Made by a program: the position numbers and the translations under genes | Notes under the pieces: generated by a model | What the model was told of the DNA's origin: nothing | Seen by the model: only the letters and a program-made list of their open reading frames with translations | The model's database searches: none | Part shown: in pieces, positions 1 through 64,000 of the stretch | Layout: the number at the start of each line of letters is the position of its first letter | Position numbering within the stretch: the first letter of the stretch is position 1 | From: Cyanidioschyzon merolae | Taxonomy: Eukaryota | DNA: 64,000 nucleotides | Assembly (NCBI GenBank): GCA_000091205.1 | Contig: AP006496.2 | Direction: 5' to 3' (one strand)

Positions 1-1578
1 TGGCAGTGCAGAAGCAGCGTGTACCCGCTGTTGGGCAACCAACACAGCTCCTGGGCAGCTACAAGATCAGGCCAGATGCGCACCATCGCCCAGAGCGCCG
101 GATCGACCTCATCAGTCTCACCTCGGAGTCGTTCTTGATCGCTGCGGCTCAGCGAGTCAAGTAATCTCTCCACTGAGTAGAGACGGAAGAAGTGTTGCGC
201 AATCCGCAGATCCGAGACCACAACCGAAAGCGCCGCCAGGTCGGAGTCGGTCATGAGCATCCAGCCACCCAGCAATAGCCGCAGATGCTCGTCGAGTTCC
301 TCCGCGAGTCGCTCTCCCATGACGCTTTTCGGACTCGTGGAGGACTCCTGCTGGAGCAGGTCAACCCAATCGAGTACGGTCACGAGATGCTTTTGCATGA
401 ACGCAGGCGACGGGAGGAGCGCCTCCAGAACGCCACGAGCCAGGGAAGCGTTCCGCTCTTGCCCAGAGGTCGCAGGTGGAAGCGCTCGTTGCTCCTTCGC
501 CAGGTCACGGATTGCAGTATCGAGAAGATTTGATGCAGTAATGAACAAATTCAAAGCGATGAAAGAGGGATCGCCCAGGGTCTGCGGTACTTTCAGATGC
601 TCCGCAGCGCCACTGGATGCATCGGTTACCAGCCTCGACGATTTCTCTGGGCTCGTCATCCGTTCCTCTTGCGGTGCGCGTGCGGCTTTTCGGGCAGCAC
701 CAACCAAGTCATGCAAGCGCTCGCAGATGTATGCCTGCAGCGTCGGAAGCAGTTCGCCGCGCCTCTGCAGGCAGGCAAGCAAGTGCTTTGTCTCTGGGTG
801 CTCGCCATCACAGAGAAAAGTGACTGTCGAGAGCAGCTCTGCGAATACAGCTTCTGGCAATGCGGGCTGTTGCACAGTTACCCCAGCGGACGGCAATGAT
901 ATCGCGTTGAGGCGCTGTGAGCGCTGCGCCCGACACTCGTGGACAATGAGTTCCAGCAAGTCAACGCGGTCGAGACACGGTGATACTTGAAAGCAGACCG
1001 CATCTGTTGTCAAGTCGATCTTCAGCAGTGAGGCATAGAGCGTGAAGTCATTGAGCGCGAACAACTCCACTAGTTTTTTTGCAGCTTCTTGCCAGTCCGA
1101 GCGCTGCAGCAGCACCTCGTCGAGGCTTTGGGTATTCGGTGCGAGCACGGGGACGCTTTCAGCGTTAGGGCCAGGAGAGCGCCTCTGGGACAAAAGTTCA
1201 GCTGCAAAACAAGGACGTGTCGGTTGCTGTGGCGAACTCGACACCGAGCCCGTACACTCTGGAGCGTGACCATTGGTTACCGAAACCGTGCCGTTTTTGC
1301 ACCCTAGGGTTTCAGTCTTTTTCCGTTCGTCCGCGATAGCTGTGGGAAACTCCTGGGAACCACAGCGCAAGTGAACGTTACGAAGCGGATAACTTGCTTC
1401 TTTCCCAAAAAGCCGCAGCTTAATCCAGATCTCACCGTCACGTTCTCGAATGGATTGGACGGTGCCGCTCTCCCAGAGTCCTTCTGCGGTGCGTACCTCG
1501 ACGCAGCGACCTCGCTTCAGCCAAACTGGAAGCGCTACGGCAGCGTCAGTCGGGGTTGACGTTTTGCGCCCCAGCATC
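1..1578 (-). CDS. 3'-truncated gene (continues beyond window start); protein with N-terminal Tudor/chromo-barrel-like domain, >=525 aa in window
   Basis: I translated the reverse complement of 1-1578 by hand and spot-checked six segments against the plus strand. One frame is open from ATG (complement of 1576-1578, with an in-frame TAG just upstream at 1629-1631) all the way to position 1. The N-terminus is MLGRKTSTPTDAAVALPVWLKRGRCVEVRTAEGLWESGTVQSIRERDGEIWIKLRLFGKEASYPLRNVHL, a Tudor-knot-like pattern, followed by a long helical-looking region. It is absent from the ORF track, presumably because there is no stop codon inside the window. The three open plus-strand frames at 253-990 are its antisense. 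Confidence 0.5.
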
Positions 1579-2351
1579 AGGTGGGCCCGCGAGCATGAAG
1601 CAACCCACGAATACGTATACACAAACCGCTACTCTGGAGAGCGTCTCGTTAATCAGGACGCTGCAAAGGCACCCCAGGGATCTGCCGAGTCGATGTTCGA
1701 AAAGCCAAGGATAGAGTGGATTCCTGCGAGGCCGACGTACGCCTCAGCGTGTCGGGGCGTGGCGGAGCATAGCCACGTTTGGCGCCACTACCATGGAATG
1801 AAGCCAAAATCCAGCTCCTCCATGTGTCTCAGATTCGAGGAGATCATTGAACTGTTCGTTCTGTTTCCGATTTTGTATTTTTCAGCTCTTGTTTTAGTTG
1901 TACAGCCTTGACATTCAAAGCGTGGCGATGAGAGGTTAGGGATGCATACGTCGTTCTAGGATTCGTGGTTGAATTTGTTTTTCGGAATGGCACAGATGAC
2001 CCTCGATCACTGGAATCGGTTACGTCATGCGAATCGTGGTGATTCGCGGAAGCTCGCAAAGAATGGTTCGTAAAATGAGCGACAAAATTAATGGATTCAT
2101 CAATACGGGCCTCTATGAGTCTTTTCTTCTTACGTGTAGCATGTTCAAATCACGCATTCTTCAAGTTTTTTACGGTCTTCCTGGTCCACGGCAACTCGCG
2201 GGTGCAGCTGCTCGCGCGTCGCTCCGGATTACCGCGGATCAAATCGTACAGTCTTGCATTGACGACCGCTGTTCAAGCCTATCCCGAAAGTTGATGGAAC
2301 TTGGCAGGTCGAATAATCGATGCTGTCGAAAAACAAATTCTCCAGTCTTTC

Positions 2352-2960
2352 TGAATACCCACGAAACTGCATTCCATAGCAGTAGGATACCAGTCGCGGG
2401 ATCTGCTCGCAGCGGCTTCTGTCACTTCTCTTTGCACGGTAAAGCGCCCTGGACTCGCGCTTGCGTCATCGGGGCGATCGCTTCTGGCGGAGAATGCGTC
2501 AGCGCTTTGCGTGAAGGCAGCGCTGTCGGATCGGAGTTTCTCGACTTGATTTCCATCCCGGATTTTCGTCCCGTTCATTGTTTCATCATGAACAACATCG
2601 CGTTCCGACAATCCTCCATGGAATGGAACAGCGTGCGCTTGCGTGCGCAGCTGACGGAAGACTCTCCGAGGATATCTCGCAGATAGAGCTTGTGATCCTG
2701 GGGTACAGCACCGAGCGCGGAAACGGAGTAAAGCATGTAGGGAAACCTTCTCTACCCGTCCAGGGCACGTACCGTGCAGTGAAACATGCGCTCATGTGCC
2801 AGAGAACGGCCGTTGGTAGAGAAAGTATTGCGGATACATTTGGGCACTTGACCTCCACCGAGTGTCACTGCTGCGCAGGACACACCGAGGGTACCATGCA
2901 AAGAAGAAGGCGATGGGAAAAGGATCGCAGATCTCAGCTTCCGTCCGCGCAAGCGATGCA
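2352..2960 (+). repeat. Copy of unclassified dispersed repeat family R1 (~0.6 kb)
   Basis: Nucleotide-level alignment to the 19.3-19.9 kb, 9.3-9.7 kb (minus strand), 27.05-27.34 kb and inverted-repeat-arm copies. Shared blocks include aaactgcattc near the 5' end, ggagaa(t/c)gcgtcagcgct, cccggatt, ccatggaatgg and (a/g)agtgtcac. Translated similarities between the overlapping ORFs 2027..2686 and 2578..3039 follow from this DNA homology. Confidence 0.5.
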
Positions 2961-4548
2961 TTCCTACCAACCGAACGTGGCGAAACTGGGGCTTGATCGC
3001 TGCGATCAAGCCTCAGTTTCTGCTGCTCTGCAAGGATGAAAAAATAGCTTGAACGTTGCGGTCGTCTACAAAGTGCCAAGTTGCTTCCTGCAGGCACAGC
3101 ATCTAAAACTTTGCATAGAGTACTGACCAGCGCGCTGAACCCGGCAAATGTTCCTGCAGCAGCGCTCCGCGCGGAATCGATACACAGCCGCACGCCATTC
3201 GCCTGCTACTGCGCCTAACCTTCGACCAGAGCAGTGTGTCTATTGTTCGCATGCGAATCACTGCTCGCAGACGGAGAACCTGGTGCAGCATCCCGACTGG
3301 AATCGACGGTCGGACTGCGCGGTGCTGAACCTGCGGGTACAATTTTGTCCGTACATACAGTCCATGGACAAAGCGCGTGTCGTGGAGCGTGCGAGCGCCT
3401 TGACGCCGTCGCGCGCTGGCGAATCAACGTATCCGTTCGTAGGGCTCGGTTGGCCCAGTTCGAGAGTGTTCACTACACGAGGCGAATCGCAGTCTCGGAC
3501 CAGTCGCTGCGTTCGCCAACGCTCGGCCTGGGAATCCGCAGCGACACTGCGACGCCATGCTGTCGCTGGAACGGAGGATCGTGTGGGCGGACCACTATCC
3601 CCGAATCAATGCTTGGATAACGGTAAAGAGGACTGGGAGGATTTGGTGCGCCATGTAGGCTTGCTTCCCGGATGCCGATAACCATCACATCATTGGGGAT
3701 CAGAGGTTAGATTCCAAAATCCTACACCATTAGGAATCACACTCGCGGTCCTGAGCACTTGGTAACCATCCGACACTCGGGGATTCCTCGTTAGATTCAA
3801 CAATGCTCTACCATGACGTCTTCCTATTGCTGGGTTCCGCCTGCGTTCGCCCGGGCGCCTCGCCGTGCTCCAGATGATCGATCATGGCGGAGCGTGCCAG
3901 CTGGAATCATCGCGAGGTATCGTGCCAGGCCCCAATATTACCTTGTGTGTCAAAGGCGGCACCGCGACGCGCACCAGCGACAGAGCCTGCAGCAAGAGAT
4001 TACTCTACGTGAGCTTCCGAGCTACGACACCTGATTTTCGCTGCAGTGCGATGCGAACACGCACGTGCGAGTGCGGGGTGTCGGACACGTGTCCTTCATC
4101 GATCGGTGAGGCGTCTCGCGCGGTGCACGCAGTGCGCTAAGTGAGCGTTCCTGGGAGATCAGGCAGGCATAAGACACGACGCGCGTGCCGCCGCTGAAGG
4201 GAAACGCGATCCTGATCTCTGGTGTGTTGTTCAGCTGTAAAAGTTGTATTCGCGCTGGAGTCGAACAAAAATATAGTTTTCAGTTCGTTTTTGTTTCAAA
4301 CTTCAAACAAGTCTAGTCAAATGTTTTTTCGCAGTATATAACAGAAGGGTTTAAAGAGCGTTCAAGAAATATAAAAATAAAAAAACGGAAAAAGGAACGC
4401 TATGAAAAAGCAAATGCACGATCCTGGAGGCCCAGGTTCGCCGGCTGCCAGAAAAAAATAGTGCCGAGTCCAGAAGAAAAGGAAGAGAAGAAGGACCGAA
4501 AGGCGGAGGTCCTACGTCGAAGGCGGCAAGAAAGACGACTGTACGACG

Positions 4549-5263
4549 AGATGGTGGTGAAAACCTTTCTTCTTGGACATATCAAGGATCCGTACAGGGA
4601 AAAGTTGCGAGACGCTATCGAAAAACGTGTTGCGTCATACTCCAAGAATATTATAAAGGCGTCGTCAGGACTGATGCATTTAGCAAGGGAGATGTACGAA
4701 GACGTCGCGAACATGGAAACGGTCGAGATTCCAGACGAGTTTTTCGACAAACCTTTATTCGTCAGCTGATGCTTGGCACAGGGGAAGTGCGGAGGGAAAA
4801 TGAGCGGGTGCGCGCCCTCCACGAAAAATATCCCTTTTACAGCTTCAATGGTACTCGATACAAGGGTGACCGGGGTATTTACGGCTACGGGGCGATGAAG
4901 TACCCCACGAACCTGAAGAACCATTTGACAGAGAACTTCGAACGTTTCATGGTACGCGCCGTGTTTGCGCTGTATCCGGACATCTCTCGCAATGGAAAAT
5001 GGGCGATGATCAACGGCATCACGAGCGATCGCAAGCATGAAGATGAGGTCGAATTTGTCGACAAGAAAGCGCCAAACGAGAACACGAATGAAGCTTCTGT
5101 AATCCGTGCGGTTATACAAGAGCATCGTGCGGTACTGGGGCTGGCGTATCCAACAGACAAGATATCAGCGTTGAAAAAGATAAGGAAAGATACTATCGCC
5201 TCATCCTGCGATATTTCGTGTTTCTGGACCGAGAGCTCGAACGCAAGGCAGAAACGAAGCTAA
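4549..5263 (+). CDS. Element ORF1 (about 240 aa if read from the first ATG across the frameshift; also the ORF-track pieces 4461..4769 and 4769..5263); K/R/E-rich NLS-like N-terminus; function unknown; frameshifted in copy A
   Basis: It is conserved with copy B: ...IKASSGLMHL..., ...GDRGIYGYGAMKYPTNLKN..., ...RNGKWAMINGITSDRKHED.... In copy B the region is a single frame. Copy A has lost one nucleotide near 4752 (A: aaacctttattcg; B: aagaccttttttcgc), which gives the TGA at 4767 and the frame switch. The first in-frame ATG is 4549 (MVVKTFLLG). The tracker start at 4461 is a GTG. Confidence 0.3.
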
Positions 5264-6618
5264 GTGAAGGAAAAAATGAAGAGTGGGAGAGACGGAAGGC
5301 TGCCCTAATGGGGAAGCGCTTCGATGTGGTTCCAGTGTGCAAGATCAAGTCACATTTTGTGACTATCGACTCCGGCGTCCTCTACGGCATCATGAGGGAC
5401 ATCAGTCCGGAGTTCAGTGTCAGCAGGGAGAACTTCACCGGCGAAAACCGGGAGACGTACTTGAAGAACATCTCCAATTTCAAACGTCTGAGAGTGAACA
5501 AGCAAAAGTTGTTCACTGGGATGATCGAAACCGATGGAGTAGCCTTGTGTGTACACTATCGGCGGTTGAAGAAAGATCGGCCAGTTCCGCCCTCGGCTGC
5601 GCCCGTGACGAAGGGTGCAGAAAAGAAAGAGGCGGATCCTGAGACGCAGGAGGTGGAGGATAACGACTTTGTCGTTGAAGTGACGAAGGATGAAGATGAG
5701 AAGGAGGCGGATCCTGCGACACAGAAGGTGCAAGATAACGACCTTGTCGTTGATGCGGCGAAGGATGAAGATGAGAAGGAGGCGGATCCTGAGACGCAGG
5801 AGGTGGAGGATAACGACTTTGTCGTTTGCGCGGACCCTGGGAACACGAATATCATCACCATCGCAGCACCGAAGCGTGCGGAAGATGGTACTGATGGTAA
5901 CGTACGTCAGAAAGACATGCGAGTTTTGAGGATCTCGAGAGCGAGATACTATCGAGAATCGGGAATAATGAATGCGAGGAAGAAAATTGCTACATGGAAT
6001 GCAGGAATGAAGGATCACCTGGAAGCTTTGAGTGAGGTGACTAGCCGAAGAGCGGACTTTCAAGCTTTTCGGAAATTCATGGAAGTTTGCATTGTCCATT
6101 GGGATGCACTGTGGGAGGAGTATACCAAGGCCCGGTGGGCTCGTTTGCGTATGAATTTGTATTGTGGGAAGCAGCGGGGGTTCGCGAATTTATTCAATAA
6201 CTTGAGCGCCTTGAAGGAGGATGAAAATCAGAGGCTCGTCGTAGCATACGGAGCAGGGCGCTGGAAGACCCAAAAAGGGACTACTCCAGCTCCAACGACA
6301 AGAACATACAGGGAGTGCGCACGGCGTTTCGTTACGATACCTGTAGATGAGTTCCGAACGTCCTATGCACACCATGAACTGGGTTGTACACTTCAGAGAG
6401 TCGAGATGGAAAAGTGCCAGAGGAGCGCTGAGGAAATAGCAAAGTACGGACCGCTGACGGAGGCGCAAACGGAAAGGAGTGCGAAAGTTCGTGGACTACT
6501 CGCTTTAGTGAGTATAACTCCGGACGGGAAGAAACGTATGGAGTTTGTGAACCGAGATTTTAATGCCGCAATCAATCTACGGAAATGTGCGGTACTGGAC
6601 AAGAGACCTCCAGAGTAG
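5218..6618 (+). CDS. TnpB-like RuvC nuclease of a eukaryotic OMEGA (Fanzor-type) system, 466 aa
   Basis: Motifs in order along the protein: [15 protein letters not shown] (RuvC-I, Asp ~205); [20 protein letters not shown]...EKC (TS motif plus a degenerate H/C zinc knuckle); [18 protein letters not shown] (RuvC-III, the RDxNAAxNI hallmark of TnpB, Cas12 and Fanzor). The canonical RuvC-II Glu is not obvious; the expected position reads RLVVAYGAG. The start codon is uncertain: the tracker uses a GTG, and the frame stays open further upstream. Confidence 0.7.
5619..5830 (+). repeat. 75-bp (25-aa) acidic tandem repeat x~2.8 inside ORF2
   Basis: The unit gaggcggatcct...gatgaagatgagaag recurs at 5619, 5694 and 5769, encoding [25 protein letters not shown]. 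Copy B has a single unit. Confidence 0.85.
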
Positions 6619-6843
6619 ACAAGAGAGAACTTTATTGGACAACCTCTCAAAGTCGAACTATATGAGAAAATGTTGGAAGCAGTAGTGGGTGGCCGGTCCA
6701 AAAAGACGGGCAGGCGTCTGCACATCAGTCAGAGACGATTTGTCTAAGGCGCGTTCGCCGCCATTACTGTACGCCGCCGACGTCGTTCGACTCTCGAAAG
6801 GCGTTTAGTCGTGGCGACAAGTCTGCAGTTCCAGTTGCAAGCA

Positions 6844-7122
6844 ATGGGCAAACGCACACGGAAAGTGGGCATCTGCGGCAAGTACGGTACGAGGTATGGA
6901 GCGTCACTGCGAAAAACCGTGAAGAAGATGGAAATCACCCAGCACGCCAAGTACACGTGTCCGTTTTGCGCGAAGGATGCAGTGAAGCGGAAGGCAGTCG
7001 GCGTATGGGAGTGCAAGCGCTGTCGGAAGCGGATAGCTGGTGGCGCCTGGGTCCTGAACACCACCGCAGCGGCAACAGTGCGCACGACGATTCGTCGTCT
7101 GCGCGAGACCGTGGAGCAGTGA
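6844..7122 (+). CDS. RPL37A: 60S ribosomal protein eL43 (L37a), 92 aa, single exon
   Basis: [88 protein letters not shown] matches the eL43 consensus, including the C4 zinc ribbon. The ATG is at 6844; the tracker start at 6811 is a GTG. Confidence 0.9.
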
Positions 7123-9269
7123 GGCTGTTCGGAGAAGGACAACGAGCACTGGGTGGCGTCTTGGATGAAAGTCGGCGAGGATGTGTCTAGTTCAAGGCGA
7201 ATGCGGCCTGTGCTGGGAGCACTAGCTAATTCGTATCGCCTACGCGCGGTTCGCTTGGTAATGAACGCCACGAGATAGCAGCGTGAGGTATGCAGCGCGT
7301 TCGACACCCAACGAGAGTGCTCCGAGTGAGCGCGCGCGACCTCTCGAGCTTGTACTGTGGGCACTTGTCGAATTGATATTCGGAGTGGCACGCCGCCACG
7401 CGCATCACTTGGAGATTACTGGTCCTGTGTGGTGATACGTTTCGCATGCCGCTTTGAGTGTAGCGTGCGCCTGTCGAGCGTCCACCGTTCGTAAGGTGTT
7501 GCGCGAGATAAGAGTCCCGCGCATTCCGCCCGCTAGAGCTTGATTATCCGATGATACATGAACGACTAGCTTGTCGAAACGTTAGCGGTAAAGAAGCGAG
7601 TATCTAGCGTACAAGACGCGTGTAGCTTTTCGCTCCTAAACACTGTACGCAGTAAAGAGCGCACGGCTTGGTGTCAGTCTCGAGCGCATGAACGACCACA
7701 GTGTTCTTCGATGGTTTGTGTAAAACTGGGCCCGCCTGAAAGGACAGCGATCTACGACACGATTAGCATCCGCGGACGCCTGGTCAGAGCGATCGGGATG
7801 CCTGTGGAAACGCGTACTTGCCGACGTTTGCAGGCGCTCACGGGCGGCCTCGGTGGCAGGGGCGAAGATCGAGCCCCTGCATCGATGATGCGTCATGCTT
7901 CTCTGCAGACGATTTAGATGCAGTCAAATGGGACTCGGCATCGAAACTGTCGTTACCTGCTGACTAGGTTGCCACAGCACGTAAGCAAACCTGCCGGCAA
8001 CCCCGGTGTGCGCCTTGCCGCGAGTGCTCACTTTTGAATGACTGCTGCGAGCCTGTGTTCGCTACAGGGCGCGACTACCCAGAGTCGCCCGGCACCAGTG
8101 CGTGTGCTCGTGACGACAGCAGCGCTGAACGCAGGTGATTGAGATTTGCTTACCTACCGGCTCGCTGAGCACATCGATTCACTGGACATGCGCGAACGAA
8201 GAGCTTTTCACGTGAAGCTACCATATCTCCCTGAGCGGATATGGCTTTCTGTCTGGACTGTGCAGAGGCAGCGGCGCCAAGTACGTTGCACTCGGATGCT
8301 CGCACGCTGCTGTTGCAACGCTGCAGGCACGCCAGAACTGCCACTACGGAGATACAGCATGCGATGCGCGGTTCTCGATACGTCCGATGATGACGCAGTT
8401 GTAGGTATCGCCCAGAACACGTGGTGGCTTTCCGAGCTCAGTCCATCGTCATGCTCCAGTGCGCATGGATTATCATGCAGCCGGGAGCCATAAAATGGAG
8501 CGCGAGACTGCGATGAACGCTTGCTACAGTGCTGAATGTGTTGCCACTGTCGCCGCACGGAAACAGCGCAAGTCGTCGTGTCGATGCTGGGGCCCACACG
8601 AAAGGCCGGATCGTAATGCGAGCGAGCGCAGCCCCGCGTTAGATGGTTAAACACATGTCAGACTAGAATGGAACAGGTACACTATCTCGGCTGCGCACTC
8701 TCAAGCCTGGACATGTCGTCAAGGTCATCAATATTAGCCGTCGTGGGCTTTTTCAGCAACAGCTTCCTCTTACCCTCCATAAACTCCGGCATTCAATTCG
8801 CTGGCCTCTTGCGTCCTTCCCGTTTCGTTGTTTGCTGTCGATTGATGCTGATGCCAGCCATACTGTGCCGATATCGCTGCTTCCGTCTGGTGTCAACGTA
8901 TTTCGTGCACAGACGCAAGTTGCGATCCAAATTCGTTTGTCTGTTGCACCCACTATGTCTAGTGCACCGGTGCACCCTGCGCAGCGATGTCCATTGACTG
9001 CAGTCAGATACGCAGATATGTCCACAGCGCCTACTTCTCCAAGTGCCACGCTGGGGCGCGTGAACGCTCGCTTCGTCCATTGGTGCTCGTCGGCGACGTG
9101 TAGAGAGGGCCTAACTGTTTGCGCTTATCTGTTTTCATGCCCAATACCGTACCCTGCGCTCACGGGCCTCTTCGGGGTGTTACCCAAAGCGAACTTGGTG
9201 CACGTCGCACACGCAAGCGATCGCTCTTCCATTCTTTTGAGGATTTGTGGAAATCGATTTTGTTCATAG

Positions 9270-9720
9270 TAGAGAGAGTTTCGGAAGGAAATGCACGCTG
9301 ATCAACAAGATATGAAATTTTGATCCGTCTTCACTTCCTTCGTGCAGAGCGCCGATGCATGATCCACGGGAAGCGATCCCAGCGATGACTAGAGTCCCAG
9401 GCCAAGACCTTTTTCCACGCAAAAAGAAGAAACGGGAGCCACTGGGAAGTTTCCTCCTGAGAGGGATCATATTGGTGCTGTCGAATCCGGCCTCGTCGAT
9501 AGACATGAGCGGAGGCGAATTTGCCTTTGTAACGAAATCGAGTATTGCACTCGAGCAGTTCAGTGAACATTCAGCAGGAGCGCGTGAACAGAACATCAAC
9601 GGACAATGTCGAGCTTTTCCCTTTCGTATTGCTGGCCCCACACCTTGCCTCGAAACGGAAAGATCAGAACCATGAAGAATATGTGATTTGAGAATGCAAA
9701 CTGTAGGAAAACGAGAAGAC
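9270..9720 (-). repeat. R1 dispersed repeat copy (reverse orientation)
   Basis: The reverse complement aligns to the 2.4 kb and 19.4 kb copies, for example ...gcatcggcgctctgcacgaaggaagtgaagacggatcaaaa... against ...gcgtcaccggtttgcacgaagaaagcccagacggttcgcc.... It explains ORF 9264..9641. Confidence 0.45.
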
Positions 9721-10199
9721 TCGAAACCTATAGATATGCACTGGATTCAAAAGTCGGTCAGCGGGGGAACCCATGTTCGAGGGCGTCGCGAATCATCTCG
9801 ATTCCGGTGCCATATCGAAATCCAGCGGCAAAATCCTTGGAGGAGCCATTCCGAATAACCAAAATCCACGAAAATCCTCGAACTCCATAGGAATTCGTAA
9901 CCTCTTTTCGCCGCTCTTTTCCATCTAGAGGCTATGCATCGAAAAATCCTTCGAAACGAAATCACAAGGCGGAAACAGCGCGAGCACTACGGTATTCCCT
10001 TTTCGTTCGACGCGCCCTTAGGGAAATACCCTACCGAGCGCGCAGCGCTGCGCTGCGCACGAGCACCAACGCACCAGAAAGCCTAGAGACGCACGGCGCG
10101 TCAAAGCGCCGTATACGATGCTATGCGCATCGCTGCACCACTCGTGGCGCTTTTCTGGTCTGGAGCCGAGGCACGAGGTGCACACTTCCGACCTCGAAG

Positions 10200-11096
10200 A
10201 TGACTCTGCTTGGATTCACGTATAATTTGTTGAGTGATGTTGCACTCTATAAAGGGCGCGCTTTGGCATCCACGTCCAGAGGGTGCAAAGCACGCAGTTC
10301 ACGTAGCCGCCGCTGGGCGCAGCTGCGTCGACGTTCGTCGCGGAGCACTGGAGCGCTTTTCCTACGTGCCGTTGAGGACGAGTCTGCGGAATCCGAGCTG
10401 CCGCCTGTCAAAGAGCCATATCCTGGATACTTTCGGGACCTGGAGCGCATGGGCGTGTCACGTGAGCAGGCAGTTGCACAGCTGCGTGAGAAGCTTGAGA
10501 GCAAACGGCCACCCAAGGACAAGAAAATTGGCGGCAAGGCGTCGCTGTATCGGCCAGACGGAACGCCCTACGCACCCTGGATGATTGGATTAGTGGAGGA
10601 GGAACCCTCAAAGGAGAAGGGTCTCGCTTCACGCACAGATGCACGAGGGCGACTCGCTGGTGACCCTCAAGCACAGGAAATTGCGGGTATCGGCTTGCGC
10701 GCCAGGATTGTGGACGACCGGGACGTCGAGCTACTGTGGCGCACCGAGGGTGAGACCAATAACGCGGGATTTCAGGTTTCACGGCGGCGTGGCAAGTCCA
10801 CGGACTGGGAAGTGATCGCAGACTACAAAAGCGCCCCCGACACGCTGCGAAGCAAGGGCGCACAAGGTGGAGCCTATCGCTTCATCGATACACCGCCAGA
10901 GGCTACGGGAACCTGGGTTTATCGCGTAAGCGACATTGATAATAGTGGCGAGGTGAGTGACCTATCGCAGATTCTAGTAGAATTCGAATCAGAAGCGGAG
11001 CGCAAACGACAGCTGTTGGTGTTAGCGGCACTCATCGGGACGCTTTTGCTCATAGGCACAGTGACCTCGATGCTGGATCCGCTTAGCGGCCCGTGA
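10200..11096 (+). CDS. Hypothetical protein, 298 aa; R/S-rich N-terminus, fibronectin-III-like middle region, C-terminal transmembrane anchor
   Basis: Long ATG-initiated ORF with protein-like composition. The conserved-looking segment is SLYRPDGTPYAPWMIGLVEEEP. The C-terminal hydrophobic stretch is LLVLAALIGTLLLIGTV. A (GCA)n tract follows the stop codon. Confidence 0.5.
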   Translation: MTLLGFTYNLLSDVALYKGRALASTSRGCKARSSRSRRWAQLRRRSSRSTGALFLRAVEDESAESELPPVKEPYPGYFRDLERMGVSREQAVAQLREKLESKRPPKDKKIGGKASLYRPDGTPYAPWMIGLVEEEPSKEKGLASRTDARGRLAGDPQAQEIAGIGLRARIVDDRDVELLWRTEGETNNAGFQVSRRRGKSTDWEVIADYKSAPDTLRSKGAQGGAYRFIDTPPEATGTWVYRVSDIDNSGEVSDLSQILVEFESEAERKRQLLVLAALIGTLLLIGTVTSMLDPLSGP

Positions 11097-11100
11097 AGGC

Positions 11101-11125
11101 GCAGCAGCAGCAGCAGCAGCAGCAA
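11101..11125 (+). repeat. (GCA)8 microsatellite
   Basis: gcagcagcagcagcagcagcagca, about 5 bp after the stop codon of the 10200..11096 gene. Confidence 0.9.
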
Positions 11126-12348
11126 CCCGCCTTGCGCATTTGGCGACGATTCACGAAACGAGATGATTGGGGCCGACGGCCTCTGCGTTCACGAAAAGGC
11201 AGCGGAAAGGCTTTGCAAGGTCATGCAAAAGCACAAACCAACCCGGCATCGGTCGGAATCTCTTGGACCGAGACACTGCCAAAAGATGATAGCATACGTG
11301 CGTCCCACAGGTTGCGTTCCGTGCGCAAAATGGGCGTCACAGCGGCGTGACGTGTCTAGGATACCGCAGCGCTGTAAACCAGATCAACGCTGAGTCAATA
11401 GATGCGAGCGCGGCTCTCACGAGTGGACATGTCTCGGCGCTCGCTCGAGACAGACACCATGATACGACAAATTGCGCAGGGACAGGAAAGCGATGCGCTC
11501 GTGCTCGTTGTGTTTCGAGCACTGGCTTTGAATCAACATAGTGGAAGGAAGCTCGAACGAGAGGTTTCGTGCTAACACATTCGGGTCCGAATGGAAACAC
11601 ACAGCGCTTCATCCGTGCGCCGGCGCCTCCACAGGTACAAACTTGCATCAACAACCTTTTCGAGTCTCGCCTCTGCAAGGCGCGATGCATCGATGAGCGT
11701 TTCGTATGGATCATGCGCACCGTTACCCAGTTTCGCGCCTCTTTTTCGCTGTCGAGTCCGGCTCAGATAGCGTTTTGATGAGACAATCAAGTGCTTCCCG
11801 TGAACATTCCCAAGGCAACGGATATAATGTAACAGCACTTGAAGACCACGGGTTTCATCTGGCGGGACGACGCGTTGCTGAGGCGCGTTCGTGTCGACTG
11901 GGACCATGGGCAGCGTTCCCAAGGCGCCGGCGAAAGGTCCCGGTATTGCATTGGTGCAAGCCTTGCCGCCCGCAGAGGGGTCAGAACGGACGAGACTTGT
12001 TCACAAAACGTTTCAGTCATCGCCGGGACAACCACTGCGATATGATAACTCTTGGTTGCCGTCGGAATCTCGGGCCGCACGCAATTAAGCTACAACAGCA
12101 GGAACGCAAACTGCCACGTGCGTCGCTGATGGCAATCTGGGACTTGCGCATTTTTCGCAAGCCGTGCCCTTGCGTACCGTCTGCATGTACTGCAGGCATG
12201 CAGGTTTCGCGGTCTTCGCCGCACCACCACCAGCAATACACAGTCATCATGTGCCGGGTCGGAGACGCAAACAAGGTCACGTTATGACGCAAGCAGCGCT
12301 CTGGAGCTTCCTGCTGCGATCCGCAGCGGGAACAAGACCAGACCCATC

Positions 12349-14409
12349 CTAGGCGTGGTAAATATCAGATCTAGCTGGCCCGCTCTCGCCATCATCGTCT
12401 CTGTCACTTTCGGTGTCCGACTCAGGATCGGCTGGGGAGTCTCGCTGACGTATTCCGCTACCGGCCCCGTCGAGAAAACTTGGCTCTAGAGTCGCAGACT
12501 CCGTTGCCTGCTCGAATGGATCGCTCTCGACGAGCTCAACCAGTGGACGTTGGTCCGGTGGCGGGGGCGGCGCGCGAATACGTTTGGTCAACGCTCGTGC
12601 CTCCTCTTCGGAAACCTGAAGCCATTCCCAGCGCGGTTTGAAAAGCGAGTCTATCGGGCGGCCCGCCTGCTCATAAGCTCTCTTCTCGGCGTCTAGAAGA
12701 CGATTCACGTAGGAGTTGGGTTGCAGCGCGTCCAGAGCACGTAGAAGCTCATCGTCATCATCGAGAATGATCGGATCAGACGCCAGTCGACAGAGGGCAG
12801 ACCGATTGCTTGGCCGTTCAACAAGCCCCTCTCCGAACGGGCTGTATTCTTTCTCGGGGCTATCGTCATCAATGAGCCGCAATCGCACGAGCAGTGCCCG
12901 AATCGGCGAGAAGCGTTGCCTTGCGCCCGGCGGCGAGCACTCTGCCAGGACCCTGTTCAGCGGATCCATCGAAAGCAGATCGTCTGGATCGTCGATTTTG
13001 GGGTGGTCCAGATCCGGCATTTTGGGAACCACAAAATTCAAGTAATAGAGGGCGTAGCAGAGATAAGCGACAATGGTACATGCCGCTACCACCAAGACGA
13101 TCTGGTGAAGCCCCTGTTCCAGCCATGCACCCAACCACAATGGGCGATGCCTTGCCAGCAGTGTGAGGCCCCAGCAACACGGATACTGCATGGCTACGAG
13201 TCCTGTACGAGGGCGCACAAGAGCACTGCAACGCAAGAGTATTGCCCACAGACATGATGCCGTGACGAGCCAGCGCCAGAGACAGAACGCGTGCACTAGT
13301 CGATTCTGGCGACCGCTGGCCATGATGCGTACCTCCTGATTCAGGTCTGGCCATTGCCACAGCGCCGGAATGGCCGCTGCCCGCGCCGAAATACCCACAA
13401 GCAGCCAAAAGATACCGATTTCGGTTAAGCCTCCTTGTATCCACGATGAGGTGAGAATGACGGGGTCGTGCACGAATGTGCATGCATTACCGATTGCGGC
13501 TGCTGAACCGAGCAGTGGCCAGACCATGAAAGCATACATCAAGAGGAGTCGCCGCACTGCATCGCTTGCGCGGTATCCTGGTAGACGCCGCGGATCAAAG
13601 CGCCGCGCCACTGGGGCGCTCAGAAAATCCCACGCGAGCAACACGACCGGTATCGCTACCATGATACACCCCGTCACCAGAAATGCGTCCAGTGTGGCAC
13701 CAATCGTCAGGGCTATAGCGTATCCGCCGGGTGTGCGGCTCGCAGCCCGCAGCAGGCTTCCCGCATGCCCTGTCACGGCGAGTAGCATTAGCACGAAGCC
13801 GAGCCGCCGTTTGAACCGGCGGACGCGTTTTCGATACAGACGGCGTTCGTCCATGTATGCAACCGCCTCGTCTCTGTCCCGAAAGCCGAGCCAGTTCAAA
13901 AAGAGGTTGTAGTCGAATTTTCTTTCCGCGGGTGCTGCTGATGGGTCTCTCGCGCCCAGCGTATCACTGAGATCCACGTCTTCCGGAATCGGCATACCAG
14001 GGAATATGCAGTGTTCCCGTAAACGATCTCGAAGCGACTGTCCTCGACGCCAGACGCGAGGCTCAATGTCCAAGAAATGTCGAACAAGCTCCGGCAGGAG
14101 CGGAGGGCCCGCAGTATCCAAGCCGAGTTCCTCTGCTTGCTCGAGCAGTGCGCTAAGCTTGGTTTGAGGTGGCAGCTTTTGATCACTGCCGGATTCGGGC
14201 CCAGATGAAGCGCAGGAACATAGTGCGTTTCTGTATGTGTGCCGCTGGCCGTTAGCGAGCCGCAGCTTCGCCAACCCGGGACCTGTTCGGTTCTTCGTGC
14301 GGCACGGCGACGCGGTTGCCGAACAAGCTAGCTGTGCGTGGCGTGACGGCAACGCCCTGGTAGCTCCAAAGCCGCTCGCTGGGCGTGCTACCCAGTTCGT
14401 CTGCCACAT
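12349..14409 (-). CDS. Hypothetical multi-pass membrane protein, 686 aa
   Basis: ATG start (complement of 14407-14409). There are at least 8 hydrophobic helices (LGFVLMLLAVTG, IMVAIPVVLLAW, FWLLVGISARAAAI, IVLVVAACTIVAYLCYALYYL and others). The C-terminal tail is acidic and proline-rich. I recognised no family. Confidence 0.55.
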   Translation of the reverse strand: MWQTNWVARPASGFGATRALPSRHAQLACSATASPCRTKNRTGPGLAKLRLANGQRHTYRNALCSCASSGPESGSDQKLPPQTKLSALLEQAEELGLDTAGPPLLPELVRHFLDIEPRVWRRGQSLRDRLREHCIFPGMPIPEDVDLSDTLGARDPSAAPAERKFDYNLFLNWLGFRDRDEAVAYMDERRLYRKRVRRFKRRLGFVLMLLAVTGHAGSLLRAASRTPGGYAIALTIGATLDAFLVTGCIMVAIPVVLLAWDFLSAPVARRFDPRRLPGYRASDAVRRLLLMYAFMVWPLLGSAAAIGNACTFVHDPVILTSSWIQGGLTEIGIFWLLVGISARAAAIPALWQWPDLNQEVRIMASGRQNRLVHAFCLWRWLVTASCLWAILLRCSALVRPRTGLVAMQYPCCWGLTLLARHRPLWLGAWLEQGLHQIVLVVAACTIVAYLCYALYYLNFVVPKMPDLDHPKIDDPDDLLSMDPLNRVLAECSPPGARQRFSPIRALLVRLRLIDDDSPEKEYSPFGEGLVERPSNRSALCRLASDPIILDDDDELLRALDALQPNSYVNRLLDAEKRAYEQAGRPIDSLFKPRWEWLQVSEEEARALTKRIRAPPPPPDQRPLVELVESDPFEQATESATLEPSFLDGAGSGIRQRDSPADPESDTESDRDDDGESGPARSDIYHA

Positions 14410-14568
14410 AAACCAACACTAGCAACCGCAGCGACAAACGCTTCCCCTAAAAGATGCTCTCGTTTTGGGAAACGCTCAGTGCTTGCCCGTGCGCAGGGCA
14501 AGCATTTATCTCGCGAACAGAGAAAGGAATAGCAAGCTGTCCCAGCACGCGCAGAGCAAGAGACTTGA

Positions 14569-15217
14569 GAGCACTGCGATGCAGCACTCTGGAAGATTCC
14601 ATGCGACATGTACTCGTGCACGCATCCGCGGGTGCACGCATTCTAGGACACGTGTATGTATGTGCATAGGCCTGCATGCACTTGATCCGTGCATCAAGAG
14701 CACTGCGATGCAGCACTCTGGAAGATTCCATGCGACATGTACTCGTGCACGCATCCGCAGGTGCACGCATTCTAGGACACGTGTATGTATGTGCATAGGC
14801 CTGCATGCACTTGATCCGTGCATCAAGAGCACTGCGATGCAGCACTCTGGAAGATTCCATGCGACATGTACTCGTGCACGCATCCGCGGGTGCACGCATT
14901 CTAGGACACGTGTATGTATGTGCATAGGCCTGCATGCACTTGATCCGTGCATCAAGAGCACTGCGATGCAGCACTCTGGAAGATTCCATGCGACATGTAC
15001 TCGTGCACGCATCCGCGGGTGCACGCATTCTAGGACACGTGTATGTATGTGCATAGGCCTGCATGCACTTGATCCGTGCATCAAGAGCACTGCGATGCAG
15101 CACTCTGGAAGATTCCATGCGACATGTACTCGTGCACGCATCCGCAGGTGCACGCATTCTAGGACACGTGTATGTATGTGCATAGGCCTGCATGCACTTG
15201 ATCCGTGCATCAAGAGC
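14569..15217 (+). repeat. 129-bp minisatellite x5
   Basis: The unit gagcactgcgatgcagcactctggaagattccatgcgacatgtactcgtgcacgcatccgc(g/a)ggtgcacgcattctaggacacgtgtatgtatgtgcataggcctgcatgcacttgatccgtgcatcaa starts at 14569, 14698, 14827, 14956 and 15085, and the array ends at ~15217. Its length is a multiple of 3 (43 codons). That explains the long overlapping ORFs 14447..15430, 14465..15391 and 14506..15213, which are not genes. Confidence 0.9.
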
Positions 15218-15765
15218 GTCCTCTATCGACCGCTCGCCTTCATGTACCGATGCTTTCTCTTGCGTACATCCTCGGGATCGCATCAACGCCACAATGGCAA
15301 CCGTACCAACAGATTGCCGTCCAACGTCATCTGCGGATTGACACACCAGAAACAATGCGGTTTGGAGTTGGTTGACACACTTCAACGATAACGGTTCTGA
15401 GACTTTGGCGTAATGCCCATTGTGCGGCAAGTTTAGCAGCCTGGACTTGTCTCAATATCGAATAGGTCTCGGTGAGGCGGCGTCAAACACGAAATACAAA
15501 CGGACGCGGCTTCGTGACGGTGCGCACGGGGAGTTGGCCTTCTGCTTCCGTCGGTCGGACACGAGGCTGAGCCTCGGGAGTCTCAGTTAGACTCTGCACG
15601 CTACACGAGCTAGCAGAAACACTGGACCAATTTTTAGCGTGCTATCGGACGCTTACTGAACAAGTGCACGTTGCGGACGAGTGAGACGCTGGGCTTGTCG
15701 TCGGCCGCGGGCGGAGGCCATACTCTTTGGTTCAGAGTCGACTGGGAAAGGCCCTGCCAACGTGA

Positions 15766-17601
15766 ATGCATGCACGGGCTAAGGGCCCGGTTGCGCCGCA
15801 AGTTTACCGACTCGCGTTCAGCACAGCTGCTGCTCCCTGGCGAGCACGGTCACAGCAGCAGGCGTGCGGAGTGCAGACGCGCAGCGCACCGCCTGAAGCA
15901 GCGCAAGAGACCTTGTCTCTGGACACCTTCACACCGGGAAACCTGCACATCTCAAAGCCTGCTCCTTGCATTCGACGCATGCGTTGGCCTGCGTGGCGCC
16001 ATGGGCGGTTTCGGCTATTGATGAAGCGTGAGCGACCTGTTCTCGCTTCCCGTCGTTCTGTGCGGTTTGTGGCTGCAAGCCGCAGAAAGCTGGCCAAACT
16101 CCGAACTCTCCTTCTCGAGCGACTGCTTCAAGGTTATGAACCAACGCCTGAGCTCGCGTCTATCTTGCTCGTGTATCTAGTACAAGGCGTCCTTGGTTTG
16201 GCTCGACTAGCCACCGTATTTTACTTCAAGGATGAGCTGAAGCTGTCACCTTCACAACTCGCAATGCTGAGTGGTGTCCAGACGTTGCCGTGGACCATCA
16301 AACCCCTCTATGGTTTTCTCTCTGATGCGGTGCCGCTCTTCGGCTATCATCGACGATCCTATCTTAGCCTCGCAGGGGCGTTAGGAGCCGCGTCCTGGTT
16401 GGGCCTTGCAACCTGGGCCCATACGCCGGCTCAGGCGCTGCTCTGCTCTACACTAGCATCGCTCGCCGTAGCCATCAGTGATGTTGTTGCCGACGGTCTC
16501 GTTGTTGAGCGGGTCCGCGAGAACTCACAGGAACGTGCCGGTTCACTGCAGAGTCTCTGCTGGGGCATATCGGCGTTCGGAGGTCTCGTGACCTCGTATT
16601 TCTCGGGATCATTACTGGAACGCTTCACGCCTCGTCAGATTTTTCTTATGACGGCAACGTTTCCCCTCATGATTAGCACCGTGTCCTTCTTCATCGATGA
16701 GCGACCGTCTTATAGCGAGCAAGCGCTCGTCCAAGAGCGGTCGACCGGCAGCGCTGCGAGTCAAGATGGAAGCCGCGTCCACCAGGCGACAAAATGGTCC
16801 CGGTATAGTGAGCAGGTCGCGCGAGACGCCAGGGAACTGCTGAGCAAGCTTTGGAATGCTATTCGACAGCCATCCATCCTCTATCCAACGGCGTTTGTCT
16901 TCCTGTGGCAAGCAACCCCTTCCGCAGAGACCGCGTTCTTTTACTACATGACAAATGAGCTTCACTTTGGACCAGAATTCCTCGGCCGCATTCGCATCAT
17001 CTCAAGTGCGGCAATGCTCGTCGGCGTTTTCGTTTATAATCGTTTCCTGCAACGCGTGCCGATCAAATCGATGCTTCGTTGGAGCACCATCCTCAGCGTA
17101 CCGCTGGGTCTCTCGCAGCTCATTCTCGTAACAGGTCTGAACACCCGATGGGGAATCCCGAATTCCTGGTTCGTGCTTGGGGATGCTGCGGTACTGACCG
17201 CTTTGGGTCAGGTCGCCTTCATGCCTACTTTGGTGCTGGCGGCTCGATTGTGTCCCCCAGGTGCAGAATCTGTCGTCTTCGCGACGCTCATGTCCCTGTA
17301 CAACGCGAGCGGGGTCTTGGGCACCGAAATGGGCGCGCTGCTGACGCAGGTGCTCGGGGTGACAGAGCAAAACTTTACGAACCTTTGGGCGCTCATCACG
17401 ATCTGTAATCTATCGTCTTTGCTACCGCTGCTGTTTATCGATTTCCTTGATCGTGCACCCATCGATCGGAACGCTGCAATGTCTTCCACAGATACGGCCG
17501 CTGCAGCGTCCGAAGAGTTTACCGATCTGGATGGCCTCGAGCGGGGCCACTCTTCGGTAACCGAGTCGACAAAGAATGCGAACGCTCGTTCTCGGCGATG
17601 A
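15766..17601 (+). CDS. Folate-biopterin transporter (BT1 family, MFS), 611 aa including an N-terminal extension
   Basis: LLVYLVQGVLGLARLATVFYFKDELKLSPSQLAMLSGVQTLPWTIKPLYGFLSDAVPLFGYHRRSYL is the BT1 signature region, followed by ~11 further transmembrane helices. The R-rich N-terminal ~125 aa may be a targeting presequence. Alternative Met codons are at 15979 and 16021. Confidence 0.85.
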   Translation: MHARAKGPVAPQVYRLAFSTAAAPWRARSQQQACGVQTRSAPPEAAQETLSLDTFTPGNLHISKPAPCIRRMRWPAWRHGRFRLLMKRERPVLASRRSVRFVAASRRKLAKLRTLLLERLLQGYEPTPELASILLVYLVQGVLGLARLATVFYFKDELKLSPSQLAMLSGVQTLPWTIKPLYGFLSDAVPLFGYHRRSYLSLAGALGAASWLGLATWAHTPAQALLCSTLASLAVAISDVVADGLVVERVRENSQERAGSLQSLCWGISAFGGLVTSYFSGSLLERFTPRQIFLMTATFPLMISTVSFFIDERPSYSEQALVQERSTGSAASQDGSRVHQATKWSRYSEQVARDARELLSKLWNAIRQPSILYPTAFVFLWQATPSAETAFFYYMTNELHFGPEFLGRIRIISSAAMLVGVFVYNRFLQRVPIKSMLRWSTILSVPLGLSQLILVTGLNTRWGIPNSWFVLGDAAVLTALGQVAFMPTLVLAARLCPPGAESVVFATLMSLYNASGVLGTEMGALLTQVLGVTEQNFTNLWALITICNLSSLLPLLFIDFLDRAPIDRNAAMSSTDTAAAASEEFTDLDGLERGHSSVTESTKNANARSRR

Positions 17602-19299
17602 AGGTCGCTCTGTATTGCTAAAATAGCCGTCCGGAGATTGTGAACCCAATGCGCTTGCACGGGAATTCAGGCCGTGTACTGGAGGACAGTGCGTGGCATC
17701 GCTTGCAAGAGTACATTGCCTCGGCTAGGGCGTCGCTAGCGCCTTGCTGGTGCATGGTACGCACGATCGGTGCAAGTGACGTACATCGGCCGACAGCAAC
17801 GTAGCCCTGAAAGTGCAGTAGTTCGCGCGTCCTGCATATAGAGCGCTAGTCGGGAACCTCTCCTGTTATCGTATCTGGGTAGCGGATCGCTCCATACGCG
17901 TGTTCGTGGAAAGCACCTCTTCGAGATTCAGCGCTTCTTTCTGACAAAGGAGATGAGTCCGTTGCTTGCAATGGATGCCCAATGCTCTATGCGAAAAATT
18001 TGCAGGGATTTGCGTATGCGCGCGCTGGCGACCCATGTCCAGCACACTCCTATGCAAGACGACTTGCGTTCGTGTTTCAGACTAGTCCTGTATCAGGTAC
18101 AAAGGAGCAGCAGCGACAGCACTGCAACGTACTTGCCTCAGCGAACGGTTGTGGTCAGCGCAGAGCCTCAGTAACGACGCAACGAGTAACGATGACGCTA
18201 GTTTCTCGCGGTGGTGATTCGTTTGCTTCAGTACGGGCATACCGTAGCGAGCGGTTCAGTCGTAGTATCTGGTGATCTTCTCGCCAAGGCCCGAACAACT
18301 TCAGTCAAAGCACGTTGACTGTAATCTCTCTGAGCAGCTGCGCTTGCGGCATTCCTCGCGTCCATGGTAGTCTCTCAGTGCGTGCAACGCTTCTGGATTG
18401 CCTGCAACCGATATAACGTAGACGCTCGCGTCCTATCACCCGCCATGACCCAGACGTCTTCATACAAACGGAATCCTATCCTCATCATTGCGCTGCTTGT
18501 GCGGTTCCCGAACGCGGGGTCGTGTATTTTCCAAGTGCTGTTTCCGATGCCACGCTTTGCATGAGCTTGAGTGCCGACGCATTACTGTGTTGCTTCTTCC
18601 TGTCCCGTTAAGCATCGCTCGGGTGAATGCGAGCAGGTGGCTTTTGACCGACGCGTGTGCATATATGCGACGTTTCATGGTATAACGCGGGTCCGTCAGG
18701 TGCGCTGCCTATGCGTCAGCGCGCGTGACAAGTCAGCGCGTACCCGATAGACGATCCAGCTTCACCTGTGCGACATAAAAATGGAACACTGAACTGCTCG
18801 CTCTGTTCAAGCACCTTGATCATTTTTCCGAACTTGCTAAGATATGCGTACGCGGGATGCAAAGCCCAGCAATAGGGGCTTAGGAATGCATACGTAGTTT
18901 CCGGATTCTCGATCAGGGTTTCAAAGTTGAGTCTTCGACGCTTTGCCTTTGGCATTCGATGCGTCATCAGAATGATGATGATTCTCGAAGCACGTGAACA
19001 GGGCTTTGTAAAGTAATCGACATTATTGTCCACTGCATACGTACAAGTATTCAATCTTCTCATGCCCTGATGTGGAACATGCGCAAATCACGATTGCTTC
19101 GAGTTTTCGATTTTTCTGGTTCGAGGCAAGTCGTGGGCGCAGCCATGCGTATCGTTGCATTGACGACGAAAGAAGAAACGTGATGTTGTCCCGTAATGAC
19201 TTGTTCATACGCTCATGTCGAAATTTCATGAAACATGTCACTTCATTCGATGATAGACTTTGTTAGAAATACGAATACTCTAGTCTCTGTGGTCATCGA

Positions 19300-19870
19300 C
19301 GAAACTGCATTCGATACCTGCACAATACTTCTCATGGGATATGCTCCCAGAGGCTCCTATGTCTTCAGAGTGCGCCGAAAATCCGCTTGGGATCGGACTT
19401 ATCCTAGTGACCGCTTCCAGTCGAGAGGGCGTCACCGGTTTGCACGAAGAAAGCCCAGACGGTTCGCCAACCCTCGACTTGATCTCTAGCCCGGATTTTC
19501 ATTCTGGTACATGTTTCACTGTCGATAAAATCTGGTTCCGTCAATGCCTTATGGAATGGGAAAGCACGGGCTCGCGCGTGCGACGGACAGGGTACTCCTC
19601 CGGGGGATCACGCAGACGACGACTATATTCGCAGTACATTGCATCGGGTGCTTCGAGCGAGCAGGGCAAAGATGGAAGACGTCTGTGCCCGTCGAGTGCA
19701 GGTACCGAGCCGTGAAGCAAGTATTGGCGTACCATAGGCCGGACCTTGCAGGAGTCATTGTGATGAACATACGTGAAAACCTGACAACAATCAAGTGTCA
19801 CCTGAACAAGAGGCACACCGAGCTGTTTACAACGACAATGAGCATCGCAAGTGAGGTGTAGATCGAAACG
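19300..19870 (+). repeat. R1 dispersed repeat copy
   Basis: It aligns to the 2.35-2.96 kb copy along its full length (for example cgaaactgcattcgatacc; gacttgatctctagcccggattttc; ccttatggaatgggaaagc; aagtgtcacctgaacaag). It accounts for ORFs 19341..19715 and 19544..19861. Confidence 0.5.
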
Positions 19871-20589
19871 GCCCCCGCAATGCATAGAGTGATTTGATAA
19901 CAGATAGAATCAGGGGAATCGGGTCTTCAATGCCGTCATCGACATCCTTTGACTGCTGGCAACGGAGCTGGAGGCAAATGCAGAGACCGATGTATTCAAG
20001 GCGGAAGCGAAGCGCGACGAGAAGGAAGCATTCACGGAACCAGCCCACTTACGTTGGTATCGATGATACTGGGAGGAGGTCAGAGCTTTGGGGTGAACGC
20101 CCGAGTCAGACGACCCTTTCCATGTTACCCTACCATGGACTCAGGAAAACCTTCCAGTGACACGAATTCGAGGCAGGATCCCATTTCACGGATACTGTGT
20201 TCGCGAAGCAACGACGTACCGATTCGGGTCACATTCGAGTTTCTGCAAAGCCGAGAAAACGGCACCGATTGTATATAGGGTAACTAGAGATGCCATTGGT
20301 AGGTGCAGGCGTGCTCCAGAATCCAGGACACCAACGCTGGAGATAGATCACCATCTGGGCCTCCGATAAACCCGGCCGTAGGCCACAAAATTTTACCTTC
20401 CTCCAATTGTTCGCAATTCAGCTGCGTCTCGAAAGCGAGCACACATTGCATACAAACCTGCAATACTTGAACGGCGATATTGTATTCGCATCGCGAAGCG
20501 CGCGAGCACCAAGTCACTCGTTTCTGGCTGCGTACGTGTTTGTGTGCAGGTCTTCGGGGCACCAACCGAGCACGTACAAGCATTATACC

Positions 20590-22149
20590 CTAGCAGCATT
20601 CTGCAGCATCAATCGCTGCACTCGTACTCCCAGAAGTGACCGTTTCATCGCCTCGCTCACACAACGAGCATCTGGGCTGCTGCTGCTGCTGCTGCGGCGG
20701 CGGCGGCGGCGGCGGCGGCGAGCTCTTTGCGAACAGAATCGACATCATCCCTTTCCGCTTCCAATAAAGAATCCCCATCATCAAAAATCCAGCACCGAGG
20801 ACCAGCGAGACGGCAACGACGACAAACCACGGCCAGGAGGGAGCCGTTTCCTCATAGGCTGGAATCGCAATGTTCATTCCGAAAAAATCCGCCGGAATCA
20901 GCATTATCAGGATCGTACAGAACCACAGATGACAGCTGATGTTCACTGTCCATAGCCGAGTCTGTTTCGCTGCGAGCGCAATCACTGTCAGTTCTTCAAT
21001 GTTGTGCAGCTGCTTCCGCAAGGCAGCTGCAGACATTTCATGATCATGGCACTGCCATAGCGCCCATTCAATCAGCGTGTAGACGCTCTCTTGAGTCGAG
21101 GCAAATGATGCCCGCATCCCAGCGTCATCGCCGGGGATGCACTCTCCGACCCAGGCTGCGACGGTTTCCGCAATACCGTCGTCGAGGCTCTCCTCCAGGC
21201 AGACACGGAGGTTCCGGGCTCGCAGCGCTACGAGTGCCACTTGTCGTGCTGCGCCTTGTAAAAGCCGCGGAGCCGCGGACTTTTCCACGGTATTGATGTG
21301 CAGTTGGCCGTGCTGCAGCTGCTGTTTGATCCACTGCAGCTTGCGCTCATTCGACTGAACGCAGGTATGGAGCATCGCTGCAAGGGCACGAAATCCAAAC
21401 GCCTCTCCTGGATCTGTTTCTGGCCCCGTGAGCCGACCAGACACCATTCGATGCAGGATGCGAGCATGCTCGCAGTCGAAATCCTGTATCAGCAGGCGTT
21501 CGGGTTCCAGAACAGCGCAGAGATGACGATGAAGCGCTGCGATGATCATACGGGGTCGAACTCGAATGGTCGGCTGCATCTGGTACACCGGCATGAAAAG
21601 TCGACGATCCACCGAATGGATGAAGATGTTTCGAATCTCTGCGCCTGATGCGCTCGAGTTTGAGTGGGGTATCCGCGTCGTCGTCCTCTTCGTCTTTGCC
21701 GTCGCTGAAGCTATACAGCATTCGTCATTGCGACATGGATCTTTTGAGCTGTACGCTGAGCACGAAAGCGTTTCGTAATGTTCGCGCGCGCCTTGCTTGC
21801 TTTCGACTCGACCGGCTCGAGGAACGCGATGCTCCGCGAACATACACAGACCGGCGCACGGCTGCGTCTCGCAGTAACATGTTCGCGACCAGATGACCTG
21901 TCCCTGATAGCCCGACGCTCTGTATTCGTGAAATCGATAGTTGAGCACGAGCAGTGCCTCCTGGCCGACGGCAGAGAGCCCCGAAACTCCGCCAGGGAAA
22001 GCGCCGGCACTCGCGAGCGTCTCGACGGAGCTGGCGAGTCGACTCGCTGGATTCTGCGCTATGCTCCGCAGAGGCCCAGACTCGAGACCATCGAAGATCG
22101 TTTTCCGCGGCTTGTTCTCTGACGCTGCAGTGAACCGCCGCTGAGGCAT
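20590..22149 (-). CDS. CorA/MRS2-family Mg2+ transporter, 519 aa
   Basis: The C-terminal transmembrane hairpin carries the diagnostic FFGMNIAIP (GMN) motif followed by TM2 (WPWFVVVAVSLVLGAGFLMMGIL). The poly-Pro/poly-Gln tail is encoded by a (CGG)n(CTG)n microsatellite. Confidence 0.8.
   Translation of the reverse strand: MPQRRFTAASENKPRKTIFDGLESGPLRSIAQNPASRLASSVETLASAGAFPGGVSGLSAVGQEALLVLNYRFHEYRASGYQGQVIWSRTCYCETQPCAGLCMFAEHRVPRAGRVESKQGAREHYETLSCSAYSSKDPCRNDECCIASATAKTKRTTTRIPHSNSSASGAEIRNIFIHSVDRRLFMPVYQMQPTIRVRPRMIIAALHRHLCAVLEPERLLIQDFDCEHARILHRMVSGRLTGPETDPGEAFGFRALAAMLHTCVQSNERKLQWIKQQLQHGQLHINTVEKSAAPRLLQGAARQVALVALRARNLRVCLEESLDDGIAETVAAWVGECIPGDDAGMRASFASTQESVYTLIEWALWQCHDHEMSAAALRKQLHNIEELTVIALAAKQTRLWTVNISCHLWFCTILIMLIPADFFGMNIAIPAYEETAPSWPWFVVVAVSLVLGAGFLMMGILYWKRKGMMSILFAKSSPPPPPPPPQQQQQQPRCSLCERGDETVTSGSTSAAIDAAECC
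20678..20720 (+). repeat. (CTG)6(CGG)8 compound microsatellite inside the CorA CDS
   Basis: ctgctgctgctgctgctgcggcggcggcggcggcggcggcg. On the minus strand it encodes PPPPPPPPQQQQQQ. Confidence 0.9.
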
Positions 22150-22419
22150 ACTGTGGCGAAAGTCTTCAGCGAGCCTGCTTTCTACGGCGACTCACACTTG
22201 CAGTCCTTGACTCGTGCAACAACTGGTGCGTATCAAAGTGCCAAAATGATGAGTCAAAGAAAAAGACCTTCAAACACCAGGAAACGCCTTATTGGTAAAC
22301 AGAAAAGTCTTTTACCAAGAAAGGAACGAGTGTCGAGTGGATGGACGGATTGCAGCCCCACATTGTTGCCCGAGCATGCGCCGGTGCTGCAGGCGACAGC
22401 GCCGTACCTCGGGTCGCCT

Positions 22420-23040
22420 CTCAGGTTCTTAGAGTCTTTCATTTGAATCGTGTTTCAATCCTCAAGTAAGTGTAATCAAGTGATTTTTCAGGGTTTGTAG
22501 CTGGAGCATTCAGAGTGTGTTCTTTTTAAAAAATAAACTTACGGGAATGGAAGTGAAGGATCCTGGAGGCCGTCATCGCCGGATGCCAGAGAAAAAGGAC
22601 GAAAATTTCGATCTTCTCGCCGACCATCGAGGGAGAAGTGCAAGTGACGAAGAAGAAGAAGAACAGGGTAGGTAGATGACAAAAGATGTTTGTCCGACAG
22701 GATGATGACGAGACTGTAGTCGAATAGAGGCCACGAGTTCTGGCAATCCTTGCGATGGTGAGTTCAACCAGAGGCAATGCACGCATGGAGATCGTGAACT
22801 TTGACTTTAACGCCACCATCAATACCAGACGATGTGTGGTGCTGAAGACGACTGCTGACGATATGAGGCCATCTATGTTTGTTGGGAAACCTCTCAGATG
22901 CGAAGTGTGCTAGGAGAAACTGAAAACGGCTGCAGGCGGCCAGTCAAAAAAGGCCGGGAGGCGTCTGAGAGGGAGTATATTTCTTTACACTCTATGGATC
23001 TACAGTTTTTTCGTTTCATTGAACACAAGGGTGCTTTTCC
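22420..23040 (+). mobile_element. Internally deleted (~0.6 kb) non-autonomous derivative of the Fanzor-family element, copy C
   Basis: Its 5' part (22444-22700) aligns to the leaders of A and B (ttgaatcgtgtttcaatcctcaagtaagtgtaatcaagtgattttt; ggatcctggaggcc...gccagagaaaaagg; gacgaagaagaagaagaac). Its 3' part (22780-22990) keeps a RuvC-III remnant, MEIVNFDFNATINT, and the conserved end block ggcggccagtcaaaaaaggccgggaggcgtctg. About 2 kb of internal sequence is missing. Confidence 0.55.
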
Positions 23041-24190
23041 TTTTGATGGACAGAACGCTCAACATGACCAGGGACGCTGTATTGCGGTATGGATTCGGGT
23101 AACCGGTAATGCATCTGTCGGTCCATACCCTTGGTTCAAGTTCTGGAAGCCACTCTTCGTACTTCCCCACGACGATACTGGTCATTCCGTACGTTCCATC
23201 GTGCGACGTTTCTCCTATGAGTTTTCGCAATAGTGCTTTTACAGTGCTGTTGCCAGCGCTGAATGTCCTCTGGCTGCCGGGGTGCTCGGATCACCGTCCA
23301 GGGTGTTGTCGGTCGCACCGCGATGCCACTTGGGGAGCCACTCGGCATGCGCTTGGCGCGCTTCTGTTGTCCCTGCTTCTAAGGTCTTCGGTGACCTCGG
23401 CATCCAACGAGCGCCTTGACTACACCACGCTCTAGTCGTCGGGATGTAACCTGAAGCAGCATCGTACGCGGAAGAGGTGAGGTTTACGTCCAGTGAACCG
23501 CGAGCATTTGCATATGCCCAGGGTGGGTGCCTCGACGCATCGACCCAGCGCCATCGACACGTGTGTGCTGTGTGTGTGTGTGTAGCACACGAGGATCTAA
23601 AGCGTTAAACGAATGCCGCAGTTCTTCGCTGAAGAAGCACCACATACGCGACGTATTAAGCATGAGGCTCCCATCGACACGGGTGCTTTTGCGTTACGGT
23701 GGCACCCAGCCCGGCATAGCGTTAGCGCAACGACACTGTCGCTCCGTTTCGAAAATACGTATGGTTTGTGGCAGTGGGTGGGCCCTGAAGATATGGTGCG
23801 GGAACCGCGGACGCTCTCCCGAAGGTCGATGACAACTGCGCAGTCGGGGATCCGCGGACTCGGGCAAACCTTCCGTCCATGAAGAGAAACAGGCGCAACG
23901 CCCAATCGGGCCGCATCGTGTCTCAACCGCAAGCTTCTGGTGCACTTCAGCTGCGCCCAGTTCGCATTTGCTGGGACTCGATAGGTGTTGGTATTCGACG
24001 GGTCGTACTGAGCAACGACATCGAGTCGCCATACAGGGCACTGCCAGCGTTTTCGTAGTTGCTGTCCCATTCAGGAGTTTATACGCGGCAAAACGCGCGC
24101 TTCGGACTCGGCACCGGCAAGTCGTCGCTACCACCGGGCGTCTTGCCGAGAAACTGGGCTTGGCATCGATTTCGCTGCAGTGAGTGGCCT

Positions 24191-24199
24191 TTATAAAAG
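24191..24199 (+). promoter_or_regulatory. TATA-like element upstream of NDUFS6
   Basis: ttataaaag lies 25-33 bp upstream of the ATG at 24224. By position alone it is only suggestive. Confidence 0.25.
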
Positions 24200-24223
24200 T
24201 ATTCTTACATAGTACTGGTGCAC

Positions 24224-24682
24224 ATGTGGCGAACTGTACTGGTGCGTGGAAGCACAGGCGCGCTGGTGTGGCGCGCCGTCACCCCGTCGTTGCCCGGGCT
24301 CGTGCCGAGCACCCCGCACTTGACCACGCCTTTGCCGCTGTTGGGGCGAAGCTTTGCAACCGACGCCCTCGCACTCAAAGACGGGTTGATTCGGTATCGA
24401 ATGCACTATCCCGACGGACAGGTACCGCCCAAGGTTGACCGGAACCTTGTGAGGTCCAAGTGGCACTCCGACGCCATGGAGCTCATCGAGCAGGTTCCGC
24501 CGCTTGTCGTCGAACGCGAGGTCATCGCATGCAACGGTGGACCCAACGTTGCCATGGGTCATCCCATCGAATACATTCGTGTGGATGCTGCGGATCCAGC
24601 ACCCAGCGTGTGCAAGTACTGCGGTTTGCGCTACATCCATCGGCACGCTGCCACCGCAGAGGCTGGATCCGAGCATCCCTAA
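24224..24682 (+). CDS. NDUFS6: NADH dehydrogenase [ubiquinone] Fe-S protein 6 (complex I 13 kDa subunit, zf-CHCC), 152 aa with a mitochondrial presequence
   Basis: The C-terminus REVIACNGGPNVAMGHPIEYIRVDAADPAPSVCKYCGLRYIHRH matches the NDUFS6 zinc-finger region (human: [22 protein letters not shown]...CGYCGLQF). The N-terminus is R/S/L-rich. Confidence 0.75.
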   Translation: MWRTVLVRGSTGALVWRAVTPSLPGLVPSTPHLTTPLPLLGRSFATDALALKDGLIRYRMHYPDGQVPPKVDRNLVRSKWHSDAMELIEQVPPLVVEREVIACNGGPNVAMGHPIEYIRVDAADPAPSVCKYCGLRYIHRHAATAEAGSEHP

Positions 24683-24906
24683 AGTCTGCTTCCGGTAGCG
24701 GGAAAGCAGACCGGGAATCCTGTACTGGCTGGCACCGGTTTTTCACATACGATGGGTGCGTACTGCTCATGAACCTGCGTGGAAGCTCCAACTCGGACGG
24801 TTCACTCGGCAACGCCTATCGCAAACGCTCGACTGGAAAATTCGGCACGCTCTTGTCCGTTGCTGCGGTTGCTCCCTGAAACACACAGGCATCTCAATGA
24901 TAGCTT

Positions 24907-25608
24907 TTACGTTTGTCTGGGCTCGCTCGCTACAGTCTCTGAATCCGGAGCGGATGAGGAGTGCATGCGAACAGTGAACACCGCACTCGGTGGTGCCGGC
25001 TCGCAGACGCCCTGCACCGTACACGGGTGTCCAAGCTGGGCGAGAAAGCCCCGAATAAGGCCGGCTGGAAACACACAGTACCAGGATGGTGCTCCTACGC
25101 TCTCGGGAAGTTCCTGCACATGGCGAAGCCAGCGAAAGCTCGCATCGAAAATCACGTAAACGCCACGGTGGTTTGTTTTCAGGCTGTCCACTTGTTTGCC
25201 GAAAACAGTTCGCCACAGGTCACGACAAAGTACTTTCAAGGCATCGAGCTCTGAGACGGGGTTTCCAGCGAGGGCCCCGACCCTTGGCACTCGGGGGCCA
25301 AGTCGCTCGCCGACGTAGAAGCCGGCCTCCTCGACTCGAGCGAGCGCCAGGGTCTCGGTTGTGAGTGCTTCAGTGCCCTGGTCGTTCTCGCTTGTCGTGT
25401 GGAGGTGCTGAGGTTTTCGTGGTCGCTGCCACAGCGGTGCTGGTACCGACCCGTGGCGCACTGGTGCGTCCGGTTTTCCAAAACCCGCTGCTGAAGCAGG
25501 CAACAGCGATGCGGTATTTTCGGCAACCAGTTCCATAAGAAGAAAGTCTAGCACGGCCGAGTCGAGCAGCACTACTGGTGCGCCCTCACTCGTGGCCTGA
25601 GCGTTCAT
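24907..25608 (-). CDS. TRAPPC6: TRAPP complex subunit 6 (Trs33/Bet3 family), 233 aa
   Basis: LDALKVLCRDLWRTVFGKQVDSLKTNHRGVYVIFDASFRWL...SWYCVFPAGLIRGFLAQLG aligns with human TRAPPC6 (LDIMKFICKDFWTTVFKKQIDNLRTNHQGIYVLQDNKFRLL...YLAFTCGLIRGGLSNLG). The start is an ATG (complement of 25606-25608). Confidence 0.8.
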   Translation of the reverse strand: MNAQATSEGAPVVLLDSAVLDFLLMELVAENTASLLPASAAGFGKPDAPVRHGSVPAPLWQRPRKPQHLHTTSENDQGTEALTTETLALARVEEAGFYVGERLGPRVPRVGALAGNPVSELDALKVLCRDLWRTVFGKQVDSLKTNHRGVYVIFDASFRWLRHVQELPESVGAPSWYCVFPAGLIRGFLAQLGHPCTVQGVCEPAPPSAVFTVRMHSSSAPDSETVASEPRQT

Positions 25609-27049
25609 CCTCGCTCTTGTCGAAGAACGCAGCAGACGCGCTGGTACACACCGGGTGCCCCTGAGAGCACCTACGCCTTCAAGCGGTTACACGAAGTAAG
25701 CCAGGAGTGTGTTCGTCGGGAAAAACGCACAGACATCTGCACTGCACCCAGGTTGTCTGAGAGGTACCTGGTTGCTGCGTAGCGCCCTTTCCACAGTCAC
25801 AAGAGCGGCTTGCCGCCTGCCGTCGCGACCAGCCATAGCGGGATAGGTGGCTGCTCAGATGCATCGGTGCCGTTTCCCTGCTCGAAACAGGATCGATAAC
25901 CAGAGAAGCGACTAGCGTTCGTTCGTGATCCCTTTCGCATTCCAATAGCTCCAGACCGGTTTTAGGCCTTGCGATAGAGCTTTGATCGATCCGGCGACTT
26001 TTTCTTGTTGCCAGTCTTCTGAGGATGCTCGTGGCGGTGCTGGATGTATCGTTGCCCAAGTTGCTGTAGAGAGCGCGCACGCGCGGGTACGTGGTACCTC
26101 TAGGGGCATCGATTCGAGATGCGCTGGTGATGCCCTCGATCAGCTGTGTTTCCCTCTTGGGAAGTGCATTTGTAAAGTTGGCCGGATTCCAACGCGTTCC
26201 ACGGGCTCCTGCGTCGCGATCAAAGTGCCGTAGATACGTTGAACCTCAGCAGTAGCAATGATAACAACACGCTGCATTCGAAGAGGTGAGCAACGCACCC
26301 AGGTTTTGGATGCGCAGCACAAGTGCTCGTTCCGATTCCATGGTATCGGGGCTTTGACGAAAGCTATCCCTTGGAACAAAGAGTCTTGACCCGGCGATGC
26401 CGAGATACATCCTCATTTGTCTGTGACGCAGTCCTGAAACCTTACTGGTATTCGCTGCCACCGGTTACCTACAGGCAGCGTTTGGCACTAGCAGACGCAG
26501 CCGCGGATGCACCCACCCTGCAAATATGATCTTTTTTTGACTGGCAGAACGTTTATAGGAACTGGGTGTCCGATTGTGCGATGTGGATCGGCAGCACAGA
26601 TGCAAACATCGTAGAGAGCGGCGACTTGGACGAGGCGCACTCTTCGACGAACGGTGAACAGGTGCGTGCAACAGCCATCTCACTACACTGTAAGAAAGAA
26701 ACGCACCAGGTGGAGTAACTTGGATGTAAAGAATAATGTATGGGTCTCTTTCCAAAGTCGTGAACAGCAGCCTGTTCGGAATTTTCGTGCGACTGTTTCG
26801 CTTTCCGGTCTGCGATATCCGATTTTTACTACGGGGTCTCTCCTTTCCTTCCAGCTCTGTTGCTCGCAGTCAAAGAATACTGATTTCAGCGTTAGGGTCC
26901 CGACTTCACTGCTTCGAGGTGTGGTCGACGCATATTGTCCCCAGTCGGAAGCTTCAATCTAAGCTTCAGCTGCCGTTTCGGTCCTCTGCCGTAGACAGCG
27001 ACGGTGCGCTCTTCGCATCGATAACCCTTGACTGTGCTTAGGGGTTGTT

Positions 27050-27340
27050 GTTCGTGCACCGCAACCACTCTTTCGACGGGGTCACCCTGGAGAATCCCGT
27101 GATCGTGGAATACTGTACCATGTGCGAAACGAAGCATGGCATCGAGACGAGCCTTGTGTACCCATCAACCGCATGCACCGAGCGATGCAGCAAGCGTTCA
27201 GGCGTCATAGACCGGACCTCGGACGCCGAGAAGCGGTGAACATACCCGACAATCTGACCATAGTCAAGTGTCACCGAGGCAAAATGCGCACCGATCAGTC
27301 TACAAATAAGATAAGAATGGCAAGCGAAGCGCACATTCCA
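27050..27340 (+). repeat. Partial (3' half) R1 dispersed repeat copy
   Basis: It aligns to the 3' halves of the other copies (aatcccgtgatcg; gcatcgagacgagcc; caagcgttcaggcg; catagtcaagtgtcaccgaggc). It explains ORF 27122..27466. Confidence 0.4.
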
Positions 27341-27890
27341 ACGACCACCTATGCATACCCTGTGTTGACAACAGCCAGAATTAGGGAAATCGCGACTTTC
27401 ATGCTATCATCAGCATCTTTTTCTGCGTATAACAATGCTGGGGCCAAGGAGAAACCTGCGAAATGAAAGCCGGAGTTAAGACAAAGGACAAGGGAGCATT
27501 CGCAGAACTTGCCCACAAATGCTTGTGCTGGTTACACGTAGAAAAGACCCAAACTTTAGTGTATACCCCGAGTTAGCCAGGCATCCCTGTTTCGGTCTTG
27601 TCTGACATGGATGTAGTATTCTGGAGTATCTACGCTCTGAATCCGAGCAGAGCGTTGCAAACTGTCAAACGAAAAAAATGTCGCCGTGTCAGAGCGCAAC
27701 CCCTGCCGGGGCGCGTGTCTCGCAGAGAGGGCGGCGCGAGCGCACTGCTTCCATTGGCGTGGCGTTTTCTCTACCACGTGTCTGAGCGCTTGCACGCACT
27801 GCATCCACCCTGCACTTTGCTGCACTTGTAGTGCTCGTTTTTCTTCGAATTGCAATGCGCTTTCTTTGTCCAAATAAGCTCTCGTTGCAA

Positions 27891-28637
27891 ATGCGCGATT
27901 GGACGGTACTATTACTGGTGTCGGTGACGCTCACACTGCTCCACTACGGTGCCGTCGCGCCGGCTACCGCAGCTGCAGTTGACCTCCGCTTTCTGCCCGC
28001 TGGAGACTTGGAAATAGCTGCGGCAAAGGAGCTCCTTTTTCCAGTGGATCGCGTTTCTCTAAACATAACGAGTTTCGACTCTGCCTTGCTACAAGAGGTC
28101 AATAAAACCTGGGTGAACACCACGCGGCACTTGAGCGAGAGCGGGGGAGCGAACGCCAGCCACCCCATCGACCACGTTGCGCAGGGGTTGTGTTTCACGC
28201 GTATTCTTCAAGAGGCCGCCGATCGTGTCGTATTGGCCGTGGAAGCGCAGTGCACACCGGTAGACGTTCAGGACGGAAACTGCAGCGATGTGGTGCAGGG
28301 AGCTGCTGATCGAGCTCTCCTTGATCGCGGCTGGACAAGTCCGGCTATCGAAGTGCTGTCTGAGGCGTCGCAGCTCCCGTTCCATTTGGACTCTCTGAAC
28401 TCGACTGGATCCGGTGGGGTTGGTCCTGGCGACTACGACATTCTGATTGGCATCGCCAAGCTAGTTGCTGAGCGCATCAAACCAGAAGTAGAGCGCGCGG
28501 CCGCGCTGTTTCATAGCGATGGCCTGGCAGGCATCAGCAGCGCGCTGCAGCCAGTTGCAGGGAACTCTTCCGCAACGAACCTTTACATAATCATATTCTT
28601 TGGGAAGGATAGCACCCAGCACTGCCTTGGAACCTAA
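27891..28637 (+). CDS. Hypothetical secreted or GPI-type glycoprotein, ~248 aa
   Basis: Signal-peptide-like start MRDWTVLLLVSVTLTLLHYGAVAPA. There are many N-glycosylation sequons (NIT, NKT, NTT, NAS, NCS, NST, NSS). I recognised no family. Alternative ATG at 27855. Confidence 0.45.
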   Translation: MRDWTVLLLVSVTLTLLHYGAVAPATAAAVDLRFLPAGDLEIAAAKELLFPVDRVSLNITSFDSALLQEVNKTWVNTTRHLSESGGANASHPIDHVAQGLCFTRILQEAADRVVLAVEAQCTPVDVQDGNCSDVVQGAADRALLDRGWTSPAIEVLSEASQLPFHLDSLNSTGSGGVGPGDYDILIGIAKLVAERIKPEVERAAALFHSDGLAGISSALQPVAGNSSATNLYIIIFFGKDSTQHCLGT

Positions 28638-29109
28638 TCTGCGGCGCGTTCAGGTCTTGGAACAGGACGACGACTGCACACGGCGTGCGCCTGCAGAGCG
28701 AAAGCTGTCAGGCTGCAGGCAGCAAGGGCCATGCGGCTGCATGAATCGTGGCGCCAGCGGGGACCAGGTTACGATGTTCCGCGACACCGAGGCGCAGCAG
28801 CGAAGCATAATCGTGTGACAGGCGGTGATGCATACATGACGCTGCTCGAGCATTGCTTTCAGCGATAGCATGAAGGTGGCCCCATCGTGACTGGATATGC
28901 GCGCGCTCGCCGATGCGTACACAGTGGGCAAATAGGCAATGTAAAGGTGAACCGGAAAGACTCTTCTTGAAGTTAGCCAACAAGGAACGCGCCGATTTCC
29001 CATCGAGCATCCGCCACGTGCTGGCCTACGCGCTCCAGGAAAGTTCAAAAGGCATCCCTGGTGCCGATCGCATCATCGATCCCAAGGAGGCTCCGGTTGC
29101 GAGCGTTTC

Positions 29110-29628
29110 TCATGAGTGTTCTTCCTCGGGGGGCAGGTGGACAGTCGTGAAAGCCTCACCGTCAAAGTCCTCGCGGGTCGTGGCGGTGGCGGTGCGTTCC
29201 ACGTGTTTCAGCTCGACGGGATACGGCACGATCGACGGGATTCCTCGGGTCACCTCCGCATCGGGACGCGGAATATGGACCGGTATACCAATATCCGCGT
29301 CACACTCTTGAATATAGACGCGAACCAGCCCGATGCCGCTAGAGCAACGCAGATGGATCGGCAGATGCGTCTCTGTCTCGGTATCTGCGGGAACACTGGG
29401 GAACTGCGCGTCCGCCACGGGGTCGTAGGGCGGAAGCCCCCGGATTTCTCGGAACCAGTTACCTTGTTCTGTCGCTGGTACGATGACTGGACCAGGGCCC
29501 AGCGGTCCCGATAAGCGAACTCGAACGGTGAGCTCTCTCACGATCCCCCGAGGTTCGTGGCGCAGGATCAAGTCTATCGTTCGCTTGCCTGGAGCCAGGA
29601 GCAGCCGGGGCAACCTCAGCATAAGCAC
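29110..29628 (-). CDS. Possible hypothetical protein, 172 aa (beta-rich, V/P/I/E-rich)
   Basis: The composition is protein-like (…TIDLILRHEPRGIVRELTVRVRLSGPLGPGPVIVPATEQGNWF…). No homology was recognised. Overlapping ORFs on the other strand make this uncertain. Confidence 0.2.
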   Translation of the reverse strand: MLMLRLPRLLLAPGKRTIDLILRHEPRGIVRELTVRVRLSGPLGPGPVIVPATEQGNWFREIRGLPPYDPVADAQFPSVPADTETETHLPIHLRCSSGIGLVRVYIQECDADIGIPVHIPRPDAEVTRGIPSIVPYPVELKHVERTATATTREDFDGEAFTTVHLPPEEEHS

Positions 29629-30149
29629 TTGTGCAATCGGTTGCGTCGCTCAGTCTACGCCCCTTATGCGTAGCTGAAGAACGGGTAGCGCAGACAGCCC
29701 AGCGTCTGTACGTAGCCGGATACTGGAGCGTGCACGAGGCAGCGGCAACGACCTCGCCGGGTCACCGGTTGAGGTTACGGCCTTGCGTGGACCGCTGACT
29801 CAGTGCAGGCAACTCTAAGAGAGCCGTGAATAGAGTTCCCCGAAGCAAACTATAGTCCAAGGCAAGTCAACGTCAATGCGAACACAAGAGCGGGACACTT
29901 GACGCGCGTTCACGGGATAACGCTTTCAGCACAGAGAGCAGTGCAAGTTCTGTCGCGGAAGCGCCGTGCGTCGAGTAGCTCGCACCAGCCGCACTGGAAA
30001 CGTCGCTCGAGTGTACTGTATCCAGTCGCTGCCGCTTCTTCGAGTTGTCCTATTCAGATGCGCCTTTTCCAAATGTCTAAAGTCTGGGATGCGTAGGTAC
30101 CAATGGCTGTGAGCGCTTCAGCACACGGGACAAGTGCAGTGCCATTCAC

Positions 30150-30565
30150 TGATCTCAGACCGGAGAAGAATATCTTATCATCCAGGATCGAGCATTGAGT
30201 GCACTTTTGATTACACAAGGAGCAATCGTGTAGCATTCACGGATTACATACCGCAATGCGTCTCCTTGCATATATCGTTCATCGGTAGAAGAATATCTTA
30301 TCATCCAGGATCGATCATTGAGTGCACTTTTGATTACACAAGGAGCAATCGTGTAGCATTCACGGATCACATATCGCAATGCGTCTCCTTGCATACATCG
30401 TTCATCGGTAGAAGAATATCTTATGATCCAGGATCGATCATTGAGTGCACTTTTGATTACACAAGGAGCAATCGTGTAGCATTCACGGATCACATACCGC
30501 AATGCGTCTCCTTGCATACATCGTTCATCGGTAGAAGAATATCTTATCATCCAGGATCGAGCATT
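30150..30565 (+). repeat. 123-bp minisatellite x~3.3
   Basis: The unit gaagaatatcttatcatccaggatcgagcattgagtgcacttttgattacacaaggagcaatcgtgtagcattcacggat(t/c)acataccgcaatgcgtctccttgcata(t/c)atcgttcatcggta starts at 30165, 30288, 30411 and 30534. Its length is a multiple of 3, which explains ORFs 30134..30688 and 30155..30550. Confidence 0.9.
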
Positions 30566-30748
30566 CCGTACTCAAGCGCCGTGTTCCCATGCCGCAGCGC
30601 GAAATGGCGTCGCTGCAGCGATCCGTCGGCGGGGCGCCCTTATAGCTGGATGAGCGCGCGCGGCCCGTCGTCGCGGACGTCTTGGTAATGCGGAGCGTTT
30701 CTCAGCGTTCTGTTGTGGAACAAGCAGGCACCTGTATCGGAACTTGTC

Positions 30749-32173
30749 ATGTACGTAAACTCCTTATGTGGAAGCGGTTGGCTCCAGAAAGCATCGTTCT
30801 TAGGTAATAGGTCTCAAGATGCTGGAGCGAGCTTCCACCAAGTGGGTGTGTGCCGGGTAGCGCGACACGCCAACTGCCGCGCTTCGTCGCCGCTGCGGCG
30901 TTTCCTCGCCATGCATACCCGGGTGCCGCGCAACGAAAACTTTTCGAAGCTCCAGGGTGGGTACCTGTTTCCACAAATAGCTCAAAGACGACGAGAGTAC
31001 CTGGAGAAGCACCCAGATGCAGCGCTTATCTCGTTAGGTATTGGCGATACGACGCAGCCTATACCTCCGCATATCTGCGCGGGATTGACGCAAGGCGCTA
31101 AGAAACTTGCCACGAAAGAAGGCTATAGCGGTTACGGCGATGGCGAGGGTCTGTATGCGCTCCGAAAAAGCATCGCTTCACGTCTCTATGGCGATCGCAT
31201 CAGGCCGGAGGAGGTGTTTGTTTCCGACGGTGCCAAGTGCGACATCGCCCGTCTCCAGATGGTCTTCGGTAGCGAGGTCACTGTGGCGGTGCAGGACCCC
31301 AGTTATCCTGTGTACGTGGACACTGCGGTTATGACGGGCCAGACTGGTCGTATCAATGCCGATACCCGCCAGTATGCCGGCATCGTGTACATGCGCTGCG
31401 ACGCTGCCAATGACTTTTTCCCGGACTTGTCTAAGACACCGCGCACGGATCTCATTTTCTTTTGTTCGCCGAACAATCCAACTGGAGCTGCCGCAACGAG
31501 AGAGCAACTGGCAGAGTTGGTGGCCTTCGCGCGACACAACGGCAGCATCATTGTGTACGATGCAGCATATGCGCCGTTTATTCGTGATCCCGCCGTCCCG
31601 CGCTCTATTCTGGAAATCGATGGAGCACTTGAATGCGCTATTGAAGTGAACTCATTCAGCAAGTACGCGGGTTTCACGGGTGTACGCCTCGGCTGGACAG
31701 TTGTGCCTTCAGCGCTTCGTTTTGCTGACGGAACACCAGTCGCGAAGGACTTTGGGCGAGTCATGAACACGGCTTTTAACGGTGCGAGTAATATCGCACA
31801 GCAAGGAGGCATGGCGTGCCTAGATGATGAAGGTCTCGCGGAGATCGAGCAACTCATATCCTACTACCTGGAGAACACCCGCATCCTGCGAGAGGGTATG
31901 GAATCGCTTGGGTTCTCGGTCTACGGCGGCCGCAATGCACCCTATATTTGGGTCCGCTTTCCCGGTCGCTCGAGCTGGGACGTGTTCACCGAGTTTTTGG
32001 AAAAGTGCCAGGTCGTTACGGTCCCTGGGGCAGGATTTGGCCCAGCAGGCGTCGAGTATGTGCGTCTGTCGGCGTTTGCGCCGCGCGAGGCCTGCCAAGA
32101 GGCTGTGCGTCGCATCCAGACAGCGTTCGGGGGCCGCCCTGCCGACCCGATTGCCGCCTCATCATTCCAGTGA
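30749..32173 (+). CDS. dapL: LL-diaminopimelate aminotransferase (AGD2/DapL-type, PLP class I), ~474 aa with a probable transit peptide
   Basis: NFSKLQGGYLFPQIAQRRREYLEKHPDAALISLGIGDTTQPIP...SFSKYAGFTGVRLGWTVVP matches the plant, algal and chlamydial DapL (for example the Arabidopsis MEKLQAGYLFPEIARRR region). The PLP-binding Lys lies in SFSKYAGF. The region between the ATG at 30749 and MHTRV at 30911 is R/S/A-rich and resembles a targeting presequence. Confidence 0.85.
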   Translation: MYVNSLCGSGWLQKASFLGNRSQDAGASFHQVGVCRVARHANCRASSPLRRFLAMHTRVPRNENFSKLQGGYLFPQIAQRRREYLEKHPDAALISLGIGDTTQPIPPHICAGLTQGAKKLATKEGYSGYGDGEGLYALRKSIASRLYGDRIRPEEVFVSDGAKCDIARLQMVFGSEVTVAVQDPSYPVYVDTAVMTGQTGRINADTRQYAGIVYMRCDAANDFFPDLSKTPRTDLIFFCSPNNPTGAAATREQLAELVAFARHNGSIIVYDAAYAPFIRDPAVPRSILEIDGALECAIEVNSFSKYAGFTGVRLGWTVVPSALRFADGTPVAKDFGRVMNTAFNGASNIAQQGGMACLDDEGLAEIEQLISYYLENTRILREGMESLGFSVYGGRNAPYIWVRFPGRSSWDVFTEFLEKCQVVTVPGAGFGPAGVEYVRLSAFAPREACQEAVRRIQTAFGGRPADPIAASSFQ

Positions 32174-33544
32174 CTGGTCATCGGGGTTGGACTCCGTGCG
32201 CGCCGTCGTCGAGGCGCTTCAGCGACTAGCAGGGGAGAGAAAGATCATGGACTGTACACACTTGGTGGAATCGTACGACACACCGGCCGGCTGTTTTACA
32301 GATTCGGGGGCCCGCAAACCTGTGCCTCACTGTCAAAAGCTTGAATCCTTCTTGTGGCTCGTCGTGCAGTTCCTCGATCTCATCCGAAATTTCTTCCTCT
32401 GATCTCTGTATATCGCCATGCCGAGGTGCTTGGGGGCCAGAACTGCGGCGCTGCCTCTCTTCTTGGCGCAGTCCGTTGGCGCTCCGGAGCCGTAACCCAC
32501 GCGCTCACACAGCTTTCGTGGAGTGGTCCGTTTCCCATCGAGTTCGGGTGTGATTCACGACCACCTCGAGCCGTAGCCGCTTCGGTATTCGAGGAATTCG
32601 ACGGCCGCTTGTGCGAGTTTCGAGGCGCACACGCGACGGTCGAGCGCTTTCGGGGGGTACCCGATTGTAGGCTCCTGGCAATGTTCGCGCGGCGGTGGCG
32701 GGATGCTCGCGGCAGTACCGGTTCATTCCCCGAAATGAATCGACATCAAATTGGCTCCGTAAGACGCATAAAGATGCAGAAGGTCCTCTAAATCGTGCAC
32801 GCACGATGCTCTTCTCACCGCTCCGGCCGTGGCTCGTTTCAATTGATCATTCGAGAATATGATACGGTTTTCTGTTCAAAGCTTCAGGAAGTTTGCGTCT
32901 TCATCGCAGTCATACGCTGGCTTCGTATCGCCCTGCCATTGACATCCAGTAATTCCGAACCAGAGCTCCATCGAAAGGGATGCGATGGCAAGCGCGCCGG
33001 CGCACCGCGAGGGATCGAGCGCTCGTGCACGACCCGCAAATGGGCAGTGAGTCGGGCGTCGTACCCGCGGGCAGCCCGCTGCACAACCGCTCCTGCAATC
33101 TCGCCATCGATTCAGCTACGCAAGAGCGGCTGCGCTAGGTTATCGCGTGCCCTTACCATGGAAATGCGTTCACCGCCTCACACTGCTGTATAGCGAATGC
33201 GGACCGCGCTACGAAGAAGCCTACCGCAAAGGTCCCTGTTCTCGCTAGAGTCTCGTAAATGCAAAAAATGCAGTGCGTCACGAGCGCTTAGATTCACGGA
33301 ACGTTCCGGGGTTCCCGCTATTCACGAGAGAGAAAGAGCGCGCGCGCGCTCCAATGGCACCAGCACGACGCGCATAGCGAAGCTGGTCCAGTCGTTCGCG
33401 GATCGAAGCTTGCTTGCTTCGATCTATCCGTTTCTTGGAAAACGCTACCGCTTTGCTAACGCACATAACACCTACAACAAGTGATACGTCCATGCGCACA
33501 CGTAAAAGCGAAGCATGCGCTCGCACACGACGCCTTCGAAGGCA

Positions 33545-33600
33545 TTCGGATGACATGCACGCATGCACGCATGCACGCATGCACGCACGCATGCTCGTAG
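33545..33600 (+). repeat. (ACGCATGC)n octamer microsatellite
   Basis: gcacgcatgcacgcatgcacgcatgcacgcacgcatgc, in the convergent intergenic region between the DapL and DRG 3' ends. Confidence 0.85.
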
Positions 33601-33990
33601 CGTGCGTGTCCATGCGCGCCACTGCATGACTTCATAGGGTGCATATCCGCGGTGCGTATTCGCGAAGCGCGCAACGATACCACTCGCGCAGCAGATCGCC
33701 TCCTTCAGGCGTACGGCCAGGGGTGCCGCACCATCCGTAAGCGACACACACGCTAGGTAGCACGCTCAGCGTCAGAACGAACGTCTGCGGTACGCGCATT
33801 ATCCGTTCATTCACTGGATCAGATATGTCTGTGATCGATGAGCGAACACCGTACTGGATACTGTGGAGCGTGGTAGCGTCCGCGGTAACCCATGAGGAAA
33901 ATCCTTGGCAAAGGGCACCGCTCGCGCAGCGTCCCGATGCGTCTGTTGGCATCGACCCATCGCATACAAATGAAAAACAAGTACCCACGT

Positions 33991-35118
33991 CTATTTCGTG
34001 ACTACACAGAGGACATCCTCATCGGCAAGCTGATGAGATAGACCTACTCGTTGAGGGTCGTGTTTCGTGCTGCGTCCCCAGACCAGTGCGTAGCGGAACT
34101 GTGTCGGGTCGGCTAGGGATCGATGGATCTTGCGACAGGCGTCCGCTACCCGCGCCTGGCTGGAGCGCAGAATCAGAGGTCGCTCAAAGTCTGGCGGTTC
34201 TCCGCGTTTCTTGGTGTAGACTCGGACGATCTTCAGCGCTCGCCATATTTTCTCCAAGACCTCATCCATATTCAAGCGAAGTGCGCAACTGAGCACCACG
34301 CCGTGGTACGGATCCGACCGCGCCAGGCGGTCCAGCTCCTCTATGGTGATCAAGTCAATCTTATTATAGACGTGGATGCACGGAACATACACTCTGTTCC
34401 CCTCAATGACGTCAATAAACTCATCCACGTTTACATCTTCACGAACCAGGATGTCGGCGTTATAAATTCGATACTCTTGAAGGATAGCGTACACCAGCTT
34501 TTCATCCAAATGGCTGAGCGGGCAGGTAGCGTTAAAGGTGATGCCCCCGCCCGCTTTCTTCAGCTGGAACATGACGTTCGGCGGGCGCCTGTTCAAGCGA
34601 ATACCGGCCAATTCAACTTCCCTTTCGATGAACCGCCGTTGCGCGTCCACGTCCTTACCGACGTCGAGCATCATAAGTACCAGGTCCGCAGAGCGTGCCA
34701 GCGCAATAACCTGTCGTCCACGGCCGCGCCCCTGTGCAGCGCCTTCGATGATCCCGGGCAGGTCGAGCAGCTGGATGCGAGCTCCGCGCAAGTGCAGCTC
34801 ACCGGGGATGCAGTCCACAGTCGTGAACTCGTACGCAGCCACGGCACTGTCGATACCGGTTACCTGCGATACAAACGTCGACTTGCCTATGGATGGTGCA
34901 CCGAGCATGATTACCCGGGCGTCACCTTGTTTGGGGACCTCGAAGCCCTCGGCGCTGCCGGCGCCCTGCTTCCGTGCCTTCTCCTCGTCCAGAAGCAGCT
35001 GTGTTCGCAGGCGCGCCAGGCGCGACTTTAGCCTGCAAATATGGCCCATGGTAGCCTTATTTACCTGAGTCCGCTTGAGCTCCAGCTCTATGTCACGAAT
35101 TCGATCCAGGATGCCCAT
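33991..35118 (-). CDS. DRG2: Developmentally regulated GTP-binding protein 2 (Obg-family GTPase), 375 aa, single exon
   Basis: MGILDRIRDIELELKRTQVNKATMGHICRLKSRLARLR...GAPSIGKSTF (G1)...DLPGIIEGAAQGRGRGRQVIALARSADLVLMMLD...NKID (G4)...TGS-like C-terminus ALVWGRSTKHDPQRVGLSHQLADEDV. It matches DRG2 more closely than DRG1 (compare MGILEKI and VIIMMLD). Confidence 0.9.
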   Translation of the reverse strand: MGILDRIRDIELELKRTQVNKATMGHICRLKSRLARLRTQLLLDEEKARKQGAGSAEGFEVPKQGDARVIMLGAPSIGKSTFVSQVTGIDSAVAAYEFTTVDCIPGELHLRGARIQLLDLPGIIEGAAQGRGRGRQVIALARSADLVLMMLDVGKDVDAQRRFIEREVELAGIRLNRRPPNVMFQLKKAGGGITFNATCPLSHLDEKLVYAILQEYRIYNADILVREDVNVDEFIDVIEGNRVYVPCIHVYNKIDLITIEELDRLARSDPYHGVVLSCALRLNMDEVLEKIWRALKIVRVYTKKRGEPPDFERPLILRSSQARVADACRKIHRSLADPTQFRYALVWGRSTKHDPQRVGLSHQLADEDVLCVVTK

Positions 35119-35293
35119 GGTTTGTTACGCTTCAACAAAACTCGAGGGAGGGATTGATGCTCACGCGGAGCCTGCATGCATTGTTGCGCCATGGTGGCTG
35201 CGGCTCTAGCTATTCGCCAGCTGCAGGCAGCGCAGCGAAGCGAAGTTGAAGCTTTCCCGGACCTCGTTAGCTGCGTTAAACGAGCATCCGTTT

Positions 35294-37885
35294 ATGAGAG
35301 GCCGGCTTGCAAGCCTGGTGCACACTGTAGGACGAACAACCTGGAGTGCGCACTTGCAGCGGTTTGGGTTGGCGGAGTCTGCAGACTGCGTTCACCGGTG
35401 CGGAGTTGCGGGGCATTTGTCCTCGGTACGTGCGCTACACGTGCAGTCGTTCATGAGTGGTCGGCTTGCAAGCCTGGTGCACGCGATAGGACGAACTCCT
35501 AGGAATGTGCACCGGCAGCGGTTACGATTTGCGGAGTACGGGCCTAGAAATGCACGGCTTGAGGACTCTGCTGAGCGCCAGCTACAGGCAAGCGCTGCTC
35601 TTCGGCTCCGAGCATGCGCGAGCGCACCGCTGCACAGCGAACTGTCCAGAGCGCTGCAACAGGACTACCGGACGCAGGTAGCGTCAGGGTGGACTCGGTT
35701 TGAGCAGGGATTGAAAGGGCGCTTCAACGCTTCGCGAGCGCACGAGGCACGCGTTCGCCGCCAGAATCTGTCGACCAGCCGCAGCACCAGCGAGGCGACA
35801 CCAACGGGACGAGCGGCAGAAGGTCCGCAGCACAGCACCAACGCCTCGACGAATGGTGCGAGCGAACTCGAATTCCGCTTCAAGCTACCAGACGCAGTGT
35901 CCATTCGACGCTTACTGCGCCTAGCACAGCCGCATAGCCGGCTTCTAGCGGGAGCAGTAGCGACGCAGGTCGCCTCGGCGCTCTCCACCATGGCGTTTCC
36001 ACTCGCTGTTGGACGCATGATTGATGCTCTCACTGCAGCAGACGGCCTCGAGCAGCTCCGACAAGTCGCTGTGATCATGGCGGTGGTATTCGTGCTGGGC
36101 GCCTTCGCCGTCGGTGCCCGGGTGCTGCTCCTGAACATCACCGGCGAGCGAGTCGCGCGAGCGCTCCGCAAGGACCTCTTCAGTGCGATGCTTCGGCAGG
36201 ATACTTCGTTTTTCGATGCGCGTTCTACGGGTGAGCTTGTTAACCGCCTCTCGGCGGATGCCTCTGCTGTGGCGCGAACCCTAACGGACAATCTCGCACG
36301 CAGCATTCGCGCCTCTATTACGACTGTATCAGCGATAGGTTTCCTGGTGTATTTGTCGCCGCAACTCACCACAGTTTCACTGTGCATGGTCCCGGCCTTT
36401 GCCGCAGGCGTTGCTCTTTTCGGCCGATACGCTCGGCGGTTGAGTCGCCAACTACTAGACGCGCTGGCAGCAGCGAATCAAGTGGCGGCGGAACGCATCG
36501 CAGCTATTCGAACTGTTCGATTGTTTGCAGCAGAGCAATTGGAACAGGCCCGATACGACCGTCGTATCGATGACACCTATGATATTGCCCGACGGGTAGC
36601 CGTCATTGAAGGAATCTACATGGGGGCGGGCTTCCTGACTGCGCAGACATCGCTGCTTGGGGTCCTCTGGTACGGAGGCACAATGGTCTACCACGGCTCC
36701 CTGACGGTTGGCGCACTCACCTCTTTTGCGATGTATGCTGTGAACCTGGGAGTTGGCGTCACATCGCTGAGCTCGGCTATTGGGCAGCTTGTGCGAGCCC
36801 AGGGCGCGGCAGCGCGCATCTTTGAAGTCCTCGATCGTGACTCCTGTGATGCAGGCTCGACAACCACGAGCGCGAAACCAGACAGCGACACGGGAACGCC
36901 CGCTCCAGAGCGTCCTCTGCCGTCCGGGAAAGTCGCTGCTGTTGAGCGTTCGTTGAGCGCGCGTCCAGAGCATCCCAACGATCGCAGCGGTAGCGCCGGA
37001 TGCCGTACAGGAGGCATCGTGCTGCCGGTGGGGTACGCCCCACCGGCCATTGAATACGACAAGGTGCATTTTCGGTATCCGACTCGCCCCGATACACCCA
37101 TACTGCGCGGTTTTCAATTAGCCATTGAACCTGGTGAGCTGTGCGCCCTCGTGGGTGGCTCTGGATCCGGCAAGTCGACATTGCACATGCTCCTGGCCCG
37201 GTTGTACGACCCGGATCACGGGACAATACGCTTTGCTGGCCATGATCTGCGCGTTTTGGATACTGCGTGGCTTCGGCGACAACTTGGAATAGTGCAGCAG
37301 GAGCCGGTGCTTTTCGCTGGTACAATAGCTGCGAACATCAGCTACGGACGAGATGCACAACGTTTTCCCGCGGCGCCCGACGCAGCTGCAGACAGGGTTT
37401 CTGCGCTGGATGCTGACGCCCTGCGTCGCGCTGCTGAGGCGGCTGCTGCCCACGAGTTCATCTCTGAGCTCCCGGGCGGCTATCAAACTCGGATTGGTGA
37501 GCGAGGCGCGGGCCTTTCTGGTGGCCAGATTCAACGTATTGCGATCGCAAGGGCGTTATTTCACGAACCCACTGCTCTGACGCTTGACGAGTGCACCTCG
37601 GCGCTTGATCTGGAGACCGAGCTCCGAGTACTCGAGAACCTCGTGCGCGTGATTCGAGAGCGTCGACTGACGACGCTGGTGATAACCCACCGGGTCCCGA
37701 TCATGAAAGTTGCCGACCGCGTGGTGGTGCTCGCAGGCGGCGTCTGCGCTGAGCAGGGCTCGTTCGCGACCCTGATCCAGAACCCGCACGGCGTCCTGCC
37801 GCGAATGCTGCTCTCGGCTCAGGAGTCGCTTCTGGCTGGACGAACGGGAGCCTCGAAAGCTTCGATTGCGAGCGCCACTGCCTGA
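35294..37885 (+). CDS. ABC transporter, B-family half-transporter (TMD-NBD) with a long N-terminal extension
   Basis: Six-helix TMD (IRRLLRLAQPHSRLLAGAVATQVASALSTMAF...). NBD with Walker A GGSGSGKST, signature LSGGQIQRIAIARAL, and Walker B LTLDECTSALD. An unusual ~80-aa low-complexity insert sits between the TMD and the NBD. The start is uncertain: 35294 is the first in-frame ATG, and the tracker ORF begins at 35246. Confidence 0.8.
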   Translation: MRGRLASLVHTVGRTTWSAHLQRFGLAESADCVHRCGVAGHLSSVRALHVQSFMSGRLASLVHAIGRTPRNVHRQRLRFAEYGPRNARLEDSAERQLQASAALRLRACASAPLHSELSRALQQDYRTQVASGWTRFEQGLKGRFNASRAHEARVRRQNLSTSRSTSEATPTGRAAEGPQHSTNASTNGASELEFRFKLPDAVSIRRLLRLAQPHSRLLAGAVATQVASALSTMAFPLAVGRMIDALTAADGLEQLRQVAVIMAVVFVLGAFAVGARVLLLNITGERVARALRKDLFSAMLRQDTSFFDARSTGELVNRLSADASAVARTLTDNLARSIRASITTVSAIGFLVYLSPQLTTVSLCMVPAFAAGVALFGRYARRLSRQLLDALAAANQVAAERIAAIRTVRLFAAEQLEQARYDRRIDDTYDIARRVAVIEGIYMGAGFLTAQTSLLGVLWYGGTMVYHGSLTVGALTSFAMYAVNLGVGVTSLSSAIGQLVRAQGAAARIFEVLDRDSCDAGSTTTSAKPDSDTGTPAPERPLPSGKVAAVERSLSARPEHPNDRSGSAGCRTGGIVLPVGYAPPAIEYDKVHFRYPTRPDTPILRGFQLAIEPGELCALVGGSGSGKSTLHMLLARLYDPDHGTIRFAGHDLRVLDTAWLRRQLGIVQQEPVLFAGTIAANISYGRDAQRFPAAPDAAADRVSALDADALRRAAEAAAAHEFISELPGGYQTRIGERGAGLSGGQIQRIAIARALFHEPTALTLDECTSALDLETELRVLENLVRVIRERRLTTLVITHRVPIMKVADRVVVLAGGVCAEQGSFATLIQNPHGVLPRMLLSAQESLLAGRTGASKASIASATA

Positions 37886-39214
37886 TAGGTCAGCGGGGTC
37901 ATGGAAGCGGCGCTGAAGGCAGTTGCGTACTGCGCAGACGCCATTGCTTATGGCTGGCGTCTGAGACTGGACGCCAGCTGCTGAGGCGGTAGCGCTCTTC
38001 TGCCGCTTCGAAACTGGACTTTCCTCACTGTTTGCGGGGCGTGGGTTTGTAGTGCATCTGGTCGAGATATCAGCGCACCTTGGGTACCAGCTGGACGCAG
38101 TGTGCATTCCAACGGATACCGTCCCGAAGATAGCAGTAGCGGTGATTGGCTGCGCAACGTCGCGGAGACAACTGGCGATAGGCAGGAGATGGTGTGACCG
38201 GCGTTGCTGGCGTGCCACTGCGCCAGCTGCGGCATGGTCTTGGACGCCGGCTGAGCGCCGCTTCCTGCTGCTTGCATAGGTTGCATTCGTGGGTAGCGTT
38301 GCCGCCGCTGCCTCCAACGCCTTGCATACCATCTCCGAGGGCATCCTGTACCGATTCCAGATATGTTGTTCGGGCGACGAGCTTTACGCAAGTCAAAGTT
38401 GGCAATGGTTTGTACATAGATGAGGCGCTCTTTGTCAGAGCGCTCGATTTCGTGGACGCTGTTCTCTTCAGAGCGATACGGACTCGAGAAGCTGCCACGG
38501 AGCTCCAAGTCGACAAATGGTCCACTCAAATCTTGCAATCGCTGAAAGGCCGTGGATGGTGCGGCGGTTATCGCAGACGAGTGCTCGCCGATGGTGCCCC
38601 AGCGCTCTTTCAGCACGTCGTGTTCGGTCATGGATTTGCTGTATAGATCGTCGGCGTTGATCAAGATGCTGTGGATGGCGAAGCGGCTGCGGTACCAGCA
38701 GCGGCAGACAATCGTTCTGCCGCCCACGACATCCCGCAGGTTTCCGATCCGGACGTGCACCTATCAAGCGCTACCCCGCGTCGACAACGGAAGCGTGATG
38801 AATGAAGTATCCATGCAACCATGCGACGCTCGGGGGCGCTTTCATTCCGGTCTACACGTTTGAATTCGTGTCGGCATGTGTCGGATTCAACTGCAGCAGC
38901 AACGCCAACTATTCGTAATGCCTTGATGAATTCACCAGCACGCAACGGTAGCCAGCAGGCCGCTTGTATTCGTCGCGTCTGTTGCTCGTTGCCTGCACTG
39001 GTGGCGGCGCTCAAGGGCACTGCACGCCCGCGCAAGCCCTTGGCAAACTGTTTTAGCGAGGCCGCGCTTCAGCAGCCGGACAGAAAAGGAAAAGGCGCTC
39101 GAACGCAGGTTGTCACTGAGAAGACCATCCCGGTGGAGTGTTTCATGAGCTTCGTTCCGCGTCGGAATCGCGGCATAAGAAGCGCTGCGCCCCGCAGCTT
39201 CAATACCAGCAGCA

Positions 39215-41689
39215 TCAGCAAAACCCTAACGTAGAGACGCAAGGAGGCTCCAACAGCGTCTGCACGCCGTGGCGTTGCTTCTCGAAAGCCATGAGCTGGC
39301 GCCAGAATCCAAGATTCGGTCGACTGATGGAGCGTCGCTCACGCATCAATTCCCATGCTGCAGATAGTGTCCAGCCGCTGTAAACTAGGTAGGCAAGCAC
39401 TGCGCTGACACTGCGGCTGATTCCAGCGTAGCAATGGACCAGTATAGTGCTGTCCGGGTCGCGACGGCTCTCATCGATAAAGGCGAATATCGCTGGATAC
39501 AAGCTGTCGAGCGCTTCATCACTCGAGTCGAGAGCAGGCAGCTGTTTGTAGGTGAGCGCTCCAGGAAAGTGCGGCCGCAGCTCGCTGCCCACAACGAGAA
39601 TATGTGTGATACCAGCGAACTGCAGGAAACTCCAATCCGATGCATCGCGCTCGCTACCAACATAGAGATAGGGCAGTATACGACTTGCAGGCTGCGCCCG
39701 CTCGTGTAAAAACTGATGTAGCAGCCGCTCGAACAGCGGTCCAACACGAGTGCGCATCGCTGCACAGAGGTTCATACCGATATCATCGTCGCAGACGCGG
39801 ATGATATGTTGATGGTGTGCGCGAGACATCGCAGTGAATCCTCCTCTAAGCAGACATACGCGACGCACTTGCAGGTTGCGGAGCGCAAACTCTGCGTTCA
39901 GCAGACAGACAAGTTTTGCAGCGATCGACAGCGGTTTGTCCATCGACTCTGTACAGTGGTCGTAGAGGACCACCAAGTCCAGCGGACCGCTTTCCTGCCG
40001 AACGCGCTTACAGACATGTCTCACAAAGGCCAGCTCCCGTTTCTCGTCGCTCGAGTAGCGGTCAGGTTCGACCCAGAGGTGCTCCGCGTGGCGGATATGC
40101 TCGAACACGAACGACATCCGGGGCCGTACATCGAGCACCAAGAGCTGCTTCGCGGTACGCTGCTGTTCGTGCGTACCTCCGTGTACGACGCCTTGCGAGG
40201 CGGCACCTTTCGTAGCCTCTTCCGGTGAAGACGCTGCACTTGCGCACTGCTCCTGCTGCAGTGCAGCTTCGCGTGGTGATTCGATCGGGGCACCTGTTTC
40301 TGAAAGCGCGGTCAGTCGCCGCTGTTCCTTGTCAGCTTGCTCAGTCATGCGATCCAGATAACTGGCTAGTTCGCACGGCTCCAATAGTGCTGATGATGCC
40401 GGACTCCTCGGCTGTTTCAGTTGCTGCTCCGCAGCACAGCAATAGCCGGAAACGCCGTTCGAGTCGGACCAATTCAGCTGCCCGCTGCTAATGACTCTTG
40501 AATCGTCTTCAGGTGATCCCAGCCGATGATTCCAGCGTGCTCCCGGTTTCGACGGTACCGTTGTTGTTGTTGTTGTTGTTGTTGTTGTCGATTCCTCTGT
40601 CGAATCTCCATCCTGGGCTTTCTGCTCTTCACAGAAAGCGCCTGGCGGCCGCATCATGCGCAGCGTCCGAGCCCCCAGCCCTGCGTCCGAATCCGCACGC
40701 CTGTCACCCGTGTCAGCTTGCGCCGCTAAGCGCGGGAAAAGCATCTCAGGACACGTTGCTTCTTCCGCGTGCATCGAACGTGCACACGCACGCGAGCACG
40801 CAGTCCAGGGCTGGTGGCGTTTCTCCAGTGCCGATGCATGCGACGCGCTGTCTGCTTTTTTGACGCATCCCTCAATAGGAGGCACCTGCTCAGATTCGAG
40901 AAAGCTGTCCTCAATGAAGCTTGTGGCGATGTTTCGCGTCTCCGTGTCAAGCTGAACATCGAGCTTCAGCGGTGGCTGTTCATCAACTGGGCTCGTCGCG
41001 AGCTCAAGACTGCACGCAGGGGGTTCGCCCCAGCGCCCAGCACCACATCCCTCGGGCACGTCACATGCCGCCTGGATGGTAACGAACTCTGGGTTCTGTG
41101 TTGAATGCTGGTCGCTCAGCAAACTCAGACGTGCCGTATTATGGAAAAGTCCTGGAGACCAAGCCGCACGTCCCAGAGGGTGTGCAGCCGCTGGTGTGCT
41201 GGCTGTGTGCTCGCTGGTTTCCGCCTGAGGTGCTAGAAAGCTAACAGAACCGGCCGCCTCCGCCAGCGTTGTCACGGACCAATGTTCCAGTTCGGGAGCC
41301 GTCAAAACGGCACGGCTGCCCGGTTGCTCCCGGACGGCTCCGTGCCAAGTGCATGCCGCCGCATTACCTGCGCTGGAAGTGCAGCTCACGAAACGGTACC
41401 CGTGCGGAGCGTGTCCCCAATTCAGGCATAGCGACTTACCGGTAGAGGTTGACTCGAACCCTAGACAGCGCTCCGCGGCAGATAAATGTTTCAGACACCA
41501 GCGGCTCGACGAGTGTTGGCGCGGGGACGTCAGCGGCGCACACAGACTTGTCGATAGGCGCCCTGCGCCTGCCTCCGTTTCGGACTCTGTTGCTCCCTTC
41601 CAGTCTAGGGGCGCACCGCACGTCGCTAGCTGAAGCCTCGGGGCAGCCTCGCTCTTCTGAGTGTCAGAAGCAGCTTCAGCGGCGCGCAT
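39215..41689 (-). CDS. Dual-specificity (MAP-kinase-phosphatase-like) protein phosphatase with a rhodanese-like domain, 824 aa
   Basis: The C-terminal catalytic loop is VHCYAGISRSVSAVLAYL (HCxxGxxRS). A preceding rhodanese/CH2-like segment reads LLVLDVRPRMSFVFEHIRHAEHLWV. The long low-complexity N-terminal half contains a (Thr)9 run from a (GTT)n tract. Confidence 0.75.
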   Translation of the reverse strand: MRAAEAASDTQKSEAAPRLQLATCGAPLDWKGATESETEAGAGRLSTSLCAPLTSPRQHSSSRWCLKHLSAAERCLGFESTSTGKSLCLNWGHAPHGYRFVSCTSSAGNAAACTWHGAVREQPGSRAVLTAPELEHWSVTTLAEAAGSVSFLAPQAETSEHTASTPAAAHPLGRAAWSPGLFHNTARLSLLSDQHSTQNPEFVTIQAACDVPEGCGAGRWGEPPACSLELATSPVDEQPPLKLDVQLDTETRNIATSFIEDSFLESEQVPPIEGCVKKADSASHASALEKRHQPWTACSRACARSMHAEEATCPEMLFPRLAAQADTGDRRADSDAGLGARTLRMMRPPGAFCEEQKAQDGDSTEESTTTTTTTTTTVPSKPGARWNHRLGSPEDDSRVISSGQLNWSDSNGVSGYCCAAEQQLKQPRSPASSALLEPCELASYLDRMTEQADKEQRRLTALSETGAPIESPREAALQQEQCASAASSPEEATKGAASQGVVHGGTHEQQRTAKQLLVLDVRPRMSFVFEHIRHAEHLWVEPDRYSSDEKRELAFVRHVCKRVRQESGPLDLVVLYDHCTESMDKPLSIAAKLVCLLNAEFALRNLQVRRVCLLRGGFTAMSRAHHQHIIRVCDDDIGMNLCAAMRTRVGPLFERLLHQFLHERAQPASRILPYLYVGSERDASDWSFLQFAGITHILVVGSELRPHFPGALTYKQLPALDSSDEALDSLYPAIFAFIDESRRDPDSTILVHCYAGISRSVSAVLAYLVYSGWTLSAAWELMRERRSISRPNLGFWRQLMAFEKQRHGVQTLLEPPCVSTLGFC
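40560..40588 (+). repeat. (GTT)9 microsatellite inside the phosphatase CDS
   Basis: gttgttgttgttgttgttgttgttgt. On the minus strand it encodes TTTTTTTTT. Confidence 0.9.
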
Positions 41690-42671
41690 TCTTCCTGCCG
41701 GCCAAAGTGTGTGTGTGCGCTAGTGCCTGCAACGCTCCTGGTACGCCTCGGGGGAGTATAACGGAGAATTGCTCGCGGGCTGGTGACCCGGGCGACGCGA
41801 TCTCCGGGAGGGGCTTGAGGCGGCGCGCGCCATTGCGCAGCGTCACGCTTTCGTCTGTTGACTGGTGTTAACGAGAAACGTCCAATAATTGTATTTAAAT
41901 GTATTAAATGATACAAAAATGAAATAGAAGCGTCAGCCTCATCTGGATGTGCTCGGAGCACGGAGACGGCTGCGACGATTTTTACGGTTTGACAGATCGC
42001 TCACATTGACCATGGATCGCAGAATGCGGAGTTGATGGATATTGGCTTTCAGGAAAGCGTCCATCATGCCGCTGCACCCTATCTTCAGTTTCCATTATTC
42101 ACGCTTCCTTTCGGCTGTACTGCTCGTCTAGTACGTTCTATCGTGCGCTGAGTTCCTGCTTTGAGCAGCCGCCGTAGCGCCTGTACCACTTGAGCGAATG
42201 CATCACGGAGACAGAACGGCTTTTTCCGTACCACTGAGGGCGTTGGCTCGAGGCGAGCATCATCCGGCACGGGGTCGGTGTATATCATCATTGTGGAAGC
42301 CTGCAAACTGCGCAGACAGACCAAGAGCTTGCGGTAATGGGAAGCGATATGCAAGGAGACCATCGCGACCAGAGCGACGCCCAGACGGTGCCTACCCGCT
42401 CCTCGTCCCAGCGTAGACTGCATTGGGGACGAGTCGCTCAGATCTCACTAAAGCACGTGCAAATGGGGCGAGCATCAAGCACGAGCGTGGGAGACTCGTC
42501 TCGCGTGCGGGACCTTCCGCACAGGCGGCAACCTTTCGACAATACGGGAAGATTTTCCCTCTTTTCATGTTTATCGTTGAGGGGGAATGAAATCGTTACA
42601 TCTTTGCTATTTAATGATTAGTCTCTTTTCTTTTTTCCGTATTGTGCGGTCGATACGCGCATCTCCATATC

Positions 42672-45160
42672 TGGCAGGCATGAGACACGACGTGCATCTC
42701 GCTGTTGAGGGGAAACGAGATCCTGACCTTTAGTGTGCAGCTCTAACCTACAAGTTGTATTATGGTTGAAGTCATAGCAGAGTATGCTCTCTCGATTCAA
42801 TCGTGTTTCAGCCCTCAAGCAAGTACATTCAAGTGATTTTCCACGATTTATAGCGGACGCATTCGAAATAGGATCTTTTTCAAAAATAAAAAAGAAAAGT
42901 AATCGAAATGGAAGTAGAGGATCCCGGAGGCGCGGTGTCACCTGCTGGTGGAAAAAAACGAAAAACAGAGTCAAACGTAGAGGAACAAGACATGACGAAG
43001 AAGCAGAAGAAGAAGGCCCGACGCCAAAGGCTGCGAGAAAGATGACAATACTACGAGATTGTTGTAAAAGCCTGTCTTCTTGGATAAATCAAGGATCTGT
43101 ACAAGCAAAAGTTACGAGAGGCCATCAGAAACTGTGTAGATTCGTACTCCATGAGTGGTATAAAGGCTTCGTCAGGGCTAATGCATTTGGTGAAGGAGCT
43201 GTATCGGGACCTGATGGAAATCAAAAGACGCGTGGTTCCGGAAGGTTTATTCAACAAGACCTTTTTTCGCCACCTGATTGTTGGCACAGGGGCAGCGTCG
43301 AGAAGAGATGAGGGAATGCACGCCCTCTACGAAAAATTCGCCGAATTCCGCTTCGACGGTACTCGATACATGGGTGATGCGGATATTTACGGATGCGGGG
43401 CAATGAAGTACCTCACGAATCTGAAGAACAATATGCTCAGTATCCTCGAACGTTTCATGTTACGTTCTATCTTTGCGCTGTACCCGGGCCTGTCTCGCAA
43501 TGGGATATGGGGCATCATCGAAAGTATCACGAACAATCGCCAGCATGAAGATAGGATCCAATCCGTCGACGACAAGACATCACGCAGGAGCAGGAATGAA
43601 GCTTCTGTATTGCGTACGGCTATACAGGAGCATCGTGCGGTACGGGGACTGGCGAATCCTGCAGAAAAGGTAACGGAAATGAAAAAAGATGTTATCACCT
43701 CATCCTAAGCTATTTCGTGCTTCTGGACCGAGAACTCGAACGCAAGGCAGAGATGGAGCTGGGCGTGAGAAAAAATGAAGAGTCGTTGGAACGGAAGGCT
43801 TTCCTGATGTGGAAGCGCTTCAACGTGGTTCCGTTGTGCAACATCAAGTCACATTTTGTGACTATCGACTCCGGAGTCGTTCATGGCATCGTAAGGGAGA
43901 TCAGTCCGGAGTTCGATGTAAGCAAGATAGAGTTCACCGATGAAACGCGGGAGACGTACTGGAAGAATATCTTCGATTTCAAACGTCTCAAAGTGAGCAA
44001 GCAAAAGCAGTTCACTGGGATGATCGAAACCGATGGAGAAGCCATCTGCGTACATCATCGGCGCTTGAAAGCAGATCGTCCAGTTCCGTCCTCGGCTTCG
44101 CCCTCGGCGAAGCATGAAGAAAAGAAGGTGGCGGATCCTGCGACACAGAAAGTGCAGGACAACGACTTTGTCGTTGGCGCGGCCCCCGGGAACTTGAATA
44201 TCACAACCATTGAAGCACCCAAGTGTGCGGAACATGGTGACGACGGCAACTGACGTCAGAAGGACATGCGTCTTGTAAAGTTCTCAAGGGCGAGGTATCG
44301 CCTAGAATCGTGAATAATGAATGCAAGGAAGAAATTTGGGACTTGGAATGCAGGAGTGAAGGAGCGCCTGGAAGCTATGAGCGCGGTGACGAACCGCGGA
44401 GCGGGCTTTGACTATTTTCGGGAATTCATGGAAGTTCGCATTGCTCATTGGGATGCGCTGTGAGGGGAGTACACCAAGTCACGATTAGCTCGTAAGTGTA
44501 TGAGACTGTACTGTGGGAAGCAGCTTCGCGTCGCGAACTTCTTCAATGAATTGAGCGCCCTCAAAGAGGATGAAAGGCGGAGGCTTGTAACAGCATACGG
44601 AGCAGGACGCTAGGCTTCCAAAAAAGGAGCATACCTGTTCCATCGACAAGAGTGTACAAGGAGTGCACACATCGTTTTCTCACGATACGGGTAGATGAGT
44701 TCTGAGCGTCGTATACACACTTCGAGCTGGGGTGTATACTCCAGAGGGTCGAGATGGAAAAGTGCCAGCGGAGCTCTAAGGATGTAAAAAAGTACGGAGC
44801 GCTGAAAGAACAGGAAATGGAACGGAGGGCACAGGTTCGAGAACTCCTTGCACTGGTGGGTACAACCAACGGGGGCAAGAAACGCATGGAGTTCGAGAAC
44901 GGTGACTTGTTCTCGCCGCAATCAATAGAACGAGATATGCGGTCCCGGAGAAGAGACCCGACGCGCTAACACGATCTAAAATTCGCAGGGCAGCCGTGCA
45001 GTGTCGAGGTGTACAACGAGAAACTGAAACCAGTAGCAGAGGGCCGGTCCAAAAAGACTGGAGGCGTCTGCACGTCAGTTGGAGATGTATTGTCTATGGC
45101 GGTCACTCGCCACTAATGTGCACCGGTTATGCAGCGTTTGATGATTGAACGGCATGCCTG
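42672..45160 (+). mobile_element. Fanzor-family element, copy B (degraded)
   Basis: It is collinear with copy A from ctggcaggcatgagacacgacg (about 4165 in copy A) through the conserved 3' block at 45031-45080. It has an AT-rich leader. Coding capacity is disrupted; see the pseudogene feature. Confidence 0.65.
43717..44969 (+). pseudogene. TnpB-like ORF2 of copy B, inactivated
   Basis: The RuvC-I Asp is replaced ([14 protein letters not shown] against [14 protein letters not shown] in A). There is a stop after ...CAEHGDDGN at 44253, and further frame breaks. The RuvC-III region has degenerated to MEFENGDLFSPQSIERD. The ORF1 homologue upstream also carries TGA and TAA stops (43043, 43085) and a TAA at 43706. 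Confidence 0.65.
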
Positions 45161-46402
45161 TGCTGGTGGTGGTGGTGCTGCGATGCGCAGGACGCACAAA
45201 CTCCGGCCTGCGTCGTTGCATCGCAAGGAGAAAAGATACGTCAGGGCAGGAGCAGGCGCCTACGAGTATCCCGCCTGTCATGTCTGCGCGGTGCAGGTTC
45301 ATTTGGTGGCTGTGCATTGGGTGCAGCGCGATGCACGCTTCTACAATGACTTGGAACTGTGTAACGCAACGATTGGCGGTAGCGGGTTGCATCGCTGTTA
45401 CTTCATGGTGCAGGTGCAGCCGCTGTATGTATCCCGCGAACTGAGGTACCACTCTCATCGATTCATGCACAAGCGCTGCGGCCATGCACTGATGCTGCGT
45501 TATGGGCGTCGGTGAATCGGCGAACAGGCTTCTCGCTCCACGGACTAACCTTCAAAAGCTTCGATCAAAAAGCCTCTGGGAGCGGGTTTTCTCGTTGCGG
45601 ACCTTAAAAGGCGATACCGTACAATTCTGTTGGCATCGTATTCGGAAATCGCAGCAGAGGAGCGCCAAGCATTCCGTGGCTGGTTTGCGAGATTCGCTGT
45701 CTGCTAGGCGAGGACTATGGACCTGAGCCACTCCCGACGCAGTGCCAGGCGAGCATGCATGCCACCCCTGGCACATCGCTATGATGCTCATATGTTCAAG
45801 GTCCAAGTATGCCCAGCCACGGCCATCGCTCCAATGCTGACTTGCTGGTGTCAACAGGACAACACCCCGTCTCCGCAAGGCTATTTCTTTATGAACCGGC
45901 CATGTCCGGAAACGTAAGCATAGCATGACAGAATCCTGTATGATATAGGATAGAGACGATGGTTTTTAATTCTCTAATCAGCAGGAGAGAGAGCGTTGCC
46001 AGCGAGCACGCTGCGCGAACAACAGGAACGGTTAGTGGTCGCTGCTACCTCTTGTCACGTAGATTATCACTCGATCACCCAGATGCACTTGTGAGCGTAG
46101 CGCCCATCATCCCTGAATTCCGAATCCTAGTGAAATGTTCCCCATGAGTGATAAAACTTGCCTGTGTAGACGATCCCCAAAGCGCCGGTGGTGCTGTAGC
46201 CGTCCACCTGCTGCGCCTCCGGCTTGCGCAGTCCTAACGCAGATGACGCGTACGCTGTCGTGCAGCGCCACAGTGTTACGCCTACCTGTTGCCGTTCGGG
46301 TTAGGTAGGTTTTGTTTTCGGGCGCTCCGTCTTGGTGTAAGCGGTAGTCAGAGGTGCTCGGCGCAGGAGCAGCGACAACCGAGTGTTGCGCGTGCGTTTC
46401 CC

Positions 46403-46819
46403 ATGGGCGCCGTTGACGAGGTGGTGGAGCCTCCTCTGGCCCACGACGTTCGGGCAGACGTGCTCGAGACGTTGAAGGCGAGCGGCGAGTGGTGGAGACT
46501 GCGTCGACTTTTTAGAGAGCAGCTTGAGGACTGTGGCTGGCGTGATGCGGTGAAACGGCGCTTCCGTAGACTTGTGCGTGAAGCCGAACAGCGTGCTGGA
46601 GCCACAGCGACGCTCGCCGAAGACTCGTCCTCGCCTCAAGCCCAGGGTCCCTTTCTCCTGAGTCAACTTGATCTTGACGAACTTATTGATAAGGCTACCT
46701 CGCAAATATTCCTCGCAATTCCAGAATCTGTCCAGGAAGCACTGCTATGCAGTGTTCGCGAGAGTGTCTGTGCGGCAGTCGGTGAACTCGAGACTAGCTC
46801 CGCTCCTCCGAGCGTCTAA
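46403..46819 (+). CDS. ENY2: ENY2/Sus1-like transcription and mRNA-export factor (SAGA DUB / TREX-2 subunit), 138 aa
   Basis: GEWWRLRRLFREQLEDCGWRDAVKRRFRRLVRE parallels human ENY2 [33 protein letters not shown]. Downstream, IPESVQEALLCSVRE parallels VPDSVKKELLQRIRT. The ATG is at 46403; the tracker start at 46289 is upstream. Confidence 0.55.
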   Translation: MGAVDEVVEPPLAHDVRADVLETLKASGEWWRLRRLFREQLEDCGWRDAVKRRFRRLVREAEQRAGATATLAEDSSSPQAQGPFLLSQLDLDELIDKATSQIFLAIPESVQEALLCSVRESVCAAVGELETSSAPPSV

Positions 46820-48412
46820 CACCGACGCTCTGCCATGAACCCTGAAATGCAGTGGAGGACGTCTATCGGGCGGTTTTGCTATTCTAGGAGCTTCACACCG
46901 CGACACAGAATTTGGCGGCAGAATAAGTGCTATACGATATGCAGCGTTTTGCGAACGACCTTGCATGTGACTTGCCGTTATCCATCAGAGCAGAGAATCC
47001 TGGAGTATCTGCACTAGAACGCTCTGTTTGTTTTTGTTGTTTTCTTGAAGGAATTCAACGACGGCGTTCATGGTGTTGATTGGAGAAGTGTTGCTGAAAG
47101 CGTCGATGTTGTCTGTGCTAGCTGGAAAATTATCTCGTTATGCATTCAGGTCAGTCGATCAACGGTCAGCTGGACGATGAGCCGCCCTTCTCGACGTGGG
47201 TAACCTGCACATCGTGCACCTAAACCATGTTTTATCAAAATCTTTCTTTACGATCGTCTCCTCGCCAATTCGTTCCACTCCATTCGTTCTTTATCAAAAA
47301 AGACCAAAGCAGCAGGCGTTGAAGTTTGCGTATCGTTGATACGAACGGAGATGAAGACCAGGATGGGCAAAGAAAATAGCGCGTTTGTATGGGAGACCAT
47401 CGCGCGTTGAATACGACGCAATCTACTTTGTGCTGAAACGCGAATGTCTATTACAAGAGCAACGGGTTTTCGCGTCACTCGAAGACATCGCATTCAGCAG
47501 AAGAGGTAGACCTTTACATAGGCTATCAAAGAGAGGAGACCATTGTTCGTCGAGAAGCGCATTGCGTGCATTCCGAAAACGTTGGACTCAGCGGCAATTC
47601 AGTCGTCTCGTCGACGACAAGTCGCAAACGGACCGAATTTTGTAACACCCAATCCATGTCGAAGCAATTCCTGGCTTCTTTCTTCACATTCTTCCGTCCT
47701 GCTCATACACAATTCGGTTTTTCATCATTCAAATGCAGCTAAAGAATACGCAGCTCAGATTGGCATAGATCTGCTCTTCGTGCCAGCGATTGCTCTCTGG
47801 GTCAATCCAATCGCGGGCGTTTTCTACGTTGTCAAACGCCACGTTTGCGCCCACGGATCCATAGACGAGTCGTTGGCATCAGTGATACCGTTCTTCGAGT
47901 AAATATGCTTCGGCACGTCGTTCTGAATCTTCACCAGTTGGCAACTGGTCCGTTGTTCGTCAGTATGAGTGCGGAAAGGAGCGAAACGACGCGTCCCGGT
48001 TCGCGGGCGTCCTCGGGACGGAGGAGGTGACGGAAAAGTAACTGGCGAATTGAAGATACATATATTGAAAAGGTGCGCAGCCGTTCCACAGTGAACCTAG
48101 TGCATATGCGTGCGGTGCGAAAAACGAATAAGACGTGTAGCGGTCATAACCATACCAATTCGTCAGGAGGACGATAAGGAATAGAAGGAGCTGGTCTCTG
48201 CGAGCAGATATGAAGCTTTCGAACAACTTTACGATTAGCGTTGGCGAGACTCATTTGTGGTTTTTCCTACACACTGAGAAAATAAGAAACAAATGGACAT
48301 GAACGATAGAACCCGATGGAATATCACGATTAATGCACGTTTCGAACACCAGGACAGGCTCGAGTAACCACCCCGTATTCTGAACCGTTCGTAATAGAAT
48401 AAGGGAATTTGT

Positions 48413-48900
48413 TTGCTGAAAGGCGTCAAGGCCTTCGCCCTACCGTTAGATCACGAGGGCGGAGCCAAATACCTGAACCGTAACCAGATGACGCCGCTCA
48501 GCTCTTCATGGACTTGGTATCATCGAGAGTCGGGCTTGATGGACCCCAGGAAGCACATCGCCAACTGGAATGACGACGACACGGCCTACCTTGATGCTCT
48601 GGGCACCATGCCATGCAGGCGCGGACACTTTGAACGCCTCGTCTGGAGAATACGTGAGAGCGCGCCTGGGCCGCCAACAGTTTCGGTTACAAGGATTCGC
48701 GACGTTTGCATTCGTCAACGTCTCTAATGACTTGGAAAAAGAAATGACCCACTGGTTGTGTCATTTGCTCGTAGCCAATCGCGCTGGACGTGCTGTAGCG
48801 CGCAAAGGCTGCACTCCTGGGGCCCCCGCCAGCACCCGAATCGAGTGCTGGAATCTCTTCTGTACGATTCGCATCGATGCGCTCTAGATGACGTACACGT
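48413..48900 (+). pseudogene. Divergent TnpB/Fanzor-like relic, copy D
   Basis: ORF 48413..48727 contains WYHRESGLMDPRKHIANWNDDDTAYLDAL. The counterparts are [28 protein letters not shown] in copy A and RARYRLES*IMNARKKFGTWNAGVKERLEAM in copy B. The ~130 aa that follow in A are collapsed here, and no RuvC-III motif is recognisable. Confidence 0.3.
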
Positions 48901-49565
48901 TTCAAGATTCGAGGAAGACGCTGAAGCAGGCTGAGCAGGAAAGCTTCAAACAGAGCTGAATGCACGAGATGGTGTCCTTGAAGACGAACAGACGTCAAAT
49001 GAGGATACAATAGAATAAGACAGGCCTGCACGGGGGTGTGTGCGAGCACCACCAACGATGCGCGCAAGCATTTTATGCACCAAGTCTTCAGCGCCTCAAT
49101 CAACATCCGAAAATATCTCGTGCTTCTGGAGCGTTCACACGCTTTAATTCAAGCAAGCCTTGGACGGAAGCGTTGAGTACTCTGAGTAGACGTTATGCGG
49201 AAACGCTGAAAACTTGTTATGAAAAAACCAGTCGCCAGTACAGTGGCAGTTGGATGCGCACCCGAAGCAAGGCACTGGTACAGTCCGCTTCGACAAGCCA
49301 GAGGCGCTGGACCGCCGCATGCATATACCTGGAATTTGATTCCTGGTTCATCGATAGACGATTATGGTGCTCCATGTTTCGATGTGACTTAGAAGCGGAC
49401 CGGTTCAACGCATGAGTGCCAAAATCGCAGCAGTATACACCAGAATGCACTAGGATATAGCGGCAAGAAAACAACAAGGATACAGGACCTTGTCAAGAGA
49501 TGGAGTGAACTATGGTCTTTTACATTTCGCCGTCGCGCTTTTTCTCGAAGAGTTTGTTTCATGGA

Positions 49566-50750
49566 TCAGGCTTTTTTCACCTTACCGCCTCGCAGCGTCT
49601 TCACCTGGGAGTAAATGGCAACTCCAGCGAGTGCGATGACAGTCCCAATGATGTTCTGTCGTGAAACGGGATTTCGGAAAAAGAGCACGGAGCTCACAAT
49701 AACCGCGACACGTTTCACGGTGTTTCCGATCGAATGCGTCACCGGCGAGACGCGCTGCAAGACCACATAGGAGAACTGGTTGTAGAGGTAATGCAGGAGT
49801 CCACAGAGCGCAAGCATCCCTAGCAATGAAAGACCTCCAATGGACGCATTCGCAGCACTCCACACACCTGCATACTTCGTGTAATCGACGACTATGGCTA
49901 ATGGGATAGCTGTAATCGCAGCTAAGCAGGATATCCAGCCGAAAAGGTTGACGTCATCGAACTCCACGCCTTTCATGAATTTTTTGCTTAGGACGTTGCG
50001 GGACTGGAAGGACACGTTGCTCGCAACTGCAGTAAGAAAACCGGGCCAGTTGAAGCTGACTTCGCTCACGGAGGCGAGAACAACACCGAATACAATTGGA
50101 ACCAGCGATGCATAGATTGGCCAGGAGAAGGTAGTACCGGGAAGAAAAATTTTCGCCAGAACCACGGAGAAGAAAGGTTCGCTTGCCTTGATGACATGGG
50201 TGAAACTAACCGCCATTTGTCGCAGGGAGAAGTTCGTGAAGAGGTTTCCAAAGAGATGCGCTAATGCCAGCGGATAGATTTTCCGCAAGTCGGCGGGTGT
50301 CGCGCGTTGAAACCGATGCATGCGCGTGCCCCACAGAAAAAGCGAAATAGTTGCCCCGGCGAGCATTTGTACGGCGGTGACACTCACGAAGAGCGGGAAT
50401 GACTTCATCAGCGTCTTGTTGACGATGTTAAAACCAATGTTTGCAGCATACCAACAGGCGATGTATGCTCCTAGGGCCAGACGGCGCCCAAGTGAGGCGC
50501 TGAGATCAGTCGGCGCACTCGTGCCGCTCGCCGCTGGCTCTGATGCCGTCATCTGCAGCGTTGCGGGCGAGCAATGCTGAGTATGACGTTCAATCACGTG
50601 GGTCTTGGTCTTTCCAGGAAAAAGACTACAGCGCTTGTACTGAATCGACTGCCAGCGCCTCGTGCTCGCTGGTGCCGTGTTCGAGCGAAAGGCTGCACCC
50701 GATAGCCGCCAGCACGGCGCAGGCGACGTCATCACAAATGCTGGCTCCAT
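49566..50750 (-). CDS. Plastidic phosphate translocator family protein (TPT/PPT/GPT-like, DMT superfamily), 394 aa with an N-terminal presequence
   Basis: LGAYIACWYAANIGFNIVNKTLMKSFPLFVSVTAV...HVIKASEPFFSVVLAKIFLPG...NVSFQSRNVLSKKFMKG. The KASEPFF and NV.F..RNV..KK motifs are characteristic of the plastid triose-phosphate and PEP translocators. About 90 aa of S/T/A/R-rich leader precede the first transmembrane helix. Confidence 0.8.
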   Translation of the reverse strand: MEPAFVMTSPAPCWRLSGAAFRSNTAPASTRRWQSIQYKRCSLFPGKTKTHVIERHTQHCSPATLQMTASEPAASGTSAPTDLSASLGRRLALGAYIACWYAANIGFNIVNKTLMKSFPLFVSVTAVQMLAGATISLFLWGTRMHRFQRATPADLRKIYPLALAHLFGNLFTNFSLRQMAVSFTHVIKASEPFFSVVLAKIFLPGTTFSWPIYASLVPIVFGVVLASVSEVSFNWPGFLTAVASNVSFQSRNVLSKKFMKGVEFDDVNLFGWISCLAAITAIPLAIVVDYTKYAGVWSAANASIGGLSLLGMLALCGLLHYLYNQFSYVVLQRVSPVTHSIGNTVKRVAVIVSSVLFFRNPVSRQNIIGTVIALAGVAIYSQVKTLRGGKVKKA

Positions 50751-51659
50751 TTTTATTTGTTCTCCTAAATTGAGTTGATGATGAACGAGGCTTCAAGATT
50801 CTGTGAACTAGTTACGATCTCGCACAACGCTTACCCAGTTGCGTGGCCGGCAAGCTGCGCGTCCAGTGGAGGGTTTCGTATCCGTCGAGCTGCGAAGGCG
50901 GATAAGAGCAGTGCCTGGAAACGGATCGCCGCCGCCGCCGCCGCCGCCGTCGCCGCCGCAGTTGTGCCATCAGCACAGGCCGCGTATATTCGCCGATCGT
51001 CGTTGCATTGAAGAGCAGAGGGGCATTTCGTACAGACTGTACATTTATGTCAGTTTTGAGATCAGACGGACATAGGGATGTTGTGGACGATTCGTGTTGT
51101 TCATTGATCGCGAGCTTGGTACCTGGAGCGTTGCATGATCGAGCTGGGATCCCTAACGATCGGACCAGTCTGAGGCTGGTGGAATGAAACAGGTACAGGA
51201 TATACTAGATGATCTTTTTCGCGGCTGCTGGGAGAACTCGCGTATGCGCTGGGATTCCGATGGAGTGCATCGAGCTTCCATCATTAAAGCAGGGGTGACG
51301 CATAGTCTATTCCCGGCGGAATTGGTGCAGATCGGCAACGATCCCTGCACGCCCGATTACAAGCGGCACTTACGCATTTGCAAGAATTTGGGTAGATCCG
51401 CCTACCCGGGACGACGTGACAGGCAGCATACGACCTTCGTTGGTGCGCACTAAATAATGCACATTTGTATTCCTAGCAAGTATAGTGCACCTGGTAGGCG
51501 TTGGCTTTGAGCCCCGATGGTCGTTCTGCGGAAAACATAAAGTATGTGTACGAAAGTCCTCGTTCACAGCAGAGGATTAGCACCGTCGTAGCCAAAACAA
51601 GGCCGGGTGACTGGCAGGTGTTCGGATCTCTTGGTCAGCGATCTGGTCTCTCGGACATT

Positions 51660-52856
51660 GCACCCATATCAGACGAAACGGGAAGGCCTACAAACAGATG
51701 ACTCGAGCGTCCGTTCAAAAGTTCGGGTCTATTGCCAATGCCATCCAACATGGGCCTCCGCGTGCCTTTGAGCTGCCTGCTGTTTTCGCTCTCTCTTACC
51801 TTCGGATTTACATGCGCCTGTCGCTCATGAACCTCTCCCAGCTGCGATGTCAGCCGTCGACAGATGTCGACGGGAGCGTTCAAGTCCCGACTGCGCCGTT
51901 CCCGGCAGTTGTCGACGCATTTCGTGCACGAGCGGAAGTTGCAATGCACAACCCGTCTGCCGTTTTTCATCCTCTCTGTACTCGGACGCAGACTGCCCGT
52001 CACCACGATGACATTTGATCGCACTCAGGTGTTTTCGCAGGTTAAGAACACGTGCCTCTCTGAACGCCGCTCTGTGGCGCGTGAACGCTTGCCTCAGTGC
52101 TCGGTAGACGCCCTTGGCGGGTGCAGGAGGCTCCACTCGATGCACTCTTCCATATCCCCGCCCAGTGCCGTACATCTGAATCACGGGCTTGTTCTGGGCG
52201 GTGCCTTTGGTATCTACGTTGTTCGCTGTATGTGCACGCGCACGGTGCTCGCTCCAATAAAGGACTTGCGGGACGCCTTCTTGCCCATATGAAACAAGTG
52301 CCAGAGGGAAGTCCGGCCAGACGAAGAATTCGCGGCGGTGCGATTCGCCCACGCGCGCGTCTTGCACAGCGCTGACGCGTTCTCCAGTGGAGGCGCTCGC
52401 TGCGATAACTAGGGTCCGAGTCCAGTACACGGTGCTGTGTAGGCACAGGAGCCGCGATGCTCTGTGAGCGTACTCCCTGAGAGGCAACATGCTGCTGCTG
52501 AATGCCGCTGGGTCGATGGCCACGAACCAAAGAGCATCTGCCTTCGGAACCAGGTCAATGATCTCCGGCGACAAGCACAGTGAGCTTTAGGCATCGTGCT
52601 GTGAGCAAGATGTCGAAAGCAGACTTTGAGCGTTTCTCGGCGTCCATAAAGCAGCGCAGGCCTCTGCGCCAACGTGTTGCCTTGAAACAGAAATGCAGGA
52701 TAGCTGACGCATATGTGATTTGAGCATTCTGCACATAAGGAAAGGAGAAGTGTGCAGGCGTGAATGTAGGTATTGGATCATGGTATTGGTTTTGCTACAA
52801 ACCGCTGTCCCATGATGTCGCGAGTCGCCTAGAGTCCGGTGAGCCACCGAATACCA
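51660..52856 (-). repeat. Inverted-repeat arm 1 (~1.2 kb; contains an R1-family copy and a 249-aa ORF reading outward)
   Basis: Its reverse complement is ~99% identical to 55988-57192. The ORFs 51825..52574(-) and 56279..57028(+) are the same 249 aa apart from 3 substitutions. Boundaries were set where identity is lost: at ...ataccaa|t on the inner side and after ...SSDMG on the outer side. Confidence 0.85.
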
Positions 52857-53756
52857 ATTTCAAACAAAAAAAAACACGCGAAGAAGCTACTCCTAAAACA
52901 CGACCGAGACTCCCGGAATTCTGCATGCATCTGCAGGCCCTCCATACTGCACTTTAAATACCAATGCGGTGCACCCAAGAAATGTTAAGAAAAAATCGAA
53001 AGGCAGGAACAGATCGAGCAGATCAGTGTTCTATCCATATCTGAAACGGGTGTCGCGCATACGCTGCGTGCGATGGGCTCGGCACCGGCGAAGCGTCTCG
53101 TCGCCCGTCTCAGACAACAGCTTTTGAGACAACATTGTACCAGGGCGCACCGCCAGCTGCTAGAACGCATCCGCATCGATCATCGCCTGCGCCGCGCTCC
53201 GCGGGCGCTTCACACCGGGCAGCGTCGCAGGCCGTCGACACCACCTCTTTTCTGAGACAAAAAGGACACAGATCCATCGACCGGCGATCGCCGCATGGCT
53301 TCGCCAGCCGGCATGCCTGCATGGTGGCGCTCAGCGCGTTTTCCGCAGCCGCACCCGGACGCTGCGCCGTTCAGATTGAGACGATTTGAATCCGGGTCTG
53401 CGCGCGCGGCAGTTCGTGCGCGCGCACCCTCCTCAGAGCGCGCAAACGTGTTGTTTGGTGTCTTTGACCCAGAGGCTAACCTAACGAGGTTTCCGCAAGG
53501 CGTCTACGTACGTACTAGATAGAAACTTTCAAGGACGACTTTACCGCCTTGATATCTTAGTGGATTCAGCGCATAGAACAAGTGTTTCTCTCTCGAACCG
53601 AGGAGTCGCGCCACCGAAACCTGACGAGTCCGTTATCCGGTTCGCGCCGCCACGTTTTACCCGCTGCTTAGCTCAGGTCGGCAAAACACCAGGGAACTGA
53701 AGTGAAGTTCATAGTTTTCACTGTTTCGTGAGTATTTTAATTGGAAAGGTCATCAA

Positions 53757-54038
53757 ATGGTTGGTAATAATACGGAAGCAGGAATGGCGAAGTTTCTGGA
53801 GTTAAAGGCAGCTTTCGAGGACGTGTATGAGGACACGACAAAGTTTTTCGAGAAAGGGAACAAGGCCGCAGCCGTTCGTGCTCGTAAGAAGCTTTTAAGG
53901 TTGCGAGAAATTGCACAAGAAATGCGTGTTCTCATTCAGCAGACGAAGGCGCAGCTAGAGCAGGAGCACAAAACCGCTCGAACCAGCGGCGGGGGTGGCG
54001 GTTTGGGCGCAGACAACCAAGTGTCCATGGGAGAGTGA
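53757..54038 (+). CDS. Small protein (93 aa, or 84 aa from the second ATG at 53784) with an Hc1-like (chlamydial histone-H1-like) N-terminal motif
   Basis: MAKFLELKAAFEDVYEDTTKFFEKGNKAAAVRARKKLLRLREIAQEMRVLIQQTKAQ against my recollection of Chlamydia Hc1 MALKDTAKKMTDLLESIQQNLLKAEKGNKAAAQRVRTESIKLEKIAKVYRKESIKAE. The EKGNKAAAxRxR core is shared, and the distance from the start is the same. There is an AT-rich tract directly upstream. It has no K/A-rich tail; it ends in a Gly run. Confidence 0.4.
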   Translation: MVGNNTEAGMAKFLELKAAFEDVYEDTTKFFEKGNKAAAVRARKKLLRLREIAQEMRVLIQQTKAQLEQEHKTARTSGGGGGLGADNQVSMGE

Positions 54039-55987
54039 GCTTTCCTTCACCGGAGCGCTGCTAAGCCACGATGGCTTTTTCGTGCTGTATTTGTTGAATC
54101 GGTAAGCGTTCAGGCTCTTGAGGTCCGCGCCCTTGAACTATTTGCTCCTGTATGACCGCAACTCGTACTGGTTTTGTTTTCTGGACATCGTCCTGAGCCT
54201 TCCCACGGTTCGTCGCCTGTTTCGGCCGCCACAGCTGATACTTTGCAGGCCACGTGCAGGGTCTCCAGAGGCAGGCCGAAGTTTTCTCCGTACGCGGAGG
54301 GTTCGTGGCGGATCGATGAGTCCGTCAGGTTTCTCTAATTCCGAAACTATGCATAGAATCGACGTTCTCTGTGATGAAAGATAGTTTGAGCCAAAGATAT
54401 TGCAGCAACGAATTGTGAGCCGCTTGCATCGGACTCAACGTGACTAGCAGCCGTACCAGAGGAAGTAAAGATCCCGAATGGTTCCTAAATAGTTCTCTCG
54501 TGTCATGGTTGGAACTCCCGGTCAAATGAATGGTCAGGGGATTTTCTGGAATGTGTTCCACGACGAATACTGGGGCTCGTTTTGATTGTATTCCATTTTG
54601 CGGCCTGAGGGTTTCCGAATGAAGGGTTTCCAATTCTGATTAATTTATGCTGCGAAGATCGGACACTCTTGCTGATAGAAGCTGCTGACGCCCGTAAGGA
54701 ATGCCCCACACGAGAGCAAACTTGCCAACGGCTCTTCGATACCAGCACGCTCTTCGTTAGAGCGAAGCCGTTCACCCTAGAGCCACAGGTGCGTCGAGAG
54801 GACTTAGAGTTCCCGGTTAGTTTTGGACGTGCCTGTTACTCGTTGTTTTGGCCGCCAGTCGTGTCGGATAAGGCGACTCGACCTGACACGGAGCGGGCTC
54901 TTGACATATAAAAGAAGAGGCGGCGCGGCAAGGGATCCAACGGGAAGCAGGGAGGGAACGTGTCCGTCTGTTCCATCACGGACCTGATCAGTGATCCTGC
55001 AGCTAAGTCTTTCGATTGGGGAGGGTCTGCACCAATGTATACCTTTGAACAGAGGGATCCAGAGCGATCGAGGCCGTTCGCCTCGCACAAGGCACGAGGC
55101 GTCGTTTACAGAGCGACGCCCCTTTCATGAGGCGTACCCGGCGTGCTCGCTGCTGCCTTACCGAGCGGAACGTTATCCCTGGCGTCTGATGAGAACACTT
55201 TCCCGCTATATTCTACAGAACCGCTTTCGGCTCCTGGGCTCAAGACAGCTCTTGTCCTCTACATCCAGCGCGTTGCAGCGCATGAATCTACAGTGAGTCT
55301 GCTGCATATCCTGCACGTTTGCGAACCAAGCTGAGCACAGCTCGTGCACTCCTATGCAAAAATGGCTACTCTTTTGATCTTCAGCATGTTGCAGCATTCG
55401 AATCGGAACAGCGACCCGTTACCGAACATGTCTCCAGTTTTTGGACGTCGCTGCGGAAAGGAAATGCACCAGCCGATGATGCAGAGTGTACAGATCCGTA
55501 TCATCCTGATGGTGACGCTGCTGGCTTGGATTCGTTCAAACTATCGGGACACTGGGTCGGAGCCTCGCTATCACTTTAAATGCAATCCGCGTGAGCCTCG
55601 AGTGTACCTGTTGATGGAGGAATTTCGAATCTTTGGAAACTGGAGCGCTTGGTGCCCACGGCGCTGCATTTACCCCACTCGTCCCGTGGAGAGAAGCTCG
55701 CTCTGACTTCTATCCTGGTTGTCCAACTGGTGCATTCTATAGCCGGATCGGGCCATGGACGAACGATTGGGCATTCAGCGACCGCCTGAGACACGTCGCA
55801 TCTACGTACTGTACTTGCGTGCGATGAAAATGGAACACTGATCTGCTCGCTCTGTTCCTGTCTTTCTATTTTTGCTATACTTTTTTAGACTTGCAACCTC
55901 GGCATTTGAAGTGCAGCAATACGCGCAGACGAAGTCAGACGTCGTTTCAGTATCGTCGGCAGTATTTTTGGAATGCCTCCCTCGGCA

Positions 55988-57192
55988 CTCTGGCGCTGGT
56001 ATTCGGTGGCTCACCGGACTCTAGGCGACTCGCGACATCATGGGACAGCGGTTTGTAGCAAAACCAATACCATGATCCAATACCTACATTCACGCCTGCA
56101 CACTTCTCCTTTCCTTATGTGCAGAATGCTCAAATCACATATGCGTCAGCTATCCTGCATTTCTGTTTCAAGGCAACACGTTGGCGCAGAGGCCTGCGCT
56201 GCTTTATGGACGCCGAGAAACGCTCAAAGTCTGCTTTCGACATCTTGCTCACAGCACGATGCCTAAAGCTCACTGTGCTTGTCACCTGAGATCATTGACC
56301 TGGTTCCGAAGGCAGATGCTCTTTGGTTCGTGGCCATCGACCCAGCGGCATTCAACAGCAGCATGTCGCCTGTCAGGGAGTACGCTCACAGAGCATCGCG
56401 GCTCCTGTGCCTACACAGCACCGTGTACTGGACTCGGACCCTAGTTATCGCAGCGAGCGCCTCCACTGGAGAACGCGTCAGCGCTGTGCAAGACGCGCGC
56501 GTGGGCGAATCGCACCGCCGCGAATTCTTCGTCTGGCCGGACTTCCCTCTGGCACTTGTTTCATATGGGCAAGAAGGCGTCCCGCAAGTCCTTTATTGGA
56601 GCGAGCACCGTGCGCGTGCACATACAGCGAACAACGTAGATACCAAAGGCACCGCCCAGAACAAGCCCGTGATTCAGATGTACGGCACTGGGCGGGGATA
56701 TGGAAGAGTGCATCGAGTGGAGCCTCCTGCACCCGCCAAGGGCGTCTACCGAGCACTGAGGCAAGCGTTCACGCGCCACAGAGCGGCGTTCAGAGAGGCA
56801 CGTGTTCTTAACCTGCGAAAACACCTGAGTGCGATCAAATGTCATCGTGGTGACGGGCAGTCTGCGTCCGAGTACAGAGAGGATGAAAAACGGCAGACGG
56901 GTTGTGCATTGCAACTTCCGCTCGTGCACGAAATGCGTCGACAACTGCCGGGAACGGCGCAGTCGGGACTTGAACGCTCCCGTCGACATCTGTCGACGGC
57001 TGACATCGCAGCTGGGAGAGGTTCATGAGCGACAGGCGCATGTAAATCCGAAGGTAAGAGAGAGCGAAAACAGCAGGCAGCTCAAAGGCACGCGGAGGCC
57101 CATGTTGGAAGGCATTGGCAATAGACCCGAACTTTTGAACGGACGCTCGAGTCATCTGTTTGTAGGCCTTCCCGTTTCGTCTGATATGGGTG
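55988..57192 (+). repeat. Inverted-repeat arm 2
   Basis: See arm 1. Its outer end lies 44 bp from an in-frame ATG (57236) upstream of the SHMT conserved start. Confidence 0.85.
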
Positions 57193-57454
57193 TAGGTATG
57201 CAACGCATCCGCGTGCTTGCGAACGTGCGTCGATTATGTACATAACTGGACACTACTGGCCACTTGCTCTGATCGTCGCCGCGGGGAGCTGGCGCACGGC
57301 CTCGGGGCCTGCCCTCGGCACCGGCCCCGCAGCCGATGCCGGTACGCGCCGTGGGCCGTGCCAATCCAGAATCGTATCCACGACACTAGTGCTTACGATT
57401 CGGTGTGAAGCACAGTTTTCGCAAGCCACAGTTGTTCACTTTTGCGCTATCAAC

Positions 57455-58852
57455 ATGGTTAACTCTGTGTATAGAGAGTGCTATGATGACAGTCACTATC
57501 GACCGGAGTTTGAGGGGTTCATTGGGAACCGTCCTCTGGAAGAAGTAGATCCCGAGGTTGTGACGCTCATCCGGGCCGAGAAACAACGTCAGGCCGGCGG
57601 TTTGGAACTGATAGCCTCCGAGAACTTTACCTCAAGGGCCGTTATGGAAGCACTTGGATCATGTTTCACAAATAAATACTCGGAAGGGTATCCTGGAAAG
57701 CGATACTATGGTGGCACGGAGGTTGTTGATGAATTGGAGCGCCTGGTGCAGCAACGTGCGCTGAGCCTCTTTGGGCTCGACCCACAAGAGTGGGCGGTTA
57801 ATGTCCAACCGTACTCTGGGTCGCCGGCCAACTTTGCAGTGTACACCGCGTTACTAAAGCCGCATGATCGAATCATGGGCCTGGGGTTACCCTCGGGTGG
57901 GCACTTGACGCACGGCTTTTACACTGCGAAAGGAAAGCGGATCTCCGCAACCTCGATATACTTCGAGTCCCTTCCGTACCAGGTCCATCCTCAGACAGGT
58001 TATGTTGACTACGATCGTCTAGAAGAGCTGGCACTGCTGTACCGCCCTCGACTCATTATCTGTGGGGCGTCGGCGTACGCACGCGACTGGGACTATGCGC
58101 GGATGCGCGAGATCGCCGACAAGGCCGGCGCGATGCTCATGTGCGACATGGCGCACTACTCGGGTCTCGTCGCTGCAGGGGAGCTCACTTCGCCGTTTCC
58201 GTTCTGCGATGTTGTAACGACAACTACGCACAAGTCGCTGCGCGGGCCAAGACAGGGCATGATTTTCTGTCGCCGTCAGTACGAAGCGGATATAAATGAG
58301 GCGGTCTTCCCGGGGTGTCAGGGAGGCCCTCACAATGCAACAATGGCAGCGCTTGGTGTTGCTTTGAAAGAAGCGATGACGCCTGAGTTTCGCGCCTATC
58401 AGCAGCAGGTTCGCGCAAATGCGAAAGCACTCGCCGGGGCATTGCAGGCCCGGGGCTATACAATCGTCACCGGTGGTACGGATAACCACCTAGTGCTTTG
58501 GGACCTGAGGCCAGAGGGCCTCACGGGTAACAAAGTTCAGAAGCTCTGCGATCAAATCAACATAACCCTGAATATGAACGCGGTTCCTGGTGATACGAAC
58601 GCACTCTCTCCTGGCGGCGTGCGTCTAGGCACGCCTGCGCTCACTAGCCGTGGTTTCAGGGAAAAGGACTTTGAGCAGGTGGCTGAGTTTCTCCACCAGG
58701 CCGTCCAACTTTGTCTCAAAATCCAAAAGGATTCCGGAAAGAAGCTTGCAGATTTCGAGCGTGCCCTTGAAGGTCGTCCTGAGCTCGCAACGCTGCGCGA
58801 CCAAGTGCGGGCCTTTGCCTTGCGGTTTCCAATGCCCGGCGGGCCGCGTTAA
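57455..58852 (+). CDS. SHMT: Serine hydroxymethyltransferase, 466 aa from MVNSV (539 aa if read from the ATG at 57236)
   Basis: [70 protein letters not shown]...[10 protein letters not shown]...[18 protein letters not shown] is canonical SHMT, including the PLP-Lys segment [10 protein letters not shown]. The extension from 57236 is hydrophobic, then S/T/R/A-rich ([12 protein letters not shown]...[21 protein letters not shown]), and could be a targeting presequence. Confidence 0.9.
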
Positions 58853-60046
58853 TGTGGACTATACCTCGAAGCAGAACATGCTGGTCATGCGCTTATTCCG
58901 ATGAGACTCTCTCGCTTTCATCTGCACAGTGCGCAAATACCATTGGGCGGACAAATGCAATCCCAGTGTACATTTGCTTGGATTCTAAACAAGAGACCTG
59001 GTGTTGAGCATCTTCGTGGATTCCGCATTGCCATTAGATATGGCCTAATGGAGTCTGCTCGAGCTGCGCGGAAACCTCCGTTTTCTAGACCACTCTCCAC
59101 AGTGGACAAAGTCCGCGTATTCTGCCTTTAATCGGCATCCATGGAGCGCTGCCGTGCGACAGATGCCGAGACCCTGGCGTTCTTCATCCATTATCGTACC
59201 AATATCAGCGCCGGAGGCACAGTTTACACAAGAGACGATTGCCATCGCAGCCGGTTAGACGAGGCACTCGGAGCGTTGCGTCGTTCTCTCCCAGACACGC
59301 CTGGTGCGTCTTCGCTGTGCACGTCATTTGCGTCAATGGACACGCATGACGCGTCTACGACACGCATGTGATGGGTATCAGCGACACACGCATGGTGTCG
59401 TCGGGTGAAGCGTTCCACACCGTTTCGCATCCAAGAATGGCGCTAAACAGCGCTTCTTCGGACGCGTCTCGCGAGGCTGTAGTGACTCACTGCTCGCAGA
59501 GGTAACCTGTCGCTATCATGAGGCATCGTCACTTGACCGTGCGCATTTTGGCCGCTATTCCGTCGGAAACGGATCTGGATAGGTAACGTACCTATGTCCA
59601 GTGCGCAAATCGGCCTCGCATTCCCACCGGCCATCGTGCTTTTTCCGGGAATACCCCATGCGCATGTCAAGCGCACATCACGAGGGCTGTTCGGGCATAC
59701 CGGCATTGTTCGGATGCCTTGACGAACGTCTCGATTAGGGCGCCAGAGGCGTAGCGCGGCAGCACCGAATGGCCCGGTACACTCGTCTTCTATGAGATGT
59801 GCAGTCCCGCTCGATGCGCCGTGCTCGAAACGTACACATCGCACAGCAATGCATCGGGTAACCGCATAAACACGTGAACATACAGCAACAGATTTCCTGA
59901 TCGCCTACAATATGCTCTTCTCTGAATGTCTGTGTTCCATGATATGAATCGCATGCACCAATCTCTTCATGGACACTGTGCTGGCGAGCGAGCAATCCTC
60001 CAGTCGCTAGCATACGGTGACAAACTCCGCGACTCGGCAACCGGCG

Positions 60047-62413
60047 CTATCGCAGCCCCGTGCTCGCGTCATCCTGCACGGCCGCGTATGGTGAACGCGG
60101 CACTGGCACGAATACTTTTTCGAGAAAGCGGCGAAATCGCCGCGCATACGAGCTCGGTTCGATAACACTAATGCTATCGTGAAGACAGAGTAGGTGCGCT
60201 TTCCCGAAATGTTCGAGTTTCTTTTCTGCATTATATCGATCGAGGACGTCGATAATACCGAAAAAGAGCCGCGCCTCCTCCCCGTTCTCCAGCAAACCGA
60301 CCCAACTGTTTGCATGTCGGGCGTCCCGTTCGCGCAGACGGCGCCATGATTCTGCTGAAACCGGCAAGTTTGCCGATGTGTCCACGTACTGCAAGCCGAG
60401 CAGAAAAGAGTAATCCATGATATGAACGCTTTCCAGGAACAGGCAATCCATATCGATTTGGTTGAGCATTCTGCGTCTCAGTCGTCGGTCAATAGCGATA
60501 GGACCCACACCGTCTCGAAACAGGTCTAGGTCCTTTCGGGGTTGTCTTGGATCCAACTCCTGGGACGCTCTGCAGAGAAGGCTTGGTCGAAACCGCTGCT
60601 GCGGGGCCGTCTGCTGCTCGTCGTCGTTTGAGAGAACATGCGACGCCGGAGTCCGTGAAAACCTGCCATGCGTACTGCCTTTGAGATCATAGCGCAAATG
60701 AATTGGTGTTCGGGTTGGCAGGAAATTGCTCATGACGACCATACGGATGCGACGCCGCCGCAATCCAAGACGGTGGGTCGTTACACGATGCAGGCCGAAA
60801 AAGCGCGTGATGAGAGATTCCGGATTCTTCATCATGTGAAAGTAGTACTGGGGAAGAATGCTGAGCAGGACACTGGCTTCCTGCTTGGACAGTGTCTTCA
60901 GAATGAAACGGTCATCGCTGCTGTAGTAGAAGAGCGAGCCGCTCTTTCCGGCAGTGGTCGCCTCCCTGAGGGCCTCCTCGCCGCACAGCGAGCGCAGATA
61001 CGATGTAGGACTAATCCCATAACGCTGCCTCAATTGGCGGAATACCATCGGGGCATAGTCTTTGAAAGTGAAGCACTTCTCGATGGGGGGCGTGTCTGAT
61101 GAGCCCACTGCCGGAAAGCGGATCGTGTTGCTGGTCCGAAAATCAGCCATGCAGAGGTTCCGCGGCGCCAACGCGTTCTGTCGCTCCACCGTGTAGCGTA
61201 TTCCAGCTTTGATCTGCATCATCAAATGATAAGAGCGATGACCCTTGTAGATGACCTCGCCGTGGCGGATTTGGAAATTGCCGCGCCTGGTGAATGGATG
61301 CAGTAGGTTGTAGGTGCCAATGACACCGGCTGAATGGCACGATCCAGTTGCTGACGCATGGCCAACCGGTTGGAGCGCGCCCCGTGCAGACCCCGGAAGC
61401 GGCGACTTGGGCGGCATCGCCGGCAGCGCATCAATGTACAGGTGCACGGCGGGTTCCACAACGAGCGGCGGCAACGGTGGCGGCAGCACCGTATGGGATC
61501 CGCGTCTCACGTCGCGTCGGCGGTGTGTACTTCGCGCATCGGCATGCACAGCGGCATAGGCGCCATGCTCGAAACTGCCGTCCCCGAGGCCTGCAGCACC
61601 TACAATGGTGGCCGGCCTGGATTCGGAAAAAGGCACCGAGGCGAATCCGTTCACAGAAAGTTGCTGCCCACTGCTAGCACTCGAAGATGATTGTGGTTCA
61701 ATGGATGAGCTATGCGCGGTACCCATAGCGTGCTCGGCGCGCATGACGCGCGAGGTAGCGCTTGTCGAGACGCTCAGGGGCGCTACTTCCAGGGTACCCG
61801 ATTGCTGTGAATACGTGCTATTGGTCGTTCCGGAGTGTACAGAGTTATTTTCGGCGTTCGTCAACAAGACTAGCCTTGACTTTGTTGGTTCGGCGTTCTC
61901 TTCGGTAGCTGCAACAGTGACCTGAAGCGGTGGCGGTCGTCGAAGTCGTCTACCAAGCGACATTCGCACTTCAGTTCTGCTTTCCGCACGTTTGCGTGCG
62001 TCCGAGTCGTCTGTTGCGTCGTCGAGTGTTGTGCCAGCGCTACCGCTACCACTGCGGTCGCTGCCGCCCTGTTCCATTGTTCCCTGCTTTTCGGGTGTGT
62101 CCGAGGCAGGCGCTGCGCAAGCGCTGGACACCAAAAGAGAACCAGCAACTGCAGGCGCAACGGCCGCTTTCTGTAAGCTTTCTGCTGCCTCAACGGTAGC
62201 TAGATAGCTTCCCGCATCATTAGACAACGAGCTGTTGTTTTTGGGGTCGGTGAAATGGACCTCCTCAGTGTTGTTGGCGTCCTCAGCGGCAGCGCCCAGC
62301 TCGGTCGTCAGTGTTCGCGCCATAGACACATGCTGCTCCTTCTCTTTGCCAGATGTTCGGGACAATCTAGAGGTTTCAGTATGAGTATCCTCCAGAGAAA
62401 GAGCGACGCCCAT
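60047..62413 (-). CDS. PIP5K: Phosphatidylinositol 4-phosphate 5-kinase (PIPK domain), 788 aa
   Basis: Kinase core SGSLFYYSSDDRFILKTLSKQEASVLLSILPQYYFHMMKNPESLITRFFGLHRV...IMDYSFLLGLQY...GIIDVLDRYNAEKKLEH. The N-terminus MGVALS fits an N-myristoylation pattern. The N-terminal half is long and S/A-rich and low in complexity. Confidence 0.85.
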   Translation of the reverse strand: MGVALSLEDTHTETSRLSRTSGKEKEQHVSMARTLTTELGAAAEDANNTEEVHFTDPKNNSSLSNDAGSYLATVEAAESLQKAAVAPAVAGSLLVSSACAAPASDTPEKQGTMEQGGSDRSGSGSAGTTLDDATDDSDARKRAESRTEVRMSLGRRLRRPPPLQVTVAATEENAEPTKSRLVLLTNAENNSVHSGTTNSTYSQQSGTLEVAPLSVSTSATSRVMRAEHAMGTAHSSSIEPQSSSSASSGQQLSVNGFASVPFSESRPATIVGAAGLGDGSFEHGAYAAVHADARSTHRRRDVRRGSHTVLPPPLPPLVVEPAVHLYIDALPAMPPKSPLPGSARGALQPVGHASATGSCHSAGVIGTYNLLHPFTRRGNFQIRHGEVIYKGHRSYHLMMQIKAGIRYTVERQNALAPRNLCMADFRTSNTIRFPAVGSSDTPPIEKCFTFKDYAPMVFRQLRQRYGISPTSYLRSLCGEEALREATTAGKSGSLFYYSSDDRFILKTLSKQEASVLLSILPQYYFHMMKNPESLITRFFGLHRVTTHRLGLRRRRIRMVVMSNFLPTRTPIHLRYDLKGSTHGRFSRTPASHVLSNDDEQQTAPQQRFRPSLLCRASQELDPRQPRKDLDLFRDGVGPIAIDRRLRRRMLNQIDMDCLFLESVHIMDYSFLLGLQYVDTSANLPVSAESWRRLRERDARHANSWVGLLENGEEARLFFGIIDVLDRYNAEKKLEHFGKAHLLCLHDSISVIEPSSYARRFRRFLEKVFVPVPRSPYAAVQDDASTGLR

Positions 62414-64000
62414 AAAGTTTACAACAATCGTCCGGAAATCATGGCACTGCGTCGGAGAAAGCTCAAATCCAGTTGAAAGACAAAACGGTTGTCGACGAAT
62501 GCCGCTGGCGCCGCTGGCGAACGCTGCTGGTGCTCTTGTAAATCTGGGGTTTTGTAGCTGCAGTCTATGCTGTGGCGCTTGACTCGGGTGGATCTTTTCT
62601 TGTGAAGATGTTGTGTCTGTATTTATAAGTGAGCAGGTTACAGCAACTCTGGCCTAGAGCAGGTTTTTTTGTATGTTTGATCTCTGCTAGACAGCGTTCT
62701 TTCTGTGCAGGTATTTTGTCTGTATGACGGAGTGACTGGGCCACTGCACCTTTAAACTTGAACGTACTTTTGTGTGTGATCGCCACATGTAGAAATTTGT
62801 TTCTTTTGGTGTCGAGGCCCTGAAGTTCACTTACTACGAACGATGCTCATAGACTTATCAATCTCGTAAAGCAGACTTTCGGGTCAAAGGTTGAGAACTG
62901 AGCAGGCATTGCATACGAATATTCAATCTTGTGCTGAAGCCTTCCTGCTGCTTCTGGAAACATATCGCCCCCGCCTGAGTGTTCCGAAAAGGAAGCGAAA
63001 CTTCTTTGGTCGTCATCGGCTAGAAGACTGACAGCGATCAACAGCGTATTTGGTGTGGTATTCGCCCGCAATGCCGCTTTGACGCGCACCTGCACCATAC
63101 GTTCACAGTGTCGGAGCAGCGCGTGCTGCGCGCTCAGCAGGCGCATACGAAGCTGCGGGTAGTCGTCTGAGAAGCGATCCCATGACCTGCGGTACTGGAG
63201 GCAACTGGCCTAATGCACATCCGGAGGAACCGCAGCAGGCCAGATGCAGGGGATCGTAGCCGCTTCGAGCGCATCAACACTCCATCTAGCTGCGAGATTA
63301 GAGAGCGCATTGTTGACAGATGCGCTCAGGGTCATTGACGAGCAGAAAACCGCAGTTTAAAAACATTGAATCCCACTTGTGATCCTGGGGTGCACCCAAA
63401 ACATGATGCTATGGCCATTAACTTGTATGCAATACGGCGATCTTCGCCCTCGCGCGTTACTGCAGAGGCGACAGGGAAAGATCGCCTCGCAGGCGTCACC
63501 GCCTGCGAGGCGATCGACTGCATCGCAAATGGCTCGCCATGAACCTGTTTCCGGTATACGGTTGGCGGTACGCAGAGGGTCTCGATCAGATTGAAGCTCG
63601 TTCTCCAGGCTGACGACAGCAAACGCACATTCAGGGCATTCTCGTTAGGTTCATCGATGTTACATGATCAAACAGTAAACCTGAAGTTCCGGTGGTGGCC
63701 AGCTGCCTGTATCCACGCCACGTCTGAGCTCAGCGTCGCTGGGGCTGTTCAGTCTGCAGACGCATTAGCAGGTATCCCGCTAATCGTTTGCGATTCGTTC
63801 CATAAGATCCAGGCGCACCAGATCCTATGCTTCGGTACTGGGGGAGGGTAGTGTGCCAACCTGAGAAAGCCCCGTGAGCGCTCGTTGCGGAGGCTGCCGG
63901 TCACGTGCGAGCCTGCCGTTTCGCACGCGGGTGCGGTATCATTGCCGCTTTAGCGAGTGGCGCTTTCCAGCGAACCTTTCAGTTGGAGCAAAGTTCTGCC

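Follow-up and report, generated by a model that had tools for sequence, protein, structure and literature searches.

A nuclear gene of the red alga Cyanidioschyzon merolae encodes a tail-less Hc1-family (PF07432) protein

A 64,000-nucleotide stretch of Cyanidioschyzon merolae DNA (contig AP006496.2 of assembly GCA_000091205.1; hereafter the window) contains a small open reading frame at positions 53757–54038 of the plus strand, located between the arms of a long inverted repeat. The reading frame yields a protein of 93 residues when translated from M1 and of 84 residues when translated from M10, both start choices of the initial annotation (84–93 aa) being therefore present. The product (93 aa, computed mass 10.2 kDa, computed pI 9.05) is 100% identical to the C. 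merolae 10D protein BAM81398.1 (XP_005537434.1; UniProt M1VJD1). BAM81398.1 sits on a record of 852,727 bp and chromosome 14 of C. merolae measures 852,727 bp (PMC1955436): the reading frame is a nuclear gene of chromosome 14. From the gene order and from the top C. merolae match given in a Cyanidium caldarium transcriptome table, we infer that this gene is CMN330C. The locus is organized as follows:

49566–50750, minus strand: triose-phosphate/phosphate translocator gene (TPT), CMN328C (Pfam TPT, E = 6e-93), syntenic neighbour of the Hc1 gene in three Cyanidiophyceae
51661–52856: left arm of the inverted repeat, carrying a 249-aa reading frame (51825–52574, minus strand) that belongs to a family dispersed in C. 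merolae
53712–53714, plus strand: in-frame TAG stop codon, read from the sequence, 45 nt upstream of the ATG
53757–54038, plus strand: CMN330C coding sequence (100% identical database protein)
55997–57192: right arm of the inverted repeat, carrying the mirror reading frame (56279–57028, plus strand)
57236–58852, plus strand: serine hydroxymethyltransferase gene (SHMT), CMN332C (Pfam SHMT, E = 1.9e-182), in synteny with Cyanidiococcus
60047–62413, minus strand: PIP5K gene, CMN333C, a flanking gene

The CMN330C product is named "hypothetical protein, conserved" at NCBI and, automatically, "Histone H1" at UniProt; the automatic NCBI naming of the family is also "Histone H1". Its true start is probably M1 rather than M10, as residues 1–9 (MxGNNxEAG) are kept in Cyanidium caldarium, in which residue 10 is Ile and not Met. 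The TAG codon at 53712–53714 makes an N-terminal extension impossible without an intron. Only 9 residues are thus left before the conserved domain described below, in agreement with the initial annotation, which had noted that the protein has no organelle-targeting extension. Searches of the 64-kb window with core and linker histones (tblastn) revealed no histone gene, and CMN330C therefore lies outside the chromosome-14 histone cluster, which is located elsewhere on the chromosome and includes a separately annotated linker histone H1 (PMC1955436). No RNA family was found in the window with Rfam.

The arms of the inverted repeat (51661–52856 and 55997–57192) are 1196 nt long, present 6 mismatches and enclose a spacer of 3140 nt, confirming that the reading frame is within an inverted-repeat spacer. 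Both 249-aa arm reading frames point away from the spacer and have gene-like codon statistics; the arm and spacer reading frames matched no Pfam family at E ≤ 0.01 and bear no transposase or recombinase domain. Paralogues of the arm reading frame sharing 25–39% amino-acid identity are present in the window at 2330–3000, 8815–9554, 19247–19801, 26847–27316 and 6157–6330. An interspersed repeat family of 253 copies is known in the C. merolae genome (PMC1955436), to which the arm reading frame may belong. No second copy of CMN330C was found in the window. In Cyanidiococcus yangmingshanensis, the genes are found in the order TPT (minus), Hc1 (plus), SHMT (plus) and PIP5K (minus), with shorter intergenic regions and without the inverted repeat. 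In Cyanidium caldarium, the Hc1 gene (plus) is directly upstream of TPT (plus), again without the repeat. As the same order exists in Cyanidiococcus in absence of the repeat, the gene is resident and the repeat arose later around it. Judged from these comparisons, the two arms are copies of a dispersed repeat that were gained later, specifically in C. merolae, and that bracket the gene by chance.

In environmental contigs of C. merolae-like strains, the spacer occurs in both orientations with respect to its flanks: three contigs (L001–L003) have the orientation of the window and two (L004 and L006) have the spacer flipped. The sequence of a further contig, L005, forms a perfect palindrome whose centre is the GC-rich palindrome at positions 53396–53447. 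Arms of at least 1.2 kb are sufficient for short-read assemblers alone to yield such flipped or palindromic forms. A true flip-flop inversion of the 3.1-kb spacer is possible.

Comparison with the C. yangmingshanensis gene revealed no amino-acid change over codons 1–76 despite saturation at synonymous positions, with differences at 40 of about 50.5 such sites. The two coding sequences are 82% identical at the DNA level, and the alignment between the two loci is limited to coding regions. These data indicate that CMN330C is a real gene under extreme purifying selection. Codon usage, which the initial annotation proposed to compare with that of the neighbouring genes, proved native: GC3 is 0.57 (neighbours, 0.60–0.62) and the codon-adaptation index, calculated with the other genes of the window as reference, is 0.74 (neighbours, 0.74–0.79; the other two frames of the same stretch, 0.65–0.67). 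Expression was documented for the Cyanidium caldarium gene g1185, whose top C. merolae match in the transcriptome table is CMN330C: 302–329 TPM in diploid cells and 536–550 TPM in haploid cells, within the range of H2A.Z in this species. The order of the table, POR (g1184), g1185, TPT (g1186), g1187 and L37a (g1188), is that of locus L087 (adh_short, Hc1, TPT, EnY2 and L37ae). For C. merolae, a statement in a ribosome-profiling study gives 4695 nuclear genes measured and 28 undetected (PMC11808204).

The protein is composed of a single recognizable domain followed by a short tail. Its features are encoded as follows:

53760–53855, plus strand: predicted helix 1, residues 2–33 (AlphaFold2); the part within the domain, residues 10–33, is acidic (pI 4.7)
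53784–53948, plus strand: Hc1 domain (PF07432), residues 10–64 (E = 2.8e-15, 56.3 bits)
53850–53888, plus strand: core motif EKGNKAAAVRARK, residues 32–44, from the alignments and BLASTP to chlamydial Hc1; the turn of the hairpin (G34-N35) and the start of helix 2 lie within it
53862–53987, plus strand: predicted helix 2, residues 36–77 (AlphaFold2); residues 36–66 are strongly basic (pI 11.8)
53988–54035, plus strand: Gly-rich, slightly acidic tail, residues 78–93, predicted to be disordered from pLDDT and composition, variable among orthologues

The Pfam Hc1 model matched the protein with 56.3 bits (cut-off 23.5; E = 2.8e-15), residues 10–64 aligning to model positions 1–55 of 57. The Hc1-type motif reported in the initial annotation is hence confirmed by HMMER against the family model, and this value, far beyond chance, rules out a generic K/A-rich coiled coil. 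The PF07432 core, K-x(3)-K-G-N-K-A-A-x-x-R-x-R, is present at residues 29–43 (KFFEKGNKAAAVRAR) and sits at the junction between the two helices. BLASTP against chlamydial Hc1 gave 26 bits, limited to the core region: EKGNKAAAVRARKKLLRLREIAQ of CMN330C aligned with EKGNKAAAQRVRTESIKLEKIAK of P0242 (a C. trachomatis-type Hc1, residues 25–47), with 13 identities out of 23 positions. The C. trachomatis Hc1 sequence used as query is 98% identical to the database protein P0242. The core EKGNKAAAxRxRK, which had been described as common to both proteins, is shared as EKGNKAAAxRxR, the final K being a T in Hc1; as had also been stated, the motif is about equally far from the N-terminus in the two proteins. 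In an alignment of 78 sequences, five columns are invariant (N35, R41, R43, R57 and Q61), the first three within the core motif and found in Chlamydiota as well. The nearly invariant residues include D26, K29 and K44, and the set of invariant or nearly invariant positions is largely polar or charged.

Downstream of the domain, residues 67–93 include 2 K/R and 4 D/E, and the protein therefore has no lysine/alanine-rich tail, as previously noted. In PMC2848022 (citing Pedersen 1996 and Remacha 1996) and PMC3469542, the N-terminus of Hc1 is assigned to dimerisation and its lysine-rich C-terminus to DNA binding. At the sequence level, the part of Hc1 matched by CMN330C corresponds to the N-terminal dimerisation module, the DNA-binding tail being absent. 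The idea of a bacterial nucleoid-protein module is hence retained in part: an Hc1-family module is present in a eukaryotic nuclear gene, but only the N-terminal dimerisation domain is common to the two proteins. The NCBIfam HctA equivalog model (NF051889) gave 18.5 bits for a cut-off of 100, and no match to the Pfam Linker_histone model was found in the protein even at E ≤ 10.

Homologues were searched by phmmer against 1.84 billion representatives, which returned 136 matches at E ≤ 1e-3, and with a profile against 5.8 billion proteins, which returned 310 matches. The named eukaryotic homologues all belong to the red lineage: Cyanidiococcus, Cyanidium, Galdieria partita (59 aa), Gracilariopsis chorda and Agarophyton chilense, as well as the nucleomorph-encoded proteins of Cryptomonas paramecium (CPARA_2gp302), C. 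curvata (CcurKRNrm2_p149) and Cryptomonas sp. Green algae, plants and glaucophytes were absent among the named eukaryotic matches of the profile search. The survey of related species that had been recommended thus places CMN330C homologues across Rhodophyta and in Cryptomonas nucleomorphs. Among bacteria, the named matches of the profile search come from Balneolaceae and other Bacteroidetes; they are 58 aa long and bear the name "histone H1". A scan of prokaryotes (one genome per species) with the pattern NKAA[GA][VT]RAR, which is biased to this Bacteroidota-type subtype, retrieved 80 loci that with few exceptions belong to Balneolaceae, Rhodothermales or Salinibacter. The neighbourhoods of these 80 loci present family-level synteny only (kinase-like, deaminase-like, MFS and bPH_2 genes), which gives no functional hint. 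In IMG/VR, relatives were confirmed on at least 94 viral stretches; most of the 80 viral loci that were kept encode 58–61 aa (median 60, five above 80 aa), the local GC content is about 28–40% among the best matches, and some of the contigs reach 200–430 kb. PF07432 has been reported in one published jumbo-phage lineage.

The stand-alone proteins of about 58 aa from Balneolaceae, Rhodothermales, Salinibacter and phage contigs are the closest known counterparts of CMN330C. They align over the full length of the domain with 44–53% identity (26 identities over 55 positions and 54 bits for a Balneolaceae 58-aa protein), share with CMN330C the pattern KF[FY]xKGNKAAGxRARKxLQxLKxLAQExRxxIQ and are likewise devoid of a Lys/Ala-rich tail; they are labelled "histone H1" in databases and are uncharacterised. 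However, CMN330C differs from them by its conserved 9-residue N-terminal extension, by its Gly-rich, slightly acidic tail of 27 aa, and by being a eukaryotic nuclear gene. In a trimmed domain alignment of 63 columns, the mean identity to the Bacteroidota-type proteins is 47% for the red algal and 44% for the nucleomorph proteins, versus 26% and 25% respectively to Chlamydiota. By neighbour-joining, Chlamydiota split from the group of eukaryotic and Bacteroidota-type sequences in 500 of 500 bootstraps; the eukaryotes were monophyletic in 155 of 500, a weak value, and more than one transfer into eukaryotes, e.g., separately into Galdieria, is possible. The tails follow the same division. Those of the matches to the chlamydial Hc1 query that fit the domain model, many of them unnamed, are net-basic and K/A-rich in 77 cases out of 77, a Lys/Ala-rich tail is lacking at all 80 Bacteroidota loci, and the tails of the eukaryotic homologues are neutral, acidic or Q/G/P-rich. 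A few Bacteroidota-type bacterial members carry short K/A/S-rich tails, so that the tail is an accessory attached to a shared module.

Taken together, these comparisons assign CMN330C to a tail-less PF07432 subtype that is clearly apart, in sequence, from chlamydial Hc1/HctA. The latter has the same family domain and the same hairpin-tip motif, and its dimerising N-terminal module is, by homology, the one found in CMN330C, but CMN330C has no known developmental regulation or sRNA control. A specifically chlamydial nucleoid-condensing module, as initially suggested, is contradicted by the low identity to Chlamydiota, by the complete bootstrap split and by the HctA score. The distribution of homologues indicates that the gene already existed early in the evolution of red algae; an ancient origin from bacteria or phages is plausible, and any such transfer would be old. 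Within this known family, CMN330C represents a eukaryotic member without the tail, and its domain match is already precomputed in public databases; we found no description in the literature of Hc1-domain/PF07432 proteins in red algae or nucleomorphs.

The cryptomonad copies lie in a conserved context. The order importin-beta (minus), Tic110 (plus), Hc1 (plus), rpl6 (minus), NOG1 (minus), CAF1 (minus) and eIF1A (plus) is common to chromosome 2 of the C. paramecium nucleomorph and to a second cryptophyte contig, both with a GC content of 25–28%. The Cryptomonas nucleomorph reading frames resemble CMN330C by their Hc1 domain (about 51% identity), the absence of a presequence and their non-basic tails; they differ by longer tails (70–100 aa, conserved within Cryptomonas), AT-rich genomes and their neighbours Tic110 and rpl6. 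No residue precedes the domain in the nucleomorph and bacterial versions. A bPH_2 gene is adjacent at bacterial loci and on one nucleomorph contig; as the comparison gave E ≥ 0.5, i.e., no specific sequence relationship, this adjacency is probably a coincidence. The nucleomorph bPH_2 protein carries an N-terminal extension, unlike its Hc1 neighbour. The nucleomorph copies presumably descend from the gene of the red-algal endosymbiont. Nucleomorphs hold a few hundred genes, mostly housekeeping, and the retention of the gene in such genomes speaks for a function in a core process. No linker-histone genes were reported in a survey of nucleomorph histones (PMC4822330).

The AlphaFold2 model of the monomer, obtained with the 78-sequence alignment, is an antiparallel two-helix hairpin consisting of a helix at residues 2–33, the turn G34-N35 and a helix at residues 36–77. 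The mean pLDDT is 84, with 97–99 over residues 10–60; it decreases in the tail to block means of 47–51 over residues 81–93, the segment below 50 being residues 79–85. Sequence searches for relatives of solved structure, queried either with the protein alone or with a profile of 26 sequences, returned nothing significant, and structure searches with the hairpin model retrieved generic helical hairpins only. The Hc1 domain has 13 K/R versus 8 D/E, that is a net charge of about +5. In the model, residue i of helix 1 would face roughly residue 69−i of helix 2, pairing D26 with R43, E25 with K44, and D22/E21 with R48; with acidic residues facing basic ones in this manner, much of the basic charge would be internally compensated. 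The conservation of N35, R41, R43, R57 and Q61 suggests that these residues are structural caps and salt bridges or, alternatively, that they form a binding surface for an acidic partner, possibly nucleic acid. The conserved polar and charged residues could thus denote a specific ligand site, e.g., for nucleic acid, rather than mere dimerisation.

We favour, with a probability of roughly 75%, the interpretation that CMN330C is a vertically inherited nuclear gene encoding a tail-less Hc1-type, non-organellar helical-hairpin protein that self-associates. The protein consists of one Hc1-type domain (acidic helix 1, invariant turn GNKAA and basic helix 2) and a short, non-basic tail predicted to be disordered. 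As there is no room for a presequence and as the nucleomorph homologues start at the domain, it is expected to stay outside the plastid and the mitochondrion, in the cytosol or nucleus of C. merolae and in the periplastidial compartment or nucleomorph of cryptomonads; a nuclear rather than organellar location is plausible. By analogy with the homologous N-terminal domain of Hc1, the hairpin would self-associate, and the dimer or oligomer would expose basic surfaces of helix 2 to which an acidic partner, be it a nucleic acid or a protein, could bind. Condensation of DNA in the manner of Hc1 would be excluded, the lysine-rich DNA-binding tail being missing. A weak or cooperative association with nucleic acid is a tentative proposal that we consider rather doubtful; once this proposal and the compaction role discussed below are set aside, the rest of our expectation goes to a protein–protein adaptor.

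The main alternative is that CMN330C is a histone-H1-like compaction protein, condensing DNA as chlamydial Hc1 does and perhaps taking the part of a linker histone in nucleomorphs and in the nucleus of red algae. Several observations go in this direction: membership of the Hc1 family, the basic helix 2 (pI 11.8) and the overall pI of 9.05, the invariant Arg and Asn residues at the tip of the hairpin, the retention of the gene in nucleomorphs, where linker histone genes were not found (PMC4822330), an expression level in the range of H2A.Z in Cyanidium, and the automatic names "Histone H1". However, (i) the DNA-binding lysine-rich C-terminus of Hc1 is absent, the tail being slightly acidic and those of the nucleomorph proteins about neutral, (ii) acidic helix 1 is predicted to face basic helix 2, in a domain whose modelled net charge is only about +5, (iii) the HctA equivalog score is 18.5 bits versus a cut-off of 100, (iv) the winged-helix linker-histone domain is absent and (v) the histone cluster of C. 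merolae contains a separate gene annotated as H1 (PMC1955436). With the eukaryotic linker histone H1, CMN330C has in common only the database name and a modestly basic pI: it is predicted to be a helical hairpin and not a winged helix, and it has no Lys-rich tail. We therefore consider compaction to be improbable. A related and slightly less probable proposal is that the protein is a red-lineage architectural factor of chromatin or nucleic acid, acquired once from a Bacteroidota-like bacterium or a phage before red-algal diversification, indispensable enough to survive nucleomorph reduction, and which may replace the missing linker histone.

The other alternatives concern the origin of the gene and the location of its product, and we regard each of them as far less credible than compaction. 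That a chlamydial gene was donated to the ancestor of Archaeplastida might be proposed because Hc1 was defined in Chlamydia, because the core EKGNKAAAxRxR is in common and because a chlamydial input into algal gene sets has been suggested (PMC4154389); yet the identity to Chlamydiota is about 25% versus 44–47% to the Bacteroidota-type proteins, Chlamydiota stand apart in every bootstrap replicate, the basic tails of all 77 matches to the Hc1 query are not found in the red-algal proteins, and the named eukaryotic matches are only from the red lineage, so that we judge this origin very unlikely. Equally unlikely is a plastid or mitochondrial nucleoid-associated factor: the bacterial ancestry and the basic domain would fit, some plastid proteins are nucleomorph-encoded and Tic110 adjoins Hc1 in nucleomorphs, but the in-frame stop codon lies 45 nt upstream, 9 residues precede the domain, and the nucleomorph homologues start at the domain without room for a transit peptide, whereas the adjoining bPH_2 protein has an extension. 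The least probable explanation, to which we give hardly any credence, is that CMN330C travels with a mobile or invertible element or was recently acquired by horizontal transfer. The near-perfect flanking inverted repeats, the arm reading frame from a dispersed multi-copy family within the window, the opposite orientation of the spacer in some metagenome contigs and the frequency of the Hc1 domain on viral contigs are features that such an element might have. Nevertheless, the same TPT/SHMT/PIP5K site exists without the repeat in Cyanidiococcus, the linkage to TPT is kept in Cyanidium, the arm and spacer reading frames bear no transposase- or recombinase-like domain, and no second copy is present in the window; the cargo hypothesis of the initial annotation is thus not sustained. 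A recent date for the horizontal transfer put forward there is contradicted by the homologues present throughout red algae and in Cryptomonas nucleomorphs, by the native codon usage and by the extreme purifying selection.

With regard to annotation, the UniProt name "Histone H1" is misleading for CMN330C, which has neither the linker-histone fold nor the DNA-binding tail, and which, from its sequence, would carry the self-association module of Hc1 only. The gene also provides a counter-example to supposed chlamydial donations to algae, the name of its family pointing to Chlamydia and its sequence affinities to Bacteroidota and phages. C. merolae is a minimal eukaryote with about 4,800 genes and is genetically tractable. 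CMN330C is among its small, very strongly constrained and, judged from the Cyanidium orthologue, well-expressed genes without an assigned function, and retention in nucleomorphs marks it as probably important for a core process. The tractability of C. merolae offers a route to the function of the 58-aa "histone H1" mini-proteins that are widespread in bacteria and phages, and the red-algal protein would be of even greater interest if it proved to be a chromatin factor substituting for H1 in nucleomorphs.

Measured against the TPT and SHMT genes on either side, the 3.1-kb spacer that carries CMN330C, the Hc1-domain gene (window 52857-55996), runs one way in some metagenome contigs of C. merolae-like strains and the opposite way in others: three contigs (L001-L003) have the orientation of the window, and two (L004 and L006) have it flipped. 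At the left spacer border of L001 and L004, the reverse complement of 55830-55959 replaces window 52857-52987, and the repeat arms are therefore longer in those strains. Either the spacer truly undergoes flip-flop inversion, or short-read assembly has produced the two orientations artefactually. An imperfect GC-rich palindrome (GTCTGCGCGCGCGGCAGTTCGTGCGCGCGCAC...) is also present at 53396-53447, ~310-360 nt upstream of CMN330C. A further metagenome contig of 7.3 kb, L005, forms a perfect palindrome with its centre exactly at 53416 and holds two mirrored copies of CMN330C. A hairpin artefact of the assembly is the likeliest explanation, although the palindrome could also point to a site that is fragile or folds back.

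Each inverted-repeat arm carries an ORF of 249 aa, with gene-like codon statistics and no Pfam domain. Diverged paralogues (25-39% aa identity, E 1e-14 to 1e-2) are found at at least five further sites in the 64-kb window. The ORF is possibly part of an interspersed repetitive element that has been reported for C. merolae in 253 copies and bears a truncated WSV486-like ORF (PMC1955436). Two genes downstream of CMN330C lies PIP5K (CMN333C), which is reported to have fewer ribosome footprints than any other nuclear gene of C. merolae (PMC11808204). These features are located as follows:

51825-52574, minus strand: 249-aa ORF, one arm
56279-57028, plus strand: 249-aa ORF, other arm
2330-3000, 6157-6330, 8815-9554, 19247-19801 and 26847-27316: paralogous copies of the 249-aa ORF
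60047-62413, minus strand: PIP5K (CMN333C)

In cryptophyte nucleomorphs, the Hc1-domain ORF is conserved and syntenic, with Tic110 on one side and rpl6 on the other (L089, Cryptomonas paramecium nucleomorph chromosome 2, CP002173.1; and L091). It is labelled 'hypothetical' in databases and 'histone H1' in newer records. According to a published survey, linker-histone genes are missing from nucleomorphs (PMC4822330), so this ORF has apparently escaped notice. In one nucleomorph contig (L091), a bPH_2 (PF03703) gene (8528-9034, minus strand) adjoins the Hc1-domain gene. Likewise, 23-24 of the 80 Balneolaceae loci have bPH_2 genes immediately downstream of their Hc1-like gene, ~230-900 nt past the match; the encoded proteins are 160 aa and about 500 aa long. 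Comparison of the nucleomorph and Balneolaceae bPH_2 proteins revealed no specific similarity (E>=0.5). Because the nucleomorph protein has an N-terminal extension and its gene is absent from the non-photosynthetic C. paramecium, the shared adjacency is probably a coincidence.

Outside the Cyanidiophyceae, the closest homologue of the CMN330C protein (P0013, 61% identity) is encoded on a eukaryotic contig of 44% GC from SRR23274491 (L092), with these features:

4353-5018, minus strand: L092 feature
8001-8321, plus strand: L092 feature

Here too, the Hc1-domain gene has a fragment of a TPT-family gene ~3 kb away, which hints that the TPT-Hc1 linkage is old in red algae.
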